A stretch of DNA of 63,107 bases, filler included, from Gonapodya sp. JEL0774 (Eukaryota): NCBI GenBank assembly GCA_027604505.1. It is 7 parts of 7 records of this genome, joined end to end, with 100 filler letters (N's around TTAATTAATTAA, not from the genome) between each part and the next. Parts side by side here need not be neighbours in the genome. Positions count along the whole stretch, not along the records: positions 9,085 to 18,052 come from JADIIX010000427.1; 6 more parts are not named here. One strand, given 5' to 3'. Positions 1-63,107 of this stretch are shown piece by piece. Every line of letters begins with the position of its first letter. Positions within the stretch are counted from its first letter, which is position 1. The notes beneath the pieces are model-generated. The model saw nothing but the letters and a program-made list of their open reading frames with translations. It had not been told where the DNA came from and did no database searches. A program made the translations under genes and the position numbers.

Positions 1-11
1 GCATGACGTCC

Positions 12-350
12 TCAACGGGGTAGGTACAGCTTGCGATTTTGAGAAAACGACGCACCTGCAGCATTTACAGCTAGCTCAACATCTGCCGCTGTTGAATCGG
101 GACAGAGGGAGTAAACCTTGGGATACATGCGAAAGACCAAGGTGTTTCGTGAAATGGTTACCGGTCGAGAAGCTCCGATTCCTAGATATCCATCACTCAC
201 TTTGCCAGTCGCTGGCTCATAATTATCCAGGAACTTTCCATCGAGAGGCGGTCTCAACTCGCCATCGATAAAGTTTAGAATCTTGTTTAGGGAGCTATCG
301 TAATGCGCCGCGACGGGGTTGGTGTGGCTGCTGCCGTTTGCAGAAGGCAT
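12..350 (-). CDS. Aldehyde dehydrogenase, 5' part only (truncated at scaffold edge); resembles the 2-aminomuconic semialdehyde dehydrogenase/ALDH8A1 N-terminus
   Basis: ILNFIDGELRPPLDGKFLDNYEPATGK, then a GTGAGT...AG intron, then VYSLCPDSTAADVELAVNAA: the typical ALDH N-terminus (NFIDG...NP/EPATG...DVxxAVxAA). Confidence 0.85.
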   Translation of the reverse strand: MPSANGSSHTNPVAAHYDSSLNKILNFIDGELRPPLDGKFLDNYEPATGKVSDGYLGIGASRPVTISRNTLVFRMYPKVYSLCPDSTAADVELAVNAAGASFSQNRKLYLPR

Positions 351-473
351 CCGGAGAGCAGCGATAAGCGTCGTTTATGTGTAATGGGGAAAGGATGATG
401 ATTTGTGGTGGAGGGGGAACGGGAGTCACAGCGGGTGGTTTGAAGGCATCAGGCCACAGGCAGCACCAACGTT

Positions 474-1467
474 ATGCGCTTTGAGACCAAGAGCTATCGC
501 TTCTATCATGTTCTGCTACTGCTCATGGCATCCGCATCGAGCAACTTCGCAGCTCGCGTCACGGCTACCAGTAGCTGCCCCGATCAATGTGTGAGGGACA
601 TCGCAAAAGTCGCAGGCCTCGCCGTCTCTTGTGCAGTGGTTCTCGCCGGTCTCCCTTCTTCTGCAGCCGCTGTCCCTGGAGTGTGTCTAACAGCGCTGAC
701 AGACCTGGGACTGGTCTACACCTCAGTGTTACCTGGCCAAACTTGTGCGGGTTGTTTCAACCGGACGTCCAGGTACGAAAGGGACATGAGAGCACAATGT
801 CCCATGTTACTCGTGAGTTGAGTGAAGTGCACTGAGGTGCTTGGCAGGTGTGGACGGGCAACAAACGAACGTATTTGGTCTTCAGAAAGTTTGGGACGCC
901 GCGGGAGAGCACGTCCCAGTCCTCGATATGGCGCCTATTCTCGATTTTTGCGGACGAGCAGATCATTCAAGAATGCCACCATGTCGTCTGGGCTATGAAC
1001 TAGACACTGGGCTCTGCTACGAGCAATGTGAGCAAGGATACACGGGAGTCGGGCCAGGTGGGTTCATATCGCAAGCTCCTGACTTGTTTGTCGACATGTG
1101 TATGCTTCTGTATGCTTCTGTATGCTCTTTTTGCGGAACAGTTTGCTGGCAACATTGTCCTGAAGGATTCTCTGGGGCAGGAGCGCTCTGTTCGCAACCA
1201 ATCGAGATCGAGGACAAGAGATGGTGAGTGTTGTGGAAGTTGGAAAAGTATCGGTTCCTCTCTGTTGAAAATCTGAAGCGAATATCGGGCATTGCAAAAT
1301 CAAGCTGCTGTGTCCTGCAAGTTGGAGGTGGCGACAATGGATGTTGCAGGGATAGGTGTTTGGAAGGATGGACTGACGACGGGTGCACGTGCAGGAAACC
1401 AGGTGAAACCATTGCGCGAATGACTAAAGGAAGAGGTGTCGGTGAGGCTGTGTGGTCGTACTACTAG
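474..1467 (+). CDS. Secreted cysteine-rich protein (multi-exon)
   Basis: Hydrophobic signal-like N-terminus. Exons carry GLCYEQCEQGYTGVGP|VCWQHCPEGFSGAGALC and CLEGWTDDGCTCRKP...KGRGVG. GT-AG introns lie between the ORF pieces; the 3' end is uncertain. Confidence 0.6.
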
Positions 1468-1910
1468 TGTCATTCTGTATTTCGAGGGTGTACCACGGGC
1501 ATTATTTTGTCAATGCGCTGCAGGTTGTTTTCATGGCCCGTGATCGTTCTGATCATGCCACCCCTTCGCCACATAATCAAATCAAATATTTGAAGGGCAC
1601 TGAGATCAAAATTGAACCAAATTCACGTTGAGACGACGTTGTGCACGGAAGTGTTGTGTTACCGTGATATTCGGGGTTGACCACAGCCCTATGAGCTGGT
1701 ACATACAGCTAGTTCATGGCATGTTTTCCAGGCTAAGTACAATCAATATACACTGGGTGTCGCCTGGACTCATGGAACCGTCACGGTCATTCCACAGACG
1801 ATCAGACAAAAGTGGAGCAACAATCGAATCCAACTATCAAGAAAGAGCAACCAAGGAAGCAAAAGTCTTCCGACACCGCGGGAGAGGCTGCACAGGTTGG
1901 CAAAACGGAT

Positions 1911-1983
1911 TGAGCGAGGAGGGATTTGAACCCTCGATCTTCTACTTAGGAGGCAGACGCCTTGTCCACTTGGCCACACGCCC
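1911..1983 (-). tRNA. tRNA-Arg(CCT)
   Basis: The reverse complement folds as a cloverleaf: GGGCGTG TG GCCAAGTGGACAAGGC G TCTGC CT-CCT-AA GTAGA AGATC GAGGG TTCAAAT CCCTC CTCGCTC A. A TTTT Pol III terminator follows a few bases downstream. Confidence 0.93.
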
Positions 1984-2676
1984 AAAATGTCACCGTGAAC
2001 AAGCGTAAAAAAAAATATAAAAATTTGTACAGTGTAAATTATGGATCTCATGCGCAAGTGCAGCACCGACAGGAGCGACTCCCCAGTCCCCAGTCTTGCA
2101 ATTATCCTTGGTAATCCTAGCAGACCCTCTCTGATTCTGGGATTTTCCACTTTCCGACTCTCCTTTTGGAGGAGAGGACACAGAGCGGGATGTGATATGC
2201 GATCAATGGCCATCTTGTTCCCGCAGGACATACCCACCTTGGGGAATTGGAATTTGTTGGCACACCAAAGTTTGCAAACATCATCATGAAGCGTGTTGAC
2301 CAAGTCTTTACCCCCGATAGTCCACCTTTTCGAAGATTGGGTCGAGAATTTCAGTGCCTCGTGGCCTTAGACCACTTGTCTTGTAGAGTCTCCGAATACA
2401 ATCTAGTTTTCTCATCTTTTATACTGTTCACGTGCACTCATTGCATACGTAATCTAAGTACATTTGCCCGTGTGAACTCACTATTGCCCTCGCCATGCTT
2501 AATCTCTCGCCGTTGGACTCAGTGTCCAGCACAGTCAGTGGTATCACTGTCACATCTAACACCTTGGATCTCTCTCTTTTAAAATTGGTAAGGGGAAATC
2601 TTTTATATGAATTTTTATTGACGAATATTCTCTGGTGTACTATACTACGGGAAGTTAGTTGTCGTTTGGATAGAAC

Positions 2677-5408
2677 CTACTTGCGGGCCTGTGTGCAAAA
2701 TCAAACAGTGATACAGTTGCCCAAGTGCTCCTCCATACATAGGGTAAGTCAATATACTCACCTTGAGCGCCGCGTCAACCACCTTCATACAGGCCAACAC
2801 CTTCTCTTCGTTGTACCTCCTGCCAACAACCTGCACTCCTACCGGAACGTTTTCCAACTTTTCTGGATCATAGTGATCCCAAACTTTCTGTTCCCACTCA
2901 TTCCTTGGCACGTAGTCAGCTGGCTTGGTGTCTGAGAGACTTGTTCGTGTTACGGGAATGATTCCAGCAGGAAGGTCAATGAAATTGAAAAGGAAAGCTA
3001 CACAATTACATACAGGAAGTTAACAAAGATCATGTGTGCGATCAATTTTGACTTTGAATTCATACGTACTGTAAAGAATTGCACCAATGGTGTCAGACGA
3101 CCCGTTGTGCTGCGTGACGGTCACAAAAAGAATCATCAGCCGATTATATCTATGGAAAAAAATCAAGCGCAAAGCTTTAATCACCAGACACGAAGGAATT
3201 GCGACGGTCGGGCAGACAAAAAAGTCAATGCCGAGGGCATTCATTTGACCGAGATACTTTTCTTTGAGCACCTCTCGAACAACGACACGTTTCCTTTTCA
3301 GCAAGCGATAAGGTGAACTCGAAATAAGTTGATAAGTGACACACAACACCCACCAAATCGCCCCCATTCCCGTGTCCGGTGGTGGGTATGTTTTAGCGTA
3401 GGACATTGCAGGGTGGAGACCTTCACCACCCTGGGTGGGACCAATCGTCTCAAAGAAGATGTCATTGTATGAGGAGAAAATATCAAGCTGCGAGAGAGTT
3501 ATAGATGGTACAATCAGAACAGAGCATTGACTGTATTCCATTGTTTCGAAAATAGAATTGGTTACTCACTACCGCGTTGACCGCTTCTTCAGTATCTGGG
3601 GGCTGGAACTGGACGATCTCGTGACCTGCCGCTTTCAATGCAGCAACGGTTTCGAGAACTGCACGTTCGACGGGAGGAGTTGGCTGTTGCAGAAATGGGC
3701 CAAATAAATATAGTTTCAACTCTTATATATCAAATCTTTTATTATCGTGAATAACACGCGCTAACAACTCACCCGGACCACTCCAGCGTCCGTGAAATAT
3801 CCGATTTTTAGCTTGGTCGGAATCGTCACATCTGCCATATGCGGAAGTAACACTCAGTCCTCTACCACACGATCGTGCGCGGAAAGAGCAAACGCAATTA
3901 TGGCGCCACTCACCTCTCCAACCTAAGGGAATCATATTGGGATCCATCTCCGCTCCCACTGGATCAGCAAATACTTTGCAGTACAGATCCTATTCGATAG
4001 CACGGTGAGCGTCGAACCTTGGGTTCAAAATGGTGCCAAGCGTGAAGTCCTTACCAAGTCCTCGACACTCCGCCCCATGGGACCATGTGTGGGTACGATC
4101 GCGTCTGGAGAACCCTCGATCAAAACTCGAGAACCGTTGTACGGGAAGCGGCGGGCAGAAGGCTTGAGGCCATACTGGTACGAGAGACGAAAATTGACAA
4201 ATGGTGTATCAAGATCAGGACTTTGGTCAGTACTCACGATTCCGTTGATGGAGGATGGAAGACGAATGCTTCCACCTGGGGGAAGCGAGATGTTACGGAA
4301 TGGCACTATCGTCAGTCGGGTCTGCATTCAACACACAACGTACCAATATCCGTGCCCACTCCCAGAAAACTTCCACCCGCCGCAATGAGAGCACCTTCTC
4401 CGCCCGAAGATCCTCCGGCGCCGGCTGCGGTGTTGTTGGGGTTTAAGACGTGACCCCATACGGCGTTCGCAGACTCCCAAGTCATGAGAGCTTGCGGGAC
4501 GTTGGTCTGGGAATGGTCGACATGTCCATCAAGTCGAAATATATCGTTCGGGTGAAAGATATTGAGAGACCACAAACCTTTGCGTACAGCACAGCGCCGG
4601 AGTCCTAGTACAGAAACCAAGCGGAAGCGTCAACTTATAGACTTAATACGCGATTAGCTTCGCATCCGTCGCTCACAAGCAGCCTCGTTACCACGGCTGA
4701 ATCGTTCTCTGCCGGACCGTCCTTTGCCCACTGGACAAACCCCCACGTGGTCAAAGTACCCTTCATGGCGTGTTCCTCCTTGATAGATACGGGAAGACCG
4801 TGAAGAGGGCCTCACAAGGTAATGCGATGGTGATGGTAAGCGTACCGTAGCCGGCTGGTCGGTGAAACCGTGCAACTCACCTTTGGTCTTGCCAGTGGTC
4901 TTAAAATACTCGTCGAGCTCCGCGGCGCGAGTGAGAGCTACGTCGAAGAAAATCTACCGTTTCAGAATGCTCATGTCAGCTGTGAGCGCCTGGTTCAATT
5001 AGGACGTCTGGCTTGCCACTTCCGTGCACTCACCTCGGTAAGACAGTTGGTGAGCTGGTGAGCCAGGGCAGCACGGTGGCATATTGCTTTAGTGACTTCC
5101 ACGGATGAAACCTCACCGGACAAAAGGTACTAAACGTTCCATATGGAGCAAAGCGACACCGTCAGCCTTCATGTTCCCGAGTAATTCAGCGAAAGTACCA
5201 CGAGCAGTTGTACCTTGACAGCCTCAGAGGCTGTCCATCCCGTGATTTCTCTTTCGCGTAATGTAAGCTTGGACTCGATGAACGGAACGACTTCGAGGGG
5301 CCCGGGTGCATTTTCACCTTCGGCCAATCGCCACTCTGGAGGAATGGCGGCGGCTCGCTTGGCGCGAACTTGGGCCACGATGGGATGGACTTGATCAACA
5401 GTGCTCAT
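2677..5408 (-). CDS. Amidase-signature family enzyme (fungal acetamidase/AmdS-like), many introns
   Basis: TNVPQALMTWES, GGSSGGEGALIAAGGSFLGVGTDIG|GSIRLPS, YGLKPSARRFPY and PVGVQVVGRRYNEEKVL. Starts MSTVDQ... and splices to a last exon ARK*. Confidence 0.93.
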
Positions 5409-6347
5409 GGCGGAACGTAACAGGATTTCCGGACGGTTGGGAGACGGCGCGAAGTCATTGATTGGGAAGAAATGAATGATGTTCGAGGACCCTGTGTGTC
5501 CCTGCCCGGCTAATCGGCTGCCAAATCAACCGCTATTCAAATCGCCCATCATGTGGCAAAAGGTACGATGTTCACTTTCATCGGTGATGGTCATAGGGTA
5601 TTGCTTTACTCCCGACAAAGAGATGTCTTCAGGTAGAACTTCCGGCTTCGCCGATACAGTTTGATGGAGCTCTCTCGATGACAATCGCGGTGCGTTTATA
5701 ATTATATAATCGATTACGATGTCCTAGTTCGCGAGAGGAAACCCCTTGTATTGCCTATTAATTCGTGGCATGTAATCACTCTACGATAGTGAGTCAGCAG
5801 GTCCGATAAATATCCTCTTCAATAAGTTGACTTGATTGCGGTGCCTGCACGGTACTTGTTTGATTGATGACCGGCAACCGACATCAACGCCCCACTTCAG
5901 CGCATAAAAGTAGCACATAGTACCAATACATACGCATTCCACTGTGTACTTGATCCGGCGCTGAAGGAGGAACTCCACCTGCTGCGTGTGTGCTCTTTAC
6001 GCCAAGCTGCAGATGGTGAGACGTCAACTAAGTATGCAAACTACAGATCACAGATCACCCACCCATTCGAAATAAATCACCGTGAGGTAAATGAAAATGT
6101 ATGGAGTGCCAGATGTCAGTGTAAAATGATCAGGGTCTGATTCTTGCCCCATTGCTTTTAACCATGCGTGCGCGGAAATAAGTGGTTTCATCTTCTGACA
6201 AATGCCCTTTATCTTTAGTGACAGTGGGACAGCACTTTGTGAGTATTCACCCGAGGCGATGCGTTCCTGACTTGCGAACTGAAAGGGAAGGTTTGGCCAC
6301 AGCACGGTTTTGCCGGACATCCTAGAACACCAAGAAATCCAGACAAA

Positions 6348-7313
6348 ATGATTCGAAATCTCCTGAAAACCATGGCCAAAGAAGCATTCAGTCTTGAATC
6401 GCCTTCTTCTGTCACTCGCCCGCCTCTCTCCTGCCCTCTTGAGTCCCTTCCCCTCGAACTTATCCATCGAATCCTCCGCTTCCTTCCACCAACAACCTTC
6501 TTCTCGACCATCCCCCGACTCTCTCGAACAATCCGCCAATGCGCTCTAGGCGCCATTCCTGGATGTCCCGGGAGAGAAGTGGTGATGGATTGCGAGCTCC
6601 GAGTGGTCACCGGTCCGTACCGCGACTTCATTGGGGAGATCAACGTTTTAGACCGATTTTGCGAGGTTCGACCGGCGGGGTGTCCATCTGTTTGGACAGC
6701 ATTGTGGGCATCGTGGTATCTGGACGTCACCATTGACGATCTGGTGGCGGCCGAGACTGAGGTGGAGTTGGAGCAGCTCGTGGGACGACGACTGCGAAGG
6801 GAGGTGGCCCTGAGCGCAACGAAAGCAAAGGCAACAACCCACGCATCGACGGCAAGGATCTTCTCTCGCACCCCCGACGTGCACGTGCTTTCAAGGCCTT
6901 CCCGTCTCACCGCCGACTCTTTGGATGCCCTTCAAGGACTGCGACTGGCGGCGCAAAAGGTCTGTGTTGTGTTCGGCTACGTGCGATACGAGTCCAGAGC
7001 AACGGCTGCAATCGCACTTGTTAGACTAGCACGTTTGATCCGTGCCCGTGGAGTGGTCGAAATGTCCATCATATCGGGATGGCCGATCTTCGTCGCAGCG
7101 GCAGAGATGGCGCAAGTGACGTTTTCTCCCGTCTCTGTGGTTCGTATTCACTCGAAAGGTTGTCCAAACTCTATCGAGGAGTTCTTTCCGTGGATTGTCA
7201 AGATATTCCCAGACGTGACCTTTATGACATGTGGTGACGGTGGAGTGAATCAACGAAAGTTCACCAAATTTTTAGAAGATAAAGAGAATCGAAGACGAGA
7301 CCAACAAACTTAA
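6348..7313 (+). CDS. F-box domain protein
   Basis: Single 321-aa ORF with LESLPLELIHRILRFLPP...IPRLSRTIRQ F-box motif near the N-terminus. Confidence 0.7.
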   Translation: MIRNLLKTMAKEAFSLESPSSVTRPPLSCPLESLPLELIHRILRFLPPTTFFSTIPRLSRTIRQCALGAIPGCPGREVVMDCELRVVTGPYRDFIGEINVLDRFCEVRPAGCPSVWTALWASWYLDVTIDDLVAAETEVELEQLVGRRLRREVALSATKAKATTHASTARIFSRTPDVHVLSRPSRLTADSLDALQGLRLAAQKVCVVFGYVRYESRATAAIALVRLARLIRARGVVEMSIISGWPIFVAAAEMAQVTFSPVSVVRIHSKGCPNSIEEFFPWIVKIFPDVTFMTCGDGGVNQRKFTKFLEDKENRRRDQQT

Positions 7314-7754
7314 TCTGATAAACTTCGAACATAGTGTCGAGCAAGGCATTTATTGTTATTATATACTTTGGTCCTGTGGGATAGTTTTGCAAGGTCAATC
7401 CTTCACAACAACCAACCTACCTCTTCGAATATGCACGTTTATGTGCTCTGGATAAAAATGGTATGATATGCAACACTTCATGTAGCCGGGTCATGTGCGT
7501 CGTTTGTTTCAATCGATATGTATATGAATCAAATGGTGCGTACACGTTGATCTCACTGTTGAACCCCTCAAAACCCACATACATCTGCTGCGTGAAGCCC
7601 ACCAAGCAAAGCAAAATAAAACCCCTACCGCAACAAACCCCATGTGTTTGGTACGCCATAGAGTCCTCGAAGATCATACTTATACATTCATTTGTTCCAA
7701 CCCCCCACTCCCCTTGCTAACGCACTCTTCCACCATTTCAAGCCACCAACACCC

Positions 7755-8820
7755 TCACCACCCCCTATGATGATGGTGATGTCCGTGATGATGTCCGTGG
7801 TGATGATGTCCATGATGGTGGTGTCCGAGCCCCAAAGCACCCAGAGCGAGTGCGGTTCCCAGCCCGACGCCGAGCGCTGGCGGGGGTGCAGGTGCGACGG
7901 GGTGAACACGCTGTTGGTTCACGATGATGGGTGGTGGGGGCGGGGGCGGAGCGTAGTGGATTTGTTGGACGGGAGGGGGAGGTGGGATGTGGGATGTGGT
8001 GCGCGGGTCCGTCTGTCGGGTGGGAGGTGAGGGGCAGCGGGGTGTCAGAATGTCAGACAGTATTTGTATATGGATGTGAAGTGGACGGCGCAGACACAGC
8101 GTCCATCGGCTCCTGCCCGTGGTTGTGTGCATGCCGACAGAACGACGTGTGGATGTTCCATTAGTTTGATTCGGCTCCTCTCGCCTGACTCCGTGGTCCG
8201 AGTTTGACCCTGAAATCGATCGGCGACGGTGTTTCCTCCTAAGCGGGGTTTCCTCACGAAACCAGTTGGAGTGCAGTCATGTCTTGAAAACTAGGAAAGG
8301 GGCCGGGTCTTGTCAGCGAATACTAACCCACGTCGTGTCTGTTCCAGTATTCCACAGAATCAAACGATAGAGGAGGAAGCCGAGTCACACCCGAGAAAGG
8401 GAATAAATCAACCCGTTAGTGCTCATGTGCATTCCGCGGGTCGGTGCGACAATAACTCAAAGGGGCCCGCGGAAGCCGCATGAACGTACAAGGAGGATTC
8501 GACGTTGTCAAGACGTAGTACCACTGGTTGTGCTTTGGGTCGAACTGAAAGCAGGAACGCGCGATACCGATGGAATCGGGACCACAATAGTGATCAGATA
8601 ACGTGTGCGATATCGTGGACTGGCACGCTGCTCCGTTCGCATCAGCTCACCTGTTGAATCCATCCTATATCAGATTGAGAGTTTAAGAGGCGAAGGTGAA
8701 CTCGTCAGTGCAATACAGAGGAACAGACAGCTGTGGCGGGAGAACAGAGAACCAACCAGATGGAAGTGGAGGTCCCGGCGGTGGTTGGGCAGAGTAAGCA
8801 GGAGGAGGAGTCTGTGACAT
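7755..8820 (-). CDS. WW-domain protein with Pro-rich linker and Gly/His-rich C-terminus (Wwm1-like architecture)
   Basis: Splicing short exons gives PPLPSGWIQQ|FDPKHNQWYYVLTTSNPP|.TTW|TDPR (WW consensus). The last exon ends ALGALGLGHHHHGHHHHGHHHGHHHHHRGW*. Confidence 0.75.
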
Positions 8821-8984
8821 GGATCGATGTTGTGTGGTGGTTTGAGAAAGTAAAGGGAAGAAGAAGTCCACTTTAAGTGTCCAGCTTGATCGCAAGTCTT
8901 GGCGGCCGGGTTGCGTGACCCAGTCAGATGGGGCCTCAGCAATCTTTATGCTTGGGACATCGCAAGCGAGCAGATTTCTGTTGC

Positions 8985-9084
8985 NNNNNNNNNNNNNNNN
9001 NNNNNNNNNNNNNNNNNNNNNNNNNNNNTTAATTAATTAANNNNNNNNNNNNNNNNNNNNNNNNNNNNNNNNNNNNNNNNNNNN
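8985..9084. other. Artificial scaffold linker (N44-TTAATTAATTAA-N44)
   Basis: Six-frame stop linker flanked by Ns. Identical linkers at 18053-18152, 27109-27208, 36126-36225, 45134-45233 and 54124-54223. Confidence 0.98.
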
Positions 9085-9988
9085 GTGAATGTGCGAAGGT
9101 GAGCACACTCCTGGAAACTTTGCTGTTTGTCCACCCGTGGCTTACTTAGTACATTAAATTGAAAGGGAATTCAGGTCGCTGCGTCTGAGAATGGATACAC
9201 CCCAGAGCAGGCAGCCAGTATCACATATCGGCACCAAGTGCTTCTGAGCATGCTTTACAAGAAGAACCCAAGCATGGAGGTTCTTCAAGTCTTAGTGAGT
9301 GCAATTCTACCTTTTCTACTACTTCAAGTCGATCTCTTAGCATTGGTTTCTACTCAATTAAAGGTGTTCGTCACATTAGCTTTCGCTATGCTCTTGAGAG
9401 CAGACGAAGTCCTTGCCTTTCGTATGAAAGATATCGACTGCAAGCCAGGAGATAATGCGTTCTACATCAAGCTCAAGCAGAGGAAGAACATCAAGACCGG
9501 TAAACCTGCCACTGAATTCCGTCTCAACTACGGGATAAAACCAGAGGACTTCTGCCCGCATCTCATTCTGTCAAGGTATTTGTATGAGCTTGAAGAGCTT
9601 GGGATTGAGGAAGGTCCTCTATTTCCCCGTATTAACTGGAATCACGTGGAGAAGGGAAGCGAAGCAGTGAGTGACATTGATGTACTTCTCAGTTCTCACG
9701 CTGCCTCTCACGCATTTACCCACTCGAACTCAGGCATATGACGAAATGCTTGCAAAGCTCCGCGATGCCCTATCAGCAATTGGGGTGACAAATGTGAAGG
9801 ATTTTGGCACACACTCCATGCATCAAGGAGGCGTCAAGTTTTTACTTTCTCTGGGAGTACCTCCAACTGAGGTGGCGGAAATTGGAACATGGAAGATTAA
9901 CAGTCCAGCGTTTATGCGGTACGTAACCGAATGGTGTAACAAGGGCAAGCGGAAGGCAGGCGGGGCATTATGTGAATTGGTTCTTTGA
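9085..9988 (+). mobile_element. Intron-containing tyrosine recombinase (Crypton-like), 5'-truncated, probably catalytically degenerate
   Basis: AFAMLLRADEV (box I Arg), KQRKN (Lys), GPLFPRI, phase-0 intron 9667-9733, then FGTHSMHQGG, EIGTW, FMRYV (Tyr). The HxxR Arg is replaced by His. Confidence 0.85.
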
Positions 9989-10020
9989 TGGTATTTGTGT
10001 ATTCTTAAGAAAATAAACAA

Positions 10021-11287
10021 CTACAATGCTTTTGAAGCGCTCGTTACTTGTTTCCCATCTTGTTTGTCCATTGAGCATGGTCCTGGGAGCATATACCACG
10101 ACCTCCGGAGGCACTTCTTGATCTCCCATTCTCTCCCTTGTGACTGCAGGTCTAAGAATTCCTTCAAAGATTCTCGCTGAAGATGTTCCACAGCTTCCCG
10201 ATCCAATTGTTGCAGATGGCGAGCAATGGACCTGCGAAAGTTACTCGCTTTCTTGAATGGCACACCCGTTCTTTTATCCACATCTAAGCCCTTGCTGATG
10301 AGATAGCGAAGTGTCGCTGAAGGTGTTGGAGTCTCATGCAAGCACGTCTGCACCATCATTTCAAATCGTATTCCAGCACGCAACTGAATCAGCTCCGCTT
10401 CATTAAGCTTTCTTGCGATCTCCACTTTGCCTTGTGTCTCATTACGAAGGTTTTCGGTGTTGTAGCACATGACTTCAACTCCCTCTAGGTCAGCTGTCCA
10501 AATCTCGCCACGAGGAGCAATTCTGAAATGAGAATTAAAGTGGCTTGGCGACAAACAAAGGTGCAAGAACGTACTCACCTAGACGTACACTTTCCTGTGT
10601 GCTTTAAATGTTTCAGCGCGTCCTTTGTCCGCATGGAACTGTTTTTACGTTCGTATTCTGCGTAAAAGCTCCGGAAGTAGTATGCCAGCGAGCTAGTACC
10701 CCCATCACGAGACTCAAAAAGAGGGCCATGCGATGCTTCATTTTCATTCGCAGAGAGAAAGTTTAGTCCCGCAGCGGAGAGGGCCGATTTGATGTTCAAG
10801 AGGTCAGGTCCATTTCGTCCGAGTCTATCCAAGCGGTAGCACGCCAGTCCTGCAAGAAATCCCAGCTCCCCGTCTTCATTTGTGACAGTTCTCAGCGCCC
10901 GTTGCCTTGGTTTCGATGCATCTCGCGTGTAACGTGGTGCGAAAGCTCCCACAACACCGAGAATGCTAAGTGCCTTGTGCAATCCTGCCCGTTCATTGTT
11001 TCCTGGACCAGAGAGCACAGCGCCACTCATAACGTCGCTGCAGACTTCAGGGAGGAGGCTGAATCCTCGCCGGTGACATTCATTTCGAATCGAACAAAGC
11101 TGATGGGAGAGAAGTTGATCGAGGTCGCAATTTCGGTTGCAGCCAATGATCAAGCACCCACCTGTGACTCCAAAGAAACATTCAATCCACTATTGTCCTC
11201 CTTTGACAGCCGCAGGTAGGGAATGAAGACGAATTTCCGGCCTGGAACGATTGAATCTCCACCACGACGGCACAAAGCATCGTCCAT
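10021..11287 (-). CDS. Serine recombinase (resolvase catalytic domain plus C-terminal recombinase-like domain), 3 exons, 382 aa
   Basis: Exons 11287-11162, 11099-10579 and 10522-10021 join in frame. Motifs: IPYLRLSKED...SLESQ (catalytic Ser), SDVMSG, ERAGL, YRLDRLGRN, AEYERKNSSMRTKDAL. Confidence 0.88.
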
Positions 11288-11699
11288 CGAGGATCAAATT
11301 AAAATGGGAGGTGGAAAGGTATTGATTTGCAGTGCGCGTCTTTGATTCAGACGGGAATGGTGAGGACTGACACTTCGATCAGGTGTCGATTCAGTATCTA
11401 CCTTGGAAAACTTTAAATTCAGCTCCAACCGTACGCTTAGAGCTACTTTTTACTACTTAAAAATTGATGACTGACGCCTTTATGAGACAAGAAATGTCTG
11501 AGGAATGTCTTTTGCCGTGGAAAGAAGTTTGCACGAAAGCTACTTTGACTGGCGCTCTGCAAAAGTTTGCGAAATTTGACAGCGTGATAATAGGTACAAT
11601 GATTTTAAGCTAAGTACATCTATTGAAGAGAAATAAATACGTGAAAGGGGCAAACATTCTCCAAGTTGGGGTTAGCACGGGTGAGGCGGGGTGCAGGCC

Positions 11700-13311
11700 G
11701 GCCGCGCAGCAGCGCTTCATGGTCGAACATAGTCTAAGAGAACCTCCTGAAGCAGCTGTCAGCCAGTGTCATTCCCTACCAGGATGCAAACTCACCTTTG
11801 GAATCTTATTCAGAACGGCATAGAGTTTGTTCCAATTGGATAGATAGCCAAAGCTTCTCTCAAAGCTATCCTCGCTGTTGGCTTCAACAAACTCGTTGTA
11901 GGCCTCGGCTACGCACTAGTGAAAAGGTGTGGGAAAGGAAAAATAGTTGTACTCAGTTATCTATGTGTTGTTTCCCATTTGTGACCTTGCAAATGAACTT
12001 ACCTTAACTTTTGAGTGGCTCACCCTCACAGGCTTGCGCTCCTCACTAGTTAAGTTGCGCAACGGTGGGAGATTGCGGGTGGGTGATCCATGGTACCACC
12101 AAGTCCAAGCCTCCTTTGCTGACGAAGGAGCTGAGAACCTGATGACGCTCTGTGGGCCGGAAGTGGCGGAATGACTTGATTGGTTTGTTGCTGCCCCCGA
12201 ACTTGAACCATTGGGGACGTGCTCCAGCCCAATGCCTCCTGCAACTGCTTCTGCTGCAGATGCCCCTCCTTCCCCCACACCTGAGGCAGGCTCCACGCGT
12301 GAGGTTGCTGGTGTGGGTACTGCGTGAGCTGCAAGAGCCGTGAGGGCAGCAGTCGCTGCTGATGTGAAAGTGGGTGCGGCAGGGATGAGCATCCGAGCGA
12401 GGTCGGCCAGGGGTTGCAACTGGGCAACAAGGTCGTTGCGCACAAGCTGAACGTAGCTACTTGTAACTTGATTGACGAGGGTAGCTGACGACAGTTGACC
12501 TCCCCAGTTTTCATTGAATTGTGGGACGTGGTGTGGTTGAAAACCTTGGTTCGACATCCCCCATTGCTGCTGTTGGAAAGGAGGACTGCTGTGAGTTGGG
12601 AGGCCCATCGAGGTCTGCGCACACGGTATCTGGGGGGATGGTTGAGGTCCAAAAGATGGTGTACTGGCATGTTGGAACTCCGGTGTCGGAGCTGACATCT
12701 CGGGGGGAACTGCAGAATACGCTGCTTGCCCGCTCGATGGTACTGGCCCAGATTCTGGCTGAATCTGAAGAAGAGTTTCAGGGGTGGCTTGCGATGAACA
12801 GAGGCGTGGAAACACTCACCAACTGCTCCAATGAGTGCGATCCCACAATCCCCATCGGCTGCTCCACCAGCGTGAGAAGCTGGTCGGTATCCAGAGGACG
12901 CAGATACTCGGCAAACTTCCGTCTTGTATTGCTATTGTTACTGCTTGTGGGGAGCCCGATGGCGTTGCGGTGCTACAAGCTGTCCCGAGTGATGATTGCC
13001 CTTCGAATGGGTCTTTTTGGGGCAGTTCTGGATCCAGACGCCACAGCAAATCTCTGACTTTGGCGTGCGGCGAGCTCAGAAGGCTCCGTCGGGACTGTGA
13101 ATCCGGTGATGGGAGGCTGTTGTTGCGGCCGTTGTTGAGTTGTGAGCGGCGATTGGGACGAAAAGACCATTGTCGGGGGAATCGACGCCCCCCAGTTGCT
13201 TGGGAAGGGAATCGGACCAAGATTCGGCGAGAAAAAGACGTTGCTGTTTTGATTGCTGGTAGCGGGAAAGTTGGGAAAGTGGCCCGTGCTTTCCCATCTG
13301 GTAGTCATCAT
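11700..13311 (-). pseudogene. GCR1_C-like DNA-binding domain gene (Crypton-associated), with an in-frame stop
   Basis: FSAPSSAKEAWTWWYHGSPTRNLPPLRNL fits the GCR1_C pattern (P-x-T/S-V/A-x-x-x-W-x-x-W-x-x-G...PPL-x-x-L). A long Q/P/S-rich N-terminal region carries a premature TAG at 12973-12975, and the frame continues to a splice donor. The 3' end is approximate. Confidence 0.55.
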
Positions 13312-14199
13312 ATATTACAAAACACACTCAAAAAAATCCACGAAATCGTCACAAAGCCCCCGTACCGCCAATATCTCCCTCCCATCAATCAATTCGTCGA
13401 TTGCGTGGCCTCCCCGGCCTTCTCGGCGTCTCTATTGTCGTCAAGGGTTGCCACGTCCCTGTTCACAACAGACTCCGCTTCTCTCGCACAAATGGACTTC
13501 TTTGGAGGCCTGACATCGAAAAAAAAGTGTGATTGGTAGACTGAGGTGGGATTTGATGGAAATCGAGTGGATTATGCTGTGTGTGCCAGCAGCATTGGTT
13601 GGGATCCCGAGAACCAGCGGCGCTTTCATCAATTCAAAGAATGCACACCAAATTTATATACGCGATGGACGTTGGATTGATTTACTGAAGTCGTCATGGG
13701 TCTCAGGCTTGTGGAACGTCCACATTTCGATCTCAGATAATAGGCAATTTGAAACTGCACAGAAGACTCTGAAGGACCAAACAACGGCTTGTTTTTCTCA
13801 ATTCGAATGAACTTACTCTGGTGAAGTCAAATGATGCCACTGGGAAGACGAATGAACCGACCTTGCAAACCATAAGAGAAATGATGGACTACAGGCAGGA
13901 ACTGGAGAGCCATTAAAGTGCAACTTCAGAACAGTGTACCTCCATTCTTGTTGCTGGCAGGCCTCCCTTCACAGCTGCCAACAACTGCCCCTTGTGTTCC
14001 CTGTATCCCCCTCCTAGTCTGAGCCAAACACCACCACCTATTTGACTAGTGTAGCAGGGCTGACACTGGCAACAGTCGAAAGTGAAGGAAGAGATGTGGG
14101 GTATGATTGTATATTTGTAACTATCTGTCTATATATAAGAGAATGCCTTGAGGCCACCCTCAGACCCCCAGTGTCCTGTGGGATGTCAATACCACAACA

Positions 14200-15300
14200 C
14201 TAGAAGTCTTGATGAGGTGCATAAGGATTGGACAGATGTGGTGTTGTGTGGGTACCAGGCAGTGGAATATGACCCACAAAACTGGGGACACACTGCAAGG
14301 ATTCACCAAGGTATGGTTTTATGCCCATGTGGGTGTTCAGCCCACTGTGACCCTTACTGTAGTCCTGGTCTTCCTTCACTCACCCACCATGGCCCTGCTC
14401 CTTCAGTCCTTCACCCAACCTGCCGCTATGATCCCAGTCTTGCACCTGTCCCTCTTAATCAGAGCTTAGCCAAGTCAAGAGCTCAAATGGACCCTGCTGT
14501 CACAAGTACAGATAGAACTTATGCTTTTCTGACTGTCAAGAACCAAGCTGCAGAATTGGAATGTTGCACAAGGCGGATATACAGGTGCTCTTTGACACAC
14601 AGCTGAGATAAATGCACTATGACTTTTCAACAGTGGACTTGAGGGACTAGAGTCTCTTCATACTTTAGTGGTATTGGCGACTTGCTCTTTAGAGGCGTTA
14701 GACTTAGGAGATGACAATTTCCTTTAATAAATCTTGATAACCTTATGTAGTACCCCAATCCACCTCTGTTAGACATGTGTGGTGTGTGTTGTGTGAGTAT
14801 ATTTGTACAATAGCCACTGCACACAGATGAGTGCACAAGCTGCCCATTGGTCACTGAGCAGGTTCACAGAGGGAAGCTAGCAAGCAAGGAAACCCTGGCA
14901 GAGCAGAGTGGGGAAAGCTTTCTGTGACCAATCTCACCCTCATTTCCCCCAATTTTTGGTTGCATAGTGTACCCACAACAATGCTTGATTGCAAACACGA
15001 TAGTGGAGCATGTACAGTAGCAAACCACAGCCTCTACTTTCTAAACCTGTAGTTGTGTGATGTCCTGTACCAGACTGGACCTGTAGATGTAGGATGGATG
15101 TATGGTGTCTAGCCACTCATGTTAATGTTGCTGACATTATGACCAAGCCCAGACCGAAGTAGTCCTTTGAGCAACATCGATCATCAATGGGGATGTATTA
15201 CATGGCTACTTGAGATAATGGGAAACTTAACACTGAAGTGTTCTTTTCAGGGGGAGTGTTGAGATATGTTTGACATTTTGGACAGCTATAGCACCACAGG
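14200..15300 (+). mobile_element. Degenerate Ty1/Copia LTR retrotransposon, RT/RNase H end with PPT and 3' LTR start
   Basis: NVADIMTKPRPK*SFEQHRSSMG (Copia RNase H C-terminus, near 15123-15195). AGGGGGAG polypurine tract is followed immediately by TGTTGAG at 15257. The region is CpG-depleted with many stops. Confidence 0.7.
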
Positions 15301-15506
15301 GAGTTGGAATCCGGGAATAATTGATGGAGCAAAGTTACTTGCCATAAAATTTTCTACAAGTTTGCCTTTTGGCAGTTTTTTTCTAGCATTATTGGTTAGT
15401 GATCTACATAGGGAATGTGGATAACTTGGTGGGAACAGTGCTATGGTTGTCGACTAAAGTAGATTAAGCCTTTTCTGCACTACTTGTTAGAATGAGTGAA
15501 TTGTAA

Positions 15507-16056
15507 TCACTCAATTATCATGATGCTGTAATGTTTCCCAACTGGACAAGGTGTGTAGGCTGTTTGGAGCACTTTCCAGTTGTCTTCGGCAGATTTGCAA
15601 GCATCTAACAGCCTGTCAAGGTTGCAGGACACTACTGCAAAGATTGCAACACAGATTATGCAGTTTTTGTGCTCCCATAGTGTTGTTTTGGTGCTGTTGT
15701 CTGCTGGGTATGGCTCACTCCCATGTAAGATCTCCACATCCAATGCCTAAAACTCTACTTCTGAAACCTGTCAGCGTCCTCAAGAACACCCACAGCCTTT
15801 AAAATCCATCAGACGTGATGCAGTTACCGTCAAACATGATTGAGCGTGGGGATGTGGTGTGAAATCAATAGCGAGAGAGGAAATGTCCAATTTCGCCCAA
15901 ATCCACCATCTCTTGTTCTCCAGCTTCTCAAGAATGTCCTGGATGTGTTGGGGTGGGCTCATATTCTGTTGAGCAGTCACGATTTGCTTCTTCAAACACG
16001 CTGTACGGAACAAACTAAATCTAGGTTATCTGACAACTATAGCACTCTCCCCCTGA
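15507..16056 (-). mobile_element. Second degenerate Copia element: LTR end, PBS and gag remnant
   Basis: Minus strand ...CTCAACA|GAATATGAGCCC at 15967/15966-15955 resembles the fungal Copia PBS GGTTATGAGCCC. It is followed by gag-like ILEKLENK..W and LHGSEPYP...W...CKSAEDNWKVLQTAY. Confidence 0.6.
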
Positions 16057-16088
16057 TGGTGAACACATTTTAATTGAGGTATTCTGCT

Positions 16089-16796
16089 TTATTCTTTGAC
16101 ATCAGATCCACTTGTTTGTGAACAGTTCATCTCTAAGGGGTCCAAAAAATGCCACAAGGCAACTCCATAGTTTGGTTCGCAGACTGAATAGTTTGAGGTC
16201 TCATCAAGAAAGCATTCCAAAGTCTCTGTATTCCAGGTCAAAACTTTTGTAAACAGCTGAGTCTGGTTTGCATCCACTTTCTGCTGTATCATTGTTGAAA
16301 TCACCTGCATGATAGTTTCAAAGCTCACACAAATATTTTGCCTCTGTAATTCCACTCCAATTCCCGTTCTTATGTGCTTTTGTGGCCCTGGTGGTGCAAT
16401 CACTTCGGGTTTCAAATGCCGAAAGGTATTCTCCCTAGAGATGAGATAAAGTTCCAATCCTCTCACCTTATCTGCAAAACTTTCTATTTGCTGGAGATTT
16501 GATTCCATTCTGTGACATATCAATTCACTTTGAGAACTGGGTGAGGAGCCAGAAATGAGCAATAATACACTGTGCAGCACAATATTGAGACTTGAATCTG
16601 AAAAGTGGAGAATCCCACATAACTCTGACAACAAAAACGTAGTAGAAAGTGAGTCAGAGCCAATGTACTGCTCTGAGTTTAGCTCAATCAAGATTGTGCC
16701 TTTGATGTCTGAGTCAACTGCTTCAAAAATTGATTCTGCACTTGCACAGCCAATACTGCTTCCAGCACTGTGACTTTGTGAATGCAATTTCTGCAT
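16089..16796 (-). CDS. Unassigned 235-aa ORF within the TE-rich, CpG-depleted block
   Basis: Open frame only; no motif recognised. Confidence 0.25.
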   Translation of the reverse strand: MQKLHSQSHSAGSSIGCASAESIFEAVDSDIKGTILIELNSEQYIGSDSLSTTFLLSELCGILHFSDSSLNIVLHSVLLLISGSSPSSQSELICHRMESNLQQIESFADKVRGLELYLISRENTFRHLKPEVIAPPGPQKHIRTGIGVELQRQNICVSFETIMQVISTMIQQKVDANQTQLFTKVLTWNTETLECFLDETSNYSVCEPNYGVALWHFLDPLEMNCSQTSGSDVKE

Positions 16797-16997
16797 AAAT
16801 ATTAGTTACCTCTCCAAAGGACGTAACAGTCGCAGCATTTTTGGTCTTCAAACGGTTGCAAGACTGACTCTTGGAATGATTGATTAAATGCTCATTCCTG
16901 CATGTCACATTGATTGTACAAAGTTGCGTCTTGGAATATAAGCTTCTCAAATCATTTTTATTACGGTTCCAATTTCCACTCTGCTGGCTTTCGCGCC

Positions 16998-17170
16998 ATG
17001 ACGAGCCGAGCTCGAGCCGAGCATCAGACAAAAAATGCTCTTCTGAACGAGCCACCGAACATCACATTTAGGCTCGAGTCGAGCCTCGAGCATGTGAGTC
17101 CTCGGTCGAGCTCGAGCATCTCTTGAAGCTTCGAGCTTCCTCGATCATTCGAGCATTTTTCGAGCATCTT
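16998..17170. repeat. Cluster of short (T/C)CGAG(C/T) motifs, probable hAT subterminal repeats
   Basis: gagccgagctcgagccgagc, ctcgagtcgagcctcgagc, gtcgagctcgagc, ttcgagc in several copies, just 3' of the hAT transposase stop. Confidence 0.6.
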
Positions 17171-17215
17171 GATAAATGATATTTTGTAAACCTCCATGCA
17201 TATTGTGAAGCCTGC

Positions 17216-18052
17216 CTACTCCATATCACTATCTCCATCTGTAATATCATCTTCGGATTCATAATCCTCCCATTCATCATCTTTTGGACCATCTCCTCTC
17301 TTCCTTGCTTTGGCCTTTTCCTTCCACCAGTCACCCAACAGGACAAGCTTCCTAACATTCTCAGGCTTTAGACTACTTCTCTTCTTTGTTAAAACAGAGG
17401 ATGATGCTGAAAAGAGTCGCTCTGAGGGAACACTTGTTGCAGGGATGCACAGATAATCGCGGGCCATGCGAGCAAGGTCAGGGAGCTGACGGACCTCTGG
17501 GGCATTCTAGATACAAAAGTACGTGTTCCTCATCAGCAGAAAACATTTAACACAGGTGTAGATTGAGGACTTACTCTCCAGAATTCTAAGGGATCAGTTT
17601 TATCACTACTGACTCCAGCATCACGATAAAGAGCAAGTTGGTCCACAGACTCCAAGCGCCTCTGCTTTAGGTATGGCACCCCCTTGCTAGACCATGTAAA
17701 TCTCTTCCTCCCTCCATGGCTTTCTTCCTCTATAGTGGCTGGATCAGGGTTGATGCTCTCATAGTCCCGTTGGTAAATTCCTTTGATGCTCTCCCAAATT
17801 TCATCCGAATAAGCTTCCCAACCAGGGGTTTCGAAAAACTGAAATCTCTCCCTGGGGTCTAGAACTACGATGCAAATGGTATTATGCTGAAACAAGTAAG
17901 AAGCAACAAAGACAACACACTCACATACAGAAAGAGCAAAGATTGGAGACCTGTCAGTTTTGGCGTAATACTTGTGTAAAACCTCCAGACCAGCTGATGC
18001 AGCCAATCTAATCTCAGGCAGATCTGAAGTTTCTGCCCGGTCTTCCAGGAAT
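17216..18052 (-). mobile_element. hAT transposase, C-terminal part (dimerisation domain), with introns; truncated at scaffold edge
   Basis: LHKYY, VLDPR, DPLEFWR|..PDLARMARDYLCIPATSVPSERLFSASSSVLTKKRSSL: classic hAT signature. Confidence 0.92.
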
Positions 18053-18152
18053 NNNNNNNNNNNNNNNNNNNNNNNNNNNNNNNNNNNNNNNNNNNNTTAA
18101 TTAATTAANNNNNNNNNNNNNNNNNNNNNNNNNNNNNNNNNNNNNNNNNNNN

Positions 18153-20770
18153 AACTCACCAAGACACCATCCATCTCCCCAGAGAAGCTCAACGTGATAC
18201 TCCATTCCTTCTCGAAGTTCGAGCTCGTCTGTAAGAGATGGTTCGAAATCTGTGACGGCTACGAGCACACGGTTAACCATGACCGGCTGGTCAGAGAAAG
18301 GCTGACCACCCAGTGCGAGGTAGAACTGGATCGAAGTACGTCGTGTAAGCGAATACGAGAGCACAAACAGACGTGAGATACATCCTCTTACCCGATTAAT
18401 GTTAGCTACCAACGACGATATGTTTGGTGCGGGCGCAGGAATCTGCACAGAATCTAATCCAGGGTCCATCTCCGACCGCGCAAACCGGGTCCACCGACCA
18501 CCCAAGCTTCCTTCACTCGGTGTTCTGCTCATAACCGACAAGAGCCGCGCAAGCGACCGTTGGGACCATCCGGAATTAGAGGGGGCGGCGGACCTTATCG
18601 TTGGCGTCCGGGAAACTGGCGTACTAGGACGAGATGACCCGCTGCGCGCAAGGCTTTGAAATCTTGGTCCAGCAGTGATCGCCCAATTTCGCTCGCCGCT
18701 ATTGCTACCCAAGCCCACACGTCCCACCAATCGAACAGAGGAGCCCACGTCGGTACTTTCCGCGAAACTACACGTTGCGCTGGAGTGACTGGTGTGACTT
18801 GATGTGCGGCGCGTCAACTGCCGTTCGGAAATGGCAAAACTGCGGAGGGTATCAACTTCAGGTTCGACAGTACTGTGAGAATGACGCTTCTCCATTGCTG
18901 TTGCCCCATTCTTGCGTCCTCCAAGCTTTAATGATACGCGCCAGTCTTCTTCCGCGACCTCAACATGTTTCTCTTTCTTTCGGTAGTACATAAAGAGTCC
19001 AGCGGATACGAGAAGCAGGAGAGATGGTAAGACGATTCCGAGTACAAGGCCGATGGACGGCGCGCTAGCTGGGGCTGTACTAGGAGATCCTTTCATCGCT
19101 GAATCGGTGGTGGGTTGACTGGGGTTGGAAAAGTTAAGCTGCAAGCTATTGAGGAATTTGGTGTCTGCGATATCTCTATGTGGAGTGAAATTGGAACAAT
19201 AAGGATTCCGCTAACGTTAATATTGGCACCGACAGACACTTACAGAGTATACCAGAGTGCCGTTGCTTTCAGACAACTGTCCACGGACAACGTCCCAGTT
19301 GCATTCTGATAGGTACCATATCAAGCATCCAAAAAAATAGACGCGTATGAGAATTTTCGGAGCTCCTGTCAGGATAACTGTACCACACCACTCACCACAT
19401 CAGACATGAGACATGCCCACGGAGCGTTTTTGGGCCTAACGAGCGTTCCAGTATGTCCTGTTGTGTCCACCTCGAAGGACCATATCTGGTCGAACAGTGC
19501 GTCTAAGTTCGACGTTGAAACGTCCTTGATACAAGTGACTGGATTTAGCGTTGCATAAGAAAGACACATGCCACTGCCCATTCGACGGAGTTGAGCCCAG
19601 CTTGAGTCAGCGCAAGCGATGTTGGGAGGACACTCGAGCGCAAAATTGGTCGTCGGAGGTTGCATCGACGTCATGGAACAGGACTGATTGGTGCATGCGA
19701 GGGAGTTGAAGGGATTCACCATTGATACGAGCCACAGAGATCCACCAAAAAGACCATCGGCGCGGGTGATATTGCCGGCAGTGCCACGATTCGGATTGTA
19801 CGGGGTGGAACCCGAGTCAGTGTTCGTGGGTATTGGTTGAGCTGTAAAAATTGTCACTGTGAGCTCAAGCACAACAATACTGAGTTCGAGGTGTTATGGA
19901 TGCACACAAACTGATGATGAACTCGTCGGTGTGGTTGATGCGCGCGAGGACGCTTGTAGAGAATAAGTTGGGAAAGTCGCGGAAGGTGCGAAGGTCACTG
20001 GTGGCGATGGACGGGACGACGATGGAGGGGGTGGAGGTGGAGCGGTTGGAGGCGAAGCGGGTGGAGGTGGAGGCGGTGACGGTGTTGGGGGGACTGGGTT
20101 GTCGACAACACTGACACAACCTTGTCCTGGTAACAGGCATTCAAACATGTCTCCGCATGCCACCGGATTGTATCCGGTAGAACATAGAAACTGGCAGACC
20201 CCAAAGTTGCAAATGTCTGTAGAGAAAGCAATTCCTGCATTGCAAACTGCCCCACAGGATCTGTCCATCACAAACGACCAACAATTGCAGATTGCCACAC
20301 AACGAACCAATATATTTGCGTCGACATGGCTCTTACCCGCAGTTCACTTCATCTTGGTTCAGGTCAACACAGTCGTTACCACAGAGAGTGAGATTGTCAG
20401 GGCACGGCATTGCGGCTGGCATCAATCATTTTCATAGGAATGATCGTGCAAGCAGGATTGTCGCCCAGGCATTGTACAAACCAATCGATCAGAAACGGCA
20501 GCAGAGCGGAATGCTGTAGGGAAATCACTCACCAAATCTTCCGTAACCTAGCGAACCGTGATGCTCCTTGTCATCTTCGTACTCGTCGTCGTGCTTATCA
20601 CCTTCCCGATCGCCCAATACCGGTCGACTCCAAAGAAGGCCGAGAACGAATGAGAGAAAAATACAACAGAGTATGGAGACTCTGCTCTGCAGCGGATTCG
20701 CTAATACGTTTGGAATGCCCAACCAAAAAAAGGACCAGGAGGATGCAGTTGAGACCGGTTCTCCAACATG
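18153..20770 (-). CDS. Single-pass membrane protein: Cys-rich ectodomain, Pro-rich stalk, ricin-B-like region, TM helix, cytosolic SH3 (3'-truncated)
   Basis: CPDNLTLCGNDCVDLNQDEVNCG|SCGAVC; polyproline; GMCL...DQIWSF; IGLVLGIVLPSLLLLVSAGLFMYYRKK (TM); VAVTDFEPSLTDELELREG...WGDGWCLG (SH3). The start codon is uncertain. Confidence 0.75.
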
Positions 20771-22401
20771 AGCGAGCAACAGAAACACGCATCCGGACTC
20801 AAGAGTCAACTTTACTCGAACAATTACGTCTGCTCACATTTTCGTCGTCTCATGATGGATCGCCGTTCTCAACCATTCAAGTCCGCAAGCTCAGTTCAAG
20901 TTCACGTTTAGGGCCGCCCACCTGCAGATTTCTTCTCGAGCTCCACCCCCCACAAGCAAGTATAAACATCAAAATCTTCCGCTCGCACCTGGTGGAGAGG
21001 CAGGAGCTCAAAATCAAACAAAATATGCTGTTTTTTTCGAGAGGCGAAAGTAAAAGTGCCACTGCGGTTACTCATTCATTATGACACTATGTCTAAGTAT
21101 CACGATGGAGTGCGTACTACATACTCGTAGGTAAAACGTTCCCCACAGATCATTCCGCCCACACTGAACAACGAATAAAAATTCTTCATTGTCCTTTGTT
21201 CGCCCCCATCCTCGCACTCCATTCACAGTGAGACCTATCTCCGCATGACCCTGCCATCCACTCACCAAATTGCATGTTCCGAGCTTCACCTCCTCACACT
21301 TTCGCGCGTGGAGAGACACTCGAGGAGCATACGCTTGGGATCAGCGTCAGTGGCCATTCGAGCTAGGTGTAGAACACAATGGTTGCAGACACAGCCCTCT
21401 GAAAGGCCGTGGAGGAGCGTTTGTATCAATTTTGCTCGAGTTCGTATCCACCAGACTACCATATGATCGGGCAGCCTGGCTCAGTTATAGAGCGCATCCA
21501 CGCTGGTTGGAAACGTTCACCGCCCTCCGTTCAAGATTTCGACATAAGAGACGAACCCCATGATACCTGGAGACGCTGCCACCCATTTTTTTCGGTGCTC
21601 GAAAGAGCAACAGACGCGTGGCACACCGGATCACAGAGCACCAAGAGCGATGGCAAATTGAAACGAACCAGCGATGTCCCGCCCAAGTTCACCACAACTA
21701 GCACATGGTCAGCATCCTGAGAGTGCTGCTCCAGCTATGGCGCCCCTTCCACTGCCCGTTGCCATGTCGAAAGCCCTGATAAAGGCGCGCCAAAGCCCCA
21801 ACGACTCCACCAGCGCTCCGAACAACTCCAACTACCACTATCACCACACATCGCCAAACCTTCCAGTAACGCACACGCAGATGTCACCTAGTCCAGCCAG
21901 GAGCTCACGCCGAGGAGCGGGCTCAACCGGGCAGTCATGGATCGTCCGGCATGAGGACGGAGAGTTCAAAGAGCGAGTTTCAGGGTCGTTCGAAGACGAG
22001 AGAGCAGCAAAATAACAATCGTCATGGCGGCAAGCATCCAGTACCAAGTTCAAGCATGTCGCAGTGGCGGTGGAAGGTCTTTACTCAAGGATGGGTAACA
22101 AAATCCGATCCCTCCCGAGAGAAGGCCCAGACTTGGTGCTAATCTTCGTCCGCCTTTTACGGCTGAGAGACATATGAATCTCCACAGATGTGCTATGGGA
22201 GATTCGCCTCACAGTCAAGAATAATGACGTTTGGTGCGTACGTGTAAGAACAAGTAACTCAAGAAAGTTCCGATCCGAGCTCTTCATCCTTTAAATCCGG
22301 TGTAATGTACAAATTTACAAATCAGTCCATGCAATGACCGAATCACCGAGTGTGCGTAATAGTTGATACGAAGCCAGTAGATCAAACGAATGCAACCAGT
22401 C

Positions 22402-23258
22402 TCAAAAGCCGAGCCCGACCACACCCGCCTCCACAATCCTCCGCTTCTTTTCGGCGCATTTCTTGAGGTAAGCGTTCTGGTCGTCTGCGATGAAACGAAT
22501 AGCTTGCCTGGCGAGATCCCGAAGCGTTCCTTATCGTGTGTGATTCCGTTCGCCGGGTCCAATGCGCAGTCCGCGTCCCGAAGTCAGCAAGGCAATACCT
22601 TCACACGACAAGACAGTCACTTTTTACCAACTCACGGGCCTCTTCAAACACCCGTTCCAACTCTTCCCCCTCCTTTCGGTTCTCCAAGTCCAGCTCCCGT
22701 AGCTCCTCCAACTGTCTCTCCTCGGGCACACCCACATCAGGCAAGCTCTGTATATAGAGATCGATTGCGCGCCCGTGGAATGCGATGTCTCGGGCGAGCT
22801 CAGCGACGGACTTGGGCCGGTCGGAAGTGTTGGCTCCCGGTGGGAAAATTTGCGATGGTGCGGGCCGAGAGTCGGCAGGTAAGGGGATAGAATCTACAGG
22901 AAGAGGTTGTGCGTTGCGGCGAGCTTGGTCGTAGGCGGTTTTGAGTGATATTGTGAGCTGCGGGAGTGATGCGATCACGTCCTCTTCAGTGTTGCGAACA
23001 GTCACGCCCTACTCCACCTCTAAAGCACATATCACAATAGTCTCTTCATCATTTCCTTTGAACTTTTCATCTGGTACTTACTTCCTCGACTTTGTCCTGA
23101 AGTTGTGTGAGTCGATCCATGTGACTCAAACTTTCCTTCAAGGATTGCGGTGGCAGCGTCACAGCTCCAAGAGAACTGCCGTCAGTACGTGGTGTACGCG
23201 GCGTGCCAACAGCGAAACGAGGGGTCGCGAGGTCGGCAGCGGAATCGGTCAAAGACAT
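22402..23258 (-). CDS. MED21: Mediator subunit Med21/Srb7
   Basis: MDRLTQLQD...LARDIAFHGRAIDLYIQSLPDVGVPEERQLEELRELDLEN...AIRFIADDQ matches the Med21 family pattern; multi-exon. Confidence 0.85.
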
Positions 23259-23385
23259 AAACGATTCGACAAGAAAATGTGCATCTGCAGTTCGGAAGTT
23301 GGTTGCCTATACATAGTATTCAGTTCATGTGATCCAAAACCATTACAGACAATCAAATGTAACATTTCATGTCCACTACGCTGGT

Positions 23386-24571
23386 CTACCACTTTCCGAT
23401 GTTGGGCATGCTTGCCCACGGCTCCTGTGGGGGGAGGTAGGCCTTGTTTCCGTTCAAAGTGCCCGCCTGGAGAATCTCGATCGAAATGTTGTCCGGAGAG
23501 CGGACGAATGCCTAAAATTTGGACAGTTTTGCGAGAGACAGTGAAAGGCGGCGATAATCTGATCTCGTGTCGAAACGCACCATACGTCCATCACGAGGAG
23601 GACGATTGATGGTCACACCGGCGTTCATGAGCTTTTGGCAGTACTCGTAGATATTGGGGACCCTGTTCAACATCAAGAAAGGGGAGTTAGGACCGCGGCC
23701 CAAGATGATGGGGGTTCTGTAAACAAGATCCCACCACAGAAACGGCACACGAATGTCATTTGAAGGAGGCGCACGACGACTCACTCAAAGCATAAATGCC
23801 CGAAGTTTCGGCCTTCGGTGTAAACTTCGGCTTCTGGGTCGGGGTCTGAAGAGCAGTAATGCAAGGTAGGTTCAGCATGTTCCCCAAAACAGTACGCCAT
23901 ATCCTACGCTCAGCTCACAGTTGTATGTCAGCTCGATTTGAACGTCCTCCTGTCCTTCGGCTGCATACGCGAGAGGAAAGGAGCGTGTTTTATAAAGTGT
24001 TGCAGACGCTCTAGAACAGTTCGCGTTCGTGATCGACAAAGCTTACGAGCAAGGAAAAGAAGGTCAAACTTGTATTGAGGGCTGGATTATGTTCGGATGT
24101 GCCATGAGTGTATGCTTCTGGTGTACTTCAACAAGCAAGGAACGCACTTCTTGACTTCACGAATAAGCTTCAAGCCAATCTTGTTGACATAGAAATCTTT
24201 TCGGAATCTGAGATCATGATGGCGATCACTCAAAGAGCGGAGTTTCATAAATACCAAGAGATTTCTCCTTGTCAGCAACACGGACCACTTTATGCGGATT
24301 GGAATGTCGTAATGCAGGGTGGAAAGCATCAGCCGACACAAAAGAGAGTGAGATCAGTCAGTACCACATCTCTAATCCTTTCGAAGTGGGCTGTGTGTCC
24401 CTATTCACTAGTGTGGAGAAAGCGGATCTTCGGAGTCTCGCTGGACATTTCGATTTCGGGAGCTTTTAGACTGGAGGCAGGAGCAGAAGTAGAAACGGAC
24501 GCTGTGAGACTTTGCGTGAGCGGTGATGGCGCAGGTCTCAAGTGAGAGAGCAGTGAACGAGTTCGGAGCAT
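23386..24571 (-). CDS. gloA: Glyoxalase I (lactoylglutathione lyase), single-domain proteobacterial type, with N-terminal presequence; many introns
   Basis: [67 protein letters not shown]...[16 protein letters not shown]. Confidence 0.9.
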
Positions 24572-25361
24572 GTGGACTTCATGGGCCTGCACATTAGGTG
24601 CAGTTCAGTATACTCCTCAAGAGCACCACATTGCAGCTTACGTGTAACGAGGATGCCTGAACTCTCCATCGCAGTTGTGGCGTTGGCTCTTAGCCTCTTC
24701 CCGTTCCTCGCTGATAGGCCCGGAGCGCTTTGTTGGTGTGGCCCGAGCGACTCGAGTGCCACTTGAATGCCAGCCGGGTAATGCTAAGTCAACCTTACTT
24801 CTCCCGACGTGCCAACTGTTACAGAGCACGGTTTGAAGTCGTGGGCGAAGGGGTTGGAGAGTGATGACGGCTGGAACCCGAATCTACTGAGCTGCACATG
24901 CGGTTCCAAATGACACTCACAGAGAGGACATTGGGAAGTTAGTGGGACATTAGTGCGACCTTGGAGGCGAGTAGAGAGCAGCAAGACGTCTATTTGGGGT
25001 GTGCCATGGCGAGCGGCGTCCCGTCGCGAACCCTGGAAACGTTTCCTCAGTCTGTGATTAAAGAACGGCTAAAGGCTCGCCAGTATACGTGTACGTAGAG
25101 ACATAAGCTAATACAGAGTGACTTTGCATCATGGTACGAGATTCTCTGGCATCACTATCCTCATAGATGTCACTGCACCTGAACCTTATGTAGCCTTCCA
25201 CCGGCGTTTACCGGAGTCTCTCTCGACTTGTTCACTCATATAATCGCATTTCCAAAAAAATTCAAGCCAGCCGCTCGAAGCTCCGAATGGAGTTTTTCGT
25301 TTTGGAAGATATGGTGGGTGAACATGTCGGAGTCTTGCTCGAAACACTCCTCCGATTATAA

Positions 25362-27108
25362 ATGTCCAGTCATGCTCTGCATGAGGGATACAGAGACTTC
25401 GAAGAATCTTGGACCTCCGATGCTACGTCCACCGGAGCTTTTCACATGCAACCACTTGCTAATGCTCTGAACTCTCCTTCGTCGACTTCACCTTCCACCA
25501 CGAACCCCGGCGGGCCCGTGGATTCCCGAGGGGTCCGGATCGCTCCATCCATCACAACTGACTTGCAAAGAGCGCATTATAGCAGACAGAGTGGGCCGCT
25601 GGATCAGCAGTACGGTGGGTTGAGGTTTCAAGCAGGACTTCTTGTTGCACATCCTTTGAGGAACAGTAGAGTGTTCTCGGACGTTTTGGTCGGAAACTTG
25701 TCTTTCAAGCGATTACAGAACATGATGCGTACGACGGGAAGGCATGCGACATTCTTCGGTGCGGCCCTCTTTCCACATACCACGTCATCCGATTCTGAAA
25801 CTTATCATTCGACGATGTCTATTCCTTTCTTTTTGCTCAAACTAGAGTGCTCCTCGCACTCTGGCCATGACGCTGCGGGGCGAGCTGAATCACTAACTAC
25901 ATCTGTTCAGCCCCGCCGTACACCGATCCCTCCTATCAATACTATCCATCCTCTACCACCTATAATCCATATGCCGTGTCTCCTGCGAACCCATACGAGG
26001 GGTTCCCGACCGGAGATCCTGCCTACTTCGGACAGCTGTCGGGATATTCCTCTCCTTACGCAGTGCCCGCTGCAACTATGGGTGATCCATATGGATACTC
26101 ACAATACCCGGCTGAAGACGGGATATACGTGACTGGATACACCGCTCTCACTGCATCACCCCAATATGTCAATACGGATGCACACGAGTTCGTGCCGACT
26201 GCACTGCCCGCCACAACTCACAATTATCGACCTACTCGGCCTACACATGCAGGAGATCCGGGTAGTGCCAGTACATTCAGGGGAAGAGGAAGTTCTGGTT
26301 GGCAGACGTGGAGGCCACACAACCGGCATGCCGCTCCACCGCAACAATCGTCCTCTGCTGGCACTGCCGGGTCCAATACGTCGGGCTCAAATGTCCATCT
26401 GGGAACTGGAGTTGGTATTCGTGGACGGGGTTTCGCAATGCAAGGAGCTCGACCTCCAGCCTTGGGTTCAAGATTTTCATCCGGTGAAATCACACCGCGT
26501 CACGATTTTACCAAGCATCACTCTCTTCCTCCCAAACCCTCATCAACATCGATGATCCAAGGGAATCCGCCGAATGCAACTTCTTCTTCGGAACCGGATC
26601 AAAGCTCGCACATTTGGGTACCAGAAGGCATAGACGACGAATCAACTATCTCCCCTACTCGCGCAGTCGATCTGGATCCCACGCTGCTTGCCGCTTGGAG
26701 TGCTGCGTGGGCGAATCCTCAGCAAACATCATCCGAGTCACCTCCCGAACGGTCAGACACCCCTCGTCTCACTGCCCGTCTCCTCGAACGTTGCTTCTTA
26801 TACCTCAAACCTGCAGAAATATACCCCTTGAGACTGGTGTCACCGACGTACCACGCTGCTTCTCGTAGAGCCTTTATTCGACTCCAGTACACAACGGAAG
26901 AACTCAAGTGTTCGTCCACACTGTGGTGACACTCACTGAGCAAGGCTACTTGAAGACGTTGGTTCATATCGGGGGCGTTCTTCGTGCCGCTTTGGCTCTC
27001 GAGTCGGAGATCCCAAAAGACGAAGCTGCCGGGATCCTACCGACAGTCACTGCGGACGTCATCCTGCAGCTGCGTCCCGCATTCCGCATATCGTCGTGGA
27101 CGAATCTT
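25362..27108 (+). CDS. Hypothetical protein with low-complexity N-terminus and F-box-like motif (3'-truncated)
   Basis: Long overlapping ORFs. RLTARLLERCFLYLKPAEIYPLRLVSPTYHAAS is F-box-like. Confidence 0.5.
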
Positions 27109-27208
27109 NNNNNNNNNNNNNNNNNNNNNNNNNNNNNNNNNNNNNNNNNNNNTTAATTAATTAANNNNNNNNNNNNNNNNNNNNNNNNNNNNNNNNNNNN
27201 NNNNNNNN

Positions 27209-30200
27209 TCGCTGCTAAAAGACCGTGCTTTGTAATGGAACAAGCGTACCTTTGTTGTAATGGCAATGGATATGAACTGGGTTGTGCCACCGGAGATCGA
27301 AAAGGACTGTATTGCGAGCGGAGTCGAGGCAAGTCCTTGCAGACCTTGTAGCATGAGGGTTGACTGGAATGGCACGTTGCTTAGTGTTACATCGCCTTTC
27401 AGCGGAATTATTGAGGTAAAAAATTCAGGCCATTTGACTGAAGACAAAGTGAATGCTCCCACCTCCCGCAACGCTCGTTACCGCGTCAGCTGAAACAGAT
27501 ATCGGAATTCCAACGGATCCGGTACCAACAAATAAGGATCTCATTAGGTCAGCGAAGCCACTTTGCTGAGCCTTCACGTTGACCAACGAATCAAGGGTTA
27601 GTGGCGACAATTAATCGAATGCAGATTTTGGTAATGCTTTGTACCTGGGGCACATTCACGGTAGTGGCAACCAGGTCCAGTGTCATTGTCCCACTTGTTC
27701 CGGTAAAAGTCGAAATTGCAGAAAGGGGGCCAGTGCTTATGATTCCGACAGCATTGCTGCCTGATAACATATTGATGTTTAACTGAACCGTTTTCACAGA
27801 GATGGGAACGGAAAATGGCAGCTTTTCGATAATGTCGGAATGTGAAAGCGTTTTCAGGCGCAATCGAGCAGAAAGTATCGTATTGTGTTTGGAAGTGTAC
27901 TCACCTTCAAAGTTGTGACCATTCCGGGGCTTGAAAGCTTAGGTGCCCAAGGATTCGCAGGATCAAATGCTATCGAAAACGATGTAGTTTGAATTCCCGT
28001 GATGAGATTAGGCTTGATATTGTTGCCAGGGAGGGTGACGGGAAGGGAAACAGACGACAGTGCTGGCGCAAGAGGGGCGATCGGTGACGAATCTAATGTC
28101 CCCTGAATGACGGTGTTGGCATTATCGCCATTGACATAGGCGGTCAATAGTTGTGTTCCTGCCTGCAGGGCCGCTGGTGTCTGAGGAAAGTACCGACTGA
28201 GAACCAAAACAGGAATTAGATGCTTTGTGCTCAAGGTGACTCGCGATATTTCCTGCAGTTTCAACTCACGCAGTTGCAGTTATGGTGTTGGTTCCGATGT
28301 TTAGGACCATGTTTGGGATGGTCACAGTCCCCACCACCTGCCCGTTGTAGAGCAGCTCAAGAACAACATCGGAATTGAGCGCCAGTTTGACATTGCTAGG
28401 ATTTGTAAGCTGAAAAATAAGTCAGGCGGACTGATCGCAATGCGATCAACTGGCAAGTGACTTACAACTGTGTTGATCGTCATGTCAATGTACGAATTTG
28501 TTCCGCCAACAATAATCAGCGATTGTATAGTCGGAGCGGTGGCAGACAGGGCTTGAAGACCCCGAATAGGAAGACTGTTGGAGAATGGCAGTTTGGCGAT
28601 GGTGATGTTTCCTGCACAAATGGTCACGTCCTAATGAGTGTCCTCGAGCATTATGGTTGATTGCGCTTACCGGCTGCAGTCGATGCAGTAGCGTCAGAAA
28701 GAACAAGGACTGGAACCGGCACAGAGCCGGACCCTACGAAGATCGTTTTCATGAGAGCAGCAAAGGCGCTTCGCTGATCCTAGACACCGGAAAGGTTGTC
28801 AAAATCCGAGGTGAGCACGATTCGTTCATGGGTACCTCTAATCACGCAGAGACTTACGTACCTGCGGGACCACCACCTTTCCTTGGTTCAAGTCCACCTT
28901 CATCGTTCCTGTTGTACCATTAAATGTCGAGACGGCTGGAATCCATCCTGTCCCTATAGTGGCGATCGTGACGTCGCTGCTTTGGTTTGCGAGCATGTTG
29001 ATAGTCATCTGCACCGTGCTGATGCTTAGGGGGAATGAGAACGGCATCTGCATGCATATCATGACACAGAAGACGACAAGCATAAGTCTCCTTGGAATTG
29101 TACGGAAGCAAACAAAGAGCGTCCTCACAAACCTGCAAGTGCGCTACTATGCCGGGACTGGACATACTGGGCGACCACGGATTCGCAGGATCGAATGAAA
29201 TCGCAAACGTTGTGAGGTCGATTCCGGTAATAACTTGGACTTTATTCTTCGCTGGCAACGTGACGTCGAAAGGAAGTCCAACAAAAGCCTATCCATTTGA
29301 GTCACCGGTTTCAAAAACAACCAAAGGAACAACAACGAGCACTCGCCCACCTGCCGCAGCCATGAGATTGGCAGCTTTGTTGCGTTGGAAGGACGGACGT
29401 CCGTACCTATCACTGTCAAGCTTGATGCTGCACAAATACGACGGCAATTGGGTTGCAAAATATGTCTCGAAAGCCGCACCGCAAAGCTGGAAGACTCACA
29501 TTGGCCGGCCAAGAAAAAGGTAAACATTTGAGTCAGGAGGTTTTGCTGAAGGGCAGAAGTAACGGGAATAATGCTACCGTTCATAGCGAGAGTGTTATCC
29601 CCTGTTCGGATGTATGTGTTCTTGGAAGTGGAGGTGCCGACGGTGCTCCCGTTCAGAGTTACATTGAAAGTCATGTCCCCCATTTCGACTCCAATGGGAC
29701 TCGGATTCACGAGATTGGCACGAATGTTGAGGGTGATTCCATTGGCGTCACTTGTGGGGAGATCAAACGAGAGGATCGTGACATTCTTCAGACCATTGAA
29801 CCCTGGAATCAAGGGAGAGGCGTTGACTCTCCATATCTCATTCAAGAAATGGGTAAACACAGACCTTTGAGTGTCACAACTTTGTCGAGAATCAAGTTGT
29901 TGAACGTCAGTCCGAGTGCTGTCGCAGAGACCGCTCCTTGGAGCCTCCAATCAAAGCTTTCGGTAATCAGCATCTGCTTTGTGAAGGCCGCAAATGCTTC
30001 AGCATCCACAATTTTTGCGTCCGCCGTGCTGTTGATGGTGGCTCTGGCGTATTTTCATATCAGTATGCAGTACTTGGAAACGAACGGTTTAACATGACGG
30101 AGGCTTCTCACCCTCCGCTTGGTGTGGCATCAAGAGGATCCAGTGGGAGAGCAACTGCCGATTCGCAAACATTAACTCATGCAGAAAACCTAACAGAACC

Positions 30201-30937
30201 TTCCAATGTGCCGAACCTATCGTTTGACCTTGGTATGAGACCAGTACTGGATCGGGAATGACAATGCGAGCAGGAAGGAAACCCGTGTTCTCGACCTTTC
30301 CCACAACGTGAATTGTGAATCCATCCTCCCGGGGATTCTGCGATGAAATCAGGGTAGGCCCCCTAAAGAGTCAGCAAACATTCTGTCTGACAGACTGTGC
30401 CCAAACGCCGAAATACCAACCATTATATCTGCCGAGATAAACTGAAGTGTGGAGCCGCTGATAAGCGACTGTGCGATTTTCGGGGCTGAGCAAGTGCGAC
30501 AAGTGTCATATTGTCAATTTTTCGCGTCAACTGATGCACATCAGTGGGAGACAAGCAGGCGAACACTCACCGATGACCAGAATCGCCACTGGTACCAAAA
30601 TTGCCGTCAAAATTATTCCCACTACAAGACATCCTAGCGCGTATCGTCGTGCTCTAGTGGCGATCAACCAATGTCGCGCAGATTTAGGCTCGACCACATG
30701 ATCTGTCGCCAGGTCCTTTCCCGAATCGTAACGAAGAGAAACGGCGCGAGAATAGGAATCCCTGCCAAGACCTGCTGCTGAATCTACCATTGGTGATAAC
30801 GACTCGCCATCACCCGGTATCGTCGCTCGGTCCAACGCGAACTCGGCTTCAATCATCCCCGTGATGTAAGCACTTTCTGGCTCTTTGATCTTGGAGATGG
30901 ATTCCATTTCAGGTCTTTCAGATGGTGGATCAGTCAT
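27209..30937 (-). CDS. Membrane-anchored protein with tandem DUF3712-like beta repeats (3'-truncated)
   Basis: N-terminal TM (ALGCLVVGIILTAILVPVAILVI). GFNGLKNVTILSFDLP...NPSPIGVEMGDMTFNV. Repeated FAISFDPANPWSP / LPFSxPISI units. Confidence 0.75.
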
Positions 30938-31490
30938 GTGGAGCGTTCAGTAATGTTCTTTCGAAATGGTATGTATCGAAAGACAGACATGAGAAAGTGG
31001 AGGAGCAGGTGCGGTCGGCAGGTCCTTGTCCCCTGAACCGCAAGAGCGCCACCCCCCTGTCACCCACCCAGGGATTGGGAGACTCCTTTCACTGACGACA
31101 CGACATGCTGCAAATCTTCTCGAGCAAAGTCCGTACTACTTACAATGCGGGTTTTCGAAATCTTTCCGCCGTGCCTCCGCCGCGTGGATTTCCCAGGAAC
31201 TGTGATCGGACTGCGTGTACCACGATCTATTTCTGATGGATTCTGTTCCAAAGCGCGCTTGTGCGGCTAATGGATCAGGGCACATAACTCATGCGAAGGT
31301 ATGTACCACACAGAATGGGACCAGCCGCCCAAGATCTGCTCCAATTTTGGAGACATATGAAGGCTTTATCCCGTGCGAGTAATACGTCTAGTTTGTCAAG
31401 TAATTGGGTATTTGTGATATACAAAGGTAGATCGGCTCAGGCTTGTGACGCCTCCATTCAACCCCAGTCACCGACACCCCGACAACTCTG

Positions 31491-32673
31491 TCACATGAAG
31501 TCGTCATAAATATCATCTCGCCCCGCACCAGGCCCCGCAGCGGGGGTGTTTCGAATGTCCGCGTACATGTCCGCATCGCCAGCGTTTAACTTCTTGAGGG
31601 GTCCTAACATGTTATCCGCAAAAGCAAGAAAATGCGGTTAGTAAGCTTCTCAGCTGCATTGCCCAATTTCGAACACGAACCCTTCTTTTTCGCTGGCGCC
31701 TGTTTCTGCTTCACGCGCTCGTTCAGATATTGTGTGATGTGACCCTGGATTTTGCGGAGATCTGCCGGCTCTTCCAACGAAGAGCAGAGATCACGAACAA
31801 GCGACTCGACGAACGAGGGATAGTGGGTAGATTTCTGGATCAGAGCAGAGGGAGCATGTCAGATGATGACAATCCGCTGTTATTTATCTGTGAAGCCCCC
31901 GTTTATCCCAGAACGAAACATTGAAACAGAGACTTGCGACCCCGAATTATCAGAATCGCAGACATCCTCGTGACTTGGGGTGACGTTCAACTGCTTCGGC
32001 GAGCACCAACTTGAATTGTGGAACGGCACTTTGTCCCTGAATACCATTATGCTCACGGAGTTGGAGAATGCTGACCTCGAATTTGTTCAACTCAGCAACC
32101 AATTCCTTCCCCAGCTTGTTGAACTCCTCCTTGGTCTTGGGGTTTGCTCCCCCGAATGCGAATCCTCCCGCTGTGGCTCCGTTCGCTTTTGCTTCTACCG
32201 GCTTTGGTAGGCCTGCAAACAAGTCTTGTGTGTTTTTGAAGTCCGCTTGCTCCTGTAACTCCCGTTCCCGTTGTTTTCTGTCCGACGGTGTAAGAGAAGC
32301 CAGCTCGTCTTCCTCATCTCCTTTGTCTTCGGCACCGGCAGCTGATGCGAGGTCAAATTTCTCATACTTTGTCTTTGGCGCTTTCTTTTTCGACGGTGCA
32401 GGAGCAGGCGGTTTTGTCACCGAAGGTTTCGATTCACTCGGTTTTGGCGCTGCCGGTTTCTCCTCAGCGAGCTGCTCCCAGTCATCGGCAGCGGCAGATT
32501 CATCTTCCTCCTCGTCGTCCCATTTGCTCTTCTTCTTCGGAAGAACGCTCGGAGCCTTCGCACTGGGAACCTCGAAATCTTCGTCGTCTGCAAGGCCAGA
32601 GGAGCTGCGTGAGTTTTATTACCGTGCAGATATGAAATCAGTTGATGAAGCGTGATAAAGCACCCCAAGACAT
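31491..32673 (-). CDS. HCR1: Translation initiation factor eIF3 subunit J
   Basis: MSW|DDEDFEV...KWDDEEED...DDWE, LQEQADFKNTQDLF, NPKTKEEF, C-terminal YDDFM*. Confidence 0.9.
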
Positions 32674-32838
32674 ATCCGTGGATCTCGGCGAGAGAGCGGT
32701 CAGACTGAAAGGTGAAGAAAGAGCAGGAAGGGAACTGGCCGCAGCAAGCTCTGCGACATGTCAACATTTCAACCGAAACGACGCTTGAAATTATGTGTGC
32801 AAAATAAAATTAAATACTAAGTTTTATTCTCGGCTCAC

Positions 32839-35322
32839 TCAACGGGTGTCCCATCCGACCCTACTCTCCCGTCTTTCCATGGCAGCACTTGCTGCTGCTA
32901 GCCCTCGTGTATCATCCAGCTTGGACAAAATCTGCCCTTCATAGCCTGGTGTAAAGTATCGAACGATTTCCTCTGGAAAGCATGAATTGCATTCGCTGAT
33001 CGCTTCTGCTAGACTCTGTCTCTCCGCCTGGTTTCGACTCTCAGTATTGAACGTCGTGGGAACAATGGGGTCCTGTGTTGACTCTGCTATACTACAGAGA
33101 AGGCTTTGTGCCGCTTCCAGAGCCCCGCTTGATGCCACTTCCCGCCTTGCTGCAGGATCCTTGAGGAGGATTTTGGCGAGCTGGTGGTACACGGGGCCCA
33201 GTATGGAGGGCGGATAGATCGACTGAGTACCTGGTGTAGACAGAGCGGAGATGGGCGGGCCAGTCCTGATGTTCTTAGAAGGGAGAACGAGCGGGAGAAT
33301 TGACGGCAAGTGCAGTGTTTTGGAAAGAAGCAGAAGCAGTGCCGATTTGACCTGGGCGATGGGAATTCAAGCTCAGCTCGGATGTTCGTCCGACGAGGAC
33401 ATTCCTGAAGAATACCTACTTTCGCAAGCGCCTCAGTTCCAATTGAGCCATCCTTCCCATCCCACCTCGCTACCACTTCTGCCATCTTCCCCACTCCCCC
33501 AGCTACTCCCACCATCCTCGCATGCTCCGTAGAATGTCTCCCCATCTGCGCCAAGCACCAAGCTGCGGCTCCCACCACGCGGGGATCCTCTGTCGCACCA
33601 GCATCAAGACATTCAACCAGAGGAGGACATGCGAGGGAAGTGATTGCGGCGAGGGCAAGTGTTTCGGATGACGAGGCAATATGGGAGAGAGCAAGAACAC
33701 CTAGCATAAAGAGGGAATCATTGTTGTCTGAACCGAAAATGATGGCAACAACTGAGTTACCCCAAACTCACCAGGAAGCTTTGCAACACCCTTGCCTCGA
33801 GTAACATGATCGACCAAGGGAGCAAGCGCTCCCAGATTTACCGCCAACTGGGAAAGCTGGGTAATGAAAAAAAGGAAACAGTGTGTGGTTGAGGCCACTG
33901 CACGTGATGAATGTAGGACGCTCCAAACCCACCTCCGCCGAGTGCTTCACAACTCCCTGAATCACCTCCACAGCTCTTTTTCTCACCACCTCCTCGGGAT
34001 CTCCTGCGCACTTCACCGCTCCCTCAAGCGCGCCTGCATCTGCCACGGCCTCAGCGAGATCTATCGTATGGGAAGCAATCCGAGCAAGTGTGCTGAGAGA
34101 GGCTCGGCGTAGGAGTGAGGAAGGGTGTTGAAGGAACGACAGGAGGGATTGCAGACAGTTTTGAGTGAGGAGAGCGTGGGCAAGCTTCAAACATTCCAAA
34201 TTGAAGTTACGGAGAAGTCGACCAAAACCAACATAGCAGGAGCAAGCTTACTGCCGGCGAATGTCCCGCTATTTCGCTCATCGCTTGCACGGCTGCGCGG
34301 CGGAGGGAGAGCTCAGGTTCATCGGAACATGCTACTAGGAGAGGCAAAGCACCGAGGGAAACGAGTAATGACGCTAAATCTGCTCAAAAAAGAGAGTCAG
34401 CCGCGATGAACGGAACACGGACGGCGAAACTATGTGAGATCACCTGTTCCGTGACTGCCGACAGCAGCTACAGCCCAAGCTGCTGCCTCCTTGACCTGCG
34501 GATCGGGGTCTCCCAGGCAAGAAACAAATGAAGGAAATGCGTTAGCATCAGCAATGGCTTGGGCGAGCTGCGCAGCATGGAGGGTGATATGACGTATAGC
34601 GAGCAACGAGAGTCTTTTGAGGTAACGCTTAGCGCAAAGTGGTTGGAACGTGAGCAAGAATAAGGTAAAAGAGGAAGAGGCACGTCTAGATGTCAGTTTC
34701 CGCAAGTTTGACAGAAGACCAAGTCTCCGCCGACGATTTCATTAGCGATACATGTTTGTGGTTCATTGGTTTCGTCTCTGCAGAATATACCAACATTGCC
34801 AATCTCCAGACAGCGCACTAAGGTACCCGCAATACCCTCTGCAACCATCATTCGAGCTGCGGTTTCACTGTGATCTGCGAGTCTTCCCAGTGACAAGATA
34901 GCCGCCTGCTGAACCTGAGGAACATCATCATCAAGTAATGGTTTGAGCAATCGGACCGCTCCTGAGCTGCACAGAACATCAGCATTCTCTTCACGTAGAG
35001 AGAGCTCGGCGATTGACTGCACAAATGCGAGCCTCTCTCGTCGAAACCGGTCCAGAACTGTTGCTATTGTCTTCGCGTTCGAGGCCCCGGACATTGCCGT
35101 TACGTTTGGCGATCCTGACGAGGACTTCGTGCTCCATCGTGGTGCAGGAGCTGAAGAGGAAGAGAAGGCTAATTGTGCCCCATTCGCAGGCACTGCAGTA
35201 GAGTTTGCTGGTCCGTCAACTTGGACGTTCTTCAACCGCGTCGCAGGAGTCGAGCTTCTGGGGCGCGCCGAGCTTGCGCTGCGATGACTTCGTGAGGGTG
35301 GTGCGGTGGAAGGACGATTCAT
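32839..35322 (-). CDS. SPAG6: SPAG6/PF16 armadillo-repeat central-pair protein
   Basis: ERLAFVQSIAELS...LLKPLLDDDVPQVQQAAILSLGRLA; DPDPQVKEAAAWA; AAAWCLAQMGRHSTEHA; PEEIVRYFTPGY. All parallel SPAG6/PF16. Confidence 0.88.
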
Positions 35323-35462
35323 TTTTGTAGGTTTATTATTCTCAGGTTTGTGAAAAGACTATCGGACACCATATGTTTCAACAGTTGAAAACCAGACTTT
35401 CAACATCGTCTTTGTAGCTCCTCACTTCGCCGACGAGATTAACAAGAGAGAGCATCCCACCA

Positions 35463-36125
35463 ATGAATGGTACACGAACGAGACCGTCGTCGTCGGGCTC
35501 ATCAACCAAACGCCCTTCCAGTGTGAATATGCAAATGGCCGGCGCGAAAATGAAGGGGAAGCCATCGTCTGGCAAGAAAGGTCCGAAAGATGAAAATGAA
35601 GTGAGCAATTTGACCCTTTGAGCTTAACGAACTACTTCAATCAATCGTCGGGCACATCTTGGGATCAAACGTCCTTGAAGACCGACCACCTACCACCGAG
35701 CCTTGCTGGAACTGGATTCCTAACATGGTGGTTTCTGAAAGAAGACGATTTCGAGGAGCTAGAAGCCCTGCATGATGCTGAACAACTGGGAGAGGCTATC
35801 GCGGGACTGGCGGGTTGTCCATTGGTGAGTTGTACGTTCATCGAACAGCTTTACATATTCATGAGAAATGAATTCTGTCCTCTCCAAACAATAAGTGGAA
35901 GGAGGACGCACGCTCTAATGTGACCGTCTCTATATTACTTAATGCCTTTCTGTGGGCGAGAGATTCCAGCTTCAATCCAGCCCAAACATCGACTCTTTGC
36001 TCTATATTGAAGTTTATACTCGACGCTGCTGTCGCCAAAGGGCTGCCTGCCGATGACGCTCTTGCAGCTACTCGTAAAATGCTGCTATCTCATTCAGGCC
36101 TGGGGCCAATGCTGGTGGATAAGCC
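35463..36125 (+). CDS. CLAMP/C1a-32 (CFAP119/C8orf74-like) flagellar protein, 5' part
   Basis: GFLTWWFL...; AFLWARDSSFNPAQTSTLCSILKFIL...RKMLLSHS resembles the CLAMP-domain pattern (FA...F...Q.S....I). Truncated at the linker. Confidence 0.55.
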
Positions 36126-36225
36126 NNNNNNNNNNNNNNNNNNNNNNNNNNNNNNNNNNNNNNNNNNNNTTAATTAATTAANNNNNNNNNNNNNNNNNNN
36201 NNNNNNNNNNNNNNNNNNNNNNNNN

Positions 36226-38882
36226 GAGGCAAGATGGATGAGGGACGAGCGACGGCGGCCACGTACCGGTCCCGTTGTTGGTCCACCCGAGCACCGAGTT
36301 GAAGACGGCCCAGCCGTAGGCAGATGTGTTTTCGGGGTTGCAGCAGTTGAGGCTGTGTTCCCGAGTGTGTGTGTATGTATGTGGGGGGGGACACGATGCG
36401 GACACATGGTGAGTCACTCGTTCCACCTTCCCCGCGCGCCTGCCCCCCCCAAAAAAAAAAAAACAACCACCCCCGCTACCCACTGCCACAAGTTCCCTCC
36501 CACTCTATAACTCCCCGGTCCGTCACCGAGTTCGGCCACGTCGGCGCCGACCAGCTTGTTGTAGTTGTACCGCTCGAAATCGCCCACGGCTTTGGACAAC
36601 AGACCCGCGCCGAGGAGGAGGAGGAGTGCCGTGGAGACAACGAGGAAGAGGGAGAGGTCTAGAGGTGGGAGGAAAGCGGGGGGAAGGGGGGAAGGGGGGA
36701 AGGGGGAAGAGGAAACGATGAGTCCAGGGGGAACCCGGTGCCTCCACCTTTCCGATCGGACCCGCCACGAGCTCCCCGTCCGCCCTTTCCCCCCCCCCTC
36801 CCCCCCCCCCCCCCTGTACTCACTCAACCTCGACGAACTCCTATAAATCGCGTACCCTATCGCGAGTCCCAGCACTGCGCCGACGATGGCGGCGATGGGG
36901 ATGGACGCGGCGGGTTGGCCCAGCGACACGCCGCCCACGAAGACCACGGCTTCGAGACCCTCGCGGAGGACCGTGACCAGGGGGAGGATGAAGAGGGTCA
37001 GGCGGGAGGTGAGGGAGCCTAAGCGGGGTGGGGGGGACGGGAGGGAGGGTGAGTGGGTAGGGCAGGGAAAGGCGATGGCCGCTACAATGATGGGTGCTGG
37101 CGGCTCGCGGCGGTGCGCGGTGTGCGGTGTGTCGCTCTCTTACCCACCTTTTTCGACCTCCTTGCCGTCAGACCCGTCGACCACCTTGGACGCGAAGGCC
37201 CGCTTGAGTTTTATCCGCCACTTGATCTTGGCGCGGTCCATGCGGAGCATGGTGAGGCCCATGAGCCCTGTGCGGCGGGGTGCGGTGGTGATGCGGTGTG
37301 GGAAAATGGAAAAGGGGTAAAGAGGAAAGGGAGGAGCGGAGGGAGGGTGAGAAAGGGCGGACACGTGGTGGTGGGTAAAAGAACCAAGCACCACACGACG
37401 GGACGGCGGACGCGGCACAACAAACAAGGGCCGTGGCAAAAGGTTTCCCAAATGGGATAAGTCGATCGGGTCCATCCCATCCCGCAACATAAACCTCGAG
37501 TGGGCCTCCAGAGTCCGGCGGGACTCCCTTCCCCCCTTGGTCCCTCGTCCCTTCCCCCTCCGTCCCTCGGGTCGGGAGAGCTCGCTCGCTCACTATGACC
37601 GTACCCACATATCAACGCGCTGGCCAGCACCGAGAAGATGCCCTCCCACAGTTCTTCGGAGGCGCCCCAGAGGTTGTTGACCTCGACGTAGAACACGGCG
37701 AGGAAGGCGGCGCCGCTGTTGAGGGGGAGGGGGGGAGGGAAGGGGGTGTCACACAAAGTCCGTGAAAAGTCCAAAAGAGTCCATATGGACCCCCGCACAC
37801 AAAGTCCATTAAAAGTCCAAAGAGTCCATCTGGACCCCCGCACACAAAGTACATGAAAAGTCCAAAGAGTCCAAACGGGTCAAATGGTCCATATGGACCG
37901 CATGGACTGCAAAATTCAATCGCCTTCGACGGACTAGTCCATGAAAAGTCCAATTGGGTCAACTGGTCCATATGGACCGCAAAATTCAATCGCCTCCGAC
38001 GGACTAGTCCATGAAAAGTCCAAAGAGTCGAAATGGGTCATCTGGTCCCGCCGGTCCATATAATCGCCTCCGGGCACACACGTCCATGGAAAGAGCAAAT
38101 GGGTCACATGGTCCAATTGGGTCAACTGGTCCATATGGACCGCCAGGATAAATCGCCTCCGGCGGACTCTGCCCGTCGCTGACGCTTGGGCGAGGGGCCT
38201 CGCTGGCGCACGGCCCTTGAATCCGCTCGGGCGAGGCCGGCCTCCGGTTCGCTTCGCTCACCTCCGGCCGGCTCGCTTTCGCTCGCGCTGGGTCTATACT
38301 CACATACAAAAGGCAATGAGCAAACCGGTCATGGCGCCGGCAAAGATCTGGAACTTGAGTTTCTTGAGGAGCTGGGTGTCTGAGAGCTGAGCGTTCAAGA
38401 GCGACGAGGTCGGGGAAGACTTTTCGACTGCAGTCTTTGTCGTTCCGTCGTCCTCCGAGTCTGCTGCTGCGGAAGTTGTTGCTGGGTCGGGTTGGGGGAG
38501 GTCGCCGCCGGTAGATGGGGCGGGGAGGTCGAGAGCAGGATCGGTATCGGGTTGAGGTAGTATAGGCTGGATTGCCTTTTGGTCAATGACTTTTGCAATG
38601 TCTGTTCCGACGAGCTGTTCAGCGAGTGCGAGGAGAATGGACATGATGATTGCTGCCTCGAGGGTTTCGCGGAAGACGACGAAGAAGACTGAGGATGGGG
38701 AGAGTGGTGATGGTGGGGTGATGGGGGGGGAGTGTGGGAGGAGGGAAAGGGGGAGGGATGGGGGTGAGAGACGGGGGGAGCGGATGGGGGGAGAGAGGAG
38801 GGATGGGATGGGATGAGGGATTGGACAGAAAGAAACAAGAGGGGAGAACAGACTCACTGGGAACAGAGAAGTAGTTTCCCAT
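36226..38882 (-). CDS. FTR1: High-affinity iron permease (3'-truncated)
   Basis: MGNYFSVP|VFFVVFRETLEAAII (RExxE), EELWEGIFS, TMLRMDRAKIKWRIKL, second REGLEA, GDGPGSY, LNCCNPE..GWAVFNSVLGWTN. Confidence 0.95.
37750..38290 (-). repeat. Intronic repeat block in FTR1 (GGTCCATATGGACC palindromes plus a copy of the 68-bp unit)
   Basis: Reverse-complement copy of CGCCCAAGCGTCAGCGACGGGCAGAGTCCGCCGGAGGCGAT near 38152-38192. Repeated aaagtcc(a) and ggtccatatggacc motifs. Confidence 0.8.
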
Positions 38883-39766
38883 TGTTGGAGGTGGGGGGGA
38901 GGGGGGAGTTGAGATGGAGTTGGAGTTGTGGAGTCTTTGTGGATTCTGGCAAGCAGCACAAAGAAGAATCCCCCGCTTAATAGAAAGCGCTGAATTAGAA
39001 AGTGGAAGCAACCGCAGCCCCAAAAAAAGAAGGAGTGGCAGGCCGATCTGGGGAGATCTGCCTCACTGACATGACCCGAGATGAGGAGCCTCCTTGCCAC
39101 TTCCCCCTCGACGGACCCCCGCACCAATCGCCCATCCCCCCACCGGGGCCTCAGCCTGCCTCCTCCCCCTGTTCCGGTCTTGGCACCACCGCCACAGAGT
39201 GGGGTTGAGGGTGCACCCTGCGGCCGCCAAGACCTGCGCCACCCGTCTCTCCCTGTCACCTCCAGTGGCGAAATTCCCGCGATCTGGCGCAGGAGAGGGG
39301 AAAGACCAACCACCGTGTCCACAGCTGCTCCCTAATCTATCTCCTGCCCTGTTTCCTTGGACTCTTGACCGATTGGACTTCTTATTTCCCTCCTCCACCT
39401 GCACACTCGCTTCAATCGATCCTTCCATCAATCCATCAACCCAACCCCCCCTCCTGCGTTTTCCCTCTGTTTCTTCTTGTTCCTCCCCCGCTTCCCTTCC
39501 ATCCTTCCACACTCCTCCTCTCCTCCCCTGCTTGTGTCTCTCATCTCCATCATGAACGTGAGTCCAACACTCCCCCCCCCTCTTTTTCTCTCCTCTCCCC
39601 TCTCCTGTTTCTCATCTCTCCCCTCTTCTGTTTTTCATCGCTCCCCCTCTTCTGTTTTTCATCTCTCCTGCCCCGGGGCGCGGGGGCCCCCCCCCCCCCG
39701 CCCCGCCCGGACCGCCCCCCCACCGCCCGGCCCACACCGGCACAGCGCAACAGAGAAAGAAACCCC

Positions 39767-42700
39767 ANNNNNNNNNNCCTCCGCCCCCCCCCCCCCTCCC
39801 CCAGTCCCTCTCTTCCCTCCTCTTCCACTCCGCTTCTCGCGTCCTCCTCTTCCTCTCTTCTTCCCCCTCCTCCCTCGTCCACGCCGCCAAAAAAGAGATC
39901 TGGTACAACATCCAATACACAAGGGCGAATCCTGACGGTCTTTTCGACAGGAGGGTCATCGGCCTCAATGGCACGTGGCCACCTCCCGTCATTGACATTA
40001 CTCAGAACGATACTTTGATTGTTCATGCGGTGAGTGAGCCCGAGCGTCTCGCCCAAGCGTCAGCGACGGGCAGAGTCCGCCGGAGGCGATTGAACTTTGT
40101 GGTCCATATGACCCAGTCGCNNNNNNNNNNNNNNNNNNNNNNNNNNNNNNNNNNNNNNNNNNNNNNNNNNNNNNNNNNNNNNNNNNNNNNNNNNNTTTGT
40201 GGTCCATATGACCCAGTCGCCCAAGCGTCAGCGACGGGCACAGTCCGCCGGAGGCGATTGAATTTTGTGGTCCATATGACCCAGTCGCCCAAGCGTCAGC
40301 GACGGGCACAGTCCGCCGGAGGCGATTGAATTTTGTGGTCCATATGACCCAGTCGCCCAAGCGTCCGAGACGGGCAGAGTGTGCCGGAGGCGATTGAACT
40401 TTGCGGTCCATATGGGCCTGTGAGGCCAATATGGACCAAGTTGACCCGTTTGCTTGTTCATGGACTAGTCTTGTTGGCTTGGTTGGTTGGTTGCTTCGTT
40501 TGGCTCACAAAGTGTAACACCACCCCACCACCCACCACCCACGCCCCTCCCCCCCCGCCCTACACAGACCAACCTCCTCGACCTGCCCTCTGGCGTCCAC
40601 CACCACGGCATGTTCTTCAACAGGTCCTCGTGGTACGACGGTGCCACCAGCGTCACGCAGTGGTGAGTCAGTGGGGGCCAGCGTGAGCGCCACGCCCAAG
40701 CGTCAGCGACGGGCAGAGTCCGCCGGAGGCGATCGAAATTTGCGGTCCATATCGGCCGGTAAGGCCCATATGGACCATATGGACTTTTCATGGACGTTGC
40801 CGGAGGCGATTGAACGTTGGGGTCCATATATGGGGCAGGACCCTATCGACCCTATGGACTTTTCTCACGGGTGTAATTTTTTATTCCTGCCTTTCTTTCG
40901 TTCTCCACTCTGACCCTCTCTCTCCCCTCTTTACCCACCCCAGCGGCATCCCCACCAACGCCACCTACACCTACCTGGTCGACCCCACCACGTCGGGGCA
41001 AACCGGCACCTACTGGTACCACGGACACACGCGTGGTCAATACGTGGACGGGTTCCGCGCTCCCTTGATCATCCACAGGAACGGGGAAAAGACCAGAAAG
41101 GGAGCGGAATACGACGACGAGTACGTGCTGGCGCTGTTTGATTGGTACCACGACGAACACAAGGTGCTGTTGGGGCAGTTCTTGAGCGAGTCCAATCCAG
41201 GTAGGTTCAAGGGGCCGGAGGGGGGGTGGGGGGTACGCTAGATTGGTGGATGACATGTGATTGGTGTTTTTTAAAAATGGGTAAACATTGACTTGGGTTC
41301 AACATATGCCAGTAAGCGTATGCGATAAAGAGTAACCAAANNNNNNNNNNNNNNNNNNNNNNNNNNNNNNNNNNNNNNNNNNNNNNNNNNNNNNNNNNNN
41401 NCCCCCTCCCCTTCTCCGACCCCCCTCAGGCGGCGCCGAACCCGTCCCCAAATCCGCCGTGGCTGTCGTCGCCCACAACGGCACTTACCTCGCCGGTTTC
41501 TCCGAGAACTCCACGATCCCGTTCGTGCCGGGAAAGACGTACAGGTTGAGGATCATCAACATGTCGGCGTTGGGTGAGTTTGGGTTGCCCTGCCCGTGGG
41601 GGTGGGGGGGGGGGGGGAGGCAAGATTGATGGCTCACCTGTGTGTTGTGTTTTTTCCCCCTGGGTTCTCCTTTTCTTGGGTTCCACCTCTGACTTTGGGC
41701 GTATCCGCTACCGTGGACCCACATCTTTCCGGTCTTGCGTGATCGGATTCAGCAATGTTCTCCGTGTGGATCGACGGACACAACATCACCGTGATCGAAG
41801 GTACGTGGGCACGTGGGCATGTGGGATACTTCCCTTCTTTGTATGCTCATCCCCCCATCACATTCTCTGTCCTTTCCTTCGGACTCCCCCGCCAACCCCA
41901 CCATTCCCCCCACACGTCTAGTCGACGGCACCGACGTGGAACCATACCCGATCGACATGGTCACCCTTTCGGTGGCTCAGCGGATCTCGGTGCTGGTCAC
42001 GGCCAAGAACGAGACCGACAGTAACTGGTTGGTGCATATGAATATGGTGCGTTGAGGGGGGAGAGGGGGGGGGGGGGATGGGGAAGGGGGAATGGAAGAT
42101 TTGACACCGATTTTGATTTTGTGGTGACAGAGTCCCGACATGTTCGATTTCGTCCCGGACGATTTGCAACTGAGTGAGTACAACCATGGTTGTACCACAC
42201 CTCTCTCGTAAAAAAAAACAACTCACACACCTCTGCCTCCCCACTTCCCCTCCCTAGACATCACCACCACCATCCTCTACAACACCTCCTTCCCCACCGC
42301 CGACGGCACCACGGTCGACGAGTACCTCGAGTTCCCCGACGCCGACCTTGTCCCCATCGACGTGGAAGGCGAGGCCACCGCGGACGTGTCCATCACTCTG
42401 GCGGCCACCTTTGACACGGCCGACGACGGGACCAACCGGGCCTTTTTCAACGACATCACCTACGTGACCCCCCTCACGCCGACGCTGTTGACGGCCAGTA
42501 CCATGGGCAACTTGTCAAGTGATGTGAGGGTGTATGGGCAGACGAACACCTATGTGTTGGAGCTGGGGCAGAATATTGAGCTGTGAGTTGGTGGTGGTGG
42601 GGGAAGGGGCTCGGGTTGGAGCGTAGGCTCACACACCTATCACACACCTCGAATCACTCCTCGCCTCCTCCACCCCCCGCAGCGTCGTCGTCAACCTCGA

Positions 42701-43634
42701 CGCGGGATACCATCCCTTCCACCTGCACGGTCACAAGTTCCAAATCGTGGGAACCAGCATGGACGTGACCTCGGACGACGTCACGGTGAACCCGCCCGTC
42801 AACGAGGGCATGGCCAACCCCATGAGAAGGGACACCATCATGGTGCCACCGGGCGGGTCAAGGACGATTAGGTTCAGGGCGGATAACCCGGGGGCGTGGT
42901 TGTGGGTTTCTGTTTTTTTTTTTGCGGGAAAGGAGGTGGCCGGTGTGGCGACATGTTACGTGGCGGCTCACTCAGCGTTCCAACTCCCCTTCCTTCCCCC
43001 CTTCGCACCGTCGGACCTTCAACCCCTCCAGGTTCCACTGCCACATCGAATGGCACCTCGAGTCGGGCCTGGCTGCCCAGTTCATCGAAGCGCCTTCGGC
43101 CATCCAGGCCCTGGCAGGCAACGCGCCGCCCGAAGTGGCACAGCACTGCCAGGCGCTCGGTGTGTCGGTCACGGGGAATGTAGGAGGGAAGATGTCGGTG
43201 ACGGTGGGTTTGGGGAGGGGGGGTGGCGGGGGGAGGGGTTTGTTGTTCTTGATCGGGGCTTTAATTTCTTTCTGCACCAACAGGACTTTGGCGCGTACTC
43301 GTTCGGTCCGTACGTGCAAGTGCTCGGGTTCCAAGCCAAGGGCATCGTGAGTACACATCTCCATTGCCACCTTCGTCACCACCTCCACAACCCCTCACTT
43401 TCCACCCACCACCCCGCCCACCCCCTCCCCAACCAGATCGCCCTCGTCTTCTCAGCCCTCTCCGCCATCCTCGGCATCGCCGCCGTCGCGTGGTACCCCC
43501 TTGGCGGCGGCCTGGACGACGAGGAGCTGGAACTGGAAGTGGCCGCGGCCATGGCCATCAAGGCCAAGAAGGGGTCCAAGTGGCAGAGGGCGAAGAACAT
43601 GTTCAGTAAAGGGCCCGAGCAGGAGAAGAAGTAG
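39767..43634 (+). CDS. FET3: Multicopper ferroxidase with C-terminal TM, divergent from FTR1
   Basis: NPDGLFDRRVIGLNGTWPPP, HHHGMF, YWYHGH, HPFHLHGH, NPMRRDT, FRADNPGAW, FHCHIEWHLESGL and a C-terminal TM. The start codon probably lies in the 10-N gap at 39768-39777. Confidence 0.95.
40045..40430 (+). repeat. 68-bp tandem minisatellite in FET3 intron 1 (another copy at about 40692-40830)
   Basis: ggtccatatg recurs at 40201, 40269, 40337 and 40405 (period 68) with near-identical intervening sequence. An internal N gap lies in the array. Confidence 0.92.
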
Positions 43635-44761
43635 AACGGGGGATGGGGATAGGGAGGGGTGGGTGGTTGGGAGGGGATGGGGGGAGCTTGGCCCGGACGG
43701 GGGGTGGGCGGACGGTGGGTNNNNNNNNNNGTCATCTCCCGCCCCCGCGCTGGCCCACCTCTTGACGGGGGTTGGGGCTCGGGGTGGGGTGGTTGGTGGG
43801 GTGGGTATGGGGGGATCTTGGCCCGGACGGGGGGTGTGCGGACGTTTTGTTTCAGTGATTTATGTAATGTAGATATCACGTGATCTGTAGCACCGAACAT
43901 TTAATTCTATTGTTGTTGCAGTTCATTGAGAGTGCGTCGCCTCTATTCTCCTCCGCAGAACCCGGTCCACTGGCTCCCCAACGTGCTAGAACCGAACGCG
44001 AAAAGAAACGAGATCAGACATCTCATTGAGTCGCGATCTCAAATTCGTGCGGTGATTGCCCTGTGCGATTCATTTTCGAAGATCACGCTGGGGCCCGGCC
44101 AATGAGAATGAGAAACGAGGGGTTTCTGGGCGTTGTGGTTGTGGACACGAGAGTGTGTCCCTGTGGAAACAACAATCCGTTGAGAGAAACTGGGCAGAGA
44201 GCCGGGTCGCAGTTGACAGCATCCAGGGATGAATGGAAGTTCGTGATAGAATCTATTGGCAGAATAAAACACGCACTCACTGCGTACAGGTCTTCTCGTG
44301 AAGCGATTGTTCGTAGTGGAGGATGCTGGAGGACAAGTCCAAAAACATGGGAGTGAGACTCTCACCATCGACTTAATCATTCAACAGGATTTACCTGTCT
44401 GTAAATGAGATTGGACAAAAGTGAATATCATGGGGAATAATAGTGCACTTGCTTTAGACCTCAGAGTTTGATTGGCGGACCACCACATTCCGGAACAAGC
44501 GACTTTGTTTAGCATGAAAAGGCGCGTGGAGAGGGAGCTCCCGCGCCTCGTGTATTTGTTTGTAAAACGAGTTACAAATGGCCGAGCTGGCCAGTAAAAT
44601 AGTTCGCTAAAGGTCTGGGCGAGCGAGGCCGCGATTGAGTGACTATGTTATTCAATGGTTGTGTTAAAATGTGGCAAGCGAGTGGGCAGCAGACCGCGTT
44701 TATGGAAAGTGCCGCGCAGAGTTCTGCGTACGTATACAGATGCATTTGTGATTGTTTGTGA

Positions 44762-45133
44762 TTATATTTCAGTGGTGCCTGTCCGTCGACCGGACAGTGC
44801 GTGGTATTGTAGTGCAGCCCAAAAGTGGGGGTGGTTGCGAAGATACCGCTGCCAAGAGTCATCAGTCCAGCGCCCACGTCTTTGAATGACGAGGGGAGGG
44901 ACGCCTTCGGCAAGCAGAAACATCGCCCCGCCCGAGCGAAAGCTGTGGCCTGTGAGGTCGATTTCAGGATAGAAGAGTCGGAGGCTCTCAAGGAACCACC
45001 GTCGTGTTGGTAGAGAGCCATCGGGCAAAGTCAGCGCGTATGTGGAAGATGGAGTGCAAATGCGTAAGTAATGCTGCCAAGCTTTTACAGGACAAGTGGC
45101 ATCAGTGGTTTGTAGAAGTGGGACTGTGAGGGG
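44762..45133 (-). mobile_element. DIRS/Ngaro-type tyrosine recombinase, C-terminal part
   Basis: TCPVKAWQHYL...LPTRRWF...LTGHSFRSGGA...IQRRGRWTDDSWQRYLR with intact HxxR, GRW and Tyr. Truncated at the linker. Confidence 0.85.
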
Positions 45134-46347
45134 NNNNNNNNNNNNNNNNNNNNNNNNNNNNNNNNNNNNNNNNNNNNTTAATTAATTAANNNNNNNNNNN
45201 NNNNNNNNNNNNNNNNNNNNNNNNNNNNNNNNNACAAATGTCCATGGATCAGGTAAGTTACAAAATTAATTTTCCGTCGTTTTTCTTTTGAATTCACGCA
45301 TCTTCCTTGTGAGCTACGTGCCCGTCATGCTGGGATGTCCCGCTACGCTCCCTGGGGTTTTCGCTTTGAGGCTACAATGCCAGATGGGACAATAAGGCGA
45401 TCACACAATTCTTCGAGGCTCCATGGACGTCTTGGTGATCTACGTCTGGTTCCAGATCGTGTGGAGCAGGAGCAGATGGATTGGTTGGTTTGTTTGGTGA
45501 TGCGAGCCATTAGCCGAACCTGGTTTGGTAAGTTTTGGTGGTGGATGAGGGGGAGAAATAATGAATTATTTAGAAAATATTTTTGGCAGGTTTTACTTGT
45601 TACGAAGATATCACCCCACGAGTCCTCCGCTGCTGGCTTGAAGTTCTCGGGCTTGGTACCACAACTCGCAACCCCACAGGTGAAACAATGCCAATGCTAT
45701 TTTATGGGAATCTGAAGAGACAGCTCCTGGCATATGTTACTTACTGTGAGAGGAATGATCGTGAGGAATTTCAGAGGCGGTTGGCCCATGTGATGACTTG
45801 GAACAACATGATCAATGACGGGGTTTTCAACGGAGAGAAAGATTAAAGTCTAGAATTTGTGGAAATCAGAATCAATAGCTAGAATAGTTTTGAAGTTTTG
45901 TGACCGTCTGTGAATATGAGATACAGTTTTGAAAGTAATTGTCGAACGTGCGAAATTGATCGCGCAGCAACTCATGATGGCAAGTAGTGAGTGGCCCGTC
46001 ACTCTCCCAAAGAGACTACACTACTTCTAGTAGCGAAACAAATTCTGTATGAGATATGTTGTTGTAATCATTCTGTTGCATTACAAAGAACCGAAACGAA
46101 ACGTAGCAACTGGAACTCTACATCACAAAGTTGGTTGTGATGGAGCCGCAACACTGCGGCGTTTTTTGCTACCCATGACGCAAACTGATAGTATGTGGTG
46201 CTCCAGGCGTTCTTTGGTGCTTTGGGGCCGTATTTTATACATCCATAGAGAGCTGCACGCACAAGTGAGAGACAAGCTCCGTGAAATAGAACCAGACGGA
46301 ATCAAATGTTCGCTCACTTGAAAATAAAACATTCAAATGTATTACTG

Positions 46348-49300
46348 TTAAACACTAGCAATACCTAACATAGCGCTACATGTTCGCTTCTCTGCCAACC
46401 TGTTTAAAGTGTCAAGATACCTCCGCTGGAAAACTTCAAACTCAACTTTCACGGCAGAACGTCCAACTGTCCACATTTCACGTAAAAGACTCACGGCATA
46501 CACGTTCCGGAGCCACCTCAAGTCCAAAGTCCCATCCCGGTTCAGCCTCTCACCGTACTTAAACCGGTCATCCCCCTGTCTTATCCCGTCCTCGCACACG
46601 TAGTTCACATGCACTGCTCCTTTCCTGTCACGACATCGCCGGCATGTTCTGGGTGTCTTGGAGGCTAAGGGAGCTGATGGAACCGGAGTTGCGGAACTTC
46701 TGACAAAGGGACCAGCAGATGCAAGCTCTCCCCATGGGAGCAGCCTACGGGGTAAAAGAATCGGGCGAGTTGTAGCGACCGTTGATTCAGGTTTGATGGT
46801 TGGGCCCTGTCATGTGGATGCCGGGAGGTCAATCAGTATTCACACAAACGTCCTGTACATGCTCAAAACCCGGCGCTTCACTCACTGTATTCAGTCGTTC
46901 ATTCATGCCACTGACTCCTGAGAGTGACAGGGGGGAGTGGAGAGCTGCCAACGGTGACGTTGTAGACAATGTTGGTGGGCCCATGCTCAAGATACTCGAC
47001 GGAAGGTTGACGGCTGCAAAAATATGAGCGTCAGTAGTAGCGAGAGAGGCGAAGCTAGACGCCGCGACTGTGTTTGGTGGACTTGGGGAGGTCAATGGTT
47101 GGGAAGGGAACGCCGGAGGGGAAGGTGTGACTAGTTACCAGTAAAGAGACAGAGTCAGCAATGTTAGCTCGCATGACATCAATGAAACTCACAGAAGTTG
47201 CTCTGGGATGGCTTGAATGGTTGTAAAACTTTCCAGTGAAGAAGGCAGATGAAGTTCGCAGTACAGCAGGATGAATTTTGACGGGTTGCACTCACAAACA
47301 TTGTCTCTATCATCGCCAATTTCGATTGGAACACTCTCCGCGTCCGGTGAGAGAGGATATACTGTCGGCTGCAGGTGGATGACTGGTTGCCGAGAAACCC
47401 GAGAGGAGATGGGGACAGAAATCACCGTCACAGAACGAGGAGAATCCTGCGACTGGTTTGCTGGTGTGGCATCATCCCCGAGTTCGAGCCGAGGGCGCTT
47501 GTAGCTTGGATGTGGAGAGCTCTCGCTTGGTTGTGACCGATTGAAACCAGGCACACTAGGAAATTGCGGTGGATTCGGATTCCTGCAAATAGGAGAGCTC
47601 GTTGATGCTGGCCATGGTCCGTCTCGGTGACTTCTGTGATGCGCTGTCCGTGCGGATGTTGGCTTTGGAGGACCTTGTGTTCGAGCTGATGCGAAGCTTG
47701 GTGACCCCCGGGTCCTTGAACTATGCTCTGGTGCGGGTTTCTCCAGCTCTGGGATTAGATGAAATGGCTGATGGGATGGAGTTGAGGGACGGTGAAATGC
47801 ATGCTGGGTGGGGTAAAAAATATCAGGTGATGGGAAGCGGTTTGTGTCTGGGAAAACTTTTCGACCGAGTTCCGAAAATGTTTCCATGAATGAGAACTCG
47901 CTGGCGCAAAGCCCTATCGATTTGAGAAAAGGCCCTCCACGATGTTTTAGGGCCTGAAGGAAAGTTAGCTGTTGTTACCAGAATGAAGAATTTGCATCAA
48001 TAATTCAACTTACCTGCTGAAATGTGTACCGATAAACAAAATGCTGTGTCAACGCCCAACCCAATGTTTCGCTCCGAGTTGCTGAAGAGGATCCTGTGCC
48101 AGCCTCCCTGTTAACTTGGAAGTGAACTCCTTCGCGCGTGCCTTGTACTGAGATCTCCTCCCCGCGGCAATTCCGGACAGTTGCCGGACCGTTGTAGCCC
48201 AAACATCCCTTGCGCACATGTGTTAGTTGTTCCAGAAAACAACTTTCCACCGCGGGGGTTATGAGAGGTGGGTTCTCGTAAGGTCTGTAGCGGTTCATGA
48301 GCCCTTCAAGGTTCGCGACCAATGTGTCTGGCGGAAAAAAGTAGCTCCGTTGGACCTTAAACACAAATATTAATCACAAACGCATACAAGTAACGCCGTA
48401 ATATACCCTCACCTTGCCATGATGTTCTTTGAAGGTCACTGTTTTTCGCAAGTCCCTCAAAAACAGGTCCCGTGCTACGTGAACTTTTGGCAACGCGTCT
48501 TCAAAACTGTTGGACGTGGCATTAAGTTAGAACGTTTATTAGAGGTTCAATGTACAAAAGGTGCAGCAGGGACACAACTCACCGAAAGAAAAAGTGACGA
48601 AGATCAAGCAACACAGCAACCTCTTTGGACATCTCTCGGTGAATCATTTGCCGGTCTTGACAGCACCGGTCTGTGAACCAATGCTTTACGTTGGATTGGA
48701 GGACCTGGCCTTGAGTATCTCGCAGGTCCTGGAACAATGGTGCGAGAGATGCCTGAGATAGGTCTGGAACAAAATTCTTTCACAGGAAGCGGTAAAGCCA
48801 GTGAGAACATCAGTGAGATTAGTGTCTTGAAATCTGAACTTACCCAGGCTACTATCTTGTCAAACTCCGTGACAAAAAACACCAATCCAGCGTGAACACG
48901 CTCCTTTGTTTTACCAGTCGGTCCATCTTCCGCAGTAGACGAGGGGGAAACGTAGCGGCGAATTGTTTTGGTGACTTTGTGGTGGTGGTCGTGTCGGCCA
49001 AATTGAACTAACAAATACATATTTAGTGGATCGAAACTCTTCATTGCGGGGAGTCCCACAGCCCACTTACATTCCAACATTGACCGCAACTTATTGTACT
49101 GAGGTAGCTCTTTGTTTAGAACGTAGTGATGGAATAACGTTCGCATGAATACGGCTGATGGTATGCGAGCATTGTACCTTCAGGGCGACACACTAGATCA
49201 ACCGGGGAGAACGGGATAAAATTTGTTATTTGTAAGACTCACCCTTTGGGATCACAAATGGACTCCATGAGAGTCGGCTGTGTATAAAGGAGCTTGGAAG

Positions 49301-50456
49301 AATCGCTCTTAGGTATTTGAGATGGTTTCTATAATGAGAGGGAGTGAGTTGGGTGCGATCACAACAACACCCTTATTGCACAAACCTGCGCCAGTGTAAA
49401 AAACGATCCAATATCACCACTGCGACTGGCGCTGTCTTTCTGATATCGTAGTAGCAGCTGGTGGTTGTCGTGGTGGAAGCTGCGCACCCTGTCCTCTGGG
49501 AACGTGGCAGCGCAAACAGTCGAGAATTTTCAAGTCAATTTTTGCAACATCCATAGCAAAACAGAGTAAAATCTCACCGGTCAAATGTTTGTGTATTGCA
49601 TTTGCACCAAGTCGTGGCATTTGATGGACAACATGGTGCAGAAACTGTGTGGTGACGTAGCGGCTCCTGGTCAACTCCCCCGCCTCTTTTACGCGATAAA
49701 AAAGATTCCGAAATGCTAAAGTAGCATAATGAGCTTTGAGTATTCATTGATATGAGTATTGGTACTTACTTGATGATGCAAGCGGGAACTGCTCCAGAAA
49801 CTCCGAGTTTGTGGCATTCCATTGGTGATTGCAAACGCTTGAATCCCAAGGAAATTGTCATTAGAATACAGCAAGGAAATTTGCAATGCAAAACTTACTT
49901 GCAAATGTATCGCCGAAACATGAGAAAAACACCACGATACAATCCCACAGCAAGCGCCGGTTGGTCTGTCCACCCTTTAGACTCAACTTTACCATCACCC
50001 TTGCCTTCCTTCCTACATCTCCGACACGATAATTTGATTCTTGTTCCAGCGGGGCCAACTTCTTGACTATCTGGCGCCAAGAAGAAGACACCGCAGATGC
50101 CATATGATTCAGGATTTGGAGTTGCCGTGAGCAATGGTGGGGGGGCATCATAGATGCACAGTGTAGATAGAGCGGTGTTTTGTTCTCTGGGTGAGACGCT
50201 GGTGCTTGCCTGATAGAAAGAGGTTTTGGTCCTGTCTCGGACTTCAGTGCTGCGCAGAGATGTTACTCACCCGAGCAGTGATTAGCTTTCCCGTTACCTC
50301 TTCTTGAGTCATCTTCAAAAAGTTTCTCTGAGCGTCCGTCATGTCTTTGGTCTTCATGGTTGAAGCCGCCAAGGCCGCCCCGAACAGAACTTCCGCGTCG
50401 ACGGCGGAGTCATCATCTCCTTCAATATCCAGGTCCCCGACTGCGTCTGGATCCAT
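46348..50456 (-). mobile_element. Large intron-rich putative DDE transposase (DUF6729-associated/MULE-related type)
   Basis: Spliced motifs: LSCRRC...KGW...YIC; HDHHHKVTKTI; VTEFDKIVAW; WFTDRCCQD; VLLDLRHFFFR (DxxH); QLTHVRKGCL; QGTREGVHFQVN; C-terminal CRRC. Confidence 0.6.
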
Positions 50457-50792
50457 GATGGGTAGATTACGAGATAAATCGGCGAACAGAGAAGTGAAAT
50501 CGCTTTGCAATAAGTCAAATCGAGGGGCGAAAGGAGCGAAGTGTGCAGGGGGCGGGGACGGTTTGTTGCCCAATCAAAACCGCCTGATCAGTGAGGACAG
50601 TTTTCTATTCGCCAAAACCGTTCTAACCGTGTACACTTTTCTATTGGCCCGGCTGAACCCCCCCTCTCCACGCACACCTCCTGGGAATGGACTGACCGCG
50701 CAACTCCCGCCCTCCAGAGTTTTATACAGTGTTTCTGGAGGATATTTACATTACAGAATTATCGGAAATGAAAGACGGGGTCATTTGGGGTC

Positions 50793-50836
50793 ACTGCTTG
50801 CGCGTTGAGTATATAAACTGCTTGCGCGTTGAGTAT
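50793..50836 (+). repeat. Perfect 20-bp direct repeat ACTGCTTGCGCGTTGAGTAT x2
   Basis: Copies at 50793-50812 and 50817-50836, separated by ATAA. Confidence 0.9.
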
Positions 50837-51108
50837 GCTTAAGGTTGGTGGGATATAGATCGCCGGATGTCAAACCACGACCTTCCCCGCCTCTTATTAA
50901 CGGACAGTCCTCGTCAGCCCAGTCGAGCATTTCCGCTGGTTATGAAGAACAACGCAAAGTTGTAACTTTGAGCGCCTATCCGAATCAAACGAGCGCTTCG
51001 TCGGATCTTCCACTAAAATGGTGAGAATTGCTCCACCCGTGTGAACTCTTACTTTTCTAACTCACAACCCCTTCGGCCTTCATATGCTATTGCCCTCAGA
51101 ACATCTTG

Positions 51109-51638
51109 ATGCTCGCAATCGCCCTCCTGCTCACCTCAGCGACTGGCGTCTGGAGTGTCGTCTACTACAACGGCAGCCCGGTGGCCGAGTTGATCCATGT
51201 TTCACGGTGCTACTCCAAGGCCGCATCTGGATACATCGAGCAGTTTTCGGAGATCGAAGGGTACGCGACCCTGACGGTGAGCCTGGCCTCCCTCCTGTGG
51301 GAATATAGGGATGATCTGAATCGTCAACAAATGATTTGTCTGGATTCTCGTGTTAAAATGTTGAAAAGGATTCCTGGAATCACAAACAACCCTTGTTCAG
51401 CGTCCAAGTCCAAGCAAGTCCCAGCAACTGGCCCTCAAAAATTTCTGCCACGCTTGGGACAAACACTGTCCAGGTGGAAATCAATGACTTTGGAGTGGGT
51501 GATGCCTCCGTCAAGTACTACGGCAGGAATTGGGTCTGTCACAAGGAGACGAAACCACGATGGCTTTACACCAAGGAAGACCAAGGCTATTGCGATTCCG
51601 TCTACTGGTGCTGTCCTTATTGGGGGTGCACAACTTGA
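51109..51638 (+). CDS. Small secreted cysteine-containing protein (at least 2 exons)
   Basis: Signal peptide MLAIALLLTSATGVWS. Last exon ...WVCHKETKPRWLYTKEDQGYCDSVYWCCPYWGCTT*. Confidence 0.55.
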
Positions 51639-54223
51639 GTCGCTCATGTCCCGGTGTGAATGGAGGACTGGTTTTTTTGGAGTTGAAATGGAGGACTGCT
51701 GCTCTCGAGGAGTGGGACAGGTGGCTTCAGAACCCCGATCTGCGTGTAATCACGAATTTCATTCAAATCAAATCAAATTGTTCGTTCAAACTGACGAGCG
51801 GCTCCAACCCCGTTGAGTAGAGTGAGCGAGCGTTGGGGGAGGTCGGAGGGGTACATAGTGTGAGGGGTTTGATCGAGCACGCACAGGGAGCTCCCGGCCA
51901 CACACCACTCACCGATACCGACTCTTTTCGCTCAGTCTTCCACGCAGCTGACTATCTGCTATGGAACTGCGCCTTTTCTGGATGTGCCGGTTTCGCTAGC
52001 CTCGCCCAAATCGCCCATATATCCGTTGTCTTCGCATTCCGTTCATGGAAGACGCCAGGCGGAATAGGGAGCGAAGGAGCGGCTAAATTTTCCTCGAGAA
52101 CCTAGACGGGCTTTTTATGAGTTGTATAATCAGGTTTTTTGGAGCCACCGCGGTGGCCGTCTCGTTGGAGGAAAGCGGTTCCGTTGTTCGTTTGGCGCTG
52201 TTCAAAGTGGAATCGCTCAATGAATTCCGGCGTTTAAATGAGTTAGCATTTCTACTGTACGGCTTGTGATGCGATCCCGTTCTCAGATTCACACTTAGTT
52301 CCACATCATTTTATTCGGAGGTGTACTGGGATGTTGCAAGTAATGTGTTTCAACCGCTGCTGTTTGATAGCAGCACGACCTGAACGATGGATACAATAGA
52401 CATCATGTTACATTCCTTTGCTGTTCACGATCACTTACTAGCCATACATAATAGAAAATAAATCTCACGTGCCGCGCGGGATGGGGGAGGCAGGAGGGAG
52501 GGGAGGATGAGTCACGACAGATCGAAAAAAATTGTGATTCATTCTTGCGACTGGTCTGTCTGCTGTCAAAAACAAGAAAGGCAGAAAGCAACATGGGCCG
52601 ATCCTTACGCCCGAGTGCCGATTGCTCTGAAATAGCTGGGTTTGCATTTTCCTGTTGTTTGTTTGTACGTACATCAAAAGATCCACTATCGTTGACCTTG
52701 TCACAGGAGTTACACGTAACCTCACGTTGTTTCTTGGTGGCAGCAGGTGGACAGACCCACGGCTGAGCGTCTCTTTTTCTTCATTGGATCGTTTGTGAGC
52801 TAATTCTTCCTCGAGAACCTTGACGGCAGACAGACCAAGCAACATCCGATCATGAGCACTCTGTCGCAAGAATCGGCACTTGTTGCTTTCTAGATGCCCT
52901 TCTTGAAATACTTACGCCAGAGTGCAGATGCTCTGATGACGCTTGGCTCTATCGAAAACAACAATGGCAAACCCGTGTTGCGTTTTTGAGGAGAACATTA
53001 GTCCAAGCGACGCAAGTCGCAGAGGAAGGCACTTAGGACGAAAATAGAGTGACAAAAGTATTTCATTGTGGTGGTCAAAGGTGTCAAGTAAAACTCCACT
53101 CAACACTTGCTGTAAGACCGACACGCAACGCCGCCTTATCCTCGTCTGGCTAAACTTTGCGGCCAAGGACGCTTCGTGACCCGGTGTGCATCGAATCTCT
53201 CACCCGAGAGCATTGATATAGAATAGCCATCAAAAGTCGGTTTTTCTGCAAAGATCAATATGAGCGAAGGAGACCACTCACCACGGTACGGTTCTTCACT
53301 AATTGCGCCAATGCCGTCGGTTTCGCCCGTCGAATTCGAAATTATGGGGGGAGCGCTTTGCCAGCCACGAGGTTGTTTCGTGTTCCCGGAGCACGGGGCA
53401 CGGGGCGAGGCCATCTTCGTTCCACTCGAGGCCGTACGATCCGAAACGGGGCACAGGAAGAAGGACAAAAAGTGTGAAGAAGAGGGTCTGCACTCTGCAG
53501 GAAGCGATCCCGAAAATCGAAACGTCGAAACGAGGGTCGCAGAACGAAACTCTGCCCGCGGCCCCCGGAACTCGTCGGTGAAAGAAACAGCAAAATCCTC
53601 GTGTGCTCCTTTCGGCCGTCAAACCGTCGGAAAGACCAGCTTCCACGATACGAGAACAAAAGACACTCACGCGAAATGGTCCTTTCTCTTCGTCCCAACC
53701 AGCCCGCGTTCCTCGATGTGACCTCCCGGTCTCTTTCCCATTCCACGGTCATCTGTCCGCCCCTCCACCTCGACCATCTCGGACCGCGACCCGGGTCCCC
53801 AACCCCGAACACATCACCGGGGCTCAATGTCTCCCCTGCCATAGAGTTGTGAGTGCCGCAGCCCGCACCAGGTTTAGTTCGGTTCGTGGGCGATGAGGTG
53901 CGTCCCAAGGTCTTGAAGGACCTTGACGAGTCTGTTGGCGGTTTTGTGGAATCCAAGGGGTGGGTACGGTAAGGGCCGCCCAGGAGTGACCCGCACGACG
54001 GATCACAAAAACGGCGAGAGACAGCGAGAGACTCACAAAACGCTCCAATGCCGATTAACTGTCTGTCGGTTCATCGATCGTTGTATGTGAGCCACTCCAA
54101 GTGAAAGGCTTATGAGAGGATCCNNNNNNNNNNNNNNNNNNNNNNNNNNNNNNNNNNNNNNNNNNNNTTAATTAATTAANNNNNNNNNNNNNNNNNNNNN
54201 NNNNNNNNNNNNNNNNNNNNNNN

Positions 54224-55562
54224 AGAGTAAGAGGGACACCGGATCGCCAAAACTCGGGGATAAGAAGTAGAGGCGAGAGGTCAAGGTCGCTGACTGCAGA
54301 CGCTTTCAAGGATGAAGAGGTGGCAGGGCTGCGAAATGGTGCAGGTACAGTGGATTTGGAGGATGTCGACAAACGGGATGGCCGTGAGGGATGGTGAGCA
54401 TGATAGGGGCGGGACGAAGGAGACGGTGACAAGGAAAGCGACAGAATGGATGGGGACTGCGAAGTTAAGGAATCAGGTGAGGTCCAATGTGTGGAAGCTG
54501 GGCGCTTCGGCTCTTGACCAATCCTCCAAGCATTCGGTATCCGTGCCTGCAGAATCGTGGTGACCAGTGTTTGAATATACGGGAGCATTGCATGGGAAGC
54601 TTCTGAAGGTCGCTGGTCATTCTCTCCGCCAGAGTTGCTTAGTTTTGAAAACGCACGAGATGTTGCTGCCGATATTGGAGACGAGGAGAGCAGTTCCCGG
54701 TGAATCAGAGTATCCGCCAACGAGGACAAAGGTTCCTGGATAATAGCTGCTTGGGCCAGAGTGCTGTAATTTGCACTGTTAGACGCAAGCTTCCATCGTG
54801 GTACACGGATCTGGACTTCTGCATACCGTGAACTAGTCCCTGCCGTCACAACCGAACGAGCGTCATCAGCTTGTCCGATATTTACGTGACCATCCACATC
54901 CTCTCGATTATCTTCGTCCCGGTCCTCTTCGTCCCACTGGGTGAGTCGGTTACGGTTGGCGCGCAAGGGGCTCGTCCCCGCTTGAGAGATAGGGACGGGC
55001 AGCGGTTGTGCCCGCACAGAGGGGGATAAAGATACGTTCCATTTTTCGTCTTGGTCGGCAGGGGTCCCCGTGTCCCACACTGGACGCCAAGTCGGAAGCC
55101 CGTTCAGTTCTGCGTTCTCAGCTGCGGAAGTCGCCGATCGCGCTTTGTTGCACTTACCGAGCGCTTCGTCATCTCTCTTTCCCCACACGTTTCTACTGGA
55201 TATTCTATGTTCCCGTCGGGCGCTTCCCGTGTCTTTGCGGTCCTGTCCTTCTTCCTCCCAGCCTTCCGTCTCGGAGAGAACAGGAAGGCCCCGCATGTGC
55301 CCGCTGCTCTGCTTACGGCCTCGCGTTTACCTGCACTGGCTTAAGCGTCTAAAGATGTTCGATTTCCAGGCACTATCTCTTCCTGATGGTCAACGCAAAG
55401 GTCTCAGCTCCCGTGTTGACGTGGGTGTTGGGTTTTGGTGATCAAGGACCGATCATCGTCATAAGTAAGCCGACCAGTGCGCCTTTCATGCCTTGATTTA
55501 ATTGTTACTACTCCCAGGTGAGAGGTCTTTAGTTTCTTATTACTTTTTCTAATGATCATCAT
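54224..55562 (-). CDS. Hypothetical Ser/Pro-rich protein (3'-truncated)
   Basis: Long open frame running into the linker; no motif recognised; the start is uncertain. Confidence 0.5.
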
Positions 55563-56132
55563 GGGCGAAGACGGGAGCGAAGCCATATTTTGGGTAAATT
55601 AAACACGAGTTCAGGCTCAGAACTTATGAAATGTGCGCTTGAATATGCATCCCATCTACAAGTCACTTGTTTCAATGTGACGATATGGACAAAGCACTGA
55701 GTTCCAAAGGCCTTCAAGGTCCAGGTGTTAATATGTAGTGACGCTACGTGTCCCAAGACAAAAACTCGCGTTCAAAATACACGAAACAGCTTGTAGCATG
55801 AATACCTACTATTAGCCGTTTTGCCTTAGCCGTGCTCTTGTGAGGTGTTTTGTTATTTGAGGTGGTGGAGACATTCAATCACGGCCACCGGTCGAAGAAT
55901 CAAGAAGAGCGAGTATTGGCGCGCTCAAGAAAATTTGCACAATTTAACCACGGTACTGTGTATCCGGCTCGCAATAATTCTATGTTTTCCAAAAATGGAT
56001 TCATGGGAGAAGTATTCCCCCACCTCCAAAGTATGACCGCTTTCCCTGTCGTCCACACTGCCAAAAGACCGAAACCGGCGAAGACATCAGGGATCCTGAT
56101 TATCATTTTTCAAGCCGCGAATAAAGCTTTAT

Positions 56133-57975
56133 ATGACTGCCGCACGAACTCTGCGGCTGGAGTATGGCTTGGATGGTGTCAAGGTGTGTCTCGGTCACGT
56201 CAACGTGTATACCTATTTGGGACTCCCATTTCTCAAGTTCTTTCTCGCACGCATCCCCTTCCACAGGTTCTCATCTTTCGCCCAGGTACAGAGCCGAACA
56301 CTTACGATGACCTTGTGGCCGTCCTCGCCTCTCGTATTCCGGCGCTTGCTGTCGCACTTGAAAACTTTGTTCTCCGTCTCTATTACCTGGAAAAGGGAAC
56401 TGGCAGGAAAGTGCCCCTTGAGGATGACGACGACGTGATTATCATGTTCCATGACCACACGGTGGAGGAGAGGGTCGGGCTGGTCGCAACATTTGAAGAG
56501 GTTGGTCTGGTCATTGACCCATTCGGATTGGTTGGAGCTCCATTGACTTGATTCACCCATCCGTGTAGGTATCTCCTACAAACCAGCACTTGTTGTTTTC
56601 GGTTGTTCGTCCGGATCCTCCTCCCTCCGATCCATGTCCTCCACCGCTCCGACACTTGACAACCTTGACATCGTTCACTGAATCCGGATCTGGCACCCCC
56701 CTCTCCAGCTCTTCCGCGTCGACGCTGGCACAAATTGCTGCTTCCAATGAGGACCAGGTGGACACTCAGATCATCGGTGTCTTCCAATCGCTCGAGAAGT
56801 TGACGGTCAAGGATGGTGGTGTTACGGAATCCATACCTATTGACGTCGGGTCCCGACCCGTCGTGCCAAGCGGCACAACTTCAAGCAAGATTAAACATAG
56901 GCTATCATTGTCTACGAGTGGGAAGGCTTCACTTGAACGTGCGGGTTGGCCTACCCAGTTCTCACCGGCCTCGGCTGTACAGTCCCACGGATCCCCCTTG
57001 TCGCCCAATCTGGAGCTCGCTGATCCCATGTCGCATGTTGATGCACCTCCTCAGATGGATTCTCGGCGAAGTTTCGCTGCAGATGTAGAGACAGGCCACG
57101 CCCGTCGTCGATCATACGTCGGAGACTCGCGATCCCAACATTCTTCCGGCGCTGGCACTGTTCCCGTATCACGAGACCCTTCGTTCCGGCACCTGAGAAC
57201 TCTAGATACGCCCGCTCCTATTCCCAGCGATCGCGAGTGGTCGTTCCTCCTCACTTCGAAGAGACACGGGGATTGGAAAAACGTTGGCCTGGATATCTCA
57301 AACGAGCAGTTGCAGAGGGTCGTGAATGGATGGGAGCTTATTAAAATCAAACTCGAAGCGTCAGAGGCGTTCTCGAATGAGGTGTTTAAAGCGTTGCTCG
57401 CTCAGAACACTGGTGAGTCCCCCATCCGCCCATTTCCTCCACCACTTTGCTCCGAACACTTCTCTTGAATCTAAGGCTACGCTGAGCTTTTCCCCCATCC
57501 CGATGTCGTACCGGCTCTCATGGTCATGGAAGGCGTTGTTGCGGAAGCCGCGGTGTTCCAACGTGGGAAGAGTACTGATCAGCAGAACACCATCGCCCAG
57601 CTGATTCTACTGGGTGCTAGGCACATGCGATGGTGGAAGGTACACGAGAACGACTTCCGAGCCATGATCATCGCAATGTGAGTCCCCTGCTTCTATGTGT
57701 ACTACCGCACTTCTTCGGCGATCGCTCAATGGGAGCACTCTATTCTCATGACCAGCCTGCACGCTTTGTCTCTGCACCACGTCTGGGTTCCCGCTGGTGC
57801 AAAAGATCTTCTCGCCTGGCGTACGGTGCTCTGTGAAATGGTTTCTGTGATGGCGCGTGGTATGGAGTCGCCACAAGAGGAAATCGCAGAAGTCAAGGTC
57901 ATTATGGATGGCGCGAAGGCAAGGTCCGCGCAGAAGAAGGAGAAGAGGATCGGTGACAAGTGTAAAATGATGTGA
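56133..57975 (+). CDS. PB1-like domain + globin + CaaX protein, paralog A
   Basis: Exons: MTAARTLRLEYGLDGVK|...LRLYYLEKGTGRKVPLEDDDDVIIMF; linker; QLQRVVNGWELIK...FSNEVFKALLAQNTG|YAELFP...LILLGARHMRWWKVHENDFRAMIIAI|LHAL...LLAWRTVLCEMVSVMARGM...CKMM*. Confidence 0.8.
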
Positions 57976-58537
57976 TTCTGTTTTGGAGTTCGTTGTGTTC
58001 GTGTCATCGAGGCTTTGGTAATGTAATGTAGGTAGTTACTTACGTACGGTCGGTGTAGTAATCTTTCAGATTTGAAATCGTTTCGAACATTATAAAAATG
58101 GAAACCACGTGACAACCCGCACCAATGTGCCGCAGTAGAATGAGAAAAAGGAGATTCCCAAAGTCATTCCGACGACCAGTCACTCACTATAGATCTATCG
58201 AAAAATAATGGTGAGCTCAAGATGAAAACAACACTTGTGACAAACTGTGAATTTCATTCCTTCCACCGATCGTCGAAGTCACTTCGCTCCACACTGGGCC
58301 GACAAGTTCACCAGCTGGGGTTCACGGTGGAACCCAATCAAGGGGAGAAAAAGGACCGTGTAATGAGTAGAGCCAACGCATTATCGGCTTTGGAGAAGTT
58401 ATGTGAATTTTCTTATTTCTGTCTTCCTGAATCGGGCCGCAGCATCCGATTCGGCATCCAGCATCAGGTAGGCAAGCGAGGCGAGTACAACCCCTCCTTT
58501 GCCTGCCAAACGCATCAAGCATTTCACTCAGGCAATC

Positions 58538-60058
58538 ATGGCTGTTCGCACGATCCGATTGGAGTACGAAGATGTTGTCAAGGTGCGCTCCAATGTCTCT
58601 GACCGCTCCTACCGAAACAGGGTGGCTGAACTCCATGACGCAAGGTTTTTCTGGTTCGCCACGGCACCGAGCCCCGCACCTTCGATGAGCTCCTGTCACT
58701 CATTGCTGCCAAGATACCGTCTATTGGACTTGAGTTATCTACGAAAGTTTTGCGTCTTCATTATCTTGAGCTCCAAACGTTTCGCAAGATCGCACTGGAA
58801 GATGATGATGACCTCATCACAATGTTTCACGATTATCCAGTTGACGAACGGCTGAATATACTGGCGAGCTTGGAGGACGTAGGTTGATTGAGGATTGCCC
58901 ATGATCCTCGATAGGCCATGTTAATCTCACCTCCAAACATCCAGGTCAATCCCTCAAACCGACGACTCCTTCTGAATCCCACCCGTCTCGACAATTTTTT
59001 GGGGCGCTATCTTGGACGCGCATCAGACATGAACAAACCATGGGAACCTGTTGCGAATCCCCCTTACACGGCGTCGCAAGGGTACTCCGCGGAACTCGCC
59101 TCCGTCTCAACCGGCTCCAAAACTGTTGTTAACGACTTAACCTCAACTCCGTATGCTCATCCTGCGATCGCAGCGGCGGTGAAATTGAAACCTTCTCAGT
59201 CGTCGCTTGACGGAAGCAGTGGCTTTGATCAAAGTCCTCCACGAGTGCCGAAACCGAGAACATTCCTGACGTTCGCTCCGGTACCATCGGATCTTGAATG
59301 GAATCTTTTGATAGACTCTAAGCGCGTGGGACACTGGACAGATGTGACACTCGACATATCAAAGGACCAGATCCAGCGAGTTATGGACGGGTGGGAGCTC
59401 ATCAAAAGTAAATTAGGACTTGCCAATGCCTTCTCAACGGAAGTTCTGCACGCGCTTTTGGAACAAAATCCATGTGAGGACCCTGTAGTACCGTTTGCTT
59501 GGTATAAAACGCTAGCATCTCGCCCTGAAATCGATACTTTCGACAGCTTATATAAACTATTTTCCTCATGCCGACCGCGTCCCAGCCTTAATTGTTATGG
59601 AGGGAGTCACTTATGAAGCAGTCATCATGCAGCGCTCGCGAGAAGACCAAAGGGATGCCGTAGGAGAGCTCATCTGGCTCGGAGCGAGACACGCCCGGTG
59701 GTGGAAGGTCGGTCATGAGGATTTCCGGGTCATGATAGTTGCAATGTGAGTCCAAATAGAGGAGAAGACATGCTTCTAAGTGCTGGATCGACTCATCACA
59801 TCGTGTCGTTCTTGACTGTTCAGACTCCACGCCCTATCGAATCATCATGCGTGGGTGCCCGGTGGCTCCAAAGACCTTCTCGCATGGCGTACTGTTCTTT
59901 GTGAGATGATCGGTGTCATGTCACGTGGTCTTGTCGCTGGATCAACCGAGATTCAGGAGGCGAAAAGCCGGATTGATGCGATGAAAGCAAAAGCAGCCGT
60001 CAAAGGACAGCCAGAGGTCAAAGAGAAAAGACTGGTTGACCGATGCAAAGTGATGTGA
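58538..60058 (+). CDS. PB1-like domain + globin + CaaX protein, paralog B
   Basis: Same intron positions as A. KIALEDDDDLITMF; QIQRVMDGWELIK; NP|SYINYFP; LIWLGARHARWWKVGHEDF; LLAWRTVLCEM; ends CKVM*. Confidence 0.8.
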
Positions 60059-60329
60059 CATCTGCATATTCTGTGACGTGGAACTTCTGTGTTTCATTCT
60101 CACCCTTCGTAACTCTACATAATTGTCACGGTGGGCCCATTAGAGATTTTGCACACCTACGCATATCTTGGGATGCATTCCGTGTATCAGAATCGTATAA
60201 TAGAAGCAGTTTATCTAGCAAATCAACAGACTCTAATCATAAGCGATGGGTGAAACTGCCAGTACCATTTTCGATAAATTTGACCGTTCGACCCTATGGA
60301 GCAAAGTACCGTCAATGGCGATTCAGTCT

Positions 60330-61114
60330 AACTGTTCCAGGAATACTTGCGACTCACCTCGGCGATACTCTTCAGAACTCTGATAAGACCACTTAGAGAC
60401 CCCATCTGCGAGGGGTGCATAGAAAGGGGCTGGACGGACTGCTCTTCGGGGTGCGACAGATGTGAGGCGGATAGAACTTTGATGAGATCTCTGCGATATG
60501 AAGTCAGTTGACAGGAGTTGTTCCACTTGCAACGACAGCGGCACCTACCTATATGTGATGCCCTTGCCTTCCCCGTCCATCCAAATAGCCCATCTCCCTT
60601 CGTCCTCCTTTCCGTCCCACAACGGCAGCACTTCGTCTACGACGAGCATTCCTCTTGCCACCAAATCTCGGACCGTCCTGGTTTTGTCCCTTGCAATCCC
60701 AGTCAAGTGCCCGGGTTTATCTGGTCCGTAGACGACGGTCGGAAAGGGAAGCACTGCGAAAGAAGGGTCGACAGGGTGAACAAGGATACGAGGCCGAGGA
60801 ATTGGAAAAGCCAGTCCTTTTGCTGGTGGGGGGGTCGGAACACCATGGTCCCCATGATAGCCGGCGAGCCGCGCCGGCAGATCAGGGGACCACTGGAAGA
60901 TAGCGACGGAGCCACCGGCGCGAAGAGTACCGAATAAGGCGATGAGAGATTCAAGTGTGAAGAAGGCGGAACGGGATGCTGGTTGCGGTGTAATGGACGG
61001 AGGTGGTGGGAGGATCACGGCAACGCAATCCGACTTTCGGAAGGGCCACCTGCAGATGAATTCAATCAAATCAACTCCCATATGTGAGTGATATACGAGA
61101 GCTTGTGTTCCCAC
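60330..61114 (-). CDS. Hypothetical protein between paralogs B and C
   Basis: 189-aa ORF plus a following 73-aa ORF; no motif recognised; boundaries uncertain. Confidence 0.35.
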
Positions 61115-62404
61115 CAGTTCGCAAGCACATCTGATTTAGACGGCGGAGTACGATCGTCGTATGGCTTAAGGGTCACTGAAAGTCACCTAGACAAGGTAAT
61201 TCCAAAGTTACGCACCTCTCAGGCTTCTTCCAAAAGCTCCCGATAGACGGTCAAGAGTCCCGTAGCTTCACAGTGTCACAGTCACACATTTCACCTTCTC
61301 GATGAACCGGAAACCGTCACCACCACAACTCCCACCTCATTCTGGTCCCATGAGTAGCATCTGAAGTATGCAAGGGATGAAAATGGTGATATTGGTGATC
61401 TAAACGTAATAATCTCACCTTCCGATGCGATTGCTTCGGATTTCTCTGCGATCCACGAATCCTAGTTTCACCAGGGAGAACTGTTGAAGTACCTAATAAC
61501 TTGATTCCCACCAAGCACCAGAAAAGCTCACAATCAGTAACTGAATTGGTGCTGGAAGTGAGGCTCTAACGATGTTTGATTCCGAGGAAGTTGGGTTCGC
61601 TTTCGAGGCGTTCATCTAGTTCACTGTCTCTTCTCCAAGGTGGAAATAGAAAGTGATTAAAGCTGCTACGGGGTAGGATTGGCGCTTGATGTTGGAACGA
61701 CAGCTGTTCCGTCTTCGAACTTTTCAACAGCTGTGGGGCGCCTCATAATTCACGCCAACTCGGTTTGATTGCGCTGTCGCTTTTACATAATAAATTGAAT
61801 ATCGCAAGCATGCATACCAAGAAGTAATCGTTCTTCAACAGGAATGCTCGAGATAATCTAATCAAGCAACTTTTACGCATAAACTCCACAGCGAATGTAA
61901 CGAACTACACAAATTATTTGCATCTGAAAGCTGTTCATTGGTCTCCACATGCGTGATCATTCGACACACGTCCATACATATCCGCCTTTTCGTGTGGGGT
62001 GACGATCAGTTGGACCCCTCTGAGGTCAGATTTTTCCAAAGATGAGCAGTCTCAAAGGATCCCACTTTCTGCATGTAAAATACGATTGTTCGTTGCTCAT
62101 AAGAGGCCTACATTGTTGGACTTACAAACAAACACTTTTGTACGAATATGGTGGAGGTGGCTCAAAGTCGAAAAACATTGAGATGGCTTCGATAACTTGG
62201 CTAACCGAGCCGTTGGTGTTCTAAGACGGACACGAGGAATCTAGTACGTTTCATTATACCTTTGTGAGGAGAATACGTATCGTGCTTGCAGGCACGCGCC
62301 GCACACCATCCTCAAAGGATCCGCCGTGGTTCCTCGAACAAAAATTCGCGACCGTTGCTTTCAAACTATTCCTGAAGTCTTCATTCATTGGAATTCGGGT
62401 CACT

Positions 62405-63107
62405 ATGGCGTTACGGACTGTTAGGCTGGAGCATCAAGATAATGTCAAAGTGAGGAAGTCGCGAATCGCACCCCGCGCGATAAATCGACCCGAACTTTTT
62501 GTCTAATTCAGCCCCATTTCGCCACTCCAGATATTCTTCTTCAGAAACGGAGATGAACCAGAAAGTCACGAAGCTCTTCTCGGGGTCATCGTGACGAAAA
62601 TGCCCCACCTGACTCAAAGTCTGTCGGACCACGTGTTGCGATTGTTTTATCTCGAACGAGAAACGTCACGGAGGGTCGCTCTTGAAGACGATGACGATGT
62701 ATTCACGATGTTTCACGACAATCCGACGCACGACCGCCTTCTCCTGCAGGCCGTTCTGGAGGAGGTGCGTTCTGACGAAGATAATGATTTCAGTTTCTGA
62801 TGTCACCTCCCAAAACCAAAATTATCTCAGGCAAATCCATTGAACCAGCACCTACTCTTGTCAGCAGAGCAACTCGAGGGAATCATCGCGACGCGAACCA
62901 TTCATCGACGCAACACTTCAATATACACGGAGAGCACCTTGGGCCTGCGCAGTTCAAATCGGGAAGCTCGCGTCATCTCTCGATCAGGAACAGACCCAAA
63001 TGGCACGCCACTCCAACACTTTATATCAATAGACTCTGCGTCGATGAGGTCGGTTCCTCAAATCTCACAGCTCGATTTTGGTCGCTCGGGTCTGAGCACT
63101 CCCCGAA
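62405..63107 (+). CDS. PB1-like domain protein, paralog C (3'-truncated before the expected globin)
   Basis: MALRTVRLEHQDNVK|IFFFRNGDEP...VLRLFYLERETSRRVALEDDDDVFTMFHD, with the same exon structure as A and B. Confidence 0.75.

Follow-up and report, generated by a model that had tools for sequence, protein, structure and literature searches.

An intact serine recombinase gene beside a damaged tyrosine recombinase gene in Gonapodya sp. JEL0774: a likely marker of mobile DNA of a type not yet described

CryptonF elements are fungal elements with an intron-bearing tyrosine recombinase (YR) and no terminal inverted repeats, features shared by the locus reported here, and their expected mode of movement is site-specific excision and integration, according to the accessible text of Kojima & Jurka 2011 (PMC3212892) and Lopez-Cortegano et al. 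2023 (PMC9977147). The YR and a GCR1_C domain are encoded in one protein in the accessible part of the former source (PMC3212892), and the additional Crypton genes given in the accessible parts of both code for a C48 peptidase, a DDE transposase or an HTH protein and do not include a serine recombinase (SR) (PMC3212892, PMC9977147). IS607EU, in the available portion of a 2026 review the only known eukaryotic DNA transposon using an SR (PMC13565253), and IS607 TnpA with Fanzor2 resemble our locus by a eukaryotic SR catalytic domain and the absence of terminal inverted repeats, as far as the accessible text of the sources goes (PMC3627910, PMC6188088, PMC3673617, PMC13565253). The large serine recombinases (Bxb1, phiC31, TP901-1, CcrA/B) have an N-terminal catalytic domain, a long helix E and a P-x-G motif just after it, all found in the SR described below. 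Recombination by these enzymes is directional, between attP and attB. No eukaryotic precedent for an element with two unrelated recombinases was found in the literature examined, within its accessible text.

The window analysed (63,107 nucleotides of Gonapodya sp. JEL0774) consists of seven short contigs joined by N-spacer-N, a point missed in a first-pass annotation. That annotation had described a Crypton-like module of three intron-containing genes, a YR, an SR and a GCR1_C-like gene, and had proposed a two-recombinase element. The YR and SR genes share a single contig of 8,968 bp (window 9085-18052). The features are as follows.

9085 to 9988, + strand: YR gene without its 5' part, which the contig end cuts off (motif and Pfam search)
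9989 to 10020: AT-rich gap of 32 bp between convergent stop codons
10021 to 11287, - strand: intact SR gene, 382 aa (Pfam, catalytic motifs)
11288 to 11716: spacer of about 430 bp 5' of the SR gene, likely its promoter region
11717 to 13311, - strand: third gene, about 467 codons, last exon uncertain
13800 to 13900: approximate right edge of the block, CpG drop at ~13860
45234 to 45846, + strand: second SR paralogue of a different subfamily, 3' part only, at the start of another contig

The convergent arrangement was confirmed: the stop codons end at 9988 (+, YR) and 10021 (-, SR), 32 bp apart. The introns claimed for all three genes were recovered as well, as predicted short GT..AG introns (49-87 nt) that restore the frame, and several of these junctions are also used by the database model P0001. 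This model was itself rejected, because it runs from the third gene straight into SR exon 2, omitting the exon of the catalytic serine; no gene-fusing route with one or two introns and consensus-like donors was found that keeps that exon. An apparent YR-SR adjacency at 44765-45846 was rejected too, since it consists of two contigs with a spacer between them.

The SR gene, which encodes an enzyme of bacterial type, has three predicted exons (11287-11162, 11099-10579 and 10522-10021) and two predicted introns. Exon 2 matches Pfam Resolvase above the curated cut-off (E 5e-13), so that the identity first given to the gene holds. Exon 1 encodes the catalytic motif YLRLS at residue 24, aligned to Y-x-R-x-S in 7/7 homologues, with the catalytic serine codon at 11206-11204, and the D-R-x-x-R motif is present as YRLDRLGR. 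A catalytic domain with these two motifs places the protein in the serine recombinase superfamily. Both the reading frame and the catalytic motifs are intact. A long helix E comes next, and then a C-terminal domain of about 165 aa.

Judged from profile comparison and a structural model, this C-terminal extension may resemble that of large serine integrases, with a weak likeness to their recombinase domain. Its hhalign score against the recombinase domain was 14.6, higher than 30 of 30 column shuffles, with E 0.076 and a probability of 0.7%, and its structural alignment to 9dxd_A 174-309 ranked 8 (Z 4.1, rmsd 5.5, 94 aligned). Neither PF07508 nor PF13408 (zinc-ribbon/coiled-coil) was matched in the window SR or its relatives, which are proteins of 290-380 aa. 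The C-terminal model itself matched no PDB entry in Foldseek at E<=0.001, and its best Z was 5.2; neither result is evidence of a new fold.

A search of 1.84 billion representatives gave nine matches at E<=0.001, seven of them SR proteins. Four of the seven are named as Gonapodya or Chytridium proteins; the other three are unnamed and may not be fungal. A further paralogue was detected in the window (HMM E 2e-9), and Gonapodya sp. JEL0774 has at least four SR loci, three of them on 9-10 kb contigs. The closest paralogue is only 32% identical, a value that also fits old, immobile genes. The window SR and six relatives formed one clade against 60 prokaryotic and phage SRs (SH-aLRT 95) in a quick tree that included six of the seven relatives, had long branches and was without IS607 or giant-virus rows. 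An alignment search with the SR found P0004 (KAI8851353.1), P0001 and 58 other, mostly prokaryotic, SRs, and a word-based protein search with exon 2, an insensitive method, found P0001 only. P0002 had no phage match and no useful PDB sequence match. At the level of fold, the best seven Foldseek PDB matches of one family member are large serine integrases, P0003 aligns with the TP901-1 catalytic domain (Z 15.7, rmsd 4.1, 132 aligned), and the best fold and Atlas matches are large serine recombinases and Resolvase+Recombinase proteins of about 260 aa from phages and giant viruses. However, the window SR differs from the large serine recombinases by its predicted spliceosomal introns, by having no detected zinc-ribbon/coiled-coil, by an identity of only ~25-30% and by its separate clade in the quick tree.

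The difference from IS607 lies at the N-terminus: the SR is without an HTH/winged-helix there, its motif standing at residue 24 with 359 residues from motif to end. The motif is at residue 14 in P0002, 32 in P0008 and 40 in P0003, and no HTH/MerR Pfam match was found in the SR relatives. The NCBIfam IS607 model NF033518 was not matched by P0001 or P0002, and P0008 and P0003 scored 45 and 18 bits against a cut-off of 110. No TnpB/Fanzor was found among 101 contig ORFs, which is a weaker test, because this gene is often lost from IS607 copies. On sequence comparison, the main result is a small, non-IS607 family of chytrid SRs with an intact member in the window. No description of such a family was found in the accessible parts of the literature, a scope that leaves out Repbase and subscription journals. 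The intact gene is likely to mark mobile DNA of a kind not described so far.

The YR gene is in a different state. Its predicted exons (9087-9098, 9175-9294, 9364-9666 and 9734-9988, with three predicted introns) are truncated by the contig start at 9085, and although the first Arg (9397), His (9812), Trp (9890) and Tyr (9920) are present, the second catalytic Arg has become His, H-x-x-R reading H-S-M-H (CAT at 9821). The truncation and the substitution had both escaped the first-pass annotation. The complete R-H-R-Y tetrad expected of a Crypton is therefore lacking, in this copy only. Identification as a YR is less firm than that of the SR: the gene significantly matches a DIRS/Ngaro-looking YR on contig 5 (40% identity over 42 aa, 0/1000 shuffles as high), but Pfam Phage_integrase (E 0.045) falls below the cut-off. 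Comparison with one phage integrase was not significant (351/1000 shuffles as high), a word-based search with exon 2 gave nothing among proteins over 336 aa, the YR exons had no useful PDB sequence match, and the contig-5 YR had no plasmid match. With DIRS/Ngaro the gene shares, as seen against the contig-5 YR, a similar H-S-x-R-x-G-G ... G-x-W ... Y tail (PMC3783388, accessible part). It differs in having three predicted introns. Neither RT/RNase H nor split or inverted terminal repeats were seen on the visible contig, which does not extend upstream of the YR.

The third gene has a low-complexity P/Q/S/A N-terminus, an in-frame TAG at 12975-12973, overlooked at first, and a C-terminal W-x-W-W-x-x-G domain common to oomycete repeat proteins. 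This domain is real by sequence match: phmmer aligned it with a W-x-x-W-F-x-G repeat in a protein from Aphanomyces (E 2.4e-5), and a repeat HMM detected it at E 1.7e-9 among the 1591 ORFs of the window. No usable Atlas match was obtained. The GCR1_C assignment was not confirmed: Pfam GCR1_C was matched neither by P0001, nor by the third-gene exons, nor by 101 contig ORFs of at least 45 aa, in a search where the domain is split over exons and weak matches are dropped by HMMER filters. Nor do the YR and this gene form one protein, as the YR (+) stops at 9988 and the third gene (-) is 1.7 kb away. Since it is separate, antisense to the YR and unmatched by Pfam GCR1_C, the layout is not that of CryptonF, and the term Crypton-like, in its specific sense, has to be dropped. 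The orientation of the third gene relative to the YR also argues against the alternative reading, a standard Crypton that received an SR element by insertion.

CpG density is 47.7 per kb up to ~13860 and 8.9 per kb beyond it. The change point, at ~13865, is sharp (0/300 shuffles as strong), whereas none was found inside 9085-13860 (52/300 shuffles as strong), and composition continues unbroken across the YR/SR junction. This uniform CpG profile, with its sharp edge against older decayed DNA, suggests that 9085-~13860 is one mobile unit. Its neighbours are CpG-decayed DNA and the end of a hAT transposase. CpG differences among the three genes (codon-boundary o/e 0.80, 0.67 and 0.75) were tried as a dating tool and rejected. 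Within the window, no direct sign of mobility was seen: there were no element ends, such as the 4-6 bp terminal direct repeats that mark Cryptons, no near-identical second copy of the block and no empty site, the left end being lost at the contig edge.

At the only other SR locus that could be read, the convergent neighbour is a zinc-knuckle gene instead of a YR. This neighbour resembles the N-terminal half of P0006 (KAI8851947.1, a Chytridium model) with 13/27 identities (pairwise E 5e-5), over only 27 residues. No YR was detected in the ~8.3 kb downstream of this paralogue, where a divergent YR could be missed. The comparison covers one locus of a different SR subfamily, of which only the downstream side is visible. 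Recognisable host genes are absent from both readable SR loci.

Taken as mobile DNA in general, the earlier interpretation remains plausible, given the 32-bp stop gap, the CpG profile and edge, the transposon-rich setting and the multiple SR loci. The version that we place first, tentatively and a little short of an even chance, is that 9085-~13860 is one decaying multi-gene mobile element, in which the SR is the predicted working enzyme and the damaged YR and third gene are variable partners. From what is established about the chemistry of serine recombinases, the C-terminal domain of the spliced SR would bind short sites at the ends of the element; the enzyme would then cut the DNA, rotate the strands, free the element as a circle and insert this circle at a new short target, a mechanism for which terminal inverted repeats are not needed. 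The YR and third gene may derive from Crypton-type DNA, by capture or by fusion within this lineage, and may now be eroding, probably by C-to-T change. A bolder formulation, a new chytrid DNA transposon superfamily with a spliced, integrase-like SR, one subfamily of which also uses a YR, we consider unlikely on balance, at perhaps a quarter of the possibilities. Intact, intron-bearing chytrid SRs that lack the IS607 layout would amount to a second, independent adoption of SRs by eukaryotic mobile DNA. They would also be natural relatives, adapted to eukaryotes, of the serine integrases that serve in genome engineering. Were the pairing with the YR conserved, one eukaryotic element would combine two unrelated site-specific recombinases.

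Such conservation is the first alternative to a decaying element with variable partners, and a clearly less probable one: YR, SR and third gene would be standard in one subfamily, this copy only starting to decay, and one recombinase would excise or integrate while the other resolves circles or multimers. An element end would hardly fit into the tail-to-tail gap of 32 bp, CpG is uniform across the three genes, and the closest SR paralogues are P0002 (KAJ3335053.1, 10,027 bp contig) and P0009 (KAJ3336469.1, 36,791 bp contig), the partner comparison having covered another subfamily. However, the YR has lost a catalytic Arg where the SR is intact, and no second locus with both genes supports the two-recombinase proposal, which is unproven because the only other readable SR locus is without a YR downstream.

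Slightly less probable again is the juxtaposition of two unrelated elements, an SR element, alone or together with the third gene, having landed in a transposon-dense region beside the 3' end of a separate YR element, either of Crypton type or the YR-bearing end of a DIRS/Ngaro retrotransposon. Recombinase genes are common in the window (2/7 contigs with SR, 2/7 with YR), hAT remains lie on the same contig, and the only significant match of the YR, whose upstream DNA is missing, is DIRS/Ngaro-looking. This scenario needs a junction within 32 bp of both stop codons, yet only short, chance-level repeats surround the SR and composition does not break there.

Finally, it is improbable that the SR is no longer mobile, having been acquired horizontally (from bacteria, phage or a giant virus), gained introns and been kept by the host with transposon debris alongside: its intact frame, introns and deep paralogue divergence, the giant-virus SRs at ranks 4-7 and 9 when folds were searched among viral proteins, and, in the accessible text of the sources, the duplicated, non-polymorphic IS607-type SR genes kept by yeasts (PMC2715888) and the infection of zoosporic fungi by giant viruses (PMC13533422) speak for it, but 3/4 loci lie on 9-10 kb contigs, the two readable ones show no recognisable host genes, the distribution is patchy, and CpG loss at codon boundaries is like that of the damaged neighbours (o/e 0.67 versus 1.04 in an F-box gene). 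No fungal context came from the contig scans: those of viral contigs yielded either nothing or 80 loci of phage integrases, and that of metagenomes yielded 13 loci with 24-34% identity, of which those put in the tree fell outside the SR clade.

The three-gene locus sits on the second (9085-18052, 8,968 bp) of the seven contigs, which are 8.9-9.0 kb each with N44-spacer-N44 joints. The first-pass annotation described serine (SR) and tyrosine recombinase (YR) genes with stops 32 bp apart, which stands, and a GCR1_C-like gene, a domain that Pfam searches did not find in the third gene or the contig-2 ORFs.

Contig edge to 9988 (+): YR gene, four predicted exons, 229 codons, stop-free
11287-11162, 11099-10579, 10522-10021 (-): SR predicted exons, introns of 62 and 56 nt
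11717..13311 (-): third gene, ~467 codons, in-frame TAG at 12975-12973, last exon uncertain

Spliced, the SR prediction is a stop-free product of 382 aa. Exon 2 matches Pfam Resolvase (E 5e-13), and exon 1 carries YLRLS, which lines up with the catalytic motif of relatives. The splice model is supported by the database relative P0002 (32% over 342 columns), because this alignment crosses both exon junctions. The public model at the locus, P0001 (source label: Gonapodya, chytrid, protein), is identical to SR exon 2; over 12557-10021 it joins the third gene to that exon, and the catalytic Ser exon is missing. Since no route through one or two introns that uses consensus-like donors joined the third gene and SR while retaining the catalytic Ser exon, P0001 is likely a mis-annotation. 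P0006, an SR relative from Chytridium, may be a similar fusion model.

A HMMER scan with P0001 gave nine matches at E<=0.001, namely P0001, one oomycete protein and seven SRs, four of which are named as chytrid (two Gonapodya, two Chytridium lagenaria). Of these proteins, P0002 and P0009 are the nearest paralogues of the window SR. An HMM search within the window added a paralogue at the start of contig 6 (E 2e-9). In a quick tree with 60 non-redundant prokaryotic/phage SRs drawn from 152 HMM matches, the window SR and six relatives formed one clade (SH-aLRT 95), P0002 being on a long branch; the degenerate relative P0009 was omitted, P0006 was cut to its SR half, and IS607 and giant-virus rows were left out.

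IS607 TnpA has an N-terminal DNA-binding domain (PMC6188088, in the part available), whereas in the window SR the motif lies at residue 24 and the stretch from motif to end counts 359 residues. IS607 model scores of the family fell far under the cut-off, and no Fanzor was found among the 101 ORFs of contig 2. For the relative P0003 (predicted structure, pLDDT 61.6), the top seven PDB matches were large serine integrases, and IS607 TnpA ranked 47 and 50; the catalytic-domain fold alone is non-discriminating (Z 15.7 for TP901-1 versus 13.8 for ISC1926 TnpA). The Atlas neighbours of P0002 are viral Resolvase(+Recombinase) clusters of ~260 aa, one mostly Nucleocytoviricota, and giant-virus SRs placed high in a BFVD fold search. 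The C-terminal domain of the window SR (predicted to fold well, pLDDT 76.5) matched the integrase recombinase domain weakly and nothing in Foldseek at E<=0.001.

According to the accessible text of a 2026 review (PMC13565253), no eukaryotic SR transposon other than IS607EU is known, and the eukaryotic SRs in the available portions of PMC3627910, PMC10711439, PMC2715888 and PMC3673617 are IS607-type. No element like the SR locus is described in the accessible sections of PMC13465315, PMC3783388, PMC6431247 and PMC13533422; in those of the first, 'serine' never occurs. The finding that most deserves follow-up is the chytrid SR family of non-IS607 type, of which the literature searched (outside Repbase, supplements and subscription journals) gave no description.

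The C-terminal W-x-W-W-x-x-G stretch of the third gene matches six repeats in one Aphanomyces astaci protein, and an Atlas search with the third-gene domain gave no usable match. The motif may resemble GCR1_C. In CryptonF, YR and GCR1_C lie within a single protein (PMC3212892, in the part available), whereas here the third gene stands apart, on the strand opposite the YR; therefore neither the proposed Crypton label nor an SR inserted into a standard Crypton fits.

The YR identity of the 9085..9988 gene is put forward with moderate confidence, from its sequence. It matched Pfam Phage_integrase at E 0.045, below the cut-off, and a PHROG integrase at E 0.29, and a YR tail on contig 5 at 40% over 42 aa (0/1000 shuffles as high); against one phage integrase nothing was significant (351/1000 as high). 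Its catalytic Arg, His, Trp and Tyr are all positioned as expected. At the H-x-x-R motif, CAC TCC ATG CAT CAA reads H-S-M-H-Q, and the contig-5 YR has H-S-F-R-S. Two Arg codons appear to have decayed at CpG, and this copy is probably catalytically impaired. The contig-5 tail (44762-45133, (-), at the contig end) is the C-terminal part of a DIRS/Ngaro-looking YR, H-S-F-R intact; an earlier survey detected no YR retrotransposons in two other chytrids (PMC3783388, accessible text).

Our preferred, still tentative reading of the contig-2 locus is a decaying, SR-driven multi-gene mobile element. Counted towards one unit were the closeness of the YR and SR stops, a CpG density without internal break over 9085-13860 (52/300 shuffles as strong) but with a fall at ~13860, 47.7 per kb before it and 8.9 after (0/300), and flanking SR repeats at chance level only. 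That both recombinases belong to a conserved element is doubtful. The first-pass annotation had proposed a search for further copies of the synteny; downstream of the SR paralogue on contig 6, tblastn and motif search found no YR. This was counted against fixed YR+SR pairing, as a comparison of one out of one readable loci, in a different SR subfamily and on the downstream side only.

45234-45846 (+): SR paralogue fragment
46348-~47900 (-): low-complexity/zinc-knuckle gene, convergent to the paralogue, ~500 bp beyond
48008-~50480 (-): cysteine-rich multi-exon gene

P0006 has, in its N-terminal half, a likeness to the zinc-knuckle stretch (13/27, E 5e-5), hinting that SRs of this subfamily may travel with another partner. 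The ORFs of the cysteine-rich gene had no Pfam match; presumably it resembles CxC domains of KDZ transposons. The paralogue and its neighbours are possibly another SR-bearing element. Two adjacent elements on contig 2 are a slightly poorer prospect than a conserved pair; since recombinase genes are common in the window (SR on 2/7 contigs, YR on 2/7), adjacency by chance has to be reckoned with. That the SR is a domesticated gene or a viral relic is improbable.

For the SR-driven element, gene anatomy, lesions, SR family and one different neighbour were observed directly, and from there we infer the steps. The SR gene would be expressed and spliced, its C-terminal domain would bind the element ends, and the element would leave as a circle and integrate at a short site. 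Circle excision and short-site integration are established for serine integrases. They have been proposed or observed for Cryptons as well (PMC9977147, in the part available).

Beyond the locus, 13860-16700 is strongly CpG-depleted (o/e as low as 0.05), suggesting that old repeats decay by methylation in Gonapodya sp. JEL0774; a 238-aa ORF inside it (16089-16805, (-)) has no Pfam match. A hAT transposase 3' end lies at 17219-18052 (-) (Pfam E 7.5e-16), and beyond it a CpG-rich patch (17020-17160), in which the word TCGAGC recurs and a 21-nt inverted repeat lies, is likely the hAT subterminal end. The GC-rich contig 5 carries arrays of 45-, 68- and 70-bp repeats (37750-38200 and 40028-40870), with inverted copies ~2 kb apart. 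On contig 1, a 356-aa ORF (6243-7313, (+)) matches F-box weakly (E 0.006).

Follow-up and report, generated by a model that had tools for sequence, protein, structure and literature searches.

The DNA analyzed here (the window; 63,107 nt in all) consists of seven separate contigs of ∼9 kb each, joined by N-spacers, from the assembly of Gonapodya sp. JEL0774; Gonapodya is an early-diverging zoosporic fungus. On the contig at 9085-18052 (8968 nt) lies a serine recombinase gene, read from the minus strand and predicted to consist of three exons (11287-11162, 11099-10579, and 10522-10021; 126 + 521 + 502 = 1149 nt) that encode 382 amino acids and a stop codon. Exon 1 (11162..11287) supplies 42 codons: the start codon, the first strand, the nucleophile motif Y-x-R-x-S28, and the start of helix A. 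Predicted intron 1 (11100..11161; 62 nt, GTGGGT...CATCAG, GT-AG, phase 0) separates it from exon 2 (10579..11099), which holds the remaining catalytic domain with the D-R-x-x-R motif, the E-helix, and an insertion of ∼30 amino acids common to paralog P0002. Predicted intron 2 (10523..10578; 56 nt, GTGAGT...TTTCAG, phase 2) falls inside the post-E-helix motif G..S..(S/A)PxG. Exon 3 (10021..10522) encodes a beta-hairpin and a helical DNA-binding-like domain that resembles a short recombinase domain, followed by a helical tail and the stop codon.

Splice model of the recombinase gene

Both introns had been proposed in an earlier note on this DNA. We scored open-frame donor and acceptor choices with a profile built from seven relatives, excluding the window protein itself. 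The proposed intron 1 ranked first of 1109 splice choices (51.8 bits; mean 23), ahead of a runner-up using the identical acceptor (46.4 bits), and the proposed intron 2 ranked first of 24 open-frame choices (140.0 versus 130.4 bits). Both still ranked first when paralog P0002 was removed from the profile, and both exon junctions were gap-free in the alignment to this paralog. On the strength of the profile ranking and the gap-free junctions, splicing of these predicted introns is therefore strongly inferred; their coordinates and the uninterrupted 382-codon frame of the earlier note hold. Exon 1 aligned to P0002 and to the rest of the family and contributes ∼20 bits of the family-profile score; a narrow clostridial profile gave this exon no score, and the family profile was used instead. 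A possible third, in-frame intron of 108 nt (10957-10850) was rejected because paralog P0002 keeps a similar amino acid insertion. The gene has a CpG observed/expected ratio (o/e) of 0.91, indicating no CpG depletion, and a GC3 of 0.49, inside the range of the other long open reading frames (ORFs) in the window.

The NCBI model of the locus, annotated as hypothetical protein HDU93_007011 [Gonapodya sp. JEL0774] (P0001; 565 amino acids), shares the acceptor at 11100 and the identical intron 2 with our model but omits exon 1, replacing this catalytic exon with part of the upstream gene. We rejected the fusion, which scored 138.0 bits against 161.5 bits for the three-exon model on the family profile; the upstream gene also has its own last exon and stop codon. 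Word-based searches recovered no locus but this one, whether the query was exon 2 (1 of 6295 candidates) or exons 2-3 (1 of 6416), and an NCBI model without the catalytic exon illustrates how such genes escape notice. The gene is eukaryotic and intron-split rather than a bacterial contaminant, as the earlier note had argued. It is a real, intact eukaryotic variant of a known enzyme class, and we hold it very probable that the locus is a genuine spliced serine recombinase gene outside the IS607 group.

Domain architecture of the predicted protein

The resolvase catalytic set is complete at the positions read previously: Y24-x-R26-x-S28, D64..SG, R79, D133-R134-x-x-R137, and the E-helix residues E190..ER193..R199. 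Given predicted intron 1, the Y-x-R-x-S motif in exon 1 is in frame with the D-R-x-x-R motif and the E-helix. Exon 2 alone matched PF00239, the resolvase family suggested by the earlier note (E = 4e-12; 46.9 bits, cut-off 23.3), and 7 of 7 relatives exceeded the same cut-off (P0002-P0006 and P0008; P0014 from a precomputed domain). P0001 matched phrog_125 and phrog_95 over the exon 2 region, and the best PDB sequence match was a nonsignificant one to a Gin-type invertase. The fold was read on relative P0008, whose AlphaFold model (pLDDT 66.9) was built from an alignment that included exons 2-3 of the window gene. Foldseek matched this model to serine integrases and resolvases (best E = 2e-7), and VIA aligned it to a resolvase domain (Z 16.0, rmsd 6.5, 145 aligned), to Bxb1 over model residues 27-277 (Z 14.7), and to small resolvases and invertases (Z 11-13). 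The structure predicted for this relative is a resolvase fold.

A confident model of the C-terminal half of the window protein (pLDDT 84.5) had as its top VIA row the integrase recombinase domain of 9dxd (Z 5.9, rmsd 4.5, 96 aligned), with further rows for Bxb1 (Z 5.4, 110 aligned), phiC31 (Z 5.0, 114 aligned), and 4kis (Z 4.3, 100 aligned). These integrase rows (Z 4.3-5.9) cover the entire model but tie in Z with unrelated helix-turn-helix (HTH) regulators, and we took VIA Z values below 8 as not decisive. Foldseek against PDB and BFVD returned nothing at E ≤ 0.001, and no fewer than three of the seven best viral rows were named phage or giant-virus recombinases (E = 0.06-0.18). In a profile comparison, HHalign matched the family C-terminal half to eight short recombinases at 80% (E = 1.3e-5), with the qualification that these eight were chosen for their P-[YF]-G motif, which favors a match; the alignment spans 72 columns, well beyond the motif. 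All controls remained below 0.5% (large-recombinase domains, small-resolvase tails, other mid-length tails, and IS607 N termini), including 0.2% against 15 large-recombinase domains and 0.2% against 12 small-resolvase tails.

Searches for the accessory domains of the other classes were negative. Pfam gave no sequence match to the recombinase domain PF07508 (the Atlas lead for such a domain stood at 0.85), no match to the zinc ribbon and coiled coil (PF13408), and none to the short C-terminal HTH (PF02796); the protein has no paired C-x-x-C motifs and stops at residue 382. Since both the zinc ribbon and the coiled coil are missing, the window protein is not a full large serine recombinase. As for the likeness to the recombinase domain of the large enzymes pointed out in the earlier note, the C-terminal half does resemble such a domain, in its short type, with no PF07508 match at the sequence level. 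That note's statement that the IS607 N-terminal HTH is missing agrees with our results: only 23 residues precede Y24, and no Pfam HTH family matched exon 1 or the scanned relatives. The IS607 model NF033518 (cut-off 110 bits) matched neither P0001 nor exon 1 and gave the relatives 45 bits at most. Likewise, a profile of 10 TnpBs run against 1617 six-frame segments of the window reached a best E of 1.5, consistent with the earlier remark that no TnpB/Fanzor lies nearby; the contig ends 0.9 kb downstream of the gene.

From its motifs and profile matches, the protein is best read as closest in architecture to the class of short recombinases of 220-245 amino acids known from phages, bacteria, and virophages (for example L131, L175, L180, and a Bodo saltans virus protein in BFVD), with a C-terminal half matching the short recombinase-type domain of that class. 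It shares with them a leading catalytic domain, a long E-helix, a P-[YF]-G hairpin, a helical domain ending in a T-R-x-G-like motif, and the lack of a zinc ribbon. It differs in its introns, in insertions in both domains, in a family-specific G-P motif, in an extra C-terminal helical tail, and in its nuclear fungal location, and identity is ∼30% at best. The large serine recombinases (Bxb1, phiC31, the PDB 9dxd enzyme, TnpX, and CcrA/B) have the same catalytic fold and a similar recombinase-domain-like region, and they are the top structural matches and the next-best profile matches (E = 5e-17); however, they run to 450-600 amino acids rather than 382 and carry the domains listed above as lacking, and we saw no att sites or prophage context here. 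Small resolvases and invertases (gamma-delta, Tn3, Gin, and Sin) are alike in the catalytic domain, whereas the window protein lacks their HTH and has a much larger C-terminal part.

Two eukaryote-linked groups also bear comparison. Like IS607EU (TnpA plus Fanzor2) and the IS607-family genes of Saccharomyces (Lachancea) kluyveri, the window gene encodes a serine recombinase of prokaryotic descent that is present in several copies in a eukaryotic genome (PMC13565253, PMC3627910, PMC2715888). Those proteins, however, have an N-terminal DNA-binding domain and usually a TnpB/Fanzor2 partner, while the window protein has a C-terminal domain, no TnpB, and a place outside the sampled IS607 clade. PMC2715888 counts six S. 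kluyveri genes of the IS607 family and reports an N-terminal DNA-binding domain for them; Fanzor2-linked TnpA is treated in PMC3627910 and PMC10711439. The earlier note named IS607/Fanzor-linked TnpA as the eukaryotic cases, and this proved too narrow: poxvirus F16 is also a protein of the serine recombinase type (PMC4304020), and virophage contigs and giant viruses encode such enzymes. F16 (PF04708) resembles the window gene in its serine recombinase descent and eukaryotic setting, and the virophage relatives match PF04708 weakly. In contrast, F16 is described as an inactivated serine recombinase (PMC4304020); in the window gene, the catalytic set is intact and PF04708 gives no match.

A divergent family and its phylogenetic position

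A HMMER search over 1.84 billion representatives (E ≤ 0.001) returned nine matches: besides the locus, there were six relatives and two rows that were dropped from the family, namely, P0007 (a repetitive p53 model) and P0009 (an ordinary large recombinase, retained as a reference row). The relatives are P0002 from the same organism (375 amino acids, labeled partial, 32% identical to the window protein over 342 columns), P0004 and P0005 from Chytridium lagenaria, P0003 from JGI, and P0006 and P0008 from Logan; P0014, also from Logan, was added by profile search. Among the best 120 of 149 profile matches (7192 candidates), the other 117 were recombinases of the prokaryote type, none scoring better than E = 5e-17. 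Only two fungi were named hosts among the nine matches, a patchy spread for a search of this size. With a partial copy elsewhere in the window, the family comprises eight proteins plus that copy, at 20-37% identity. Members share the Y-x-R-x-S motif, the arginines of D-R-x-x-R (P0002 has N for D), E-x-E-R...R-T-K, P-x-G, and the family-specific G-P motif. Retention of these motifs at such low identity points to selection on catalysis.

The partial copy (45234..45845; plus strand) holds the C-terminal half only, being cut by the start of contig 6. It was detected by the family profile in a six-frame scan of the window (E = 3e-9) and scored 40.6 bits once spliced. At 42% identity to P0003 and P0004 over 50-60 amino acids, it is nearer to these proteins than to the window gene. 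Its two predicted introns (∼45253-45313 and ∼45528-45607, the second narrowly the best of 27 choices) differ in position from those of the window gene, and it has none at the position of the latter's intron 2. The different positions suggest separate intron gains or losses and, hence, long residence in a splicing host. The gene of the earlier note is thus not alone: its family has at least three divergent copies in the Gonapodya assembly (the window gene, P0002, and the 45234 copy) and two in Chytridium lagenaria. Among the protein representatives and in the window, the closest paralog was the one at 32%, and no near-identical second copy was seen; for this reason, recent mobility is not indicated. 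Pattern scans for family loci in IMG/VR, JGI metagenomes, and GTDB genomes found none, and introns and divergence can defeat such scans.

Catalytic-domain trees of 83 and 99 rows, with references dereplicated from 339 sequences, support the monophyly of the family as judged from this domain: the eight proteins formed one clade in both (99/94 and 99/98, respectively). The IS607 rows (n = 8, all from one bacterial phylum, with no eukaryotic TnpAs sampled) formed a separate clade at 100/100 in both trees, and IS607 had the lowest class median on the family profile (29 versus 52-62 bits). However, a sister relationship between the family and IS607 was not rejected by an approximately unbiased (AU) test on either the quick tree (P = 0.82) or the careful one (P = 0.34). 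The phylogeny called for in the earlier note therefore places the family outside the eight bacterial IS607 rows but leaves a sister position to them standing, and exclusion of the family from IS607 rests mainly on architecture.

The donor is less clear. In the 83-row tree, the sister of the family was L180 (97/80), a recombinase on a virophage-like contig carrying Atg8, an ATPase, and a methylase. Support for this sister was gone in the 99-row tree, where the family fell into an unresolved group of enzymes bearing a recombinase domain, whose other members were the virophage clade, the short enzymes of phages, and large recombinases. The virophage contigs encode serine recombinases of 240-350 amino acids that share the post-E-helix P-F-G motif with the family, and relatives of L180 (L243, L245, L249, and L250) encode a Sputnik-type capsid (E = 6e-34). 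On the family profile, phage short recombinases scored 83 bits and virophage ones 76 bits. As a separate observation, the virophage-like IMG/VR recombinases (L180:4998-5723, L243-L245, L249, and L250) formed their own clade (100/99), and some of these contigs carry an Atg8 gene (PF02991, E = 4e-18); a literature search turned up no description of virophage serine recombinases.

Genomic surroundings and possible role

The neighborhood of the gene is rich in mobile-element remains. Convergent to it and downstream lies a tyrosine-recombinase-like gene (9085..9988; plus strand) that is cut by the contig start, has three predicted introns (9099-9174, 9295-9363, and 9667-9733), and matches PF00589 weakly (E = 0.045); the stop codons of the two genes are 32 nt apart. 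No solved relative of this tyrosine recombinase was found by sequence. Its H-x-x-R motif reads H-S-M-H, a change consistent with a CpG transition, and it is likely inactivated; its CpG o/e is 0.70. It resembles a second such gene (E = 1e-6) at the end of contig 5 (44762..45133; minus strand), a C-terminal part cut by the contig end, with a PF00589 match at E = 0.04 and an intact H-S-F-R...G-R-W...Y set, which we take to be DIRS/Ngaro-like. The pairing of tyrosine and serine recombinases was not repeated in the window: no tyrosine recombinase follows the 45234 copy, and no serine recombinase follows the tyrosine recombinase of contig 5. Upstream is a spliced gene (11716..13309; minus strand) with an uncertain start and one in-frame stop near 12975. 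It matched no Pfam family at E ≤ 1; its end may resemble the GCR1_C domains of Cryptons. Farther along the contig are a strongly CpG-depleted block (13985-16800; o/e 0.1-0.3, and 0.19 for 14-16.8 kb, versus ∼0.9 on other contigs) and the C-terminal fragment of a hAT transposase with its hAT dimerization domain (17216..18052; minus strand; PF05699, E = 8e-16). The depletion suggests methylation-driven decay of old repeats in Gonapodya.

Weighing these data, we are evenly poised on the explanation that we rank highest: a fungal nuclear gene, interrupted by two predicted spliceosomal introns, whose product, probably an active short-type serine recombinase, would serve a low-copy mobile element of zoosporic fungi as integrase/excisionase or resolvase. 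A role in a mobile element is the likeliest because there are several divergent copies, a patchy spread, and a neighborhood rich in mobile elements, including the tyrosine recombinase, the hAT fragment, and the CpG-depleted block. Serine recombinases attack the DNA backbone with a serine, assemble as tetramers via their E-helices, make staggered double-strand cuts, and exchange strands by subunit rotation, all without ATP or host repair. By the chemistry of the superfamily, Ser28 would attack the backbone to form phosphoserine links; four subunits would pair two sites through their E-helices, cut both strands with a stagger, and swap strands by rotation, with the C-terminal domain presumably reading the half-sites. 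The element would then excise and integrate via a circle, needing neither inverted repeats nor target duplication. Zinc ribbon and coiled coil make phage integrases directional, and since the window protein has neither, its reaction is likely reversible between like sites. The ancestor may have been a short recombinase of the phage or virophage type, with the introns gained later. Several results speak against this explanation: no target site was found and the repeat scans brought out no terminal repeats or att-like sites, the sequences searched held no near-identical second copy, the pairing with a tyrosine recombinase is not repeated in the window, the fold match of the C-terminal half is middling, and the two trees disagree on the support for a virophage donor.

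The gene might instead belong to a domesticated host family, an ancient captured recombinase that the fungus uses outside any mobile unit for programmed inversion or excision or for the resolution of circular DNA. The intact frame, the undepleted CpG, and the GC3 like that of other long window ORFs would fit such a history, as would the deep divergence of the paralogs and the repeat scans, which found no terminal repeats, att-like sites, or convincing element ends. We nevertheless consider it fairly unlikely: the spread is patchy, and the genomes carry several divergent copies apiece, lying on short contigs amid transposon debris. Still less probable, in our judgment, is a proviral origin: the recombinase would have served a virophage, Polinton-like virus, or giant virus that became endogenous, would have acquired its introns once integrated, and would today be a relic or accessory gene of the decaying provirus. 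The P-F-G recombinases of capsid-bearing virophage contigs and the sister position of L180 in the smaller tree speak for this origin, together with weak structure matches to Marseillevirus, Bodo saltans virus, and Yasminevirus proteins (E = 0.04-0.18) and an Atlas cluster of Nucleocytoviricota at 0.91. Recombinases of Polinton-like viruses are covered in PMC12721341, according to which tyrosine recombinases are usual in them. However, four virophage queries (capsid, penton, ATPase, and protease) found no counterpart in the window (best E = 2.2, with just 9 kb of the gene's own contig to search), every neighbor gene is spliced, and the IMG/VR pattern scans found no family member; moreover, the sister link was lost with more rows, and phage short recombinases score as high as the virophage ones.

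We assign little probability to a composite, Crypton-like element in which the serine enzyme would be a second recombinase, resolving circles or dimers beside the tyrosine recombinase and the upstream gene. The compact convergent layout of three genes, all spliced, and the close spacing of the stop codons suggest such a unit, but the pairing is absent both at the 45234 copy and at the window's other tyrosine recombinase, and the partner gene has lost its catalytic arginine and is more CpG-depleted than the serine recombinase (0.70 versus 0.91). Very improbable, finally, is a highly derived IS607-type TnpA stripped of its N-terminal HTH and its Fanzor partner. The AU test keeps the sister position, and eukaryotic IS607 TnpAs lie outside our sample; even so, no HTH precedes the catalytic domain, the C-terminal domain is foreign to IS607 TnpA, and the missing NF033518 match, the lowest class score on the family profile, the separate IS607 clade, and the lack of TnpB in the window all point away from it.

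A broader reading, which we put forward tentatively, judging it possible but short of probable, is that the family marks a second, undescribed class of mobile DNA in eukaryotes that depends on a serine recombinase, distinct from IS607, derived from short phage or virophage recombinases, with introns gained independently in chytrid-grade fungi, and still active on nuclear chromatin. A 2026 review names IS607EU as the sole eukaryotic DNA transposon known to rely on a serine recombinase for its movement (PMC13565253). The present family is apparently undescribed, appearing nowhere in the full-text literature searched; most subscription journals and Repbase lie outside that search. Catalytically complete by its motifs, intron-bearing, and non-IS607, the family is present in at least two genera of early-diverging fungi and would represent a second route of this enzyme class into nuclear genomes. 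Should the element prove mobile, the classification of eukaryotic transposons would gain a new class, and if the second-class reading is true, the enzymes would be site-specific integrases native to eukaryotes. For inserting large pieces of DNA, serine recombinases are leading tools, and a compact version of 330-380 amino acids with an evolutionary history on eukaryotic chromatin would merit testing for that use.

Two further features were seen on other contigs of the window. On contig 5, the interval 37700-40850 is densely packed with repeats of 60-150 nt, both direct and inverted, and the GC skew flips there from +0.31 to -0.42. At 6243-7313 (plus strand), an intronless ORF of 356 codons has a weak F-box match (E = 0.006).

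Follow-up and report, generated by a model that had tools for sequence, protein, structure and literature searches.

The window analysed here, 63,107 nucleotides of joined sequence from the water-mould-like fungus Gonapodya sp. JEL0774, carries two tandem five-exon genes, A and B, whose open frames encode proteins of 516 and 413 amino acids. Both are on the plus strand, gene A at 56133..57975 (exons 56133-56183, 56267-56500, 56569-57412, 57476-57677 and 57756-57975) and gene B at 58538..60058 (exons 58538-58582, 58645-58878, 58945-59473, 59547-59745 and 59824-60058). The genes splice cleanly through GT-AG introns of 62-83 nt, and their four introns match in position and in phase (0,0,1,2). This confirms the preliminary description of a gene pair encoding PB1-globin-CaaX proteins, and the motifs it quoted (RTLRL, YLE..LEDDDD, ELFP/NYFP, LGARH and AW..VL) are all present.

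The gene A model is identical, letter for letter, to the NCBI "hypothetical protein" KAJ3334915.1 (P0021) of Gonapodya, while the gene B model equals the NCBI protein P0001 plus 13 extra residues, a shortfall consistent with use of an acceptor ending 59585, 39 nt downstream. Because this 13-residue stretch contains the CD1 Phe and is identical to gene A at 8/13 positions, we infer, in agreement with the preliminary description, that the longer splice is the better model; the shorter one was rejected since the conserved CD corner would be lost. A versus B identity is 53/98 in the N-terminal domain, 31/104 in the linker and 91/142 in the globin, and pS of 0.80-0.90 against pN of 0.26-0.29 points to purifying selection acting on both domains. 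A repeat search over 55300-63107 returned only short, chance-level pairs.

A third paralogue, gene C (62405..63107, plus strand), which the preliminary description did not include, has PB1 exons at 62405-62449 and 62531-62764 and a linker from 62831, and it runs off the window end, so that any globin part would lie outside view. It has two intron positions as in A and B, is 39-44% identical to them by tblastn, and groups in a PB1 tree with A, B, P0003, P0005 and P0006 at 100/100.

Domains and their predicted folds

The N-terminal domain of gene A (amino acids 1-100; 56133..56583, plus strand) is supported at the fold level, by an alignment-guided AlphaFold model, structural matches and motif counts, as a PB1 beta-grasp, a ubiquitin-like fold of 80-100 amino acids. 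The model (pLDDT about 94) has a ubiquitin-like order of strands and helices, and the matches to it listed in a wide structural search were PB1 domains without exception, including Par6 (Z 11.6, rmsd 1.8 over 82/82), Cdc24 (Z 8.8) and p67phox (Z 8.8); Foldseek matched it to the NBR1 PB1 at TM 0.73. By sequence, the Pfam PB1 family gave E 0.05 and 0.012 on single exons and 22.1 bits for the sister protein P0016 (cut-off 23.6), and a search with the PB1 family profile picked out AtNBR1 alone (E 0.38) from rows otherwise due to chance.

In its PB1 domain, gene A has Arg8 on beta-1, Lys17/Arg22 on beta-2 and an acidic cluster, LEDDDD, at 68-73, with a partly basic loop in place of the first OPCA cluster. 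The conserved basic position of beta-1 is Arg, not Lys, in 13/13 domains having that strand, and the downstream acidic cluster holds 4-5 acids in 13 of the 14 related PB1 domains. The core of the OPCA motif is defined as D-x-D/E-x-D/E (PMC7051960), with a fourth acid (PMC2121648), and it occurs, strict or relaxed, in 0/14 of these domains. A canonical OPCA motif was therefore rejected: of the OPCA-like motif proposed earlier, the second acidic cluster stands and the core does not. With the core missing, head-to-tail PB1 assembly is uncertain; a homodimer prediction for the domain (amino acids 1-105, two copies, alignment not used) scored 0.00, which is evidence neither for nor against.

An S/P/T-rich linker follows (56584..57210 in gene A, plus strand), assigned from predicted disorder and composition. 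It is about 200 amino acids long in gene A and about 100 in gene B, with an S+P+T fraction of 0.34-0.36 and 30% A/B identity, and in gene A pLDDT is <50 over most of amino acids 120-300, a region predicted to be disordered. Between linker and globin lies a conserved pre-A extension (57211..57294, plus strand; family alignment and AF2 model), consisting of a helix at 316-327 and a W-x-D-x-x-L/V-D segment, common to the whole globin family.

The C-terminal domain of gene A (amino acids 338-481; 57295..57867, plus strand) is supported at the fold level, by AF2 model, structural and profile matches, as a 3/3 (myoglobin-fold) globin. Helices A, B, C, E, F, G and H are predicted at pLDDT about 94, the D helix being absent, and the landmarks are Trp A12 (350), Phe B10 (368), Phe CD1 (382; 57490), His F8 (426; 57622-57624) and Trp H8 (465), His F8 of gene B lying at 59690-59692. 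The wide structural search matched it to globins at Z 9-12.8 and rmsd 2.5-3.8, the best listed being Glycera haemoglobin (Z 12.8, rmsd 2.7, 138 aligned), scores to be read knowing that Z of about 13 is near what chance arrangement of helical bundles can reach. Identity to the solved globins matched was only 10-20%, and all 50 matches listed in this search were globins or PB1 domains. Foldseek agreed on the folds, its best rows including a solved CD-less neuroglobin titled ferric, and gave no match at E<=0.001.

Independently of the model, a family profile searched against the PDB hit globins in 14 of the 15 rows with E<=10, the best at E 0.013, and placed His426, in the LGARH motif singled out earlier, on the F8 position of cytoglobin and of alpha/zeta globin. 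The hydrophobic template at buried positions, with CD1 Phe, is among the published globin criteria (PMC3287990); outside helix E, 237/261 positions of the myoglobin-fold template are apolar in the ten family members, against a 43% background. A language-model atlas ranked globin clusters first (0.86, taken as a lead only). P0021 matched no Pfam family at E<=10, the Pfam Globin family PF00042 reached E 0.21 and 12.6 bits for P0004, below the gathering cut-off of 22 bits, and Protoglobin had no match in the proteins searched; weak rows for E1-N, Ntox35, DUF6305 and BphC_D1 (E 0.05-0.2) were put down to chance. A single-sequence AlphaFold model of P0001 (mean pLDDT 37) was left out of the fold evidence, and phmmer of P0001 and exon profiles against the PDB yielded nothing useful.

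Predicted haem pocket, probable lipid tail and family range

His F8 is kept in 10/10 globin-family members, down to 23% identity, along with the F4, FG5 and G5 haem-contact positions. CD1 is Phe in A, B and three more members and Tyr/Ile in the other five, which, together with a very short CD/D region, could weaken haem binding. On the distal side, no member has His or Gln in helix E columns 388-398; the helix E register is ambiguous, with E7 at 389 or 393, and E7 is apolar under both (Pro or Val/Ile), while B10 varies among Phe, Leu, Met and Lys. A hexacoordinate globin of the neuroglobin, GLB-12 or class 1 phytoglobin kind was rejected since there is no distal His at E7, and a flavohaemoglobin because it calls for a C-terminal FAD/NAD reductase, where some 35 residues are all that lie beyond helix H, and for Tyr B10, which is lacking. 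The globin domain likely binds haem.

Beyond the globin, gene A encodes an extra helix (484-512), a basic tail and the CaaX box CKMM (57961-57972), together at 57868..57975 on the plus strand; gene B ends in CKVM (60044-60055), and a1 is Lys, not aliphatic, in both. The 15 residues before the Cys include 7 K/R and 2 D/E in gene A, the tail of gene B has 5 K/R, and tails are neutral or acidic in four of the five globin-family members without PB1. The earlier CaaX claim holds at sequence level: a Cxx[M/Q] end occurs in 10/11 globin-bearing entries, down to 23% identity, against 6/1325 ORF ends in the background, the ten coming from related members rather than independent events. The exception, P0005, departs from the family sequence after helix C and is probably a gene-model error. 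Met or Gln at X is the farnesyl rule, and the Cys is likely farnesylated by farnesyltransferase.

All 20 homologues found come from two Gonapodya species, and the ten full-length globin-family proteins keep both the F8 His and the Cxx[M/Q] end. Their N-termini are PB1, BTB-like or other, including predicted coiled segments; as half of the globin family lacks PB1, globin plus CaaX is the unit that stays constant, with PB1 exchangeable beside it. The closest PB1 relatives form a Gonapodya-only expansion (phmmer, E<=0.001). The PB1-globin-CaaX architecture, for which the preliminary description knew no precedent, did not turn up in Pfam, in NCBIfam or in the papers searched, nor did the literature searches yield a prenylated globin or PB1-globin. 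NCBIfam gave nothing for 9/10 proteins and one chance row, and a word-index search with the globin profile, covering proteins of 79-541 amino acids, recovered just two members already known while passing over others in the size range, and is thus little guide to how widely the family occurs.

The animal N-acylated membrane globins (globin X, GbXL, crab HbL and GLB-12), with redox or signalling roles proposed or shown, are likewise lipid-held 3/3 globins (PMC7457136, PMC4686822). The Gonapodya proteins differ from them in their anchor, predicted to be a C-terminal CaaX rather than an N-terminal myristate/palmitate, in the lack of a distal His, in the fused PB1, and in introns at C3.1 and G12.2 (our own numbering) instead of B12.2/G7.0, the ancestral globin positions, which were rejected here. 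The 2012 census of fungal globins comprises flavohaemoglobins, Mucoromycotina single-domain F globins, sensor Sgbs and T1 globins, which also have the 3/3 fold and F8 His, some with long unidentified extensions (PMC3287990); the Gonapodya proteins differ in having no reductase. The main text of the census does not mention PB1, CaaX, prenyl or Monoblepharid (PMC3287990), and none of its globins came up among the sequence homologues (E<=0.001). Fungal Bem1, Cdc24, NoxR and CBS-PB1/Mug70 likewise have a PB1 beta-grasp with a basic beta-1 residue and a beta-3 Tyr (PMC7051960, PMC2121648), whereas the Gonapodya domains have Arg for Lys, no OPCA core and an expanded second acidic cluster. Their partner domain is a globin, a word that the main text of the fungal PB1 survey never uses. 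Globin-coupled sensors (S family) likewise join a globin to a second domain and have a pre-A extension and a helix continuing from H, but the Gonapodya globin is C-terminal with no enzymatic output domain, and these sensor domains score Z 9.1-9.8 against 12.1-12.8 for myoglobin-like and F globins, which is weak evidence.

Possible function and its significance

We suggest, at about even odds, that these proteins are haem-binding, farnesylated and membrane-held sensors of O2, NO or redox state, built as PB1-linker-globin and clustered through PB1 contacts. Sequence and prediction provide the PB1 and globin folds, the invariant proximal His and the Cxx[M/Q] end. Farnesyltransferase would modify the Cys, with the basic tail of A and B as a second signal for the cytoplasmic membrane face, and haem would be five-coordinate in an apolar distal pocket that offers O2 no H-bond donor, an arrangement fitting a protein that binds O2 weakly, prefers NO/CO or changes redox state fast, rather than one that stores O2. 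With no enzymatic output domain in the protein, the signal would emerge as altered partner binding or altered affinity for the membrane, plausibly by way of helix H, the invariant M-x-R-G motif and the extra helix running into the lipid tail. PB1 may gather these proteins mutually or with sister Gonapodya PB1 proteins, which bear the same basic and acidic faces and are preferred as partners over Bem1, Cdc24 and NoxR. Lipid-anchored signalling globins have precedent in GLB-12 and globin X, there by N-acylation.

The same anatomy would also serve a membrane-proximal redox catalyst, whose haem would remove NO/ROS in the vicinity of lipids or produce superoxide, with PB1 bringing in a reductase or concentrating the activity. 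Rapid autoxidation is expected of an unprotected distal pocket, all globins can carry out NO dioxygenation given a reductase, and C. elegans GLB-12 is a membrane-bound, superoxide-producing globin. This reading is fairly unlikely: the proteins lack a reductase domain, the pairing of Tyr B10 with Gln E7 that marks NO dioxygenases of the flavohaemoglobin type, and the distal His for GLB-12's six-coordinate state, and interchangeable PB1, BTB-like and predicted coiled domains look more like signalling adaptors. The very short CD corner, Tyr/Ile at CD1 in half of the members, the fully apolar helix E and the low identity to solved globins could instead indicate a haem-free or haem-poor scaffold that binds lipid, another small molecule or protein, its His being structural. 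We regard this as unlikely given the constancy of F8 His, F4, FG5 and G5 across such divergence, and the solved CD-less neuroglobin, titled ferric, among the best Foldseek rows also counts against it.

The preliminary description raised a possible coupling to Bem1, Cdc24 or NoxR, by which PB1 docking would link the sensing of gases to the polarity of hyphae or to NADPH oxidase. Arg8, kept in 13/13 domains, could bind an OPCA-bearing partner, the fungal Bem1, Cdc24, NoxR and CBS-PB1 proteins mostly have OPCA motifs, and Gonapodya has true hyphae of independent origin. Yet nothing supports the coupling, with phmmer at E<=0.001 returning Gonapodya paralogues and no Bem1, Cdc24 or NoxR, and with Arg replacing the usual Lys and the OPCA core absent we consider it quite unlikely. 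An oxygen store or carrier near membranes, for life in low-oxygen water, would fit the myoglobin-like fold and the family expansion; among the papers listed by the literature search, none on Gonapodya oxygen ecology was identified. Such a role is very unlikely: the distal pocket offers no H-bond donor, a lipid anchor combined with a long linker and a scaffold domain is ill-suited to a bulk carrier, and membrane binding is taken to rule out a standard respiratory function for globin X.

Returning to the membrane-held sensor, a more speculative and rather unlikely extension is that Gonapodya has evolved prenylated, histidine-ligated globins of its own that work as gas-controlled membrane switches. 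Ligand binding would shift helix H together with the tail helix, alter how far the farnesyl group or partner sites are exposed, and so assemble or disperse a scaffold drawn from a lineage-specific PB1 network that steers the independently evolved hyphae along O2/NO gradients. The family, so far ranging over two Gonapodya species only, adds a globin class missed by Pfam to the fungal census and, beside the four fungal PB1 families already known, a fifth, Gonapodya-only group, and its small, expressible domains, with their unusual all-apolar predicted distal pocket, are suited to ligand-binding tests. In the accounts available, lipid-anchored globins described so far are N-acylated and mostly animal. 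If true, C-terminally prenylated globins in a zoosporic fungus would represent an independent route to the lipid-anchored design, one that bears on the idea of membrane association as a basic globin role.

Tandem genes and predicted folds

Three paralogues lie in tandem on one strand. Gene A spans 56133-57975 and encodes 516 aa; gene B spans 58538-60058 and encodes 413 aa. Both have four GT-AG introns of 62-83 nt whose positions and phases match. Of gene C, the window contains the start, from 62405 onwards to its end, with the first two introns and the N-terminal domain as in A and B. The gene A model is identical to KAJ3334915.1, an NCBI hypothetical protein of Gonapodya sp. JEL0774. The NCBI version of gene B lacks 13 residues that include the CD1 Phe (window 59547-59585); because 8 of these 13 are identical to A and the segment is found also in the homologues P0004, P0006 and P0007, the upstream acceptor is likely the true splice site and the NCBI model an annotation error. 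Synonymous sites of A versus B are near saturation (pS 0.80-0.90) with pN of 0.26-0.29 in both domains, which argues that they are conserved coding genes.

Elsewhere in the window, an armadillo-repeat gene (32839-35358, minus strand) presumably resembles flagellar SPAG6/PF16, which would fit a zoosporic fungus, and an eIF3 subunit gene (eIF3j-type, Pfam PF08597) lies at 31950-32615 on the minus strand. At 36414-43634, in GC-rich sequence that contains repeats and gaps, a minus-strand gene for an FTR1 iron permease and a plus-strand gene for a multicopper oxidase are divergently arranged; together they make up the usual Ftr1/Fet3 pair for iron uptake. ORFs at 9163-9741 (plus) and 44762-45181 (minus) resemble, by eye, tyrosine-recombinase fragments of mobile elements; the latter has no Pfam match at E<=0.01.

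An AlphaFold2 model of the gene A protein, built with a 21-row alignment of homologues, reaches a pLDDT of ~94 in both aa 1-100 and aa 311-500 and is <50 over most of the linker. In the N-terminal domain, strands and helices follow a ubiquitin-like order. The C-terminal domain lacks helix D but contains A, B, C, E, F, G and H, with a pre-A helix in front of them and a further helix at the C-terminal end. Foldseek searches with this model ranked highest plant non-symbiotic haemoglobins (E 1.7e-3), the NBR1 PB1 (TM 0.73), neuroglobins and haemoglobins of annelids, and no row reached E<=0.001. A wide structural search gave a globin or PB1 in 50 of 50 among the matches listed, including Glycera haemoglobin for the C-terminal domain (Z 12.8, rmsd 2.7, 138 aligned) and, for the N-terminal domain, the PB1s of Par6 (Z 11.6, rmsd 1.8, 82/82 aligned), Cdc24 and p67phox (both Z 8.8). 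The PB1 and globin folds proposed in the preliminary description are thus both supported by the model. A Pfam scan of the gene A protein returned no family, and Pfam PB1 matches fall under the cut-off. When a globin-family profile was searched against the PDB, 14 of the 15 rows at E<=10 were globins (best E 0.013), with His426 placed on F8. Feature matches in a language-model atlas were 0.86 for globin clusters and 0.86 for ubiquitin-like/PB1 clusters; the second of the latter has PB1 in 20% of its members. Weak alone, this sequence evidence agrees with the structural matches for both folds.

A Gonapodya family of PB1, globin and CaaX units

A phmmer search with the NCBI model of gene B against 1.84 billion representatives gave 20 matches at E<=0.001, all annotated at source as Gonapodya sp. 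JEL0774 or G. prolifera JEL478; since a single sequence was used, this range leaves room for remote relatives elsewhere. The matches form two overlapping families, globin-like and PB1-like. The globin-like domain occurs in 11 entries (leaving out the near-duplicate fragment P0002), ten of them complete; the eleventh, P0005, has the PB1 and helices A-C and then departs from the sequence of the others, a break probably due to a retained intron. The N-terminus is a PB1 in A, B, P0006 and P0005 and a helical or low-complexity segment in P0008, P0010, P0011 and P0013; it is absent from P0004 and P0007, which are models from 2-3 kb contigs. In P0014 (KAJ3338136.1) the globin and CaaX unit follows an N-terminus that resembles BTB (Pfam BTB E 0.0013, below cut-off), which suggests a possible cullin-adaptor version of the unit. 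In P0008 (KXS21221.1) the full globin is preceded by an incomplete one that covers the pre-A extension and helices A-C, reflecting either internal duplication or two merged genes. A tree of the ten globin-family members splits a PB1-associated clade from the other (100/100). Because the architecture of PB1, globin and CaaX is complete in A and B (JEL0774) and in G. prolifera P0006, it occurs in both species.

The PB1-like family comprises 14 domains. Eight of these belong to a sister clade in which the PB1 is joined to a second conserved domain. That domain, of ~180 aa (P0009, P0012, P0015-P0019), has no Pfam or PDB sequence match, and an NCBIfam scan of two of the proteins gave none either; P0009 contains the fused unit twice, and several of these proteins adjoin on one contig by locus tag. 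They are candidate partners.

A PB1 survey (PMC7051960) tells PB1 types apart by two features, a Lys on beta-1 and the OPCA core D-x-D/E-x-D/E; its fungal families number four, Bem1, Cdc24, Mug70 and NoxR. The Gonapodya domains have Arg at the beta-1 position (13/13), with Lys17 and Arg22 nearly invariant. The OPCA core is missing from all 14, and 13 keep a cluster of 4-5 acids after its position, which argues, together with the modelled structure, for a domain whose fold is that of PB1 but whose acidic face has been rebuilt. The acidic OPCA-like motif first described therefore survives as a downstream cluster and not as an OPCA core. As basic and acidic faces are both conserved across the Gonapodya expansion, contacts inside it would be the simplest guess.

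The basic, CaaX-bearing tail of the preliminary description holds: A ends in CKMM and B in CKVM, behind net basic stretches with 7 and 5 K/R per 15 residues. Met or Gln as X directs farnesylation. All ten complete globin-like entries end in Cxx[M/Q], against a crude background of 6 in 1325 ORF ends in the window, although these members are related and their agreement is conservation, not ten separate events. Both the CaaX rule and the use of a polybasic stretch as second signal have been described (PMC10590752).

Predicted haem pocket, proposed mechanism and precedents

At the buried positions of the Mb-fold template (PMC3287990) outside helix E, 237 of 261 residues in the ten members are apolar, versus 43% elsewhere. 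All ten share the F8 His, C4 Tyr, A12 Trp, H8 Trp and H19 Met, and five of them have Phe at CD1. Because E7, readable as Pro389 or Val/Ile393, is apolar in all ten in both registers, no member has His or Gln in helix E columns 388-398, and B10 is Phe, Leu or Met (Lys once), we infer a five-coordinate haem without a distal hydrogen-bond donor. The introns within the globin domain fall at C3.1 and G12.2 (our numbering, from alignments to known globins), whereas ancestral globin introns are at B12.2 and G7.0 (PMC7457136).

The best supported reading, which may well be right, is a farnesylated, membrane-tethered haem sensor without enzyme output, clustered by its PB1. A membrane redox catalyst is a possible but unlikely alternative, and a haem-free scaffold is less probable again. 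Canonical polarity or Nox coupling, raised in the preliminary description, ranks just below these in our estimation; nothing ties the domain to Bem1, Cdc24 or NoxR except the shared fold. An oxygen store would be the least probable role of all.

Precedents are the N-acylated globins: GLB-12, and also globin X and crab HbL (PMC7457136; see also PMC3176823, PMC3520999), whereas A and B have a predicted C-terminal CaaX lipidation. A further case is a truncated globin from an amoeba, with a membrane segment predicted at its C-terminus (PMC4081604). Searches of the open-access literature found no prenylated or farnesylated globin or haemoglobin, no PB1-globin fusion (judged by title or abstract start) and, for globin with prenylation and CaaX, no prenylated globin by title or abstract start among the matches listed; for Gonapodya with globin, the sole globin mention was a reference title. 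The main text of a fungal globin census (PMC3287990) does not mention PB1, CaaX or Monoblepharids, nor does that of the PB1 survey mention globin. Gonapodya is a freshwater zoosporic fungus in which hyphae evolved independently (PMC6899921, PMC7539958). The narrow range limits the significance of the finding, and the functions proposed here are predictions from sequence and models. The proteins would be of a known kind, the lipid-anchored signalling globin, in an architecture of PB1, globin and CaaX that we did not find catalogued.
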